From the NCBI GenBank assembly GCA_946965045.2, contig OX337241.1, positions 3,122,671 to 3,186,670 on the forward strand: DNA of 64,000 bases, in the 5' to 3' direction. The position numbers and the translations under genes were made by a program. The notes beneath the pieces are model-generated. The model made no database searches and was not told the DNA's origin. It worked only from the letters and a program-made list of their open reading frames with translations. This DNA comes from Epithemia pelagica (lineage: Eukaryota; Protista; Bacillariophyta). Positions 1 to 64,000 of the stretch are shown here, piece after piece. Each line of letters begins with the position of its first letter. Within the stretch, counting starts at the first letter, position 1.

Positions 1-131
1 TTCGTCGACTCTGTGAGCAGAATCCCAGTGGATGGTAACATTCTATGGAAGGAATGGGTATCTGAGATGCTGATATCTCACCCTTCTCCACCATGATATC
101 AGGCCATAAACGAGCAAGGCCCAGAGTATGA
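1..131 (+). pseudogene. 3' end of a kelch-array paralog (K0), with the tail interrupted by stops
   Basis: The frame starting at base 3 reads RRLCEQNPSGW*HSMEGMGI*DADISPFSTMISGHKRARPRV*, matching paralog tails (RRLCEQQSNGWYHSLEGMGIRDADISPF). Stops are TAA 36-38 and TGA 63-65. The upstream part lies outside the window. Confidence 0.85.
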
Positions 132-854
132 CATTGCTAATAACTATCGAGATACCATGAACACCGCTTTACTAGTAGAAAATGAAATGTCACAGTGCCG
201 TCTGGAATGACATAATAGCTGTCCCTCGCAAAAAAGGAGTGGAGCCAGGCTAATGGGTGCATACACAAAATGGTACCAGGCGTCTCTCCTGTTTAATGCG
301 TGGAGTTATCTGGCTGTCGAAGATGATGGTTGTGCGCCTGAAACACTCTAGTCGGAACCATCAATACCAAACAACGCCAACATCTACAAACATGCCAGCG
401 ACACGCGTGCTTCTTCTCGGCTGTTGTAAAGAAGGCAGAGCGACTCGTCGGACGATGGTCTTGGATCTCGCCATGCGTCAGTTTGTAGGCCCGGTCCTTC
501 TATTATTACGAAATTTGTGAATTCTTTGGAATTTTTGCCTCGATATTTTCTCCAATACAGCAACTATACTTTTTCATCAGGTCAGCAATTTGCTTGCGTC
601 GATCCAGCAATCAGTCTCTCCGTAGTGGCTCGTTGACAGTCCATGGGTATCGGTCCATGGATATCTACGAGAACAATCGCAGTACGCAAAGTTATGTCTT
701 GCCCCTCAATGCCAGTTCCACCGAAACCTTGTTGCACGCCTACAGCACTGTCAAACAGCACTGTTGGACATGGACCACTACAACGTTTGTGCCTCGTACA
801 GCACCCACACAACCACGACCCGCGCCGATCATGTCTTGGCTGTCGTCTAACAGC

Positions 855-985
855 AGTGTTGGACCTCGATCACTACCACAGTTGAGTCTCGTACCGAACT
901 CAGTAGTACCAACAACGAAAGTGTTGGACCTCGATCACTACCACAGTTGAGCCTCGTAGCGAACTCTGCAGTACTAACCACAAAA
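855..985. repeat. About 65-bp tandem duplication
   Basis: AGTGTTGGACCTCGATCACTACCACAGTTGAG occurs at 855 and 920. The paralogous spacer near 26625 has one copy. Confidence 0.8.
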
Positions 986-1465
986 CCACGACCACGAACG
1001 GCGTCGATCATGTCTTGTCTGTCGTCTAATCGAACTTGTTGTTGTTCTTCTTCTTGTTCGCTGGATTCTGGTTGGTTTTGCTGCCTTGTCGTTCCACACC
1101 AACATCCAGTTTGAATCTTTGTCTGTAGACTTGCAAGGGCGATGCGACCCTTTCCCATGTTCAGTTCTTCACTACTCCAATCAGACGCGTCGGGAGGGAG
1201 TTGAATAGCGTTCCATACTTCAATCCAAAGTACTGCGCTCCTCGTCACCGGCGCGACTACCTCCAATGGGGCGACTTGGTGATCGATTCAGGTCCTCATG
1301 TTGTCATGTCGAGAAAGGGTCCACAATAATTGGCGTCCAGACTGCCATGCGATGCCACAACACAAAGAGATATGCGTGGTCTTGTTGTTGGCGTTAATCC
1401 TGATTTACTAGTTGGTCGGTAATGGAGGAGGATTTTCGTTCCACGAAAGACACAGGAATGGCTCG

Positions 1466-1527
1466 CAGGCGCGCCGACCGAGACGAACCCTTTCACTCTA
1501 TCTCACAGGCGCGCCGACCGAGACGAG
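1466..1527. repeat. Short direct repeat, period 41
   Basis: CAGGCGCGCCGACCGAGACGA occurs twice; the paralog near 18585 has a single copy. Confidence 0.75.
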
Positions 1528-2485
1528 CAGTTCCACTCTTTCCTCTATTCGAAAAAGGAGAGGACAATTGACAATTGCTCTCGTCGCCAAGACGACCACT
1601 CTACAATAGAACCTACTGCCACCCTCCATGGGAAACCATGGAATCGTTCGTTACGAGCAATTTATGAGACTTTGCCAGTGACGAGGCATGTACGTCTCTT
1701 CTTCCTTTTCTTGGTGAAAGACTACGAAGATTGTCGCAAGGAAAAATACCAACCATATAAAGGCGCTTTGAATGAAATGGAACAAGGGAGAACAACAACG
1801 ACCATTCCACAAAAGCGGTAGCATCGAGGATGCAGACATGTTGACGATGCGTCATTCCTCATCCACAAAACTCCCTCTGCAAGCTTGTCTGCCTCCCCAA
1901 GACCCCACATTGATGCTGGTGGTGTACAACCGTTGTTGGTGAGACTCTCTCGATCAACCAAGTGACCCCTCCAGTTTGTCTTCTTCCCAACAAAATCCTA
2001 ACGCTACATGAGCAACAAGAAAAGAACCCGAGCGATCCACCATGGGCCAAAACAAACAGGGTGATATCGAGTACTCTTCTGATTTACCGCATTCATCCTC
2101 AAAAAGATCAGCAATGATGGGTACATGGAATCTCGTGTTTCGTGTAAACAATATCACCATCCCATGGGTCCCTTTGTACGAAGAGTAGTTGCGGTTATTG
2201 GAAGCAGAGGCTCGACACGTAGGATTGGAACGAGATCCTCTAGTCACGAGCACCCACCAAAAACGAAGAATCTATGGATGCAAAACACAGGGATAGAGAA
2301 AAAAAGATCGGAGCCATATACATACCAGTGGTTCTGTGTCGTTACTTTCGGTATCCAAAAACTTCTCCATGCATGGTCTGCGACTGTCACGATTTTTCTC
2401 TATCCATCGATTTCGGCAAGTCAGTCGTGCTTCCAGTCGGCACCCATCAGAATCACAGGAGCAAAGCAAACAGTATCTCGATCCT

Positions 2486-2500
2486 CATAAATTCCGCAGT
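2486..2500 (+). promoter_or_regulatory. Class I conserved upstream motif of kelch genes (CATAAATTC..GCAGT)
   Basis: The same motif lies about 15-20 bp before the ATG of K1 (2486), K5 (21189), K7 (28649), K8 (32930, TATAAAATTCGCTGCAGT) and K9 (41187). A function is inferred only from conservation. Confidence 0.45.
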
Positions 2501-2515
2501 CAAACGTTTGGAACC

Positions 2516-3688
2516 ATGCCGACGACATTGAAAGAACAAGCATGGCAATCGGACCTTGTCCTACCGGACGACACAGCAGAATGGAATGAAAACGACTGGC
2601 CTCCTATTGCGGGTAGAGGTCATGCTTCCGTCGTGCTTGATCATCACGATAAAGACAATAACAATAACAGCAACAACAAGAGACAGACGGTCGTCGTGAT
2701 GGGAGGAATTCAACAACGCCGAGGCTATGTCAATTCCATTCTTGTATTGAATCTAGCAGAATACAATAAGCAGTGGCGAGAAGGGCCACCCATGAACAAG
2801 AAACGTTATGGACATGCTGCTGTCGTGTGCAATGGCGGCGTCTACGTTATGGGTGGAGACCAAAGAGTCGGCGAATCTTTGGATTGTATCGAACGAATCG
2901 ACGTCAGTGAATTGCTGCAATCATGTTCTACATCAAGCTTCACACACGAGAGCCATTGGGCGACATTAACTTGTCGATTATCAACAGGGCGATGGGGATG
3001 TGGTGCTGTTGCAGTTCACAACCGATACATCGTTGTAGTGGGTGGCTACAGCAATCGTTCTTTGTCGTCTGTGGATATTATTGATACCAGGAACCACACT
3101 GTCATTGCAGGACCATCCATGACAGTTCCTCGATCAATTTGTTCCAGTGCGGTCATTGGACACCGCATCTTTGTCGTTGGAGGCCAAAACGGTGACGATG
3201 AACATGCTTCGGTGGAGTATTTGGACTTTGCAGAGGAGAGAAAAGTCGACTCTTTGACGACAGCCATTTCCTTCTCACCCACCTGGATCACTCATTCGGA
3301 GTTGGTGCTTTCCAATGCACGAATTTCTTTTGCAATGGTAGCCGTGGGATCTTGTCTGGTGGTGGTGGGAGGATCTCGCAATTCAACCGTCGAAGTCGTG
3401 GATACGCACCGCAAGCACGTTTGGAATCTCCCACCATTCCTCAATCACCGCAGTGACTGTAGTATGGTGACTGTTACCAACCAAGTTGCCGTGATTGGTG
3501 GATCTAGCAATCCTGCCTGTGCGACATTACCACTAGTGGACAAGAATTCGTGGTGTTTTCGACAACTCTGTAAGCAGCCTCGGATCGAATGGTATCATTG
3601 TCAAGAACGATCGGGTAACGGAGATGTCAATGTAACATCCCGCACCATCTCGACATCCACTCTTAAACGATTGAGGACCAATACATGA
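2516..3688 (+). CDS. Kelch-repeat beta-propeller protein K1 (6 blades, no BTB/F-box)
   Basis: Six kelch motifs (GG dipeptides VMGG/VVGG/VIGG; W-x-x-G-P-x-M-x-x-x-R-x-x-H/C). The start is placed at ATG 2516 (MPTTLKEQAWQS) by homology with all paralogs. Confidence 0.92.
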   Translation: MPTTLKEQAWQSDLVLPDDTAEWNENDWPPIAGRGHASVVLDHHDKDNNNNSNNKRQTVVVMGGIQQRRGYVNSILVLNLAEYNKQWREGPPMNKKRYGHAAVVCNGGVYVMGGDQRVGESLDCIERIDVSELLQSCSTSSFTHESHWATLTCRLSTGRWGCGAVAVHNRYIVVVGGYSNRSLSSVDIIDTRNHTVIAGPSMTVPRSICSSAVIGHRIFVVGGQNGDDEHASVEYLDFAEERKVDSLTTAISFSPTWITHSELVLSNARISFAMVAVGSCLVVVGGSRNSTVEVVDTHRKHVWNLPPFLNHRSDCSMVTVTNQVAVIGGSSNPACATLPLVDKNSWCFRQLCKQPRIEWYHCQERSGNGDVNVTSRTISTSTLKRLRTNT

Positions 3689-5654
3689 TAGAGGATGGTA
3701 CTTGAGAAATGTGCAACAAGTTGCACGGCCATAAGCCCGGCAACTATATCATGGCCATAATACTCTCGAACAAAACAGGAGATCGTATCCATCCTAAGTT
3801 ACGTTGTGAGTTATATAAGTTAATGAAGTGAATCATATATCTAAGAGCAATTTCTTGTGTGTTTTGAACGCATTCACCTGTCACAGTCACTCTTGGGTGG
3901 ATGGCCATGGTATCATTCCTCTCTGTGCTGTTGAATATTCTCTGGTCTTGATCAGAATGAATCATCTCTCAATGGAAGATGAAGTTCTTTCCTAGTCTCG
4001 TTGGATTCTTTGAACATGGAAAGACCGACCCGACTTGTGTCTCTACCAGAGATGGCACATAAGGAACAAGTGACGTCTCGACCATGACCTAAAAGTTGTA
4101 GGACGCAGTCGGTGGGGCCATGGATTGGTAGCAACGGCTGGATCCGACAGCCAACACAGTTTGTCTATGTTTTGCTTTCCGTTGCGAGCGCAACAGTGCA
4201 AACTCTACTTCCCCTGTTGTAGGCAAAACATGTTTATCGTGAGTCGTCGTCGATTCCTCTTTCTTGGTGTCAATGTCTCGTTGTGGAGCAACCAATCCGT
4301 CGACGCGGTACAAATATTGGTGGTGTGCTACAATTCCCAAGACTGTGCTTCTGGTGAACCTTGTTCCAACGAGGCACCTGTTTTGGAAGTCGTCATTTGA
4401 TCCACCCATTGTGATGATGATGCATCGATCGACCTGTTGTGCAAGCGACGATTGTTCTTCTTGGTGTTTGGCTGCTATTGGTGGATCAGGAGTTGTGATT
4501 TTTCACTTCTTGTCGTGATCCTTGTTGAAAGAGACGGGCGATTGTTCTAGTTGGGTGTTGTTTGGATGGTCAAGGCGATTCTTGTTGTCACTGTTGTCCA
4601 CGTCTGATTGTTCTTTGTAGAAATCGAGCATGGGTGGTTGCTACTTCTGTACTTTTGTTTTATTATTGGGCGTGGAAGTGGGGAAACCGACAAGTTTTAC
4701 ACCACCGCTCCACCACGGTAATATTTGTACCTCGAACTAAGCAGCAGACTCAGCAAGCGACAAAAAGCACAAGAGAGGCCCCTACAATGCCTTGTCACGA
4801 GCAGGACAGGAATGATGATTGATTGTTCATTGTCAAGTCTGGTTTCTCTTAGTTGTCGTGAAAGCTTCATCTAGTTTCACTCTTTTTGGCTGGAGGTCGT
4901 TTTGACATAACAAAACTCTTGTACGTTCTCGACGCCACAGGTGGATCCAAGCAACGACTCATCCGGTCCACTTTTTGCTCGTTGAACTCTTGTGGTTTTT
5001 AATCGAGACGACAACGTCACCTATTGACAAATGTAGCACTGGTCCTTACACCCACCTTGGCGGACGGAGGCCATTGACCGCGTCTGCCACAATCAATGGA
5101 CCACATGCGCGAGCAATACTGACCACCGGCCAAGACGGCACGAGACGGTTTTGCCTCTCCAACAATGATGATTGATATAATGACATTGGGGACCAACCTT
5201 TGCGGTCCAACCACATCCACGTGACATTCTGGAAAGCGGTCCAAAGAAGACGAATGCAGGCGTCTGCTGCGAGCTAATGCAACACCTCGTGAGCGCCATG
5301 ATGGGATGCTGAATGACATGTTTCTTCTGGCCCATCATGTCGTCAGATTCTTGCTTTTGTGTGATTGTCCTTGTGGCCTTGGTTCCTTGACTTAAACCCG
5401 ATGAGTGATGCCCATTCGAATCATTGATCAAGAAGTCAATAAGACCACTCTCTCTTTTGTTGTTGTTGTTGTTGTTGTCGTTGTCGTTGTGAACTTGACC
5501 AAGGAAAGAATGGTGTTGCTCCATAAATGGCGTGGGACGAGATGACTTGGAAATTAGGGATTGTCGATCTGATGAATAGGACCTCTTCATCACAAATGAC
5601 GCTCTCTCTTTCTCCCTCGTCGTCGTATCTTTTACAGTAAAAGATACGTCATGT

Positions 5655-5701
5655 AATCTATGTGCGACTGAATGCCATTCATCGTACGCAGGACAGGCAC
5701 A
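5655..5701 (+). promoter_or_regulatory. Class II conserved upstream block of kelch genes (AATCTATGTGCGAYTGA...TCGTACGCAGGACAGGCACA)
   Basis: Found about 90-170 bp upstream of K2, K3 (about 14270), K6 (about 24510) and K10 (about 44656); partly duplicated before K2 (about 5712). It is absent before class I genes. Confidence 0.4.
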
Positions 5702-5792
5702 CCTTTCCTGTAATCTATGTGCGATTGACTGCCCGTGGAAGCTCTCGCTGCGAAAGCTTTCCCATTCCACGCGTTGCTCAATTGCCGTGACC

Positions 5793-6980
5793 ATGACAAC
5801 GACACTGCAAAAGCAAGCATGGCAGTCGGGCCTTGTCCTGTTAGACGAGACACCTGAATGGAATTTCGAGGACTGGCCTTCTCTTGAGGGTGGATGTCGT
5901 GAAGCACATGCTACGGTCGTACTTTATCATACCGATAACAACAAGGAACAAACCGTCGTCGTGTTGGGTGGATATCGAATAGGTCAAGGCGAGGAGCTCG
6001 ATTCGGTTCTTGTATTAAATTTGGCAGACCCAAACAAGCAGTGGCGCGTGGGACCACCCATGAACAAGAAACGTGTTCGACATGCCGCTGTTGTGTGCAA
6101 CGGTGGCATCTACGTTGTGGGAGGAAACGCCGGCTATTCAAGGTGGGATTGCATGGAACGCATTAATGCTAATGATTTACTGCAATCATCTTGGACATCA
6201 AGCAGTACTCAGAAGAGCCATTGGACGACATTGAATTGTCGATTATCAACGGAACGATCAGGATGTGGTGCTGTTGCTGTTCATAACCGATACATCGTTG
6301 TAATGGCTGGATGCAACGGTCGCTATTTGTCGTCGGTGGATATTATTGATACCCGCAACCACGCTGTTACAGCAGGACCAAGCATGAGTGTTCCTCGACA
6401 ATTATGTGCCAGTGCGGTCATTGGACACCGCATTTTTGTCGTCGGAGGTTGGATTGAACATGGCCGTGTTGACTCGGTGGAGTATTTGAACTATGCAGCA
6501 CCCTGTGAGAATGATGAGACAACAAAGGAGATTGCTTTCTCCTTGTCTGGCTGGAAGACTCATTCGGATCTGGTACTTTCTGACGAACGATATCAATGTA
6601 CAGTGGCTGTCGTGGGATCCTGTCTGGTTGTGGCCGGAGGAGACAGTGCAACCGTGGAAATCTTGGATACGAACCGCAACCGCGTGTGGAATCTCCCACA
6701 ATTCGTGAATCACAACATTGGCGGCAGTATGGTCACTGTTGCCAATCAAATTGCCATGATTGCTGGATTTGAGAATCCTACCTGTGCGACATTCCCATTA
6801 ATGGACAAGAATACATGGTGTTTTTGTCAACTCTGTGAGCAGCAGCAGCCCAGCGGATGGTATCATTCTCTGCAAGGAATGGGTTACCGAGTTGCTGATA
6901 TTTTGCCATGTTTGACCTCGACATCAGCTCGTAAACGAGCAAGGAAGAATACGCGCCAAAATGAGAAAGGGTCTGATTAA
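5793..6980 (+). CDS. Kelch-repeat protein K2
   Basis: ATG 5793 (MTTTLQKQAWQS; the ORF track start 5787 is GTG). Six kelch motifs and a basic tail SARKRAR. Confidence 0.92.
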   Translation: MTTTLQKQAWQSGLVLLDETPEWNFEDWPSLEGGCREAHATVVLYHTDNNKEQTVVVLGGYRIGQGEELDSVLVLNLADPNKQWRVGPPMNKKRVRHAAVVCNGGIYVVGGNAGYSRWDCMERINANDLLQSSWTSSSTQKSHWTTLNCRLSTERSGCGAVAVHNRYIVVMAGCNGRYLSSVDIIDTRNHAVTAGPSMSVPRQLCASAVIGHRIFVVGGWIEHGRVDSVEYLNYAAPCENDETTKEIAFSLSGWKTHSDLVLSDERYQCTVAVVGSCLVVAGGDSATVEILDTNRNRVWNLPQFVNHNIGGSMVTVANQIAMIAGFENPTCATFPLMDKNTWCFCQLCEQQQPSGWYHSLQGMGYRVADILPCLTSTSARKRARKNTRQNEKGSD

Positions 6981-7098
6981 GCATAGCCATTTAGTTCTCG
7001 AGTGGTTGACTCATTTTCTACATTCAATTGCAATCCTATTAGGACCTACAAAGTGTTTTCTCAAAAGTAGAAAGAACATGTTGCAAGATAGGGGGTAC

Positions 7099-7544
7099 TG
7101 TTGTTTTTCACTACTGTCGAGTAACGAAAAAGAGCTCTTTTGCAAAATTGTGTGTTTCTAGATTATCGTGTGCAAGCTATGAATCGCTCCTGCTCATGCG
7201 TTGAGCGTTGACTCGTAGATTGGTGCGTTGATCGACCAAATTGGCGGTCCCAATTGTTTATGGACGACCTTGCTGAGATTCATGGCTCCCTAAGTGGCGT
7301 CCGCTTACTTAGGAGCCAGTACCGTTATTACTCTGGCCATGGGAGTCGTTGTTTAGAGCGGCATGAGTGTTACATAGCCGTCGTCCAAATCCCATGTTGA
7401 GATGCGTCGTTTGTCTTTGTTGATTTGTGATTTGTGCGAGGCGGCGGTTCAATGATGCGTTGGGCGTGTTGTGTCATGGGAATTCTGTCTCTGTCCCCAT
7501 TGTCCCCCACGTGTAGTTATGCCCTTGCGTACAGTATTTGAACA
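7099..7544 (-). repeat. 3' LTR of Copia-1
   Basis: Same sequence as 12920-13365; preceded on the minus strand by the PPT GTGAGGGAG (plus strand 7545-7553). Confidence 0.96.
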
Positions 7545-7580
7545 CTCCCTCACAGAGCGGTATTGTCAGGACTACCAGGA

Positions 7581-10500
7581 CTACCAGCCCATGATAGATT
7601 TGCGATGTCGCTCGAACGTATCCTTGTCCAAGGCTTTGGTAAAGATGTCGGCAGTTTGTAGCTCAGTATCACATGGTAGTATTGTGATCTGTTTCTGTTC
7701 CACATATTCTTTGAAGTGGAAGAGTTTTGTACACAGATAGCGTGTTCGAGGACGATATTTGTGGACGGTTGCTAATTCGAACGCTCCATTGTTGTCCTCA
7801 AACGCTCGGCAATGCACTCTTGGTTGCGTCGATATGACCTTGTATCCCCGCGTTTTCATTTCTTTGGTGATATGCATCAGTGGGATAACCGTCCGTAGTG
7901 ACGTCGACAGACTAATGATCTCGGCCTCGGTTGTGGAAAGAGCAATCTCAGTCTGTAATTTAGAAGCCCACACAATAGGGCAGCCCCCGTAGAAGATGAT
8001 ATAGCCGGTACGAGATTGTGCCATATCCGTCCTGGGCATATCAGTTTTGTTGAAGTTCCCACAAAAATCCGCATCGGCATAGACATCGAAGTTGGCATCT
8101 TCTTGTGGATTCAGTAGTATGCCGAGAGTACGAGTCGACGCAAGATAGCGTCCGATTTGCTTGACTGCTCTTCCGTGTATTTGCTTTGGATTTGCTGCAA
8201 ATCTCGCGCATTGGTGCACGGCATACGAAATGTCCGGTCGTGTACTCTTCTCGAGAAAGTTCAACTTCCCAATCACAGAGCGATAATGGAAGTGTCCGTC
8301 GAATGGGTCACCGTCGTCGTCTGAGCGCATCTTTACTGTACTTGCTGCTGGTATGTCTTTTCCTTGGGCGTCCTCCGGCAATCGTAAGTCATCGAGAATC
8401 GAATCAATTAGTCGTGTCTGGGATAGGTGCATCTGACCCGATTCCTGTTTTGTGATATGGACCCCTAAGAAATCTTCAACCCCGTCTTCATATGTCATCT
8501 TAAGCCCGATCTCTTCTAACTTGGCGATGATGCGATTCAGTTCTTCTGGATCCGGCCCTGTAAGGATTGAGTCATCTGTATACAATATGTATATGCTTTG
8601 GCCGTGATAAAACAGGCATTCGTCATGAGAGCTTTGTGTGAATCCTGCCTTCTCGAGCTGTTGTACCAGATGTTTGTTCCATACACGTGCTGCTTGCTTC
8701 TGTCCGTAGTAATTACGCCGAATTTTGAGTACATAGTCTTCAGCCTTTTGTTCACCCTTAGTGTCGAAGGTAAAAGCCTTTGGAGCCTCCATGTACATAT
8801 CCGTCTCGGCCATTGCTTGGGTGTACGCTAGGACGTAGTCGACCTGTTTAATAGCCCATCCTTGCGCCAGAGCGGTAGTTAGAACATATCGTACAACAGG
8901 CCATTGGACAACAGGGGCATAGGTCTCCCAATAGTTGACCCCCTTTGTTTGTCCGGAACCATCAAAAGCTAGTCGTGATTTCCACTTGTAAATTTCCCCG
9001 GTCTCTAGCCTGCGCTTCCGCATGCAGCTCCAGACAGCGCGAGTAATATAGCTACCGGGAGGAATGTCTTTTTGGCGTACGATCTCCCACAATCCATTTT
9101 CCGTGTGATCTCTGACTTCCTTTTGTGCGGCCTTGATAAATTCGTGGCGATCTGGTTGTTGCATGGCTTCGTGCCAATACATAACGTCAGGATTCTTCTG
9201 TGCTTGCGCCGTCATGCTCACGATGCCTGGGAGAGCAATAGCTAGTTCCCCCAATGGATTTAGGTCGTCGCCGAGTTCTGCCATGTATTCTTGATATCGT
9301 GTTGTCGGTCTTGGCTCCCTTTGTGACCGTCGGAGACCAGCTCCCTCATGCACGGGGATATTTGGTACTACATCTCCCTCATCGTCTCTTGTCGGTGTAG
9401 CCTGATCTTGGTCCACTATCTCCTCGTTATTGTCTACCTCCCTCATGGGTGCGTCTAGATTGATAGCTTTTGCTCGTTTGGGTCGTGCTGTTCCGCTCGT
9501 CCGTTTGCTGAATCCCGCGCGCTGTTGCCAATAAGAGATTGGTTGGGCTTCTCCAAAACTACGACGGATAGTCTCAAAGTTGTCGTCATAGTGCACATGG
9601 AACTGTGGTGACGATAGGCCTGATGAAAGGGACAAAATAAGCCCAACCGTCCTTGCATGTTGCGCCGAGTAACCCAGGAAGATACCAACCCGCGATCGTT
9701 CGGACCACTTCGGTAGGCCCTTTCCAGCTTGAAGTTCATTATCCAGCACATAACTTGGGCATCCGAAGGTATGTGCATTTCGGATGTTGAATCGCACAGG
9801 GGAACCGGAGAAGAGTTCAATCGGTGTCTTGTCTTTATGTTTCTTCAAAGGAGCTTCGTTAAACATGTCTGAAGCATACCGAACGGCATACGGCCATAGG
9901 TTCGTTGTGATTGCTGTGGGCCATCGTCGGTGTGCATGCAATAGCATAGTTCTTGCCGAGTCTTGTAGATCGCGTATCCGACGTTCGGCCATGCCACTCT
10001 GGAAATGAGCGTTGACGCCACTGAAAGTCAGTCGCTGGCCTTTGCTCGCGACTGCTTTTCTAAACTCGTTGTCTGCGAAAATCCCATTGTCGGCATGATA
10101 ATGCTGGATAGCTACCCCATGGGTTTCTGCCCATGACTCGAATCTCTCCTTAGCTTCAATAGTATCAGTAGCGGAGGTAGACCGCTGTAGATGTACATAG
10201 CCGATTCCCGAGAAGTGATCCACGAAAACAGTTGCAACGCGATATCGTTCTCGCGTGGGAGTACCGCGCATGTGTGCGATATAGCCAGGCGTATTCGAGA
10301 TGAGCTGGTCCACTGACACGCATTGACCGGGGCGCGTCATTGTATCTAAAGTTCCTTGCGATCCCTTGACTCGCCATGGTTTCTTCGTCGCTTTGCCGTA
10401 CAGGCATGCGGTGCATGCTGGAACTGCACATGATCCCAGTCGCCTTGGTAATGCTCCTTGGCGTGCCATGGTTTGGATCTTTGCCATTGATAAATGTCCG

Positions 10501-11531
10501 AGTCGATGGTGAGTGCGAAGGAGTTCAGCTGTTGGACTTTCATGCGGCACTTCTTCTTCGTTTGGTATCACATGCACCACTTTTTCCGTATCGAATAAAA
10601 AATCTGTCGTCAATGGCGTGTCTCGATGTGGAAAGTATTGCTCGTTGTGTTCGTCATCCATGTCCGTCCGGTCCTCGAGACTCCCTTCGTCGTCACTTGT
10701 TCTTGGTACGTTGTCTTCCTGTGTGGCGTCGTCATCGTCTTCGATCACATTTGCCTCACTAACAATCGGTGGATTGTTGTCATCTTCACAGATTTTACAA
10801 CAAAAGCTTTGGTAGTCGGTCATTCCGGTGGCCGTGGAGAACTCTCCCACATTGGTGCCTTGCCGATTCAACGGAATCGTTCGTTTGCTCGTTCCTTGGT
10901 TCCATTCCAGGGTAATTGTGTCGTCAGTGGTGATACATCGGGTGCCATGCGGCTTTGGTCGGTGATCCCGTGCCACTTGTGCCCAATGTTGCGGGGAAAG
11001 GAGTCGATGTGACGTGGATGGAATGTAGAATGACCCGGGGAGCACAATGCGGTATACTTGCCCATCGTCGTCTTCGATGTCCCATTTGATCGTCGTGGAG
11101 TACACCTCGGTCTTGTATAATCCAGCAATTCCCTTTATTTTGCGTTGAATTGGTGTTGGAGATGTCAGGCAATCGGTGATATCGTGGGTGATTGATGCTG
11201 TGGCACAGTTGTCGATGAAGAGAGGTTTGCTGTCCGAGTCAAATCGGACCGAATGCGCCTTGACCAATTTGCTTGCCACCGGAGCTGCGAGTATCGTGGT
11301 CATGCACAGTCCTTTCATGAGGCTCGAGTTCCACTGTTTTCGTCGTCTCCTCGTTGCTGGCGATCTTGGCCTTGGTCTATATCTGGGTGGTGGAATGGCT
11401 GCATCAAGTATTGCCAGGCTGTTGGCCATCATGGTCGATATCGTGGTCCATAAATAGTCGATCCATCTTGCATTCGTGGTTGGAGCAGTAGTAGTTGGAG
11501 CTTCATCATCATAACCTACTAGGACATACAA
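7581..11531 (-). CDS. pol: Copia-1 Pol (PR, integrase, RT, RNase H); no ATG of its own at the 5' end, in frame with gag
   Basis: PR LFIDNCAT; HHRLGH...CTAC zinc finger; integrase VSVDQ/HADNG/GMAERR; RT YTDD; RNase H YADADF/TEAE/FEDN/ADIFTK. The ORF-track start is TTG. Confidence 0.95.
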   Translation of the reverse strand: MYVLVGYDDEAPTTTAPTTNARWIDYLWTTISTMMANSLAILDAAIPPPRYRPRPRSPATRRRRKQWNSSLMKGLCMTTILAAPVASKLVKAHSVRFDSDSKPLFIDNCATASITHDITDCLTSPTPIQRKIKGIAGLYKTEVYSTTIKWDIEDDDGQVYRIVLPGSFYIPSTSHRLLSPQHWAQVARDHRPKPHGTRCITTDDTITLEWNQGTSKRTIPLNRQGTNVGEFSTATGMTDYQSFCCKICEDDNNPPIVSEANVIEDDDDATQEDNVPRTSDDEGSLEDRTDMDDEHNEQYFPHRDTPLTTDFLFDTEKVVHVIPNEEEVPHESPTAELLRTHHRLGHLSMAKIQTMARQGALPRRLGSCAVPACTACLYGKATKKPWRVKGSQGTLDTMTRPGQCVSVDQLISNTPGYIAHMRGTPTRERYRVATVFVDHFSGIGYVHLQRSTSATDTIEAKERFESWAETHGVAIQHYHADNGIFADNEFRKAVASKGQRLTFSGVNAHFQSGMAERRIRDLQDSARTMLLHAHRRWPTAITTNLWPYAVRYASDMFNEAPLKKHKDKTPIELFSGSPVRFNIRNAHTFGCPSYVLDNELQAGKGLPKWSERSRVGIFLGYSAQHARTVGLILSLSSGLSSPQFHVHYDDNFETIRRSFGEAQPISYWQQRAGFSKRTSGTARPKRAKAINLDAPMREVDNNEEIVDQDQATPTRDDEGDVVPNIPVHEGAGLRRSQREPRPTTRYQEYMAELGDDLNPLGELAIALPGIVSMTAQAQKNPDVMYWHEAMQQPDRHEFIKAAQKEVRDHTENGLWEIVRQKDIPPGSYITRAVWSCMRKRRLETGEIYKWKSRLAFDGSGQTKGVNYWETYAPVVQWPVVRYVLTTALAQGWAIKQVDYVLAYTQAMAETDMYMEAPKAFTFDTKGEQKAEDYVLKIRRNYYGQKQAARVWNKHLVQQLEKAGFTQSSHDECLFYHGQSIYILYTDDSILTGPDPEELNRIIAKLEEIGLKMTYEDGVEDFLGVHITKQESGQMHLSQTRLIDSILDDLRLPEDAQGKDIPAASTVKMRSDDDGDPFDGHFHYRSVIGKLNFLEKSTRPDISYAVHQCARFAANPKQIHGRAVKQIGRYLASTRTLGILLNPQEDANFDVYADADFCGNFNKTDMPRTDMAQSRTGYIIFYGGCPIVWASKLQTEIALSTTEAEIISLSTSLRTVIPLMHITKEMKTRGYKVISTQPRVHCRAFEDNNGAFELATVHKYRPRTRYLCTKLFHFKEYVEQKQITILPCDTELQTADIFTKALDKDTFERHRKSIMGW

Positions 11532-11588
11532 GTAAAGAGTTGTTGTCGCTAGTAGGATATAGATGAGCTGTTCGAAAGTCTTGGTGAA

Positions 11589-11621
11589 CAGCCCGAGGAG
11601 TGACCTCGGGTCTGATTGTCA
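11589..11621 (-). promoter_or_regulatory. Putative stop-codon readthrough signal (UGA CAA UCA plus 3' stem-loop)
   Basis: The gag TGA (11619-11621) is followed by CAATCA (fits CARYYA) and the hairpin CAG-a-CCCGAGG/TCACT/CCTCGGG-CTG. Twenty-nine sense codons then lead in frame into pol. Confidence 0.75.
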
Positions 11622-12878
11622 TTCTTCATCCGAGGACTCTTCTTGGGCAGGGAGATCAGCCAAGGCATTTGCCAAACGGAGTGCCGGGGTGGTTCCTTCT
11701 TTTCCCGTATCCGGGTGCGCTGCGTCATACGCTTTCTTCTTGTCTCCAGTCAAACCGCGTCCGTTGCAAGTGGCTGAGGTATGGTTCTTGTTGAGAGACC
11801 ATTTCTCATGCCACTTGCACCAATAGTAGGTCTTGCCGTTCACTTCTTTCACTTCTGGACCTCCCTCAGGCGGACCAGTGGTCTGCCAAGCTTCTTTGAG
11901 TCCCTCTTTGTCCTTAGTCTGTTTAGCCTTGCCGGTCTTGTTGTTGCTACCAGTGCTACCTTCATTGCTTTGTGCAGAACGTCCCTTCGCCATGCGTTTC
12001 ACCTGGGCCTCAAGGGCAATAATCTTCTGGTCGCGCTCCGATAGGGACTGCCATTTCTTGGCTTCCACTAGTGCCTGGTACTTAAGCCGTGCCCAATCCA
12101 TGAGTTGCGTGGGAGTTAGGTTCGGCGAATCTCCTTCTTCGTATGCGTTCTTGCGACGCCTGATCATTTCCAGAAAGTTCTCGTCGTTCACCGTTTCATA
12201 TGCCTTGAATAGGTTCGGGAGGAGGTCGAGGGTCCGTTCCCCACGTGCACTTAGGCCCTGCAATGTTTCTTTCACGTACGAGTTGAACTTGATAATGTCT
12301 CCGTTGAAGTCTGCGATGTGGATGTGAAGGTCCGACAGACGCTGGCGTAGCACCATTACGGTCGCTTCGGTATCCACATAAGCCAAGGAAATGATGACCT
12401 TGAGGAGCAACGGCCCGACACCCTTGTTATCCACTATGAATTCGTCGCGTCGGAGATTGACTTGTGCCCTCGCTTCTTCGTTTAACGATGCCATGAGACA
12501 CATGTAGGACATGTAGGAGTTCTGCGTGATGCGATTCTGTCCGAGGAAGCTGTCCACGTAGTCGCGCACTTGTCGAAGCGAAACTCGTCCGTAGGCTTGA
12601 GTAAGGAGATGAGTAGGAGCAGCTGGAGGAGCTGGTCCTGCTGCAGGAGGGACCACGATATGTTCCGGAATGGAGAATGTGCTAGTCCAAGATTGCTCGA
12701 CGATGCGATCTTGAAACGAATCGAGGAAAAGCTTGAGTCCCTCCGCATGGAGATCGTAGAGATCTCCGCCCTCAAAAAGTCCTGTCGTCGCTTGCTTGTA
12801 TAACTTCGAGCCTGCCGCGGTCGTAAAGTTGATTACGTTGTTCGCGTTGGCGTTGGCGGGAGAGATTGCAAAAGCCAT
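11619..12878 (-). CDS. gag: Copia-1 Gag (419 aa)
   Basis: ATG just after the PBS; capsid-like helical region; C-x2-H-x8-H-x4-C knuckle (CKWHEKWSLNKNHTSATC); acidic C-terminus. Confidence 0.9.
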   Translation of the reverse strand: MAFAISPANANANNVINFTTAAGSKLYKQATTGLFEGGDLYDLHAEGLKLFLDSFQDRIVEQSWTSTFSIPEHIVVPPAAGPAPPAAPTHLLTQAYGRVSLRQVRDYVDSFLGQNRITQNSYMSYMCLMASLNEEARAQVNLRRDEFIVDNKGVGPLLLKVIISLAYVDTEATVMVLRQRLSDLHIHIADFNGDIIKFNSYVKETLQGLSARGERTLDLLPNLFKAYETVNDENFLEMIRRRKNAYEEGDSPNLTPTQLMDWARLKYQALVEAKKWQSLSERDQKIIALEAQVKRMAKGRSAQSNEGSTGSNNKTGKAKQTKDKEGLKEAWQTTGPPEGGPEVKEVNGKTYYWCKWHEKWSLNKNHTSATCNGRGLTGDKKKAYDAAHPDTGKEGTTPALRLANALADLPAQEESSDEE

Positions 12879-12886
12879 GGTCGACG

Positions 12887-12921
12887 ATCAGAGATGCTGT
12901 TTACAGCGCAGAGGAAGCGTG
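12887..12921 (-). promoter_or_regulatory. Non-canonical PBS of Copia-1, complementary to the 5' part (D-arm) of initiator tRNA-Met
   Basis: Plus strand GCGCAGAGGAAGCG(TG) at 12906-12921 abuts the LTR and matches the conserved tRNAiMet GCGCAG-N-GGAAGCG-Y-G. ATCAGAG at 12887-12893 matches the plant-type tRNAiMet 5' end. There is no TGG-start PBS. Confidence 0.65.
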
Positions 12922-13365
12922 TTGTTTTTCACTACTGTCGAGTAACGAAAAAGAGCTCTTTTGCAAAATTGTGTGTTTCTAGATTATCGTGTGCAAGCTA
13001 TGAATCGCTCCTGCTCATGCGTTGAGCGTTGACTCGTAGATTGGTGCGTTGATCGACCAAATTGGCGGTCCCAATTGTTTATGGACGACCTTGCTGAGAT
13101 TCATGGCTCCCTAAGTGGCGTCCGCTTACTTAGGAGCCAGTACCGTTATTACTCTGGCCATGGGAGTCGTTGTTTAGAGCGGCATGAGTGTTACATAGCC
13201 GTCGTCCAAATCCCATGTTGAGATGCGTCGTTTGTCTTTGTTGATTTGTGATTTGTGCGAGGCGGCGGTTCAATGATGCGTTGGGCGTGTTGTGTCATGG
13301 GAATTCTGTCTCTGTCCCCATTGTCCCCCACGTGTAGTTATGCCCTTGCGTACAGTATTTGAACA
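12920..13365 (-). repeat. 5' LTR of Copia-1
   Basis: 446 bp, same sequence as 7099-7544. Confidence 0.96.
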
Positions 13366-13441
13366 GGTACTTGTTTGTTGTCAAAGGCTGGAAGGAACGA
13401 TCCGACTTGTGTAATGACGCGACAAGAATCTGGTGCTTTGA

Positions 13442-13873
13442 TGGGATGAATGACAAACATGAGTATAACACTTTGGTCCTCCACTGTTGCACGTCTAGTG
13501 GAGGAGGACAATCTTTGTTACAAAAAGCACAATAGTGGCCGTATGGTGCTGATTGCTGATTTTGTCGTTTCAATGGATCTTAAAGCGATCCAAAGAAGAC
13601 GAATGCAGGCGTCTGCTGTGAGCTAATGTAACACGGGAAGCGAGTCAGAATGGGATGAATGACATACATGAGTATAACACTTTGGTCCTCCACTGTTGCA
13701 CGTCTAGTGGAGGAGGACAATCTTTGTTACAAAAAGCACAATAGTGGCCGTATGGTGCTGATTGCTGATTTTGTCGTTTCAATGGATCTCAAAGCGATCC
13801 AAAGAAGACGAATGCAGGCGTCTGCTGTGAGCTAATGCAACACGGGAAGCGAGTCAGAATGGGATGAATGACA
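13442..13873. repeat. 209-bp tandem duplication
   Basis: TGGGATGAATGACA recurs at 13442, 13651 and 13860. The two units differ at about 3 positions. Confidence 0.9.
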
Positions 13874-13914
13874 TGTTCCTTCTGGTCCATCATGTCGTCA
13901 GATTCTTGTGTTTG

Positions 13915-13950
13915 GTACTTGTACTTGTACTTGTACTTGTACTTGTACTT
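13915..13950. repeat. (GTACTT)6 microsatellite
   Basis: Six perfect units; paralogous spacers near 5365 and 44375 carry one degenerate unit. Confidence 0.9.
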
Positions 13951-14421
13951 GTGGCCTTGCTTCCTTCACTATATACCTGATGAGTGATGCCCACTCACAT
14001 CATTGGATCAAGAGAGGACCACTGTCTCACTCTGTTTTGTTGTTATTGATGTGAACAGTCCGTAGGCCCAAGGCAAGAATGGTGTTCCATAAATGGTGTT
14101 GGTCGAGATGACTCAGAAACTAGGGATATCTACCCAGTGGATGTTGGATTGTCGATCTGTGGACCTCTTCGTCATAGGAGGACCTCTTCATCACAGATTG
14201 GGATGTCGATCTCTCTCCCTCTCGTCTCGTCCTATCTTAGAGCAAAAGATACTTTTCTTGGGGTCATGAAATCTATGTGCGATTGATTGCCCTTCATCAT
14301 CGTACGCAGGACAGGCACAACTTTCCTGTCTCCACACATCACTCTCTCTCCTCTCCTCGCTGCGAAAGCTCAATTGCAAAGCTGTCATTTCTCGTCGACG
14401 TTGTTGTAAAGCGCCGTGACC

Positions 14422-15612
14422 ATGACAACGACACTGAAAGAACAAGCATGGCAGTCGGGCCTAGTCCTTTTGAACGAGACACCTGAATGGAATATCGAGG
14501 ACTGGCCTTCTCTTGAGGGTGAATGGCGCTGGCATCATGCTACGGTCATAATTGATCATCCCGATAACAACAAGGAACAAACGGTCGTCGTGTTGGGAGG
14601 TTACAGACAAGCCCCAGGTGCCACGGATTCCGTTTCTGTATTGAATCTATCGGACCCAGACAGGCAGTGGCGAGAAGGGCCACCCATGAACAAGAAACGT
14701 GGTGGACATGCCGCTGCTTTGTGCAATGGCGGCGTTTACGTAATGGGCGGATTCAATCGAGTAACTTTGGATTGTATTGAACGAATCGATGCCAATGATT
14801 TGCTACAATCATCCTTAACAACAACCACCACGCATGAGAGTCATTGGACGACATTGACATGTCGATTATCGACGAGAAGAAATGGATGTTGTGCTGTTGC
14901 GGTGCATGATCGATACATTGTTGTAATGGGTGGCTGTTACAACCATCGCTGTTTTTCGTCGGTGGATATTATTGATACCAGCAATCACATTGTCACTGCT
15001 GGACCATCCATGACTGTTCCACGAGCATCCTGTGCCAGTGCGGTCATTGGCCACCGCATCTTTGTCGTTGGAGGCGAAAACGATCTTAACTCGGTGGAGT
15101 ATTTGGAATTTTCAAAGCCTGGTGACAATGAAGAGACAAAGAAGCAGCCTGGCTTGACATTGAGTTCTTTCTTTTCCACCTGGATCACTCATTCTGATTT
15201 AGTGCTTTCCAATGCACGAAGTTGTTATGCAATGGTTGCCGTGGGATCTTGTCTAGTGGTGACTGGAGGATACGAATCATCCGTGGAGGTCTTGGATACG
15301 AACCGCAACTGCGTGTGGAATCTTCCACCATTCGCATATCACCGCGATGGCTGCAGTATGGTGACTGTTGCCAATCAAGTTGCCGTGATTGGTGGTTTGT
15401 ACCAAACTACCTGTGCGACATTACCACTAATGGATAGGAATTCTTGGTGTTTTCGTCGACTTTGTGAACAGCAATCGAACGGATGGTATCATTCTCTTGA
15501 AGGTATGGGTATCCGAGATGCTGATATCTCACCCTTTTTCACCTCGGCATCAGCTCGTAAACGAGCAAGGCAGAATACGCGCCAAAATAAGAAAGGGTCT
15601 GATGAAACATAG
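14422..15612 (+). CDS. Kelch-repeat protein K3
   Basis: ATG 14422 (MTTTLKEQAWQS; the ORF-track start is GTG). Six kelch motifs and an SARKRAR tail. Confidence 0.92.
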   Translation: MTTTLKEQAWQSGLVLLNETPEWNIEDWPSLEGEWRWHHATVIIDHPDNNKEQTVVVLGGYRQAPGATDSVSVLNLSDPDRQWREGPPMNKKRGGHAAALCNGGVYVMGGFNRVTLDCIERIDANDLLQSSLTTTTTHESHWTTLTCRLSTRRNGCCAVAVHDRYIVVMGGCYNHRCFSSVDIIDTSNHIVTAGPSMTVPRASCASAVIGHRIFVVGGENDLNSVEYLEFSKPGDNEETKKQPGLTLSSFFSTWITHSDLVLSNARSCYAMVAVGSCLVVTGGYESSVEVLDTNRNCVWNLPPFAYHRDGCSMVTVANQVAVIGGLYQTTCATLPLMDRNSWCFRRLCEQQSNGWYHSLEGMGIRDADISPFFTSASARKRARQNTRQNKKGSDET

Positions 15613-15868
15613 CGGATTTTGTTCTCAAGTGGTTGACTCGTTTTCTACATTCAATTGTAATCCTAGGACCTAGTAAGTGTTTACTCAAAAGTAGAAAGAA
15701 CACGTTGCAAGATAGGAGGTACTTCCTTGTTGTCAAAGGCTGGAAGGAACGATCCGGCTTGTGTAAGGACGCGACAAGAATCTGGTGCTTTGTCGTGGCA
15801 TCGTGGCACTTTACACGACACAAAGTCGTCGTTCATGGATTCATCTCGATTCGGACAAAGATACCGTA

Positions 15869-16678
15869 ATGGGAGGATACAACGATGAAATAATTGTGAT
15901 GGGAGGATTCAATCAAGGTCCATTGGATTCTATCGAAAGAATTGATTCCAATGATTTGCTGCAATCATCTTTGACAACCAGCACCACACATGAACGTCAT
16001 TGGACGACATTGACATGTCGATTATCAACGGGCCGAGATGGATGTTGTGCTGTTGCGGTGCATGATCGATACATTGTTGTAATGGGTGGCTACAGCGATC
16101 ATGATTTGTCGTCAGTGGATATTATAGATACAAACAACCACACTGTCACTGCGGGACCAAGCATGACTGTTCCACGAAAATGGTGTGCCAGTGCGGTTAT
16201 TGGTCACCGCATCTTTGTCGTTGGAGGCCAAAACGGGTACGGCAATCTTGACTCGGTGGAGTATTTGGACGACACAACACCCTGTGACAGTGATGAGACA
16301 GAAAAGGAAACTGACTCGACGTTGATTTCTTTCTCACCCACCTGGACCACTCATTCTGATCTGGTCCTTTCCAATGCACGAACTTCTTGTGCAATGGTTG
16401 CCGTGGGATCTTGTCTGGTTGTTGCAGGAGGATGGGGCAATTCAACCGTGGAAGTCTTGGATACGCACTTCAACCGCGTGTGGAATCTTCCACCATTCGG
16501 AAATCACCGTGATGGCTGCAATATGGTGACTGCCAATCAAGTTGCCGTGATTGGTGGTGTGTACAATTTTACCTGTGCGACATTACCACTAATGGATAGG
16601 AATTCGTGGTGCTTTCGTCGACTCTGTGACCAGCATCCAAACGGATGGTATCAGTCTCTGGATGGACTGAGCATCTAA
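15869..16678 (+). pseudogene. 5'-truncated kelch paralog K4 (lacks blade 1 and part of blade 2)
   Basis: Begins at VMGGYN fused to the 3' flank of K3 and lacks the LKEQAWQS N-terminus. A premature TAA (16676-16678) sits where K10 has CAA (IQHAD). Confidence 0.8.
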
Positions 16679-19600
16679 CATGCTGATTTTTCTCCCTTTC
16701 CTACATCGACATCAGCTCGTAAACGCGCAAGGTCCAATGGAGTTTATTTCTCTAGTGGTTGACTTGTTTTCAACGTTCGATTGCAATCCTAGGACCTAGT
16801 ATTATAAGTGTTTACTCAAGAGTAGAAACAAAATGTTGCAAGATAGAACATGCTTGTATTTTGTGAAAGGCGGGGAAAGAACGACCCGATTTGTGTACCT
16901 CTACAAGTGGTACTACGCTTCGGCCATTACCCATTTATATCTGTCAGTTGTGGGACAGTGCCACAACCGTGACTGTGCAGTCGTGAGACCACACTCTAAA
17001 TAACACAGAATGGATTGCTAGCTGTGGCACGGAGGCCACCAACCAATGAGAGAGCAGGAACAAAAGCACGCCAAGGCAAAACCTTGTTGGACCTGACGTT
17101 GTCGAGTTTGTATGGAAGTAAGGAGGGAGGACCATGTCATATCCAATTCCGACATGATGGCCAAGAACAGGTTGTCCCTTTCGGAGGAGTCTCCGCGCTC
17201 CAATCACAATGCCTTCTTCTACCTGATGTTGCATGTGAATCACAATACGTTGCTGCACTTGACATGTACCATAGTAATGTGTCATTTGCCCGATATGAAA
17301 GGTCGCCACACTTGGATCATCCGCAAACGTTCTACGGGTTCTTCTCGTCGCCTGACTCGCCACGCTTCGAGAATCCTAGTACCGAGATGCCTGGCTTGCA
17401 TCACTTTTTTGCGGGTCATTGGTACTTCCCGTACGGTCGTGTATCCAGAACGTGTCGGTCAATATCCATGGCTTGCCAGGGTTCCATCAAATCTTCCATC
17501 GCATAGACCCAATCCATTGCATTGACCAATGCCATGGTGGTAGATCCCACACCACCAGGCGCTTGATGAGCCAATTCACAAGCAATGGACCGCAAGGTTT
17601 CACCGGGTAGGGTACTGGTTCAAATCAAGGCGACTAACAAACAATACTGCATTGCGGCGAATTGCGGCGAGGGGAGACGAACCGGGGATGCATCGTGTCG
17701 GACTTGGAGGGTAAAGGACAATGCCCAGACACTGTTTTCAATTGCCTCTTCGGCCTCGACCCAATCCTTCTGAGACAAGGCTTGACAGCGGCTGACCGAG
17801 GTGTTGTTGCTCCTCCTTTTTTCCTTCTCCTCGTTGCCAGTCTTTTGTGAATGTCCGCATGGGAGATGCCGGATGGAGTGGTACTTTCAATTGCCTCTTC
17901 AGCCTCGACCAAACGTGACAAAGGCCACAAGGAATCAATCGGGTCTTGGACCGGACTACCAAATCCAGCAAATGACTTTGCAGTTGTCGCCCACCACGTT
18001 CCACTTGTTCTTGTCGTGTGAGCTCCAGGTTGGTGGGTGGTGCCAACAGTCTTGTCAGTGGTGATCTCCAAGCACCAGCAGAGGCCGAAGAAGAAGAAGA
18101 AGCATGGGCCCAATCCATGGAACTCGAGGTACAATTGTACCACAAGGGAGAATAAATTGGCATATGATTCGAACAAAGACGGAATGAAGCCGTCATTGAG
18201 AACAGAGGAAAAGGAAGTATTTTCTGGACTGCGGCAACCTACAGCACTTCAATTGAACTTATTGCTGTTGGTGCCCTTGTCGTCTGTTTTTGGTTCTAAA
18301 CTGGATGGCAGTACCTTTTCTTCATCTTGAAAGAGTCTTCCTTGGAGTCTTCCTCCACGGGAGACATGATAGAAAGTAAGAGCAGAAAAGGCTGAGGGTC
18401 AATCTCCGAAACAAAAGACGGTGACGGTGACGGTGGCAGACACATTGTGGATTGTGGGGTGCTGATGGTATCTTTTTGTCGTTTCAATGGATCTTCCCCC
18501 AAACTGTGATGTGGAGTCGTCCCCTCCCCCAAAGTCTGTGGAGTCCCATCCAAATCTTGGTCGCGGAATGAGGACAGGAATCGCAGGCGCGCCGACCGAG
18601 ACGAGCATTGCCACTCTTTCCTATTCGAATAGACACAGGACGATGGATCTCGTCGCCAAAAGACGACCACACCAATAGAATCGAACATACTGCTACACTC
18701 GAAGGGAAACCATGGAATTGTTCGTTACGAGCAACTTTTGAGACTCTGGCAGTGACGAGGCATCTACTTGTCTTCTTCCTTTTCTTGGTGAAAGACTACG
18801 AAAGTATATTCAAGAGCATCAAAGAGATTGTCGCAAGGATTGGCTGGACGGAAAAAACGACCAACGAAAGGAAGCGCTTCGAATGCTGCTGTCACTTACC
18901 AATGATGAGTGTCGCTGCGGCTGCTTGGAGTACAAGAACAACAACAACAACAACGTCCATTCCACAACAGGGGCTCGACGATTCATGAAACAAGACGGTG
19001 GATCCATCACGCGGGTTCCAGGGTCCTACTTGCGACAACAGTGACAGCCACAACAATCACCACATTATTGTTTGTGTTGGTCCAACACCTTCTCGCTCAC
19101 CGTCGTCAATCGACGAATTTTTTGAGGCAAGAAGGAAAAGAAAGAATTTTATGATGCTTCGGCCCTTCGACGAACCGCCGCAGCGCCGGAAACGAAAGAG
19201 TTCTATGCCGGATGGGGTCGATTTGCCGACCGATGGACCTTTTCCGACGACTCGGCGGCCCGTCTGACCGGACAATTGCATCGTCACATCAATCAAGTCT
19301 TGTTTGACGACGACGAATTAGAGATGGAATCTGTGGCGGACAAGGATGGGGTCGAGTTGCAGGAATATGCCATATGCCACCAAGATGGAGCGGAAGACAC
19401 CCTTTGAGACCCTGTACCTTCAATCTAAGAATCCCATGCAACGTCGATGCGGCCCTTACAGCGGGTCGACCACTCCCCCACGACACGAACAATAACAAGA
19501 ATGACAACAACCAACGATGGTTGGTGGACCTGCACTGGGAAGTGTCCTTGGCCTGGTACGAGTTCGCGTGGGAACCTCGGGTCCTCTTGATCGGATCGTC

Positions 19601-21220
19601 CCACTTGCAACTGAAACAAGATATGCAGCCAAAGAATTATCATCTCAAATGGCAGTACGCGCCACCTATGGAGGCTACTTTCCAAACCATGCACGGTCGG
19701 TGAAAAGGGGGAAGGCCTTGTATTTGGTCGTCCAAGATTGTTGTCGAGAAACTCCTCGTCATGAACTGTATCCATTTCAAAAAACACATGGCAGTTATTC
19801 CTTGGGGAACCTCCAACCACACTCCCACTGGCGCAAGAATATTCATGTCCCCATCCATGGCCAGTGCATTGTCGTCATTGTTTGCCACCAACAAGGTGCT
19901 GACACTGTCATCGACGGACCCATAACATGTATTGCCCAACTATACAGCAATTTTGATGCTTGTCCGTCTCAACCTGCTGATGCTTTTCGTACAAAACGCG
20001 TAACAAGGATGCCAAGGTCAGCAGTTTACAAGCACCGTACCAAGCCATGTTAGAGCAAATGACCTTGGTCCTTTGTATTGCTGGGGTTCTTCGCGAGAGG
20101 CACCACAAGACACAGCACTAAGCATGACGAAAATTACAGGGCGAAGAAACTGACCTAACGACAACGACAGGCACCCGTCATGCCTATCGACCAGCAGCAG
20201 CAGAACTAGCAGGATAAACAAGAGAAATGTCAACCACAACAGCTGGGTCGAATCACCATGGCCGACGAACTACGACCGACGTGTAGTACTGTCCAATCAT
20301 TCAAACAAGTTCCTTCCCAGACGACTCGAATCACAACCAATGTCTCCATCCACGGCCTGTACACAGTGTTGTTGCTTCTCTGTCGACTTGGTATTCGTTG
20401 ATGGGAACCAACAACCAGACAGACTGGAGCCTTCATTGCATGGTTGAATATTCCAACAACAACAAAAAACATCACCTTCATCATTGTAACGGGCATTCTC
20501 CGCTTACGCTTCAAGGCCGGCAGCAACTGGATTTTCCTTTTTTTGTCATCTTTCTTCTTGTTCTTGGAAAAGAATACTACACCAAGGACTCTACTTGTCT
20601 CGACCAGAAATGTTCCACTTGGTCCTCAAAGCAACATGGTGGCTACCCCTTCTTGTTGGCACCCACCAACAAATTGTTGTTCTAGAGAGGATTGGAAACA
20701 AACCTTGGTTGCAGGCACTACCCATCCAGCCATTGGTGTTCTGCAAATCGAGAGGATGACGGAGGAGCACGCACATGCCCTATTGTGTGATATGCTAGTT
20801 CCCAAGGGCGTTTGGCAGGGCTGGGACAATGGCGGAAAAGAGAGACGTTTTGCTGGGGCTCTTTGCGAAAGGCACCACGAAACACTGTGTACTACTAGGA
20901 CTACGCATCCCGAAAATTACATGGCGACGAAACTGACCTCACGACGGACAGGTACCCGTGTCATGCTGTGGACTCCGACCATTGACTAGCAGTACTAGCA
21001 GGACGGAACAACAAGAGCACAGTGTCAACAAGAACAGGTCGGTCGAAGCAACTGTCACGATTTGTCTCGAGACAAAATCTCCTACCCCTCTTTGTTTCAT
21101 CCATTTCGTGCCGTCAGTCGTGCTTCCAGTCCGCACCCGTCAGCATCACAACACAGACCAAACCTACGCAAGACAGTGTCTCGATCCCCATAAATTCTGC
21201 AGTCGAAAACGTTTCGAACC

Positions 21221-22456
21221 ATGAGCATGACACTGAAAGAACAAGCATGGCAGTCGGGCCTAGTCCTTTTGAACGAAACACCTGAATGGAATGAACACGA
21301 CTGGCCTCCTCTTATGGGTGGATGGCGTCGCGATCATACTACGGTCGTACTCGATCATCCCGCTAAGAACGATAACAACAACCACAGGGGACAAGCGGTC
21401 GTCGTGTTGGGAGGATTTAAACAAGGCCAAGGTGTCATCAATTCCATTCTTGTTTTGAACTTGGCAGAATCAAATATGCAGTGGCGAGAAGGGTCACCCA
21501 TGAACAAGAGTCGTCGAACACATGCCGCTGTTGTGTGCAACGGAGCCGTCTACGTAATGGGAGGATACAATGGCGTAATGGGAAAATACAATGGAGGAAC
21601 TTTGGATTGTATCGAACGAATCGATGCCAATGACTTGCTGCAATTATCCTTACGAAACAGCACCACACATGAGAGCCTTTGGACTACATTGAATTGTCGA
21701 CTATCAACCGAACGAAGAGGGTGTAGTGCTGTTGCGGTGCACAACCAATATATTGTTGTAATGGGTGGCTGCGACGATGGTTATTTGCCGTCAGTGGATA
21801 TTATTGATAGCGGCAATCACACTCTCATTTTCGCACCATCCATGACTGTTCCTCGGTCATTTTGTGCCAGTGTGGTCGTTGGTCACCGAATCTTTGTTGT
21901 TGGAGGCTGTAATGAGCATGGCAATCTTGACTCGGTTGAGTATTTGGACTTCACAAGGCCATGTGATAATAGGGAGACAGAGAAGGACACTACTGCTTCA
22001 GTGATATCTTTCTCGTCCACCTGGATCACTCATTCTCATTTGGTCCTTTCCAATGCACGAAGTTCTTGTGCAATGGTTGCCGTGGGATCTTGTCTGGTGG
22101 TGGCGGGAGGACGAGGCAATCCAACCGTGGAAGTATTGGATATGCACCGCAACCATGTGTGGAACCTCCTACCATTCACTAATTACGGTAATGGCTGTAG
22201 TATGGTGACTGTTGCCAATCAAGTTGCCGTGATTGGTGGATGGGGCGATCCTTCCTGTGCGACATTACCACTAATGGATAGGAAGTCGTGGTGTTTTCAG
22301 CGACTCTGTGAGCAGCCTCGGAACGAATGGGACCAGTTCCGGGAAGGAATGGGTATCCGAGATGCTGATGTTTCACGCTTTTCCACCTCGACATCAGCTC
22401 GTAAACGAGCTACGCCCAGTACGCAGCGTGGTGATTCAGGAAAGGATGAAAGTTGA
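21221..22456 (+). CDS. Kelch-repeat protein K5
   Basis: MSMTLKEQAWQS start, six kelch motifs, SARKRA tail. Confidence 0.92.
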   Translation: MSMTLKEQAWQSGLVLLNETPEWNEHDWPPLMGGWRRDHTTVVLDHPAKNDNNNHRGQAVVVLGGFKQGQGVINSILVLNLAESNMQWREGSPMNKSRRTHAAVVCNGAVYVMGGYNGVMGKYNGGTLDCIERIDANDLLQLSLRNSTTHESLWTTLNCRLSTERRGCSAVAVHNQYIVVMGGCDDGYLPSVDIIDSGNHTLIFAPSMTVPRSFCASVVVGHRIFVVGGCNEHGNLDSVEYLDFTRPCDNRETEKDTTASVISFSSTWITHSHLVLSNARSSCAMVAVGSCLVVAGGRGNPTVEVLDMHRNHVWNLLPFTNYGNGCSMVTVANQVAVIGGWGDPSCATLPLMDRKSWCFQRLCEQPRNEWDQFREGMGIRDADVSRFSTSTSARKRATPSTQRGDSGKDES

Positions 22457-23526
22457 ATTTTGCGACGTATAAATATTGCATCCATGTCCTGCAGTTGCAA
22501 AACTATAGCATAATCATTTGGTTCTCAAGCACTTTTCTTGTTTTTTTTTAATGGCATTGCTAACTATTGAGATGTCATGTCTTCGTTGTACTGGTAGAAA
22601 ATGTGAGTTATAGCGTCCGACATGACCCTGCCGTTCTCCGCATAGACGAGTGGAGTCATGCTCTTGAGTGCCTGTCCATGGTACCATGCCTCTCTGCTGT
22701 TGAATGGGTTGAGTTATCTGGCTGACCAAGATGATGGTTGTGCGCCTGAAGCACTCTAGTCGGAACCATCAATACCAAACAACGTCAACACATACAAACA
22801 TGCCGGACACACGCGCGCTTCTCCTCGGCGGTTGTACACAGCGACTCGTTTGGACGGTCGTCTTAGTTCCGACCATGCGACAGTTTGTCGGTCGGGTCCT
22901 TCTATGACGCGTGCTCGTGTCTTCGGGTGGCAGTCGTTATTAGGAAATTTGTGAATTCTTTGGAATTTTTGCACAGCCACAAATTTTTCAGGAGTCCGAT
23001 AACTTTATGGGTCGATTCAGCAATCAGTCTCTCCCCAGTGATGTGGCTCTTGGTGAGGCTATGGTCATCGGTCCATGGGAATCAACAAGAACATTGCGGT
23101 GCGCAACGTCCCAGTTTCCCATGGCATTGTCACGGGGGAAGGCGAAAACGACCATGGTAGTGCTGCGACATCCCCAACCACCACCTCGTATCGAAGTATG
23201 GCTTGCTCCATACTTTCAACCAGACGGCTTTTCCATTCCAACGTCTGGATTCTAAATTACTGGTCGAAACTTGTTATTCTTCGTTGTTGGATTCTGGTGG
23301 GTGTTGTCTGTCCATTTTCCACGGCAAAACACGTCTACCATCATGGACTGGTCATTACCACTGCACTGTGGTTTGTTTGTTGTTGTTTTGCGACAGTATT
23401 GCTCGTCGATACTGCTTTGTGAATCCAAAATTCTGTTCTCGTGGCCGCAGATCCCCATCCATGACAATGACACGGCATGGTTGTGGAGTACAACACCCCA
23501 AAGTTGGACGGACAAGACTTATTTCC

Positions 23527-23574
23527 AAGAGAGACTGCGCCGATTCGAACAAGAGAGACTGCGCCGATTCGAAC
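23527..23574. repeat. 24-bp perfect tandem duplication
   Basis: AAGAGAGACTGCGCCGATTCGAAC occurs twice. Confidence 0.85.
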
Positions 23575-24681
23575 CAAGGCTTAGTGTAATCGTGAAGCTG
23601 AAAGCACATTTGCGCCACGTTGACTATGAAAAGATTCTGGTTGCCGTCCTTGCATAGACAAAGACATTACTTGAAGCTTGTCGGGTGCTGTCAAACTATG
23701 GACCAAGCTCCAGGCCAATAAACACCAGAGAATCGATCGAGCCACGCTCAAACTGCAATGTTGCCGCCGCTGCAGCTACTACCAGGCTTGGATTCACAGT
23801 CAGTATCCATGTTCGCGATCGGTGTTTCATGTCAGAGAACACACAAGCATTGGACAAGGCCACTCTGTCATTGTCTTGTTCATGTTCTTGCCGTTGTCCT
23901 ACCACCTCTGTTTCAGAAATCGCGGAACTGGATGTTTTTGGAAAGGACCCACAAGAATGCAACTCTCGAATCTGTCAGTTTCATCCTGCAATTTCCAAGG
24001 GCCTCTATTGTTGCAACGGTGTATTTCGTCATTAGTGGTTTGACACCGGCAATTTGACATAGCCTGACACACAAAACTCTTGTACGTTCTCGACGCCAGC
24101 ACCGGTCCTGACACCCACCTTGGCGAATGGAGGCCCTTCAACCAGTACAATACGCGTCTGCCACAGGACCAACCTTTGCGGTCCAACCAAATCCACGTGA
24201 CATTCTCGAAAACAACCCAATGAGCGGTGCACATTCGAATCATTGGATCAAGAAGTCAACAAGACCACTCTCTCTGTTGTTGTTGTCGTTGTGAACAGAT
24301 GTCGTTGTGAACAGACTGTATAGGACCAAGGGAAGAATGGTGTTGCTCCATAAATGGCGTGGGACGAGATGACTTGGAAATTAGGGATTGTCAATCTGTG
24401 GACCTATTCATCATACAAAAGGACTCTTCATCACAAATGTCGCTCTCTCTCTCTCTCCCTCGTCGTCGTATCTTTTACAGCAAAAGATACTTTTGGGGGC
24501 TTGTCATGAAATCTATGTGCGATTGACTGCCCTTCACCATCGTACGCAGGACAGGCACACCTTTTCTGTCTACACGCGCGCCGGTCTCCACGCAAAAAAG
24601 CAAAGCTTCCACTTCCACGCGTTGCTCTATTATACAAATAGACCCGCTCTTGTGCTGCCATTTCTTGTCGACATTGGGATC

Positions 24682-25860
24682 ATGACAACGACACTGAAAG
24701 ACCAAGCATGGCAGTCGGGCCTTGTACTTTTGGAAGAGACACCTGAATGGAATTTCGAGGACTGGCCTCCTCTTGAGGGTGGATGGCGTTACTATCATGC
24801 TTCCGTCGTACTGAATCGTACCGATAACAACGAGGAGCAAACCGTCGTCGTGTTGGGAGGATTCAAACAAGGCCAAGGCTATGTCAACTCCGTTCTTGCA
24901 TTGAATCTAGCAGAACCGAACAAACAGTGGCGAGAAGGGCCACCCATGAACCAGGAACGCGGTGGACATGCCGCTGTTGTGTGCAATGGAAGAGTCTACG
25001 TGATGGGAGGTCGCAATACAACATCTTTGGATTGTCTGGAACGAATTGACTTGAATGATTTGTTTCAATCATCTTTGACAACAAGTAGCACACGTGCGAG
25101 CCATTGGACGACATTGACATGTCGGTTATCATCTGGACGACATGGGTGTTGTGCTGTCGCGGTTCACAACCGATACATCGTTGTAATGGGTGGATACAGC
25201 GATCGTTATTTGTCGTCGGTGGATATTATAGATACAAACAGCCACACTGTCATTGCCGGACCAAGCATGATTGTTCCACGACAATGGTTTGCCAGTGCGG
25301 TCATTGGTCACCGCATCTTTGTCGTTGGAGGTCATAACTATAATGGCCATCTTGACTCGTTGGAGTATTTGGACTATGCAACACCCCTTGACAGTGATGA
25401 GACAAAAAAGGAGACTGGCTCAACATTCATTTCTTTCTCGTCCACTTGGATCACTCATTCGGAGTTGAGGCTATCCGAGCTTCAAGGTTCTTGTGCAACG
25501 GTTGCTGTGGGATCCTGTCTGGTTGTGGCGGGTAGACAAGGCCATTTAACCGTGAAAGTCTTGGATACGCACCACAACCGCGTTTGGAATCTCCCACCAG
25601 TGAATTTACCGAGGGGCTGCAGTATGGTGACTGCTGCCAATCGAATTGCTGTGATTGGTGGATGGAGCAATTCTACCTGCGCGACATTTCCACTAATGGA
25701 TAGGAATTCGTGGTGTTTTCGTCGACTCTGTGAGCAGCAATCGAACAGATGGTATCATTCTCTTGAAGGTATGGGTATCCGAGATGCTGATATCTCACCC
25801 TTCTCCACACCGACATTAGCTTGTAAACGAAAAAGGCCTAATACTCACCTCGGTGATTAA
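24682..25860 (+). CDS. Kelch-repeat protein K6
   Basis: ATG 24682 (MTTTLKDQAWQS); six kelch motifs; KRKRP tail. The upstream in-frame extension is non-coding spacer shared with other units. Confidence 0.92.
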   Translation: MTTTLKDQAWQSGLVLLEETPEWNFEDWPPLEGGWRYYHASVVLNRTDNNEEQTVVVLGGFKQGQGYVNSVLALNLAEPNKQWREGPPMNQERGGHAAVVCNGRVYVMGGRNTTSLDCLERIDLNDLFQSSLTTSSTRASHWTTLTCRLSSGRHGCCAVAVHNRYIVVMGGYSDRYLSSVDIIDTNSHTVIAGPSMIVPRQWFASAVIGHRIFVVGGHNYNGHLDSLEYLDYATPLDSDETKKETGSTFISFSSTWITHSELRLSELQGSCATVAVGSCLVVAGRQGHLTVKVLDTHHNRVWNLPPVNLPRGCSMVTAANRIAVIGGWSNSTCATFPLMDRNSWCFRRLCEQQSNRWYHSLEGMGIRDADISPFSTPTLACKRKRPNTHLGD

Positions 25861-28680
25861 GGAGAGAATGAAACTTGAAATCTGCTACGTATTGCATGTA
25901 TGTCCTGACATTGGCAGAACTAAAGCATTATCATTTCGTTCTCAAATCGTAGTTGTATTGTTTTCTTCATGACATTGCGAACTATTATTGAGATATCATG
26001 TACTCCGTTGTAAAGTTACACCATAGTGGAGCCAGTCCTTGGGTAGATGTCCATGGGACCATGCCTCTCCGCTGTTGAATAGGTCGAGTTATCATGCTGT
26101 GGAGGATTATGGTTGCGTGCCTGAAACACTTGGCGCAGCGACTCGTTTGGACGGTCGACCATGCGTTAAACTGTGAGGTCCGGCCCTTTATGGCCCATGC
26201 CTACTACGTGAGAGGACAGTACACCGTCTCTCGATGCTCGTGGTGGTTTTGGGTGACAGGACATTTGCGAATCCTTGGGAATTTTTGCCACCGAAGTGTT
26301 CGATAGTTCCTCCACTACAGCAACGAGTCTTTATGAAGTCTTTATGATGAGGTCGGCAATTTGCTTGTGTCAATACAGCAATCAGTCTCTCCGTAGTGGC
26401 TCTTTGATAGTCCATGGGTATCGGTCCATTGGGATCAACAACAACAATCACAGTCTGCAAGGTTATGTCTTGCCCCTCAATGCCAGTTCCGCTGAAACCT
26501 TGTTGAAAGACTACAGCACTGTGAAACAGCACTGTTGGACATTGCCCACTACAACCTTTGTGCCTCGTACAGCACCAACAAAACCACGACCCGCGCCGAT
26601 CATGTCTTGGCTGTCGTCTGACAGCCGTGTTGGACCTCGATCACTACCACAGTTGAGTCTCGTACCGAACTCAGCAGTACCAACAACAAAACCACGACCA
26701 CGAATGCCGCCGATCATGTCTTGGCTGTAGTCTAATAGAACTTCTTGTTGTTCTTCTGCTTCGTTGGATTCTGGTTGGTTTTGCTGCCTTGTCGTTCCAC
26801 ACCAACACACAGCTTGAATCTTCCTTTGTGGACTTGAAACGGCGATGCGACCCTTTCCCATAATCAATTCTTCACTAGAGAGTTGAATTGCGTTCCGTAC
26901 TTCGACCCGTAGTACTGGAGAAGAATTCTGGTTCCCGTCCTAGTGTTCTTCTTTTTGTTCTTGTTTGTTGCGTACGATTTCTAGCTTGTTGCGATCAAAG
27001 TTGTCGTTGAGTATGGTGTTCTTCTTTCGTCCAGTGTGACAACAACAAATGCGGTTTGGTTGTTATAATTGCTATGGGGATCCGTCGTGGTTTCTTTCGT
27101 GGCTTGCGCTGCTGCTGCGACACTTGACGGTGTGTTTCATGCAATGCACAGTTGGTGATTGGCTGCAACGACCAAGACTTGGTAGTCGACGATATTGGGC
27201 TGTAGGAGCACTTCCCACATACAAGTCCAACGCCAAGAGAGACAAATCTCCGCACCGTCCGCAAAGTTCTCGTCAGGGTTGACGAACATGATGCACTTCC
27301 ATTTCGTCATACTAAGAGGGATCCATGTCATGTTGCGAGACACAACCAAACGTGACACCCCACTCCAAGGGAACGCAAATTTCCATTTGCACGGATTGTG
27401 ACAGTGTTTCCAGTGGTGGAAGATTGTTGTTTGGGTGGTCCGTATGTACGAATCATCGATTTGGTTGGCACGACAACTTTGCGCAAACGGTTGTCTCGAA
27501 CGGTACAAATGGCATCTTGTCGTTGGTGCAATTCTGCGGTCGACGCAGTAGTACTGTGGAATCCTGTCCAGTGATAGACACTGGTATCCTCGTCGGGTTG
27601 CCACACATGATAGTGTGCTTCTGCTGCTTCGGGTGGATCTGGTGGTTGTGGTTGCTCCTCAGTGTTGTCGTCCCACGAAGATCGAATGCTGACACCTGGA
27701 CGAATACTGGTGGGCGGTGGACAGTGTTAAGGGGCACACGAGATCCATTCTTCCTTGTCGTTTCCAGCAAACAATTGAATCGACAAGTGTGTTTTCAATC
27801 GGTACGACACGAATTGGTGCCGTGACCTGTAAGCCTGGATGACGGATGCGAAAGGCCTGAAATTGTTCCGCAAAGGACTTGTCGGCGGTGTCGGTGGCCT
27901 GTGCACAGGTGGAGGCCAAGCGCAACCAGAACAAGAACGACCCGAACCAGGAGTACCCACGAATCGTGGCAACGGGCTTGGGACAATGCTTCATCACCAC
28001 CATTCTATGCTGCGTTCCCTTGTCTTTCTTGGTTGGAACGAGACTGCCACGCCCCCACAGTCAATTCGAAACAACAACCACAAGAAGAAGACAATGATGG
28101 TGATAATGACGATGATGCCAGACAGTGTTTGGCTGCATCACTTGGTTCCATTTCATTCCAGGTTTGGTTTCTTTCTCTGGTTCGTGGTAAGCCCATCGAG
28201 AAACGAGACGACATCCTCCCCAACCTTTGCTATTGCCCTTACAATTGCCTGTTTCAATGACTGGTGGGGAGAGGAAGATGACTGAGTTTTCACAAGATCA
28301 CTTGTCCGTGACTGGTTGGGAAAGGTCGTCGATTCGGAAGAAGAGAAACGAGTAATTTGGGGGGGGGGGGAATTACAGTGAGTGCTCAGAACTGAACCCT
28401 GGATAGTCACCGCTGGGGATAAGTCCGAACCCATCTGCAAGCACAGGTTTATTTAGGGGTATCCAAAAACGCCCACGATACTCCCAAGAAGGATGCATGG
28501 TCTTCTTCATCGCGTTGCTACGGTCACGATTTGTCTCGTAACCCATCCATTTCGTCAAGATAGTCGATCGAGCTTCCAGTCCGCACCTATGAGAATCACA
28601 GGAGCAAAGCAAAACCACTAACCACTTACAATACAGTGTCTCATTCCCCATAAATTCGCTGCAGTTAATATTTTGGAGCA

Positions 28681-29829
28681 ATGAGCATGACACTGAAAGA
28701 ACAAGCATGGCAGTCGGGCCTTGTCATATCGGACGAGACACCAGAGTGGAATGAAAACGACTGGCCTCCTCTTGTGGGTGGATGGCGTTACCGTCATACT
28801 TCGGTCATATTGAATCATACCGATAACAACAAGAGACAAACGGTCGTCGTGATGGGCGGATATCAGCAAGGCAAAGGTACCACGGATTTCGTTCTTGTTA
28901 TGAATCTATCAGACCCAGACAAACAGTGGCGCGAAGGACCATCCATGAACCAGAAACGTTATGGACATGCCGCTGTTGGGTGCAATGAAAGCGTGTACGT
29001 TATGGGAGGATACAATGGAGCACCTGTGGATTGTATCGAACGAATTGATTTCAACGATTTGCTGCAATCATCTCCGACATCAAGCATCTCCCACGAGAGC
29101 CACTGGACGACATTGACATGTCGATTATCAACGAAACGAAAAGGATGTTGTGCTGTTGCGGTTCACAACCGATACATCATTGTAATTGGTGGTTATGACG
29201 GTAGTCGAACGTTGTCGTCGGTGGATATTATTGATACCAGGAACCACACTGTCACTGAAGGACCATCCATGAATGTTCCTCGATTTTGTTGTGCCAGTGC
29301 GGTCATTGGTCACCGCATCTTTGTCGTTGGAGGTCATAACGATGAGCATGGCTGTCTTTACACGGTGGAGTATTTGGACTATGCAACACCCTGTGACAAT
29401 GATGAGACAAAAAAGGAGACTGGCTCGACGTTCATTTCTTTCTCACCCACCTGGATCACTCATTCGGAGTTGAGGCTTTCCAATTCACGAGGTTCTTGTG
29501 CAATGGTTGCCGTGGGATCTTGTCTAGTGGTGGCGGGAGGAGGATGGGGCAATTCAACCGTGGAAGTGTTGGATACGAACCGCAACCGCGTTTGGAATCT
29601 CCCATCACTCGGAAATGACCGCTTTGACTGCACTATGGTGGCTGTTGCCAATCAAGTTGCCGTGATTGGTGGATGGGAGAATCCTTCCTGTACAACATTA
29701 CCACTCCTGGATAGAAATTCGTGGTGTTTTCGCCGTCTCTGTGAGCAGCAATCGAACGGATGGTATCATTCTCTTGAAGGTGTGGGTATCCGAGATGCTG
29801 ATATCTCACACTTCTTCACATCGACATGA
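28681..29829 (+). CDS. Kelch-repeat protein K7 (basic tail removed by TGA)
   Basis: Six kelch motifs. TGA 29827-29829 replaces the Ser codon of SARKRAR; the ARKRAR codons remain downstream. Confidence 0.88.
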   Translation: MSMTLKEQAWQSGLVISDETPEWNENDWPPLVGGWRYRHTSVILNHTDNNKRQTVVVMGGYQQGKGTTDFVLVMNLSDPDKQWREGPSMNQKRYGHAAVGCNESVYVMGGYNGAPVDCIERIDFNDLLQSSPTSSISHESHWTTLTCRLSTKRKGCCAVAVHNRYIIVIGGYDGSRTLSSVDIIDTRNHTVTEGPSMNVPRFCCASAVIGHRIFVVGGHNDEHGCLYTVEYLDYATPCDNDETKKETGSTFISFSPTWITHSELRLSNSRGSCAMVAVGSCLVVAGGGWGNSTVEVLDTNRNRVWNLPSLGNDRFDCTMVAVANQVAVIGGWENPSCTTLPLLDRNSWCFRRLCEQQSNGWYHSLEGVGIRDADISHFFTST

Positions 29830-32800
29830 GCTCGTAAACGCGCAAGGTCCAATACTCAAAGTGGTGATGAAGGGACGGATGAAGCCTAGACGTTTATTTC
29901 TCGAGTGGTTGACTTCTTTTCTACATTCGATTGCAATCCTAGAACCTAGTAAGTGGTTACTCAAAAGTAGAAAGAACATGTTGCAAGATAGAAGGTGCTT
30001 GCTTGTTGTCAAAGACGTGGAAGGAACGACCAAATTTTGTGTCTCTACAAGTGGTAGTGCGACCACTGTGGTTGTGAGACCGTAAGACAAGAATCTAGGG
30101 CTTTGTGGTGGCATCTTGACACTTTGTAGGACACAGAGACATTGTCCATGGATCGGTAGCTAATGGTAGGGACACTCACACTCCAGGAAGGGAGAGTTGC
30201 GCATCGATGTCGTAGTCAAGGGCAATCCGGTTTGTTCACGCCATTTTGTGTTCATTACGATGGAATAGTGCAGAGTAGTTTTCCTGTTGGTGACAGGGCA
30301 AATCCATATATGTTTCATGACATGGTGGTTGCCGTGACTGTCAAGGGTGTTCCATCTTGTCGTTTCTTGGCATGGGATGCTGTTGCTACGACACAATTTT
30401 GCCGTGGACCACGACCATTGCCGGATCATTTGTTACCATCTAAACAATACTTGAACAGCGCCGAGGGAGACTCTCCGTAGTAATCGGTTGCGGTATTGGT
30501 GGACTTCTTGTCTGGATTGAGTAAAGAAGTATGTGTAGTCCTTGCGTTCCTTGTTGCATCGGCATCGTACTCGTCTGTATATGCACCTGGATGATGTTCT
30601 TGCTGTTCTGCTTCTGATTAGGTGCTGGTGTAAACAACGACTCCATGGTGTGGTTGTGGTATTATATAGTAGAGGAATCCGCATTGGCCTTGCATGATTC
30701 CTCGCTTCGTTCGTTGGATTGTGATAAGTCTGGAAAACCCCAAACTTGCAACACTCTGGTTCTTGTGGTGGTAGCTGGAGTTTGTGCTTGTGGTGGTCAT
30801 TGTCGCTGTTGACTTGTGTTGTTGATGAGATGGGTCGTGGTTGGTTCCTCCTTCTTGGAGCCACAAATCACTCGACGAATTTGAAGTATTGGTGATCATG
30901 ATGCTACTGTGTCATTTGTTTCGGTTGGTAGTTCTGTGGTGCTTTTCGTTTCCCCTTGTTCCAAAAAATGAACAGGTCGTGATAGTCGTCAGTTGGTCCG
31001 CCTGTTGGCAATGCATCGATGGAAACCATTCATTCGTTGCTATTGGCAATTACGCGAAGGAGGACAAAACCTGGATGCCTGCTGCGCATGCGACAATTGT
31101 TGTTGTTGCTGTTGTTTGGATCCTGTTGGTAGATCGGGAATCCTGATTTTTCTCTTCTTGTCGTGCTCTTCAACGAACGTGCAGGGCGGTAGTTCTTGTT
31201 GATGTTTGGGTGTAACTGGTTGTAGTTGTTTTTGTGTTGTCGGCATCATCGTAGTACAATAGAATGACTGTGTTGTTGAAAATTTGCTCCTTTCCGCCAC
31301 GATCTATGATTTTCGACATCTGTTGGTCGTGCTCCTTGTGTGGCTTGGTTCATGGTCTCGTGGTCGATGAATCCGACAAAGGACAAAACGGGTGGATCGA
31401 AAGGTCCGATCATGAGAGGAGCAGTAAAAGGACGAAAAGCACGACAAGCCAAAACCTCGTGGACCCCATAGTCCGCTTCTCTGATGCTTCTTTTTGGAAA
31501 TCGAGCATGGTTGGTTGCTGATTCTATACATTCCTCTTCGTCTTGTGAAGAAGGAATCATCGTTGATCGAGCAAAGATGGAATGGAACCGTCCTTGACAA
31601 TCAAGGGGAAGGAAGCTCCACATGAGACTAGGGCGGAGTCGTGATTGCCATTGTGGTGATTTCGAGCAAGACACATGGCTCCAGAAATGGTTGTTGCTTT
31701 TGGAAAATTGGGCAAAGACTGGTGGTAGTTGGTGCTGTTGATGTTGCTGCAGACTCACACCGCTTGTGTTTTTTTGTCGTTTCTGGCGTCGTCAGTCGGT
31801 TGGTGACGTCGTCCTTCTCGTTGTCTAGTAAAAAAGGTTTTCTTACTTGACGTCCCGACTGAAATGCGGTAGCACAATCCTCATGCTGGGCGTTGTGCCA
31901 CGACGATACCGCTCTTCTGTTTGTTGTTGCATCAAGGATTTCTTATCGTCACAACCAAATGTTTTCCATGCACAATAAGATGTCATGTTTCGACTCGGGA
32001 CCTGGATGTTGTTCGTGGTGATGGAACCATGCATTGATACGGATTCCGAATGACAACGACAAGAAAAACAAAAAGAAGCGTGACACTGTGGTAAGGTAAA
32101 TGGCCCCTGTGACTTGGGCCAACTACTTGGTGAACAGCCGTCTGCACGACACGACGGACCAAAACAACCACACGACAGAGAGATGAAAAGGAGGAGGATT
32201 TTTCCTGGCCCATGTGGTGGTCCTTTTGTTTGTTTCCACTGGAATTGGGCATGATGTTGATGTCGGAGCCGGTGGGGACTGTTTGGACGTTGGGCCTGGC
32301 AGTTTTTTCCATGGATTTTGAGCGCATGGCACCCATGCAACTCATGGCATGCTTCACGCTCGTGTGTTGGAATTGGTGGCGTCCTTTTGCCATTTTGACT
32401 TTGCGCTGTCGTCCCCGCTCTCGCAATGGAAGTCACCTTGAATATACCCACACGTGTTTGAAGCCTTGACCATAGTGGGAAACCATTTCCCATTTGCATT
32501 GAGACGCAATGCCTCGTTCAGTCCGGGTCCCCAAAGTTGCATCCAATCCATGTCTTCTTGACACTCGACGCTTTCATCAAGGCTAGAGCTCCATTCACAA
32601 AATAGAGATGCACCTCTCCCAGAGCTCGAATTCGGTCCACTTGCTAGTCAACGAAGAAAATATTATGATGATCATGCGCCGCCTTTTGTCCATCTTTCTT
32701 GTTGTTGGATCTATGAATTCGCCCAACGATATACTGTGGCTGTGGCTCTGTCATGCATTGTATGGGCGACCCACTCTTGCCCGGAAAGATTGCGTACCTA

Positions 32801-32961
32801 CGACAGACACTCTGGCTCAAATGCTTCCACGCGTACGACGAGTTTAGGTCTGAAAATTTGGATCGTGTTGTTGCTGTTCCACATCAGTCCGCAGATCAGC
32901 ATCTCAAAACTGCCTTTCAATGATCTCTTTATAAAATTCGCTGCAGTCATTGTGTGAAACC

Positions 32962-34182
32962 ATGGCCACGGCACTGAAAGAACAAGCATGGCAGTCGGGC
33001 CTAGTCCTTTTGGACGAGACACCTGAATGGAATGAAAACGATTGGCCTCCTCTTGAGGGTGGATGGCGTTATCGTCATGCTACGGTTGTACTTGATCATC
33101 CCGATCAAGACAATAACAACAACAAGAAGAAGAGACAAATGGTCGTCGTGTTGGGAGGATATAAACAAGGCCTAGGTACCACCAGTTCCGTTCTTGTAAT
33201 GAATTTGGAGGGCCAGAACAAGCAGTGGCGAGAAGGGCCGCCCATGAACAAGAATCGTTACGAACATGCCGCTGTTGTGTGCAACGGAGCCGTCTACGTG
33301 ATGGGAGGACACAATCAAGGTTCATTGGATTCTATCGAACGAATCGATGCCAATGATTTGCTTCGATCATCCTTAACAAAAAGCAAATCCTTAACAAACA
33401 GCACACGCGCGAGCAATTGGACGACATTGAAGTGTCGCTTATCAACGCGAAGGTATGGATGTTGTGCTGTTGCGGTGCACAACCGATACATAATTGTAAT
33501 GGGTGGCTACAGCAATCGTTATTTGTCGTCAGTGGATATTATTGATACCAACAATCACATTGTCACTGCTGGACCATCCATGAATCTTCCACGAGCATGC
33601 TGTTCCAGTGCGGTCATTGGGCACCGTATCTTTGTCGTTGGAGGCCGTAATGAGCATGGCAATCTTGACTCGGTAGAGTATTTGGACGACACAACACCCT
33701 GTGACAGTGTTGAGACAAAAAAGGAAACTGGCTTGACGTTCATTTCTTTCTCACCCACCTGGACCAATCATTCGGAGTTGAGGCTTTCCAATGCACGATT
33801 ATCTTGTGCAATGGTTGCGATGGGATCCTGTCTGGTTGTGACGGGAGGATTCGAATCATCTGTGGAAGTGTTGGATACGCGCCGCAACCGTGTGTGGAAT
33901 CTCCCACCATTCACTAACTACCACAATGGTTGTACTATGGGGACCGCTGCCAATCAAATTGCCGTGATTGGTGGATGGCGCAATCCTACCTGTGCAACAT
34001 TACCACTACTGGACAAGAATACGTGGTGTTTTCGTCGACTCTGTGAGCAACAATCGAACGGATGGTATCATTCTCTTGAAGGTATAGGTATCCGAGATGC
34101 TGATATCTTGACATTGGCATCAGCACATCAACGCGCAAGGTCCAATACTCAAAGTGGTGATGAAGGGGCGGATGAAGCCTAG
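32962..34182 (+). CDS. Kelch-repeat protein K8
   Basis: ATG 32962 (MATALKEQAWQS); six kelch motifs. Confidence 0.92.
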   Translation: MATALKEQAWQSGLVLLDETPEWNENDWPPLEGGWRYRHATVVLDHPDQDNNNNKKKRQMVVVLGGYKQGLGTTSSVLVMNLEGQNKQWREGPPMNKNRYEHAAVVCNGAVYVMGGHNQGSLDSIERIDANDLLRSSLTKSKSLTNSTRASNWTTLKCRLSTRRYGCCAVAVHNRYIIVMGGYSNRYLSSVDIIDTNNHIVTAGPSMNLPRACCSSAVIGHRIFVVGGRNEHGNLDSVEYLDDTTPCDSVETKKETGLTFISFSPTWTNHSELRLSNARLSCAMVAMGSCLVVTGGFESSVEVLDTRRNRVWNLPPFTNYHNGCTMGTAANQIAVIGGWRNPTCATLPLLDKNTWCFRRLCEQQSNGWYHSLEGIGIRDADILTLASAHQRARSNTQSGDEGADEA

Positions 34183-36370
34183 CCGTTTATTTCTCGAGTG
34201 GTTGACTTGTTTTCTACATTCGATTGCAATACTAGAACCTAGTATTAAGTGTTTACTCAAAAGTAGAAAGAACATGTTGCAAGAAAGAAGGTGCTTGTTT
34301 GTTATGGAAGGATCGATCCCACTTTTATATCTCTACAAGTGGTACTGCGCTTCGGCCATTACCTGTTTCCTGTCAGTTGTGGGACAGTGCCACCACCGTG
34401 GCTGTGTAGTCGTGAGACTTGAATCGGGTACTTTGTGGTGGCGTCATGGCACTCTACATAACACAGTGTGGTCCATGGAATGGTGGCTGTGGCACAACCA
34501 ATGAGAGGAGCAGGAACAGAAGCACACCAAGGCGAAACCTTGTTGGACCTGATGTTGTCCGCTTCGAATGGTTCTTCCTCGAAAGATGACAATGGGTCGA
34601 CTTTGGATGGAAGTAAGGAGGGAGGACCATCTCATATCCAATTCCGACATTTTGGTCAAGAGCAGGTTGTCCCTTTCGGAGGAGTCACCGCTCCAATCGC
34701 AATGCCTTCTTCTAGTTGCTGTTGCATGTGAATCGCAATACGTTGCTGCACTTGTCATGTGATGTCAAGCCGGAATGGCCCAATGAAGATGACGAGTCCA
34801 AGAGGAACCCACCAAATCAGATCGAGGGTCGTCCCAATTGTCGCAATGGACCAGAACGAAAACAAGGAATCGAGTCTCGACGTTGCGACGAGACTGACAG
34901 GACACCTCCCCCCACCACTACTTTCTGTCGCAGCATTGCTCGTTCAATTGCTCATGCCTGGAAACATGCCGCTCCCCATCGCGATGTCTTGCCCCTCAAT
35001 GCCAGTTCCCCGGAAACCTTGTTGCACGATTACGACAACACTGTCGAACAGCAGTGTTGGACCTTGACCACTACATCCTTTGTGCATCGTACCGAACTCA
35101 GCAGCAGCAGCACCAACAACACAACCACGACAACGAACGCCGCCGATCATGTCTTGGCCATTATGGAAGCCTTGTCACCCACACCGTATGAATGGATGTT
35201 CGAACACGAGTCGCCCGAAGCGGTTGTGTGGTCGAATGATTTTGCTCGTCGGTGTCGAAATGGCGAAATTCGTGTGTCTGCTTCTTGTTTGTCGTGGAAT
35301 CGCCCGACCGTCTGGCTCGCTTATCACGCTGATTGGGTGGAGTGTGGGTCGCTTCGACATTTGGTGCAATCACCACAACGCTGTCCCTGGTGTGCACCAG
35401 ACACCAACACGCTCTGTATCAACCACTCATGTGTGTGGCTTCTGTGGTCATCCCAGCGAATCAAATATACCTGGACAGGAACTGAAGGAAACTCTCATGC
35501 CGTTGTGTACAACCAGCATGTGTCCGCACAGGAAGGGGGCGTCGGGATTTGCCGGGGATCCGACCAAGTCGACCGCAATCACACGACAATTCCCAAATCT
35601 TGATTTCCGTCCTCATCCACTCGCACTGGAATAGTTGCTTGTGTCAAGCAAGCAGGGAAACAGATGGATCCAAGCGACGACTCATCTGGTCCACTTTTCC
35701 TGTTGATGGAAATCTTGTTGGTTGATCAGCGCATGTTGTGGATTTTGTTGCTGTCGATTTGGGAATGGAAACAAAAGCAGCAGAGTGTCAGGAATGGTTG
35801 ATGCCTTTCCACTTTTCTCATCCTCCTCTTAGAAGAACGGCCATTGTTTCCGTTGAAAATTGTAGTGGGTCGCTGGATTCTCGTCTATCGTAGTCTGCAG
35901 GGAGGAGCGACGGCTCCAGAACATGGCCATTATTTGTGTTTGTGGTGTCATTGGTCGGAATGACTCCCCATCGAAAGCTATCGTATCTTTGCCGCGATTT
36001 GCATTCTGATTTCTTGCAGAGATTTGAACTGGATCGCGCGGGATTTTAGAGAAGCTCTGCTAGCCGTACTACCTTGTAGCTATGAGGTGTGATTTTCGGA
36101 GGGCAAAAGTAACGCTATAATCTATGGCACATTTAGTATGACAAAACCTGTGGTTGTTGTCCATCTAAAAGTTTGTACCATCCAAGAGAGCTGGTTACAT
36201 GGCATACTTTGTACGCACCTTGGAATGTGGTTGTTTGTATTCGGACTTGGTTTGTAACAAGCAAAAGCTATGCTGTTCCATCCATCAGGACGCGACATAC
36301 ACCTCTTGTTTTGGAACCTGACTCCTCGTTGTCATAGCGACGGTCATGATATTGCATGCGTACCAAATGG

Positions 36371-39300
36371 TCAGTCATTCTTGGAAGGTTTGCGTCGTTT
36401 CCTTTGCCTAGGCAAAGGACCAGGCAAAGGATCCTGGTGCGAGGTATAATCTTCGTTGGACCGGCGCTCTCGTGTAGTTGAGAGAGCGTGTTCCTGATGG
36501 ATTTTGAAACAAGAGATCACCTCTTTTGCGACCTCTGCCATGTTACCAACCAACTGTTTGTATCTGGAATCTGTTGCGTTCAAGTCCGCATAGGAACAAC
36601 AACCAGGCAACCGCTTAGGTCCAGTTCAAGAAGTCACACATGAATTTTTCCTACCGGTGTTGTCGGGAAACACTTACCATAGACATTTTCGCCACCAATG
36701 GTACACCTATGTATGGACGGTAGTTTAGTTGGAAACAAACCAATGAAATCATTGATCCATTCGCTCGCATCCCGAGTACAAATTGCCGGTGTTGACGCAC
36801 TCGCTGTAGAGCGACAGGGCGGAAGAACCCATTGGCATCCTGGGAAGGCGTCCACTACCACTGGACTGAGAATCGAATGTGGGCAAGCCATTTCATTCCG
36901 AGCTAATGCACAGAGAAGTTCAGCAATCGGCCATTTCTTTTGAACATAATGTGCAGTCGTCACGCACACAACCACTCCTGCTGTTAATACATGCGTCAAC
37001 ATGGTCACTTCCGGATCTGGCTGTTTTCCGGGCTTCATGGTTTTCTCTGCCACAAAGATATTGAGTGTGTTACCCCCACCAGCCGCGTTTTGCAACTCAC
37101 GCTCCAACCTGGTTACATAGTCAAACTCACGTTCTTTCCGAACTTCCCCAGCAAAAGAAATGAAAATGTCGTGTTCCGGTTTCTGGTTTTCAGAAGGTAG
37201 CTTGTCAAGCATCATCTTTGCCACCTCAATTCCAAATCTCAAAATTTCTTGAAGCTTCTCTTTCTGGTGATCAGACAAGTTTGTCAGCGCCGCTGCCCCA
37301 GACATCTCAAGTCGTATCCCATTGATTCTTCCAACTACGTCAGACACCTTCAATAGATGTGTGCCAAGCTCATCAAAGTTCCATGACTGCATCGAATCTA
37401 ACTGGGTAATTTGAGTAAGCCCGAGGAGAATGGCCAACTCGAGAGACATATCCAAACACTCAACGTGATTACTGATCCCGGCAATAACCCGACCAAGTAG
37501 GTTGACATTCTCTCCCAATAACGAATCACTCTTGGTCTTGGTAATGAGTCGAGGACCGGCTGTTAACAACGGAACGTCGAGTCGATGAATAAAGCAAGAA
37601 GGAGCGTTGGCTTGATTCATGCCGACATGAATGGTATGCCATGGACGACGATGAATGGAAAGAAACAAGCTCCGAAATGCTTCGTCGTCGATGGCCAGGT
37701 TGGAGATCCAGAACCAGGACCATGTGGTGTTACGTAACAATGCGATTTGCAGTAACTCAGCTCCCATTTCGCCAATCTCAGTATGGGATACATTCATGCA
37801 ACGCCAATCACGATTGCTCTTCATACCCTGAACCAGCGCCTTGATCCCAGTGTCATCAAGAGCCGTATGAGATAGATCAAAAATTTGCCATTGATGACTG
37901 TTTCGAAACAGGTCCGCAATGGCATTGGCTCCCTCATCCCCAATGTCCAGATGACTCAACGACAAACAAACCCAATGGACATTGCCTTGTGGTCTAGATG
38001 CCAGAGCGGCTGATGAAATAGAAGCACTGTTGCTGTCAATGATCTCTGACGTTGCACCATCACCTTGGATGGACTGGATCAGTCCAAGGGCTGCTGGAAA
38101 GGTCAACCGTGGCGTGTGGTGGAATGAAATGGTTCGAGGAATGGTAAACGATCGACCAACCCGGAGTGCCCCGTTCGAAGGCAACATGCGTAAATCCATG
38201 GATTGCCAGCATTGTCCCAAATACTCTGCCATTTCCAGGGCATCGGTTGCTTTGACGTGATTGGTAAGGAATAAATTCGTAATGGTTTCTACCTTCACTC
38301 CAATTTCGTGTGGATGGTCCTGAAGCAGAAATGGTAGGTGCTCCATGGGGTTGGTGTAGCCATTCGTGATCGGAAACCAAAGTACCAGAGACTTCCAATT
38401 CTTCTCCAATCGTTGGAGGATGCCCGGAACAACCTTGAGCCACGGCTCAAGTTCACTATCCCTTAGATGTAAAACAAACCGTTTCCAGCTTGGTGACGTT
38501 CTTAACAGATTCGCCAACATTTCCACCCCTGGGTCTGGAGTGTCATCCGGGATAAACAACATAAAATATTCCCAATACTTTTGTTCACGGAGACCCTCGG
38601 TTACTATCTCGACATGTTTTGTGTTTATGATATCCAGATCAAACACTCGCCAGACTGTGTTGCATTGCAGTGATTTGGACACGGATATCAGTCCACCATA
38701 GTTCTCTTGTAAAAACCGATAGCGAAATGCTTTCCAATATTTATTGCGACGCAAGGCATGTGACAATGCTTCCAAGGCATGTGACAATGCTTCCAATTCA
38801 TAGTCGTCGATGCGAGACCAATTATCACAGCCAAGTTGGAATGATTTCCATGTTTTGTTGACACTCAAGGCTTCGCACAGGGCTTTGGCTCCATCCGCAG
38901 AAGAAAACCGTACGTCCTTGAGCTCGAGGGTGGTCCATTGGGTATTTTGCTGCAGTGCTTCTGCCAATGCTTCAACTCCGTCATCTCCAAGGTTTGTACG
39001 AAGAAGCACCAACTCCTGCCATATATGATTGTTGCTCAAAGCGCTGGTCAGTGCCTCCAATGTCACATATCCAAAATTGCATCGCTGAATCCACAAGTTC
39101 TTCCAGGACGGATTTGTATTGAGGGCATTTGCCAACCCAACCGCCGTTTCGTCGTCCAGGGCTTTTAGGCCAGGCAGCCATAGATGTCGATCTGGTGTGG
39201 TGGTTTTGACATATGCACGAGCAAGCGCTTTAATGCCCACGTCACCGATATTAGTAGAGGAGAGCACCAGAGAGGGCCAATTCACATTAGCACGTCTTTC

Positions 39301-39813
39301 GTCCCAGACGTCTCTATCGATATCCAAAAGAGCTTGCACTCCTCGACCTGTCACTTGTGTATTGGTCAATATTGGCAACGATCGTTTTCCCAAGTTTTCC
39401 ACCATTTGTCGTTTCATTTTGGGGCTGATCCGTGTGCCTCTCAACTCCCACGGATTGCATTCGTTCATTTTGGTGCCTTCCTTTCGTCGTTCGCCTTTGC
39501 AAGCTGCCCGGGCAAGCGCTTGTATGCCTTTATCTCCAATTTTCCTATCCACAACATTCAGCTCGGCCCAAAACGAGATAGTCTCTCTTCTTCTAAAATA
39601 TGCCCAATCAATTTGGTCGTCCAAATCTAGAATGGCTTGTGCAGTGCGGTCGGTGGCTTTGGTGTTGGTCAAGATTGGCAACTTTCGTTCCCCAAAGTGC
39701 TCCACCATTTGTTGCTTCATTTCGGGGCTGATTTTGGTGCCTTGCAATTGCCACGGATTGGACGAGGCTGATTTGTGGAAGATGACCTCAATCATCGCTT
39801 CCCAAAGAGACAT
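36371..39813 (-). CDS. LRR (ribonuclease-inhibitor-like) - helical region - C-terminal TIR domain protein; join(39813..36678, 36570..36371), about 1111 aa
   Basis: RI-type LRRs (LVLLRTNLGDDGVEALAEAL; LSLSHLDIGDEGANAIADLF; FDLSHTALDDTGIKAL). TIR motifs HDIFISFAG, IFVAEKTMKPG, VVCVTTAHYVQKKWPIAEL. A 107-nt GTAAGT...CAACAG intron (36677-36571) joins in phase to the ORF at 36371-36610. Confidence 0.85.
38752..38796. repeat. 21-bp in-frame tandem duplication inside the LRR-TIR gene
   Basis: CAAGGCATGTGACAATGCTTC occurs twice, giving LEALSHA-LEALSHA. Confidence 0.85.
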
Positions 39814-41217
39814 GTTGGTGAAATTAATTGAGAAGAGGTCAAGTCGTTGCCGTTGTCGTTTTAATGGGTAGATGATCCATCATTTCACAAAAACGATCTT
39901 TTGTGTTTGTGCTGCCATTCCACCTCGGCGGAGATCATGTGAGTGCATACAATCTTTTCTATTCGGATGAGTATGCGAAGCGCGAGGAATTCTTGATGGG
40001 TCGCAAGTCGCAACAAAAGTCGCAACCTCGTGTAATGGGGCTCGGATTCTCAGAAATCCAGTGTCACTTCTGTGTCGTCATCCACAGTATCGTATATAGT
40101 GATCCTTGCATGTGACACAATACGCGACAGAAAAGAAGAGCAAAGAGCAGAACAAGAAAAATCTGTGATTTGTTCGACGGCTCGCCGCCATGGTCGACGA
40201 GCGACGAGACAATGCACCAAGCCATGTCAGATGTCAGCCGCATACTATATATGGCCTTGGCCCTTTGTATTGCTGGTCTTCTTCGCGAGAGGCACCACGA
40301 CACAGAGATGGGCCAGTGCCACAACAACGTCACATGCTCAGCAGTGCTAGGAGGACGGAACAAGACCACAGTGTCAACAACAGCTCGGTCGACAAAGCAG
40401 TATCAACAACAACCGGTCGAGTCATCACCATGGACGCACGAACTAAGACTGATACGTGTACTGTACTGTCCAATCATTCAAAGACGACTCGCAACACTAC
40501 CAGTGTCTCCATCCACAGGCTTCTCCGTCGACTTGGCATTCGTTGATGGGAACCAACAACCAGACGGACTGTTGAGCCTTCATTGCATCGTTGTATATTC
40601 CAAGGCATTGTGATTGTGATGAATGAAAATGCCACACAAATCACGCCCATTGCAAGTGCCATCAGCAACAAATGACGCCAGCTCCTCATCCACAAGACTC
40701 CCTCTGCAAGCTTGCTCCTACGGCTAGAGAGCCTCTCGATTGTCGGTCCAAGACCCCACATTGCCCTTGCGCAATCATTGTTTGTGATGAAACTCTCTCG
40801 AACGACCAAGTAGTCCCTATACAGTTTGTCTTCAGATCAACAATGATGGAATCTCGTGTTTCGTGTAAACAAAATCACCATCCCATTCGTCGCTAGTTTG
40901 TGGTCATCAAAGGCGCAAGTCGTAGGCACTCCAGACAAAAAAGATCCTCAAGTCACGAGCTTGCAAGGAGCCACACATACCCGTGGTTGTCGGTCTCACC
41001 AGAAAGTTTATTTCGGTGGTCTTCTTCATTGCGTGGCTACTGTCGCGATTTGTCACGTGCCGAAAGCGCCCCATCGTTTGTCCATCATTTTCATCAAGTT
41101 AGTCGTGCTTCCAGTCCGCGCCCATCAGCATCCCGCGATGAGCAAACGCACGAACCCTTGCAATAATACAGTGTTGCATCGATCCTCATAAATTCTGCAG
41201 TCGAAACACTTGGAATC

Positions 41218-42456
41218 ATGACCATGACACTGAAAGAACAAGCATGGCAATCAGGCCTTGTCCTACCCCACGAGACAGCGCAATGGAATGAAACCGATTG
41301 GCCTCCTCTTGAGGGTGGATGGCGTTATCGTCATGCCACGGTTGTACTTGATCATCCCCATACGGACAACGGCATCAACAACAAGAGACAAACGGTCGTA
41401 GTGTTGGGTGGATACCAAACACGTCAAGGCGAGCTTGAATCCATTCTTCTATTGAACTTAGCTGACCCAAACAAGCAGTGGCGAGAAGGACCACCCATGA
41501 ACAAGAAACGTGATGCACATGCCGCTGTAACGTGCAGTGGCGGCGTATACGTAATGGGAGGAGACACTGGAGCACCTTTGGATTGTATCGAACAAATTGA
41601 TGCCAATTATTTGCTGGAATCATCTTTGACAACCAGCATCACACACGAGATGAACTGGACGACATTGACATGTCGGTTATCAACGCCACGATGGGGATGT
41701 GGTGCTGTCGCGGTTCACAACCGATACATCGTTGTAATGGGTGGCTACAATAATCGTTATTTGTCGTCGGTGGATATTATTGATACCAGGAACCACACTG
41801 TCACTGCAGGACCAAGCATGAACATTCCTCGACAATTTTGTTCCAGTGCGGTCATTGGACACCGCATCTATGTCCTTGGAGGCGAAGAAGAGCATGACCA
41901 TAATCTTGACTCGGTGGAGTATTTGGACAATGCAACACCCCGTGACAATCATGAGACAAAGGAGCAGACTGGCTCGACATTCATTTCTTTCTCGTCCAGT
42001 TGGATCACTACTTCTGATTTGGTGCCTTCCAATGCACGAATTTCTTGTGCAATGGTTGCCGTGGGATCTTGTCTGGTGGTGGCGGGAGGATGGAGCAATT
42101 TAACCGTGGAAGTCTTGGATACGCACCGCAACCGCGTGTGGAATCTCCCGCCATTCACTAATAACCGCCATGGTTGCACTATGGTGACTGTTGCCAATCA
42201 TGTTGCCGTGATTGGTGGATGGGACAATCCTACCTGTGCGACATTACCACTTCTGGATAGAATTTCGTGGTGTTTTCGTCGACTCTGTAAGCAGCCTCGG
42301 AACGAATGGTATTATTGTCTAGAAAGATCGGGTAACGGAGATGTCAATGTAACATCCAGGACCATTTCGACATCCGCTCTTAAACGATTGAGGACCAATA
42401 GGATGGCACTTGAAATGTGCAACAAGTTGAACGGCCATGAGCTTGGCACGATATAA
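41218..42456 (+). CDS. Kelch-repeat protein K9
   Basis: MTMTLKEQAWQS start; six kelch motifs; tail shared with K1 (ERSGNGDVNVTSRTISTS.LKRLRTN). Confidence 0.92.
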   Translation: MTMTLKEQAWQSGLVLPHETAQWNETDWPPLEGGWRYRHATVVLDHPHTDNGINNKRQTVVVLGGYQTRQGELESILLLNLADPNKQWREGPPMNKKRDAHAAVTCSGGVYVMGGDTGAPLDCIEQIDANYLLESSLTTSITHEMNWTTLTCRLSTPRWGCGAVAVHNRYIVVMGGYNNRYLSSVDIIDTRNHTVTAGPSMNIPRQFCSSAVIGHRIYVLGGEEEHDHNLDSVEYLDNATPRDNHETKEQTGSTFISFSSSWITTSDLVPSNARISCAMVAVGSCLVVAGGWSNLTVEVLDTHRNRVWNLPPFTNNRHGCTMVTVANHVAVIGGWDNPTCATLPLLDRISWCFRRLCKQPRNEWYYCLERSGNGDVNVTSRTISTSALKRLRTNRMALEMCNKLNGHELGTI

Positions 42457-43148
42457 TGGTCATTATACTCTCGTACAAAACAGGAGATCGTGTCCATCCT
42501 AAGTTACGTTGTGAATCATAAAAGTTAATGAAAAGCTCTAAATCACTATAACCATACACGAGTGGCTTGCTCTGTCGAAAAAGACATTACTCTAGACTGC
42601 TTTCAAAGAGCAACTCCTAGTATGGTTTGAAGGCACTCACCTTGTATAGAAGATGACCGCACATGAATTTCCTTCTGAAGTCATGGCGTTTGTGGCAGTC
42701 GGATCCATGCACCACCATGGTCAGTTATCCGTGTCGTAGATAATGAGATGTTACAGCGTCCGCCATGGCACTGCTGTCCTCTGCAAACCTGTGGATATCT
42801 GGCAACCACTCTTGGGTGGATGGCCATGGTTCCGTTCCCTCTCTGTACTGTTGAAAACTTTCTGGTCTTGATCAGAATGAATCTTCTTTCAATGGAAGAT
42901 CACGGTCTTTCGTGGTCTCGTTTCATCTTTTAGGCAAAGAAGGAGCGGCCTGAAGTGTGTCTCTTCAAGTGATGGCACATAAGGAACGAGAGTGTCGCTG
43001 GGACCATGACCTGATAGTTGTGGGACAGTCGCTGGGGCCATGGATTCGTAGCAATGGCTGGATCCGACAGCAGCCAACACAGTTTGTCTTCGTTTTGTTT
43101 TCGTTGCGATGGCAGCAGTGCAAAGTATACTTCCCCTGTTGTAGGCAG

Positions 43149-43263
43149 GACAGGTTTATCGTGGGTCGTCGTCGATTCCTCTTCCTTGGTGTCAATGTCT
43201 CGTTGTGAAGGAACCACCTGTTGCAGGCAAGACAGGTTTATCGTGGGTCGTCGTCGATTCCTC
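43149..43263. repeat. 33-bp direct repeat, period 82
   Basis: GACAGGTTTATCGTGGGTCGTCGTCGATTCCTC occurs at 43149 and 43231; the paralog near 4230 has one related copy. Confidence 0.75.
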
Positions 43264-44812
43264 ATTCATGGTGTCACTGTCGTTGTGGAGCAACCAATCC
43301 GTCGACGCGGTACAAATATTGGTGGTGCTACGATTCCCAAGACTATGCTTCTGGTGGACCTTGTTCCGACAAGGCAACTGTGTTTTGGAAGTCGTCATTT
43401 GATGGTGATGCATCGATCGACCTGTTGTGCAAGAGACGATTGTTCTTGTTGTTGGTGTTTGGCTGCTGTTGGTGGATCAGGGATTGTAATTTTTCACTTC
43501 TTGTCGTCATCCTTGATGAAAGAGATAGACGATTCGTATAGTTGGTGTTGTTTGGATGGATCAAGGCGATTCTTGTTGTCACTGTTGTCCACTTCTGATG
43601 GTTCTTCGTGGTGGAAATCGAGCATGGATGGTTTCTGCTTCTATACTTTGGTTTTGTTATTGGTTACACCACTCCACCACGACAATCTTTGTACCTCGAG
43701 CTAATCGGCAGAATCAGCAAGAAGCGACAACAAGCACAAGAGGGGCTATATAACAAACTCCCCGAACAAAACCTTGCCACGAGCAGGACAGGAATGTTGA
43801 TTGATTGTCAAGTCTGGCTTCTCTTATTTTTCGTGAAATCCTCATCAAGTTTGGCTCTATTTTGGCTGTAGGTCCTTTTGCCGGAACCTCTGACACATAA
43901 AACTCTTGTACGTTCTCGACCCCAGGTGGATCCAAACGACGACTCCGCTGGTCTACCTTTTGTTCCTTGAACTCTTGTGGTTTTCAATCGAGACGACAAG
44001 TTCACCCATTGGCAAATGTAGCACCGGTCCTGACTCCCACCGTCGCGAACGGAGGCCATTGAGCCAGTGCGATATGCGGCCGTCTGCACAATCATTGAAC
44101 CGCATGCGCGAGCATTGCTGACAACCAGCGCAGACGGCACGAGACGGATTTGGCTCTCCCAAAAAGACCATGATTGATGGAGTCGGTATCAATACTGACA
44201 TAGGAGACCAACCTTTGCGGTCCAACCACATCCACGTGACATTCTCGAAAGCGATCCAAAGAAGACGACTGCAGGCGTCTGCTGCTAATGCAACACGAGA
44301 AGCAAGTCAGAATGGGATGAATGACATCATTTTCCTTCTGGTCCATCATGTCGTCGGATTCTCGTCTCTGTGTGATTATACTTGTGGCCTTGCTTCTTTC
44401 ACTATACCCGATGAGTGATGCCCATTCGAATCATTGGATCAAGAAGGCAAGAAGACCACTCTCTTGCAACATCTCTCTGTTGAAGTTGTTGTCGTTGTGA
44501 ACAGACTGTATAGGACCAAGGGAAGAATTGTGTGGAAATTAGGGATTGTCAATCTGTGGACCTATTCATCATACAAAAGGACCTCTTCATCACAAATGCT
44601 GTCACTCTCTCCCTTTCGTCGTCGACCAAAAGATACTTTTTGGGGCTTGTCATGAAATCTATGTGCGATTGATTTCTCTTCACCATCGTACGCAGGACAG
44701 GCACACCTTACATCTCCACGAAAAAAAAGCAAAGCGCTTCCACGCGTTGCTCTCAAAAATACTTTCTCTCGTGCTGCCATTTCTTGTCAACGTATTAGTA
44801 AAGCGCTGTACC

Positions 44813-46042
44813 ATGACAACGTTACTGAAAGAACAAGCATGGCAGTCGGGCCTTGTCTTATCGGACGAGACAGCAGAGTGGAATCAAAATGACTGGCCTC
44901 CACTTGTGGGTGGATGGCGTGCAGGTCATACTTCGGTCGTACTTGATCACCCCGATACGGACGGCAACGACAACAACAACAACAACAAGAGACAAACCGT
45001 CGTCGTGTTGGGTGGATACCAGACAGTTCAAGGCGCGCTCGATTCCATTCTTGTATTAAACTTGGCAGAATCAACCAAGCAGTGGCGAGAAGGGCCACGC
45101 ATGAACCAGAAACGTTCTGGACATGCCACTGTTGTGTGCAACGGTGGCGTCTACGTCATGGGAGGCTACAATGGAAGCTCAGTATTTGATTGTATCGAAC
45201 GAATTGACGAAAATGATTTGCTGCTATCACCTTTAACAACAAACATCATCACAAATGCGAGTAATTGGACGACATTGACATGTCGGTTATCATCTGGACG
45301 ACATGGGTGTTGTGCTGTCGCGGTTCACAACCGATACATCGTTGTAATGGGTGGATACAGCGATCGTTATTTGTCGTCGGTGGATATTATAGATACAAAC
45401 AGCCACACTGTCATTGCCGGACCAAGCATGATTGTTCCACGACAATGGTTTGCCAGTGCGGTCATTGGTCACCGCATCTTTGTCGTTGGAGGTCATAACG
45501 ATAATGGCCATCTTGACTCGGTGGAGTATTTGGACAATGCAACACCCTGTGACAATGATGCGACAAAAAAGGAGATAGGCTCGACGTTCATATCTTTCTC
45601 GTCCGCTTGGATCACTCAGTCGGAGTTGAGGCTTTCCAATGCACAAAGTTCTTGTGCAATGGTTGCCGTTGGATCTTGTCTGGTGGTGGCTGGAGGATGG
45701 AGCAATTCAACGGTGGAAGTCTTGGATACGCACCACAACCGCGTGTGGAGTCTCCCACCATTCGGAAATGACTACAATGACTGCAGTACGGTGACTGTTG
45801 CCAATCAAGTTGCCGTGATAAGTGGCTGGGGAAGTCCTACCTGTGCGACATTACCACTACTGGACAAGCATACGTGGTGTTTTCAACGACTCTTTGACCA
45901 GCAGTTCAACATATGGTGTCTATTTCGGGAAGGAAGGAATATCCAACATGCTGATAACTCGCCTTTCCCCACCTGGACATCAGATCGTAAACGAGCAAGG
46001 CCCCACACGCACCGTGGTGATGAAGGGAAGGATGGAACTTGA
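44813..46042 (+). CDS. Kelch-repeat protein K10
   Basis: ATG 44813 (MTTLLKEQAWQS); six kelch motifs; DRKRARP tail. Confidence 0.92.
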   Translation: MTTLLKEQAWQSGLVLSDETAEWNQNDWPPLVGGWRAGHTSVVLDHPDTDGNDNNNNNKRQTVVVLGGYQTVQGALDSILVLNLAESTKQWREGPRMNQKRSGHATVVCNGGVYVMGGYNGSSVFDCIERIDENDLLLSPLTTNIITNASNWTTLTCRLSSGRHGCCAVAVHNRYIVVMGGYSDRYLSSVDIIDTNSHTVIAGPSMIVPRQWFASAVIGHRIFVVGGHNDNGHLDSVEYLDNATPCDNDATKKEIGSTFISFSSAWITQSELRLSNAQSSCAMVAVGSCLVVAGGWSNSTVEVLDTHHNRVWSLPPFGNDYNDCSTVTVANQVAVISGWGSPTCATLPLLDKHTWCFQRLFDQQFNIWCLFREGRNIQHADNSPFPTWTSDRKRARPHTHRGDEGKDGT

Positions 46043-46938
46043 AATTTGCAACGTACTGCATGTATGTCCTAACATTAGCGGAACTATATAGCATTATCAT
46101 TTTACTCTCAAACAGTAGTTGGATTGTTTTCTTCATGGCATTGCGAACTATAGAGATATCATGTACACCGTTGTACTAGTAGAAAATGAAAGTTACACCA
46201 TCCGGCATGAAACCGCAAACAGGAGTGGAGCCAGGCCTCGGGTAGATGTTCATGGTACCATGCCTCCCTGTGCTGTTGAATGGGTCGAGTTATCATGCTG
46301 TGGAAGATTATATGGCTACGTGCCCGAAACAACATGGCGCAGCGACTTATTTGGACGGTCATCTTCGTTCCGACCATGCGTTTAATTGTGTGGAGTCCGT
46401 TCCTTCTATGGCTAATGCCTGCGTAAGAGGGCAGTGCCCCGTCTTTCGATGCTCGTGGCGGTTTTGGGTGACAGGACAATTGCGAATCCTTTGGAATTTT
46501 TCACACCGACGTGTTCGATATTTCCTCCAATACAGCAACTATTCTATATCATGAGGTCGGTAATTTGCTCGCAATGGACCGAACGGCAACACGGAATCGA
46601 GTCTCGTCGTTCCCACACCACAACCTTCCGAACTACGAACGCAGCCACAAATGAAGAAGTACCTAAATTGGACGAAACTGCTGACGGCGCTATTGCCGTG
46701 GAACCGGCTGTGTTCAATTCCATCTTGGAAGTCGGAGCATTGACGGCGGCGACGACAACGACAACGAATCAGGAAACCTCCACCACCGCTATTCCCTGTC
46801 GCACTATTGCTCGTTCGAATGCTAATGCCTGGAAACAAGCTGCTCCCCATCGCAATGTCTTGCCCCTCAATGATACAAATACAACTCATAGATTAGTCTT
46901 TTTAACTCTAGACTGCCCAAGGCTTTTACGTCGCTTCC

Positions 46939-49900
46939 TCACAGACAGATCCAAAGATAGATACTGTCGCAGAAGTCGACCAGGAACACAGTAGAAAACA
47001 CGATAGAAAACACGATAAGGAAAGTAAGCCACACATAAAAGAAGGGAACCGAGAACCGGAAGGAGACACAGCTTTGGGGAGCGGACGGTTGGAAGAATCG
47101 CCTGAACCGGCGGCGCTGAGCCGCCAAAGCGCGATAAGGCCGTTGCCGGCGGGCGGCGTGGATCCGGACCAGGAAAAGGCGTTAGCGGCCGGGCGCATCC
47201 TGCAAACAAAACTCCAACGGCCGCTGAAACAAGTCTTGGACGGGACGGGGTAAACCCAGGGTACCGCGATCGTATTCCTCTTGGATGGAATGACGAAGCG
47301 CGGCCTGTTCCTGAGCCGCAGCCCGCCGAGCCTGGTGGCCGTTGCGGTGTTCTCACAGGTCCCAGGCGGTGTTCCACAGAAACTCAATCAATGCAGCAAG
47401 CCAACGACGGCCAGTATTGCGTTTTCCCAAAAACTGGTAGTAATCATTCTGACCAGCGGCCTTCGAAGGCGGCATCCCACCCAAGGAGACGCTGGGCCGC
47501 GACCACGGCCGACAAGTTCGGAACGGCGGAGTAAAGAGGCGGAGGAGGCAGACCCTGGCGCCACAAGCAGAGGGCGGCCAGCACGTATGCAGCAATAGCA
47601 GGGTGGGTAAATCGGCGGGCCAACCATGTAGCCAGGGATTGGAGGGTTTTATCCCACAGACTGGAAACCTCGGAGTGTGGGCACTTGAACACGTGGAGGG
47701 CATTCTCCATCGGAAATCCGCAGCGAGGACAAGAGGCGGAACGCCATTGACGGCGACGAACCATCTCGACACCAACGGCAGACCGGTTGGTGGTCGACTT
47801 CACAATCCAGTGTCGACGATTCAGGGGTTGAGCGACAAAGGCGCTCCGATAGGCCTCCCAATGGACCATAGTTTCGGATCCAGTACCAAATTTCTCATGA
47901 CGGTCGAGAAACTCCGTCAAGGGCGGTCCATTGACGTGACTCCGCAGAGCGGCGGTAAAGTCAGACACGATCGTCGCCTGTCCCAAGACCACTGCCGGTA
48001 CACGTCCCATGGGCAACGGGGGAATGCAATCCGGGGCGAGGAGCTCGTACACCTGGGTAGCCCGCTCATCCATGAGCACATTTCTCAATGCCCATCGATC
48101 GAGTTCCTCTCGAGACTGAGAGGAGTCCTGATGTCCCCGGACATGATGTCCCTTCCAGAGCACCGTGGGCATGGATCGAAGGATATCCAGTGTAGCCGAC
48201 ACTAAATCCCAGCTCTTGTCCTGCACCGAAGCCGGTCGGGAGGATCGTAAGACGCGGCCCAAAACGCTCAGGCTATCGGTGGCCATATGAATTATACCGC
48301 CCTTTCCATGACCAAAACGGACGAGACCGCGAACGAAAAGAGCAATATTGTAAAGGCCGTACAGCTCACTGCGAAACGAGTTGTGACTTGACGTAGGCCC
48401 AGGGACACGAACTCCAGCCGAAATCACTTCCAATTCATCAGCCGACGGAGAAAGACACCACGCGCAAGTGCCGTCCACTCCGGCCTGAGCCAAACCATCT
48501 GACACAGCTTCCAGAGTACCGGTGTGAAGAGCGTCCACCAATCGCTGAATCGAAGCCTCACTTGGGCCCACGAACCAGTGCTGGCAGGGTAGAGGCAGCC
48601 ACGCACAAGCCACCGCAACTGCTGAGGGCGGGGGCCCGGGGCGGGGGAACTCCAACGGCAACTCCAGGGAACAAAGAGACCGTCCCTCAAGGCGAATCTG
48701 TGAGGAAGGACGGAACTTGCCAGTCAGAGGCCGTGAGACATCCGCGACGTAGAGGGGGGCACTGAGGCACAGAGCTGCAAATCCGACCGTCTCACCGCGA
48801 AACTCAAAGCGATCCTGGCCACGGCACCGTGGGAGTGGATGAAAGATTTGCCAGGACGTCGGAAGGGCCGGGGAAGCGGGAAGCGACAAGACAGGACAAT
48901 AAAGCCGATCATACCGTCCTGACCACAAGGCACAACTCCGAAACGCCAAGGAGCCGTCCCAGGAACCTAACACTCGGGAGACGCGACGAAAACGTCGGTC
49001 CACTCCGAAGGTGGTAACTAAGGCGTCTTGCCATCCTTTCCAATTGAGGCTAGAGGCGGGCGGGGTACGCGGCCAGTCCCAGGAGTGTCGCCGTCCGCAC
49101 GGCCCACTGTCACCAGACCATGCCATCGCCATGATGTGTTGGTGGTCAGCCGTCACGATATCAGCCAGGGACGCCGCACGGAGGGACAATCTGCACCAAT
49201 TGAGATCAGCCAATTCATGAGGGGAACGAATGCCTGCGGCGTGAAACGTGTCCATGAGCCAACAATCACCCGCGCTAAGCAGCGGCATGTCCGTGATCTG
49301 GAGGTTTGGGATGGTGATCTGGTGGTGCCAGCAGAAGTCCCACGTAGACGTGATCCAGGTGGCTGTGGTGCACCGATGCCAAGTCGTGTACGAATGAGCA
49401 AAGGGGTGTCCGGGAAGCCCTAATTCGAGTTGCAAGGCTTGAAACGTGGCCCGTAGGAGGTAGCCTGTAATGGAGGTATCCGCAAAAAACTGAAGAATGG
49501 TTTTGACGTGCTCTATACCTTGTTCCGTGTAAAGGTTGGGAACATCCAGCCCACCTCGATCCGGGGGACCGTAGACCACCGCACGCGGCATACTGCGAAC
49601 AATATGCGAGCGACTGAGCGCCACTTGTAATAAGGGGTGCATCAAGCGGCGACATTGGTCTTCCGAGAACGTTGAAGCCGGCAGCGGGTAAGCTAGGGTT
49701 TTCAAGATACCCGTTTTGAAGGCTGTCCACACCATGTGATAGGGCAACCGTCGGGTGCGAAGGGTGTCCGTCCAGTCCGCTATCCTCTGGCGCAAATACT
49801 CGAACTCGGCAGCCATGTTGCCATCGGGGGCCGCGCGAATGCCTAATGTGCGACGAGCATGAGAGGGATCCAGTTGTTCAATCTCAACTTGTCGGCCAGA

Positions 49901-52815
49901 GGGCGACCGGACCCGTAACAGAAAGGAAGCATCTTGAGGGCGGAGCATTTCCCATCCACCATTCCGCCATCGAAAGTCCAACAGGTACCAGTGGCATTTC
50001 TGGGGAACCAAAGCTCCTCCCGAAGCGCGGAGAGAAGCCTCCCAGAACACCACACTTTGCTGCATACGGGTTGCAACCGCAGCTAACCGATCCGAATCAC
50101 ACACGCTGACGTCGGAGGGCGGAAGGTTCACGACTAGGTCCGTGTCATCGACGAAGGCGTAGCCGACGAAGATGTATTGATCTCCAGACAGAGGAAGCCG
50201 AAGAAAGATACCATAACCTCGTTGCCGCATCGAATTGAAGATCGGCGTGCTCACGACCGCCCAGATGGCGGGGCCGCCTCCATTACCCTGACCAATCCCT
50301 GGCCTCCGGCTTCAAAGAACACTGCAGAGTCCCCGTACGCCGTGCAAATATAATGACGGAGGGATTGAATAGGACGAAGTGAGGCTTCGACCAATGGGAT
50401 AGGAACGCCACACCGACGCATCGCGAGATCAGCAGCCGTATGACCGATGCGGTCATAGCATGATTTCGCGTCGTTGGAGCATAGGGCCCCTGGCTGGCGT
50501 TGCTGCCGGAACAAATCAAAGGTGAGAACTTTGTTGAGTCCTTGATAAATGGCACTATGGAATTTCCGGCTCCCGTATTGTTCCGGGGCCAAGAGCTGAT
50601 GTTGCTCGGCGTAGGCCATCATCGTGCGTCCCAGAGCTTTATTATTCTGATTGTAGTCTGCCTCGTAAAGCAGGATTGTTCTGAGCTTCGAGACCTTGGC
50701 AACGCCAGGTTTCTTTTCGAGCATTACGTTCAAGCCAGAGGTCCATCGACTAGGGACGTAACCGGTCAAAGTCGGGATGCGGGAAAGGGCCGCGTCGACC
50801 GCCCCAAGGTGCGGCGACCGAGCATGGGCAATAAAGTGCCCAAAATGAAGCCCAGAGCGGCCCGAGGCCGTGTGTTCGCGCATTTTAGCCCATCCAGAAG
50901 CGTACGCCGTGGTCCGAAAGTCCGGGACAGCAGGGGCAGTATCGAGCAGGCCAACCGGACGTCGATGCTGGGCCAGGTAGGCCTTGGCCGGTTCCGAAAC
51001 CAAGGAGGACAACTCCACCGGTATCGTCCCTTTATGTAGGAGCTCCGTCGACGCCGGCGAGCACCCAGTGGGTCCCAATATATCAATCACTCCGGTCTGG
51101 AGCAGATCGGTGCCAGAGGCTTGCCGAAACCGGCGATCGTTCTCTATAAGACATCCTTGTTCAATCGCTTCTTTAGTCGTGACTTCCATCCAGGCTCCGT
51201 TCCATTCGCCATCCTCCCAGGCGCCGTCGCCGACGGGTACCTCGATTCGATCTAAACCCCGACGAGCTGAGGTCTTGAAAATTGACTTAATCACTCGCGC
51301 CTCCCGTCGTTGCCGTTCACGGGTAGCCATAACCTTGATGGCCGACGCTTGCGATTCAAGCCCAGCATCCGCCCGAGCTTGGGCCAACCGAGCTAAATGG
51401 GTGGTCCGATCGGCGGCGGCAGATTTCCTGGCGCATTTATACGCTTCCCAAGCACTATCCCGCTGGTGTTGAAGCACCGCCACATCCAAAGGGTCGGGAA
51501 TGTCGATACCCAGTTTGGTAGCTAACCGGTGAAGATATGACCAACTAACCCGATTGCCCAGAGCTTTGTGGAGAAGCCGATCCCACAGTCGATGCGTTAG
51601 AAGAGCGCGGCTCAAGGACGGTGACCAGGGCAGATGGCCGGTGCGTAAACGCCGGCACTTGGATTCGGCCTGAACTATACCCGTCACTCGCAGGTGATCC
51701 AGATGCTCCCATTCCGTAGCAAGAGCTGGCGTCCAGAGCCCCGTGGAGGCCGCTTGTTCCAGCCGGAATGCCCGGGCTGGAATGTCATTGTCTTGATAAA
51801 AGCGGTTCAGGAAACTATTATACCGGGACACCACTCTGGGATCAGAACACTGAAGCCGACGGGCCGTACTGGGTTGACTGGCTCCCGACGACGTCCCGAG
51901 ACGAAACAGGTCTTGGACATCCAAGTCAGTCCACACCGGACGGTGATCCCCGAGTGTAGAGCCGAACGGGAGATATCCACACGACGAGCTAGGGAGCACC
52001 GAAGACAAGAAAATACCGTCAATAGGGTGTGAACCGCGTTGGTGGGTGGGTGGAGCTCGAGACCCATCATGGCGAGAGAAAACAGCATCACGCATACGGA
52101 AGGGGGCGAAGCAATTGGTGACAGGATTCGTAGGGGCCCGAAGGTCCTCGTTTGCGTCCATGCATACGACAACATGATCATCCGATTGTTGCAGTTCCTC
52201 CAGGAACACCGCTAAATCCTCCAGGAAGGCTTGAAGGGGATCCGTCAGTCGAACAGGATTCAATCCATCAAAATGGACTCTGTGTTGAGACCAGACTGAG
52301 AAGACGTCACGGGAGTTGAACACCGGCCGGTAGGCACTCACGATGACCAGGGTCTGACCCCGGACTCCGCGGAGACGAGCCCAGACCCAGCGTCCCAAAC
52401 CAGAGGGATCCGTGCCACTTGACATCACGCGACCGCAATGCGCGTCCCGGATGATCAATGCCACTCCACCAGGTTGCCGAGCCGACGGGCTAGGAAACTG
52501 CCGAAATCAAGCTGTTTTGCAGAATGTAGTCCGAAACCAAGGGCGAATAATCTGAGACAAATGAGCAGTGTCCTCGACATGCTGCCACGCAATATTAGTC
52601 TCAGATAAACATAACACATCCACATCGTTCGATAGCATAAAGGCCTGAAGGTCGTGATACTTTGGGTGATGGCCGTAGGTAGGTAATCCAGCCGAATTCA
52701 GAGCCACTATCCACAAATACCGGTCTGACGTTCGAGCGTGAAAAGGATCCCCCCAGCAGTCACCACCACAGTCGGCGGAGTTGACCGAGAACAACGCCAT
52801 CTCGCCGCTCCTCAT
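46939..52815 (-). pseudogene. LINE ORF2 (APE endonuclease, RT, RNase H, CCHC finger), disrupted
   Basis: APE: LCLSETN, QPGG, VSAYRP, MDAN, PIDGIF, GDHRPV. RT: LRTILLYEAD, EQYGSR, SNDAKSCYDRI, GQGNG, FVDDTDL. RNase H: VSDG, RSELYG, ATDS, HVRGHQD, NVLMD. Finger: CPRCGFPMENALHVFKC. Lesions: TGA 52507-52509, frameshift near 50300, frameshift near 47450, TGA 47353-47355. Confidence 0.9.
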
Positions 52816-52879
52816 TGCACTTAGCCCCTCGGTGGAACCAGCCCGAGATGAGGACTCGGCCCGGCCCGGGGCATCAGAA

Positions 52880-54739
52880 CTAATGGCCCTGCCCCGACGG
52901 GGACTGCTGGCCCGCCGGGGAAGATGCAAGAGAAGAAAGCTGAGCGCGTACTGTCGCGACTGAAGGATGATTGGGATGAGCTAATAGCACTTGTGAAACG
53001 TTTTGTAAAACTGCAGAGAGTTGAGCCAATACTTGGTCAGGGGTGGTGGAGGAAGCTAGGGAGGAGGTGGTATCGGAGAGAGCGGTGGAGGCCAAATTGG
53101 GAGCAGCCGGCCGACATGGGAACTTGCGCGAGAACTTGACTGGGACGGGGCCGAGCCCCCTGAGACAGTGGAGGCAATCGATGTCCCCTGCGGAAGCGTA
53201 GAAATGCTATCGTGGTCCGCAGCCGCGTCATGGGGACGGACTAAACTCTGGGGAGCCACGAGTTGTATCGTCGCAGAGGAAACGGCGCCCGCCTTCGAGC
53301 AATCTAATTCAGCGTCACTGGTGTCATGGACCCAAAGGCTATAGGAGTCGGCCGGTGAGTCAACCGTCAAAGTGGTAGGATTCCAGGTTGCGCCCACGGC
53401 GCGTTCAAGAGCCTCTTGGTTAAAGTGACGGTACACCACCCGTGACAACAAAATTTCCCGATCCCTATCCTCCAAGTCCGGCTCCGCCGTGGCGACCTTC
53501 CAACGAAGGTACGGCACCAACGCCAGAATCATGGTTCTCGCTTCATCTTCTCGATCAGGGTGGAAACAGAACTGTGTCGCTCCCTCTAAATGGCTGGGAT
53601 CCACTGAGTGAAATAGGCGGTAGCCAGATTGGCTTTTGATCTCCATCAGCCGATCCCGAAGCAAAAGTCCCGAGGTATCGTCGACCACGTCTAAGTCATG
53701 CAACTCCCAAGTACGCATGTTGATCATCGATTGACAAAACTGGAGCTGCCTCAACCTTAACGCCGCAACCTTATTGCGAGTGTTGATGTTCATAAGGTCA
53801 TGTAGCGGCCACACGATGCGAAGTTTAATACCCAAGGGGAATTCCGTTGCCGACCGATCGTAGATGGTTGCGAGGCGGCGCTTGGCATCGGACTTGTGCT
53901 GGCGATCCACTTCAAAGTGGAGAGCCTTAGCGAGTTGCTCTTTAGGTATCGCTTCCGATTGTCCTGTACTGATGGTTCGCCACCGGATCCCGACTTCGTA
54001 TCCTAGTTCCGCAGACAGATGCATGCGGAGAGTGGGCACATGCATCGTCTGAGTGGAATAAAGAGCCCATCCGACTATAGAAGTCGTCTCACATTGAAGC
54101 TGCCGTGTCCAAAGCCCGTGTCTTTCGGCTTGGAACCAACTGGATAGTCCTGCCATTAACTCCGAGAACGGCTTAGTGTGTCCAAACCACACTGAGGGAT
54201 AGATGAACCCTCCTGCCGCTTTAGGAACCACGCGCGGGAAGTACTTTTTGAGCACTCCGATATCGGCTGGTATGCCAGCAGGGGACGAAATGGCTCGGAG
54301 GACACGAACACCGTTGGGCCGATCCCTGTTGTCGAGCTCGGCCCACGGGTGGACCACCAACGACGCATCCACTTCCTGAATCTTGGTCATGAGGTTGGCT
54401 AACGCGCGACGCAGTTCTTCTTCCGGATTCGTAGAGGGTGGAACATTAATGCGTAATTCGTACCGTGCTGTAACGTGGCGAGCCGGGTTCAATCGTAAAG
54501 GCCGAAGATACGGATTCACCACCTGCGTGCGGGAAATACGTGCCCGTGGTTGCGAAACGGCAGCAGCGTAGGTATGTGGTGCCGCCGCGGGGGCTGGAGA
54601 AACCGTGGTCGGCGTAGCGACCGGCTGGTTGACGAAGATATGCACCAGCGGGCCGGTGGCATTATCTCGGGCAACGGTAACAGCCTCAGCCGCATCATCA
54701 GGCGCAGGTTGGGGCGGTTCGGAGCGGGATGTTGGAGTG
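52880..54739 (-). pseudogene. LINE ORF1, 3' portion
   Basis: The 53056-54645 ORF extends without stops to the Copia-2 TSD. A probable frameshift near 53110 leads into the 52880-53095 frame. Confidence 0.75.
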
Positions 54740-55497
54740 TGTTAGGATTCCCACCGAAAACTAGGTGGCGAAACCTACAACTCATCGAATGATGCTAGTA
54801 TTTCATGGCATCCGATGACATTTTCCTAAAAGTGAGAAAAGAATGTCGGCATGCTCGCGAAACTATAAATTTGGCCACGGCATGCTCGCATTGCACGCGT
54901 TATCGGCGACCGCTCGGATATTAACTATGGCCCAACACGTGCGCGCCCAAAACTATCAAGTGCGCGCCTCTACTATCCGAGTACGCGCATCCACGATTCG
55001 ACCTAACGGTCTATGTAATCAAAGCACGAATCACGATCACGCGAGACCATATCTCTGTTCCCACAAATCCAAGAATGCAAACAGCAACGCGCCCAGGACA
55101 AGACTTATACCACGACAAAGCAAGAGCTGTTGCATCCCATACATGTTATCCATCACCCTATACATTCAATATACACCAATGCCGGTCTACTCCAACCAGT
55201 GAGGACCTATCACACCAGATCCATGGCCGTATACAAGAGCCATGACTTCGGCACCATCAACCACCTTAGTTAGTAATCGTCTCACAATCATTAATATCAC
55301 CATTTTAACACTCATCTTAAGACTAACCTCTTATCAGATGACCGACTGCCCCCACCCACGGCGGACTTCGACTTGCAACTCTTCTCTGACCCGTGGAGGA
55401 TTGTTGTGTCGGTTGGTGATTCGATTGTCGGCTCAGCGAGCCTTTTACCTATCCTACCTATCTGTCTAACCCCTGTTGAATCGAGAGAAGTTTATCA
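54740..55497 (+). repeat. 5' LTR of Copia-2
   Basis: Five mismatches against the 3' LTR seen by eye (55271, 55338, 55339, 55369, 55408). Confidence 0.95.
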
Positions 55498-55511
55498 GAT
55501 TAACAGTCTCA
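55498..55511 (+). promoter_or_regulatory. PBS of Copia-2, complementary to the tRNA-Asn(GUU) anticodon arm (half-tRNA priming)
   Basis: GATTAACAGTCTCA directly follows the LTR. Its complement UGAGA-CUGUUAA-UC reads as an anticodon stem, a loop containing GUU, and the first two bases of the 3' stem. Confidence 0.6.
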
Positions 55512-55535
55512 TCGTTTATTTCCGAGAAGCTTTCG

Positions 55536-56033
55536 ATGTCTCACGACGATTCCAACTTCCGCGAGCCGACTGAGTCGACTACCGACCCCGACGTGATCCG
55601 TTCCACAACCGAGCGCGAGATCGATTTCCAGTCCGTCCAACCCGTGACTGACCTTGAGGACATCCAACGACTTCTCGACCTCTTGTACCAGTGCTCGAGA
55701 CGCCGTTTCATTGTCCAAGCCCTGTTGGGCAACCCTGTGGAACCCATCCGTATTCGATTCATCTCCTTTGAACGTCCAACCAACTACTTCCACACCATCT
55801 GGATCGTCAACTCGACGACAAATCCGCTACCTACCCCGACTACTCGTCTCGACGAGTACGTCTCCTTTGTTCACGAGATCCATCTCTGCCAGGATTTCCG
55901 TGCGACTATCTACCCTCTCTTCACTCAACACGTGAACCACTTGTTGGAAGACGACGACGTTGAAGAACTAGCCACTACAGTGACCGATTCCGCATCTCGT
56001 CTTCAGTACCGAGCCGAAAGTGACCAAGAATAA
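55536..56033 (+). CDS. Extra ORF (165 aa) upstream of gag in Copia-2, unknown function
   Basis: ATG 55536 to TAA 56033, uninterrupted, with a globular-looking core and acidic ends; no recognised domain. Confidence 0.45.
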   Translation: MSHDDSNFREPTESTTDPDVIRSTTEREIDFQSVQPVTDLEDIQRLLDLLYQCSRRRFIVQALLGNPVEPIRIRFISFERPTNYFHTIWIVNSTTNPLPTPTTRLDEYVSFVHEIHLCQDFRATIYPLFTQHVNHLLEDDDVEELATTVTDSASRLQYRAESDQE

Positions 56034-56225
56034 GTAACTTTAAGTAGTTTCTAAAACAAACCAGACACAAAACCAAGTCCCGCACATCCGGGTTCCAAGC
56101 ACATCACACATCCGGGTACCTACATGCGTGTCACATCCGGGTTCTTTTCACACCGGTTAAATAAAATTCTCGCAAGGACATCACGCTACACACTGTGATA
56201 ACAGCTGAACCATAAAAGTACTATC

Positions 56226-59200
56226 ATGGAAGCGACACCTCCCAAGACACCGTTTACTCCTCCTGAGGACAAGTCAAGTCATATAACCAACCAAGATCTC
56301 TTCGACCATATAACTAAAGGCATCTTTGGTTGTAATGATGAACGAGCCCAATCACTTCAAAAGTGGATGCGACATCATGGTTTTGAACATATCCTTCATG
56401 TCCTCGACCATGTTGCAACTGATCCCGAGGAGACACTCAAGGATCTCATGCAATACAAGGTTGGAAAACAAGTCAACGACCTACAGACAAGTACAAGATT
56501 ACAACTCAAACTAATGGCATATTGGTTACTACAACAACGGCAACTCCAACATGGAAAACTACCCCGTGCTACATTGATGAACCTCACGAGGGACCAATAT
56601 GACGATTGGAGGATCAACACCGACTTTACCAAGTCTGGTATGAACCAAGACCCATTTTCTCCTCTGAAATCACCTGCACACTCCGTATCATCCCGATCTC
56701 CCACTACATCCTCTACAACATCTCAATCCATGTAAGATCTCTCTGCTTTCAAGAAAGGAACCAAAAGAGATGCAACAGCATTTGAATCATTCAAAGACGA
56801 ACGATACTTTGATTCGTTTTGGCGTGTATTCAAATCAACTGCGAAAGCACAAGGATTGTCGAATGTTCTTGATTTCGATTACAAGGTACCCAAGGATGAC
56901 GAATGCGCAGAGTTACTTTTCCGAGAACAACAAGTCTTTGTCTATTCTGTACTTGTACGTATTATCCAAACCGACCAAGGAAGAGCATATGTTCGAGAAC
57001 ATGAACATGATGAAGATGCAAGAGCCGTCTTGAAGAAACTCCATGTTCTACACACTGAATCTGATCTAGCTAAGCGAGAAGTGTTACGCCTAACAAGCTA
57101 CATTTCGAATCTTCGACTGGGTGACTCTTGCAACTCGTCAGTTTCTCCTACATTTTCAAGAACAGCTACGACTTCTGGATAACCTTGTACCACTGTCGGA
57201 TCGTATCCATGACCATACAAGGATGACCTTCCTTATGCAAGCTGTTGAAAAGGTACCTGATTTAAGACGAGTCAAGATCTTGGATAACGTTGTCAACACA
57301 AAATCTGGAGCCAAGTCTCTCTGTTATCAATCATATTTCTGCCTGCTTCTTGATGCTGCTTTTGACCATGACCAAGCTACCCGAACTTCTGCGTCTAACC
57401 GCCGTCGTCATGTAAAGCAACATGAATTTCAGTTGGATGAACCTTTTGAACCAGTGGAGCCCCCTGACTACCAGATCAACAACACGAATATCCAATCCGA
57501 AAAGTCCCCAACTTCGTCGAAAATCAGCCTTCCAAGAGATGTATGGTTTAAACTCTCTGAAGAGGATCGGCAAATCATTGTCGACTTCAATAAATCCGTC
57601 CAAGATTCCCCGACAACTCCACGCAAGGTCCAAACACATTCTCTTGACATTGATCCTGAACCGGACCCTGATCCTGATGCCAACAACATTGGTGATACCC
57701 ATCAAGATGCACCAGAACAAGATCCATTCGATACATCCTCTGATCCGGTTACCCATTTAGTACACCAGGCTATTGCATCGACAGATATCAATCATCCAGC
57801 ATCTGACCTCAGCAACATCTTGTCAACTTCTACGACAAAGTCAAGTCCTAAAGTCAAGTTCAAGTCTTCTGCTGATCACAAGCAAAAGGTTCATATGTCA
57901 CAATATCTATTCTCCCACAAATCCACCTTTTCTGGTAATCAACTCATCAATCGAGGTGCCACTGGAGGCCTTGCAGGATCTGACATGCGCATCCTTGCCA
58001 AAACCGGACGTCATATTACCATCGTAGGTATTGACAATCATGAATTGACTGGCCTTCCAGTTGTTACCTGTGCTGCCAAGTTTGATACAAGTGATGGACC
58101 CATTATTGGTATCTTCAATGAGTATGCCCACTATGGAAAGGGTTTATCTATCCATGCCCCAGCGCAATTTGAACATTTCGGCCTATCTGTCGACGAACGA
58201 TCCGTCAAGGTTGATGGCAAACAACGCATAACTACCCTTGATGGACGTGCATTGCCCTTACGAATCAAGGATGGCCTTGCATACATTCAATCTCTGGGAA
58301 TCCCTTCTGATGACGATATGGATAAATATCCGCATATTGTGTTCACTTCACCCCATATCTGGGATCCTTCTGTACTTGACCATACCCATCCAGACCCCCA
58401 TCAAGACCCTGCACCGAACTGGACATCTGTGGAGACTGATGGTAGTATGGAAACGTACCCCTATGACCAATATGGGGAGTATACCGATCGCGTTGTATGC
58501 ACTTTGAATCTCCTCCTTGATCTCCCATATGATCATGGCCCCGATACACCTTCCTTCTTTTCCATCTATGCTGATCAAGATGGCAACGACCCCACACTTC
58601 ATGCGTCTGTCCACAAACTCTACAAGGAACAATACGACTGGAAGAAATTTCGCCCTTTCTATGGGTGGCAATCGGAAGACGTAATCGCCGATACGTTCAA
58701 GCATACAACTCGTCATGGACACATTTCCTTTGACCAGGATACCTTGAAGAAACATTTTAAGGCCCGGAATCCTATCCTTAACCTACCACGACGGCATGAA
58801 CCCGTTGCCACTGACTCCATCTTCTCCGACACCCCGGCTGTTAACCATGGTGGCAAGATTGCTCAGATTTTTGTTGGTCGTGATACTTTGGTTACTGACA
58901 TTTATGGTATCAAGTCTACCAAGCAATTCGTCAATACCCTCCAGGATAACATTCGTACACGTGGTGTCATGGAGACTTTGATCAGTGATGGTGGTTCGTC
59001 ACTTATTTCCCACAAGGTCAAAGATATTCTTTGCACCCTTCTGATTGGTGAATACCGTTCCGAGCCCTATCATCAACACCAGAACAAAGCTGAGAACCGC
59101 TACCAGACCGTTAAGCGTATGACCAATGCTATCATGAATGCCTCTGGTTGCCCTGCTTCTGCATGGTTACTTTGTTTAGAATATGTGTGTGACCTCCTCA

Positions 59201-61873
59201 ATCACACTTCCTCTCCCACCCACTCTGGCCGCACCCCTCTTGAGGCTCTTACCGGTACCCCACCCGACATTACCCATCTCCTTTTCTTTCCTTTCTGGGA
59301 TGAGGTCTACTATCGTGTCGACCCTTCTGAACCTACCTCCGGTTCTTACCCTTCGTCTCCCGACGAGAAGCTTGGCCACTGGGTTGGTTTTGCCCACCAT
59401 GTTGGTGATGCCTTTACTTGGAAGATCCTCACTGCCGACAACGTCATCATCTCCCGTTCCGCTGTCCGTCGCGTTGCCTCCACTACCCCCAACCTTCGTG
59501 TGGATATCTCTTCAGGGGAGGAGTCGCCGCATAAACCCACTGACAAGCAAGGTGACACTGTCTTTATTCGCAGCAGAAGTGAAGACCCATCCACACCTAT
59601 GCCAACAATTGACTACGACGATTTAGTTGGACGCACATTCCTTTGTGACACTGAAGAGAATGGGGAGCGCCACCGAGCACGAGTAATCAAACGAGTTGTC
59701 GACCTGGAACAAGATGCAACCAAACAAGAAGATCGACTCAAATATATCTTTCGCAAGTCTAACTCCAATGTTGATGAGATGATCTCCTACAACCAGCTCA
59801 TGGAATACATTGAAAGGGATAATCAAGCCCAAACGACAGGGGATAGTCTCTTCCGATTCAGAGACGTTATTGCACACCAAGGACCTTTGAACTCAAGCGA
59901 CCCAGACTATTGATTGGGAGACTGGGGAGACGACATACGAACCTCTATCTCTTATTGCAAATGATGACCCCATCACAGTCGCCATCTATGCCAAGAAAAA
60001 TGGTTTGCTGGATCTACCTGGATGGAAACATCTCAAGCGATACGTCAAGACAAGCAAAAGACTCATTCGAGCAGCTAAACAATCCAGGATCAAACAAGTT
60101 TGTCGCTCTATCAAGTACAAGTTTGGTTTCCAAGTACCTCGCACCTATGAAGAAGCAGTGGAACTAGACAAGCAATTTGGGAACACGAAATAGCAAGACG
60201 CAACAGAATTGGAACTCTCACAGATCCAATCGTATAACACTTTCAAGGACCATGGAAAAGCCAAGTTCATTAATGGGAAATTGGCCAATGCATCAGAAGG
60301 ATATCATAAGATAAGAGTACATCTGGTCTTTGATGTAAAGCATGACGGAAGGCACAAGGCACGACTTGTCGCAGATGGACATCTCACCAAGGAACCCGTT
60401 GAGACCATCTATTCAGGGGTTGTCTCCATTCGCAACCTTCGCATTGCCATATTTCTTGGAACCATGAACGACATGGAAATATGGGGAGCAGATATTGGGA
60501 ACGCATACCTAGAAGCATTGACAGGAGAGAAGATTTTCATCATTGCAGGACCAGAGTTCAAGGAGTTAGAAGGACATATCTTGATCATCTACAAGGCATT
60601 ATATGGTCTCAAATTCTCAGGTGCTCGCTGGCATGACAAACTGTTTGATGTCCTCATTGATATGGGATTTTCTCCAAGCAAGGCTGACCCTGATATTTGG
60701 ATGAAGAAGGCTCCTGGAGAAGACTGTTATGAATATATCGCTGTATATGTTGATGACTTAGCTATCGTTGCCATGGACCCTGAAGCTGTCTGCAAGATCT
60801 TTACAGAAAAATACAACTTCAAACTCAAAGGAGACGGACCTATCGAGTATCATTTGGGGTGTCGTTATACCAAAGATCCAGACGGTACACTTGTGTCTGA
60901 CCCACGAAGGTACATCGAGAAGATGATGGATACCTATGAAAGATTGTTCAATGAGAAACCCAAGAAAGCAAAGCCGCCAGTCATTGCTAACGATCATCCT
61001 GAACTCGATGACTCTGAGCTCTTAGATGAAGAAGGGACCCAGCATTTCCAGACTCTTATTGGACAACTGCAATGGCTAATTACCATTGGCCGTTTTGATG
61101 TCTTTCCTGCTACCATGACTCTATCAAGGTTCAGAGCTGCTCCAAGGATTGGTCATTTGAAGCGAGCCAAACGCATCTATGGATACCTCATGTCATTTCC
61201 TGATGGGTCTATCAGATTCCGCACTGGGGAGCCAGATTTATCAGCTTTACCTATCCAAGAATACGATTGGAGTCGTACCGCATACATGGACGCCAAGGAA
61301 CGTATCCCTGAGGACTGTCCAACCCCACTTGGGCGTTTTGTGACAACCATACATTATGTCGACGCAAATCTCATGCATGATATGGTTACTGGGAAAGCAG
61401 TTACAGTCATCCTGCATTTTGTAAACGGTACACCCGTGGACTGGTACAGTAAGCGACAAGCGACAGTGGAGACAGCCACGTATGGATCTGAATTTGTTGC
61501 CGCAAGGACTGCAGTTGATCAGATCACGGAGCTACGCCTTACACTCCGATACTTGGGAGTCCCTCTGCGAGAGAAGAGTTAAATGTTTGGAGATAACCGC
61601 TCTGTCGTTATCAATAGCACCGCACCACACTCAATCATCTCCAAGAGGCACCATCTCCTATCCTATCACCGAGTCCGTGAAGCTATCGCTGCAAAGTACG
61701 TCGCATTCTACTGGAAAGATGGAAAGACAAACCCAGCTGATATTCTCAGTAAACATTGGGAATTCGCCGCAGTTTGGCCCATGCTCAGATCTTTGTTATT
61801 CTGGAGAGGAAAAATCCAGGAAAGTGATGAGGGAATTGACAATCCTCATTCGACGAATTGTGGGGAGTGTTAG
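56226..61873 (+). pseudogene. Copia-2 gag-pol, disrupted
   Basis: Gag FKKGTKRD; PR LINRGATGG (catalytic D changed to N); integrase VATDSI/LISDG/KAENR; RT YVDD; RNase H YVDAN/GSEF/FGDN/ADILSK. Stops at 56733-56735, 60191-60193 and 61580-61582; frameshifts near 57130 and 59910. Confidence 0.93.
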
Positions 61874-62625
61874 GATTCCCACCGAAAACTAGGTGGCGAA
61901 ACCTACAACTCATCGAATGATGCTAGTATTTCATGGCATCCGATGACATTTTCCTAAAAGTGAGAAAAGAATGTCGGCATGCTCGCGAAACTATAAATTT
62001 GGCCACGGCATGCTCGCATTGCACGCGTTATCGGCGACCGCTCGGATATTAACTATGGCCCAACACGTGCGCGCCCAAAACTATCAAGTGCGCGCCTCTA
62101 CTATCCGAGTACGCGCATCCACGATTCGACCTAACGGTCTATGTAATCAAAGCACGAATCACGATCACGCGAGACCATATCTCTGTTCCCACAAATCCAA
62201 GAATGCAAACAGCAACGCGCCCAGGACAAGACTTATACCACGACAAAGCAAGAGCTGTTGCATCCCATACATGTTATCCATCACCCTATACATTCAATAT
62301 ACACCAATGCCGGTCTACTCCAACCAGTGAGGACCTATCACACCAGATCCATGGCCGTATACAAGAGCCATGACTTCGGCACCATCAACCACCTTAGTCA
62401 GTAATCGTCTCACAATCATTAATATCACCATTTTAACACTCATCTTAAGACTAACCTCTTATCAGTGGACCGACTGCCCCCACCCACGGCGGACTTTGAC
62501 TTGCAACTCTTCTCTGACCCGTGGAGGATTGTTGTATCGGTTGGTGATTCGATTGTCGGCTCAGCGAGCCTTTTACCTATCCTACCTATCTGTCTAACCC
62601 CTGTTGAATCGAGAGAAGTTTATCA
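61868..62625 (+). repeat. 3' LTR of Copia-2
   Basis: 758 bp, about 99.3% identical to the 5' LTR. Confidence 0.95.
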
Positions 62626-63457
62626 GAGTGTTATCCGTTCGTGGAGGGGCCGGGTGCTCTGCTGGAAGGGCCTGATTCTGCCGGGCCAAGTCCTCAATTT
62701 CCGCATTCAGAGTCGTCGTAAATCCTCGTTGGGGGGACTCCACCGATGTCTGAGCAACCTGAACTGCCCCAGGGGGAGCATCCGCTGGAGTGGGTTGTGG
62801 AACCGCATCAGGGGGACCATGGTGGTGAGGTGGATTGGCCTCGGGGGAGGCGTCGGCTACGGGAGGTACCGCCCTCGGCACCAAAACATCCACCATAGGG
62901 ACGTCCTCATCCAAGGGTTCGGCCACCGGAGAACGTGGGGCCCGGCGATTGGACTGACGATTATGTCGGCGACGAGGAGACGACGCGGGAAGATCCGACT
63001 CGTTCACATTGTTAGCACGACCGCCACGACCGCGTTGAGTGTCCAGGGGAGGTCGGCCGTTGTTACGGCCTCGTCCTCGACCAGCTGGAGCCCGTCCACG
63101 TCCTCGGCCCCGTCCGCCCGAACTCCCTCGGGAGGACGGAACGCTAGTCCAATCCGACGCCGTGTCAGAGCTAGTATTGGGCAATGTCACCTGATCCGGA
63201 GAACGGTGCGCCGTCATGGTGGTTGGGCCTCGGCCTGACGACCGAGCGGAGCGGGAAGTAAGGGACCCCGCCGAGGTGCTAGCCGCCGTCGTAGTCTCCG
63301 CTTGGGAGTCCGTCGTTGGATGATTCACTCGAGGCGTTCCAGAAACCGCTACACCATGACCGCGTCCTTGATCCGCCGACTGAAAGAACTGGGTCACTCG
63401 GGCTTGATTGCCATGGGAAGGCGTCGACGTAGCGGAAGCTGCCGCAGGAGGCCTAGA
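62626..63457 (-). pseudogene. LINE ORF1, 5' portion (low-complexity, RGG-rich)
   Basis: Joins in frame to 54734 once Copia-2 and one TSD are removed (...RTDNT-P-TSRSEPP...). The frame is open up to the telomere junction. Confidence 0.8.
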
Positions 63458-64000
63458 AGGGTTAGGGTTAGGGTTAGGGTTAGGGTTAGGGTTAGGGCTA
63501 GGGTTAGGGTTAGGGTTAGGGTTAGGGTTAGGGTTAGGGTTAGGGTTAGGGTTAGGGTTAGGGTTAGGGTTAGGGTTAGGGTTAGGGTTAGGGTTAGGGT
63601 TAGGGTTAGGGTTAGGGTTAGGGTTAGGGTTAGGGTTAGGGTTAGGGTTAGGGTTAGGGTTAGGGTTAGGGTTAGGGTTAGGGTTAGGGTTAGGGTTAGG
63701 GTTAGGGTTAGGGTTAGGGTTAGGGTTAGGGTTAGGGTTAGGGTTAGGGTTAGGGTTAGGGTTAGGGTTAGGGTTAGGGTTAGGGTTAGGGTTAGGGTTA
63801 GGGTTAGGGTTAGGGTTAGGGTTAGGGTTAGGGTTAGGGTTAGGGTTAGGGTTAGGGTTAGGGTTAGGGTTAGGGTTAGGGTTAGGGTTAGGGTTAGGGT
63901 TAGGGTTAGGGTTAGGGTTAGGGTTAGGGTTAGGGTTAGGGTTAGGGTTAGGGTTAGGGTTAGGGTTAGGGTTAGGGTTAGGGTTAGGGTTAGGGTTAGG
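63458..64000 (+). repeat. Telomeric (TTAGGG)n array, about 90 units
   Basis: Perfect TTAGGG repeats run to the window end with one CTAGGG variant at 63498-63503. The G-rich strand runs 5' to 3' toward the end. Confidence 0.99.

Follow-up and report, generated by a model that had tools for sequence, protein, structure and literature searches.

Results

The window, the 64-kb stretch of Epithemia pelagica DNA analysed here, is the last 64 kb of contig C17 in a 60.5-Mb, 23-contig assembly, and the window ends where the contig ends. Between 46874 and 63458 lies a non-LTR retrotransposon on the minus strand that encodes an APE endonuclease and a reverse transcriptase (hereafter the LINE). An earlier note on this DNA had followed it from its 3' end straight to the telomere; we find these 16.6 kb to be split by a 7.9-kb Copia element. 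The 7.9-kb 3' part (46874-54739, minus strand) holds the 3' tail (…GAGTTGTATTTGTA), an ORF2 broken into three pieces and most of ORF1, with open reading frames at 47444-50254, 50251-52464, 52507-52929 and 53056-54645. The 5' part (62626-63458, minus strand), 97.6% identical to a paralog on contig C13, carries ORF1 from codon 6 onward (…SRPPAAASATST…), and with the Copia element removed 62626-63458 joins 46874-54739 as one minus-strand non-LTR element. The LINE's 3' end sits in a kelch module, as had been reported, although at 46873/46874 and not at 46872, and we found no telomere repeats at this 3' junction. Immediately proximal to it, at 46858-46873, is a 16-bp sequence, TCTTGCCCCTCAATGA, the proximal copy of a target-site duplication (TSD); the distal copy is missing, and we too find none within the window. 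The segment from 41800 to 46873 (plus strand), which contains a kelch gene (44546-46042) and the first part of the module after it, as kelch Pfam domains indicate, is the proximal part of a segmental duplication held in common with C13.

The last non-telomeric base is 63458 (…GGAGGCCTAGAA; …GCAGGAGGCCTAGAA; …CCTAGAA), where the minus-strand LINE stops, and a 542-bp telomere tract, GGG(TTAGGG)n on the plus strand, occupies 63459 to 64000 and reaches the contig end in about 90 units with a single variant, CTAGGG, at 63498-63503. The G-rich strand runs 5' to 3' toward the contig end, which is the orientation of a natural right-hand end, the repeats are pure from the break onward and the switch from non-telomeric to telomeric sequence is abrupt; the fusion of LINE and telomere that the first reading of the sequence had noticed is present, at 63458/63459, with its repeats correctly oriented. 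The tract is comparable in size to those at other ends in the assembly (466 bp on C13, 509 bp on C1), and a telomere-pattern search of the genome, taken for the first contig only, served just to gauge such lengths. Intact copies of the LINE, on C13 and on contig ctg1252l of a second assembly, read CCTAGAA|CCACGAG at this point and continue past the breakpoint as CCACGAGAATTG…, which leaves an overlap with TTAGGG of at most 1 nt, the A. An AGGG microhomology had been suggested as the seed for a healed break, and we rejected it because the intact copies show CCACGAG after CCTAGAA.

ORF1 is indeed open into the repeats, its reading passing from a telomere-encoded NPNP to …SRPPAAAS, but this is trivial: we rejected the open frame as meaningful because the ATG and leader are gone and CCCTAA is free of stop codons in two of its three frames. 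A protein search with the reading frame that runs from the telomere into ORF1 returned one irrelevant weak match, the low-complexity NPNP stretch having probably swamped the word index.

Inserted in ORF1 of the LINE is a 7.9-kb Copia-type LTR retrotransposon (54740-62625, plus strand) with the features that define Ty1/Copia elements, namely two 758-bp LTRs with TG…CA ends (54740-55497 and 61868-62625; 5 differences, 0.66% diverged), a 5-bp TSD, GAGTG, at 54735-54739 and 62626-62630, and an RVT_2 polymerase (Pfam, E = 2.7e-23). A 930-aa ORF within the element (57121-59913) had no Pfam match at E ≤ 0.01. The corresponding site on C13 is empty, with a single GAGTG and an uninterrupted LINE, and the element is also absent from ctg1252l. 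Because the C13 paralog has this empty site, the Copia insertion is later than the segmental duplication. The element is young. In runs of the same organism, contigs that match it reach depths 30-400 times those of contigs that match the LINE, and parts of it also occur in contigs of a biofilm metagenome run; the family is thus abundant and may be active.

The paralog at the right end of C13 records the same insertion in an interstitial setting. Window positions 41389-54740 and 62626-63458 match C13:3268875-3283068 at 98% identity (98.0% over the 13.4 kb of 41389-54740), the block from about 41.8 to 54.7 kb being ~99% identical and the 3' part of the LINE 99% identical to C13:3274359-3282253. 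In 500-bp bins, identity lies between 95 and 99.8% from 41889 on, with no difference between the LINE and the 5-kb kelch flank, and drops leftward to 83% at 41389-41888 and to 50-60% further left; the left boundary of the duplication falls at ~41.4-41.9 kb, and kelch modules other than the C13 block reach 89% identity at most. The C13 LINE occupies the same nucleotide of the same kelch module and is full length. Past the window's breakpoint it continues for 109 nt of LINE (CCACGAG…), followed by TCTTGCCCCTCAATGA and then by the rest of the interrupted module, such that the 16-bp TSD stands on both sides, and a LINE-free paralogous module further along this end region provides the empty target site. 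Since flank, 3' junction and LINE all match at this level, we conclude that C13 and C17 carry one LINE insertion event that was copied between subtelomeres. Another 22 kb, in which there are at least five additional kelch modules, separate the interrupted module on C13 from the telomere of that contig; relative to this paralog, the suggestion that the kelch array on C17 had lost its distal part holds, the loss comprising the rest of the module and those 22 kb.

ORF2 of the C13 copy is intact at 1796 aa (C13:3274927-3280317, minus strand; L007:1927-7317), with an Exo_endo_phos domain at residues 51-250 and an RVT_1 domain at 702-950. ORF1 of the same copy is broken by a 13-bp deletion (window-equivalent 63360-63372) that is absent from the C17 copy. 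The C13 telomere (C13:3305232 end) sits directly on non-repetitive sequence, …CTTCGACTTGGGTTCGGG(TTAGGG)n, with TTCGGG as a variant first repeat, and the last 2.2 kb before it contain no ORF above 292 aa among those of at least 100 aa, nor does any ORF in its last 12 kb exceed 454 aa. In the 10 kb next to the C17 telomere, the Copia and LINE frames aside, none of the ORFs of at least 200 aa is of helicase size.

Full-length relatives at C5:901102-909878, C13:2376100-2385029 and C3:2188831-2197674 define the termini of the family. These three elements are 8.8-8.9 kb long, 65-70% identical in nucleotide sequence and more than 0.9 Mb from contig ends, and they are flanked by TSDs of 15, 17 and 18 bp, respectively. 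All three begin with ACTTCTCGA(C/T)GACTG and end in GAGTTGYATTTGYA without poly(A), and ORF1 of the intact relative starts at element nucleotide 93 (CACCATGG; MVNSRGSRPPAAAS…). Mapping the 5' ends of full-length copies, as the earlier note had advised, therefore gave a common terminus, ACTTCTCGA…, of which the window copy falls 109 nt short; the missing part is the whole 92-nt leader together with 17 nt at the start of ORF1 (the ATG and 14 nt). The telomere is not seated on the true 5' end of the LINE as these diverged relatives define it, contrary to what had been thought.

The family shows the characters of APE-type LINEs, with an ORF2 that contains APE endonuclease and reverse transcriptase, defined termini and TSDs of variable length, 15-18 bp in every intact copy. 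We found no terminal enrichment: apart from the insertion discussed here, hits to the family in the assembly, partial ones included, lie at least 110 kb from contig ends, and a survey of all copies for position and TSDs, also advised beforehand, found the other members interstitial with TSDs and none terminal. Neither mark of a telomere retrotransposon appeared, since copies are not concentrated at chromosome ends or in telomere repeats and the 3' end does not rest, without a TSD, on a chromosome end or telomere repeat. In public assemblies, a search with ORF2 found 631 relatives at E ≤ 0.001, none with a family name; the best-listed among them are mostly 1,100-1,950 aa long and many have RVT_1 or Exo_endo_phos domains. 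A sequence search of solved structures with ORF2 gave no match. The family thus behaves like any LINE that relies on its endonuclease, and it does not favour termini. The window copy is already dead and passive: its promoter region and ORF1 start codon are gone, and its ORF2 is broken. It is an old element that built or extended no part of the chromosome end.

A second assembly record, ENA ERZ21939226, is probably from the same sample as the 23-contig assembly and bears on the locus through two contigs. The 350-kb ctg1252l holds a third copy of the same LINE insertion, at a distance of over 120 kb from both contig ends, with a perfect 16-bp TSD, a full 5' end and both ORF1 (903 aa) and ORF2 (1795 aa) open (L017:7225-15388). 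Its high-identity block begins only at window position 44081, and its flanks are a mosaic of the subtelomeres of C6, C9, C10, C11, C13 and C17 at 86-98% identity; the contig has no counterpart among the 23 contigs of the main assembly and may come from a haplotype that was purged. Within the 3' untranslated region of the ctg1252l LINE is a 6.9-kb insertion (L017 reverse-complement 2635-9558; window-equivalent 47002-47009) that has terminal inverted repeats (CAGGGTGTGGAAG…) and an 8-bp duplication, GATAGAAA. Its 902-aa ORF weakly matches the hAT dimerisation domain, and the insertion looks from these features like a hAT-type DNA transposon; neither the C13 nor the C17 copy has it.

The last 13,472 bp of the 1.19-Mb ctg1341l, from the same record, match window 50209-63680 at 100% identity and take in the Copia element, the junction and the CTAGGG variant; the tract there is shorter, 222 bp against 542 bp. 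This contig makes a single slip of one assembler less likely but says nothing against an event confined to the sample or to a sub-clone, and because the two assemblies probably come from the same sample (100% identity over 13.5 kb) its junction does not count as independent biological support. In a comparison that masked 63452-63480 as a repeat, contigs from two runs of the same organism stop exactly at 63458, the last base common to the capped and intact forms, as expected of a fork in the assembly graph. One contig begins exactly at 62626, where the forms with and without Copia diverge, and its variants mix C13 and C17 states, as a bubble-popped graph of both copies would give.

Arrays of kelch modules, tens to hundreds of kb long, lie near many contig ends in this genome (C6, C9, C10, C11, C13, C17, C18 and C2) and match each other in mosaic blocks at 80-98% identity with differing boundaries. 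This pattern points to extensive and frequent ectopic exchange among the subtelomeric kelch arrays.

Discussion

The end of C17 is very probably a terminal break that fell 109 bases inside a LINE-bearing segmental duplicate and was capped with new telomere repeats. The locus has what is expected of a healed end: repeats that start abruptly at 63458/63459 and run with the G-strand outward for 542 bp to the terminus, intact paralogs on C13 and ctg1252l that extend past the breakpoint, and homology between breakpoint and repeat in the range of zero to a few nucleotides, here a single A that either could have contributed. Of the two histories that the earlier note had offered, these observations support in substance the second, a later break near the 5' end of the LINE that was healed de novo, while its details change: the break is placed 109 nt into the element, the overlap shrinks from AGGG to 1 nt, and the orientation of the LINE is coincidental.

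We propose the following order of events. An 8.8-kb APE-type LINE entered a subtelomeric kelch module by ordinary target-primed reverse transcription, to which the 16-bp TSD testifies. The module that carried it was then copied among subtelomeres, yielding the copies on C13, on C17 and in ERZ21939226, whose proximal boundaries differ; ectopic recombination or break-induced replication, starting from kelch homology at ~41.4-41.9 kb, may have done the copying. C17 subsequently broke, or the copying itself was aborted, 109 nt from the 5' end of the LINE, with loss of all distal DNA, and the truncation could accordingly represent either break-induced replication that failed during the duplication or a later break. 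Repeats were added directly to …CCTAGAA with no more than 1 nt of overlap, most likely by telomerase. The Copia element entered the C17 copy after the duplication, on the testimony of the empty C13 site, and may have done so before or after the truncation.

The other history on offer was retrotransposition at the terminus: reverse transcription of the LINE would have started from a broken or uncapped end, in the manner of HeT-A/TART or endonuclease-independent L1, and telomerase would have capped the product afterwards. The 5' end does face the terminus, the window lacks the distal TSD and little of the element is missing at the junction, yet the 3' junction and about 5 kb of flank (~99%) are common to an interstitial copy with the 16-bp TSD on both sides, and the interstitial, TSD-flanked copies on C13 and in ERZ21939226 refute this origin. 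The likeness to HeT-A/TART that had been drawn from the outward-facing 5' end is correct as to orientation and fails as an interpretation, since orientation alone is a one-in-two coincidence. The LINE moreover encodes an APE endonuclease and its relatives all have ordinary TSDs, its 3' junction is without telomere repeats, and the family, with copies that are interstitial and none that are terminal, shows exactly the distribution that the earlier note had itself named as fatal to capping by the LINE. We regard terminal retrotransposition as vanishingly unlikely.

The cap could also be telomeric DNA that existed already and was captured, whether by end-joining with a telomeric fragment or by a template switch onto another telomere during break-induced replication. 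Capture would suit a junction with just 1 nt of overlap at a breakpoint that has no G/T-rich seed, in a genome whose subtelomeres exchange segments heavily, but no subtelomeric sequence from another end was co-transferred and pure repeats start right at the break. Telomerase is well known to heal ends in other eukaryotes at an overlap of 0-2 nt, and we consider capture improbable. There is very little chance, finally, that the junction is an assembly artefact in which a chimeric read, or a poorly resolved repeat between the C13 and C17 copies, brought telomere repeats and internal LINE sequence together. Such an error is conceivable where two copies are ~98-99% identical and difficult to resolve, and where the junction is supported by assembled contigs, not raw reads, with 63452-63480 masked as a repeat; the 30 bases that precede the junction gave 0 matches in a metagenome scan, which is uninformative here. 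The C17 copy is, however, individually marked by a Copia element 833 bp from the junction and by the lack of the 13-bp deletion of C13, so that a long read could anchor the junction, and its tract length is normal for the genome. In addition, ctg1341l ends in the same junction with a tract of a different length, and the short-read contigs fork exactly at 63458.

As a very probable healed terminal break, the C17 end belongs with a known kind of event. De novo telomere addition at terminal deletions, or chromosome healing, is known from gross rearrangements in yeast, subtelomeric truncations in Plasmodium and terminal deletions in humans (reviewed in PMC4700185; also PMC3974649). C17 resembles these in its oriented and abrupt repeats, in an intact homolog that reveals the loss, in the minimal overlap and in the loss of distal genes. 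It shows no difference in kind from them, its particulars being a breakpoint inside the 5' leader and ORF1 start of a LINE, a subtelomere of kelch genes and a presumed role of telomerase.

MoTeRs, the telomeric retrotransposons of Magnaporthe oryzae, insert specifically into telomere repeats and drive instability, unlike the LINE family described here, which inserts interstitially with TSDs and has a 3' end without telomere repeats. Truncated MoTeR copies capped by new telomeres are reported (PMC7367193), and to that extent C17 is similar, with a non-LTR element that borders telomere repeats and a break followed by de novo telomere formation in an unstable subtelomere. Endonuclease-independent L1 insertion is reported at dysfunctional telomeres (Morrish et al. 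2007, cited in PMC4700185). The C17 LINE is like endonuclease-independent L1, HeT-A/TART/TAHRE of Drosophila, SART/TRAS of Bombyx and endonuclease-deficient Penelope-like elements only in its 5'-distal orientation and its contact with a chromosome end. It differs from all of them as a single terminal copy and not an array, as an element with an APE endonuclease whose paralogs have TSDs, and as a member of a family that is not enriched at ends and whose 3' end here lies in a kelch module.

The event adds one more case of a known process, and a specialist would not find it surprising. Our findings remove retrotransposon-based capping or extension as a reading of the C17 end. A wider proposal, which we advance as speculative and rather doubtful, is that the truncation is recent and possibly present on one homologue only, with ctg1252l as the other haplotype, and that repeated rounds of breakage, copying to ectopic sites and healing by a telomerase that needs hardly any seed are a regular route by which subtelomeric kelch and LRR-TIR arrays, under continual reshuffling, gain and lose members. 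If that were true, the turnover of these arrays would be comparable to the dynamics of subtelomeric antigen genes in parasites. The case is fully reconstructed, with the pre-break sequence known from two paralogs, the breakpoint placed to the base and the overlap limited to 1 nt, and it offers a data point on the turnover of subtelomeric gene arrays and on the seed requirements of telomerase in this alga.
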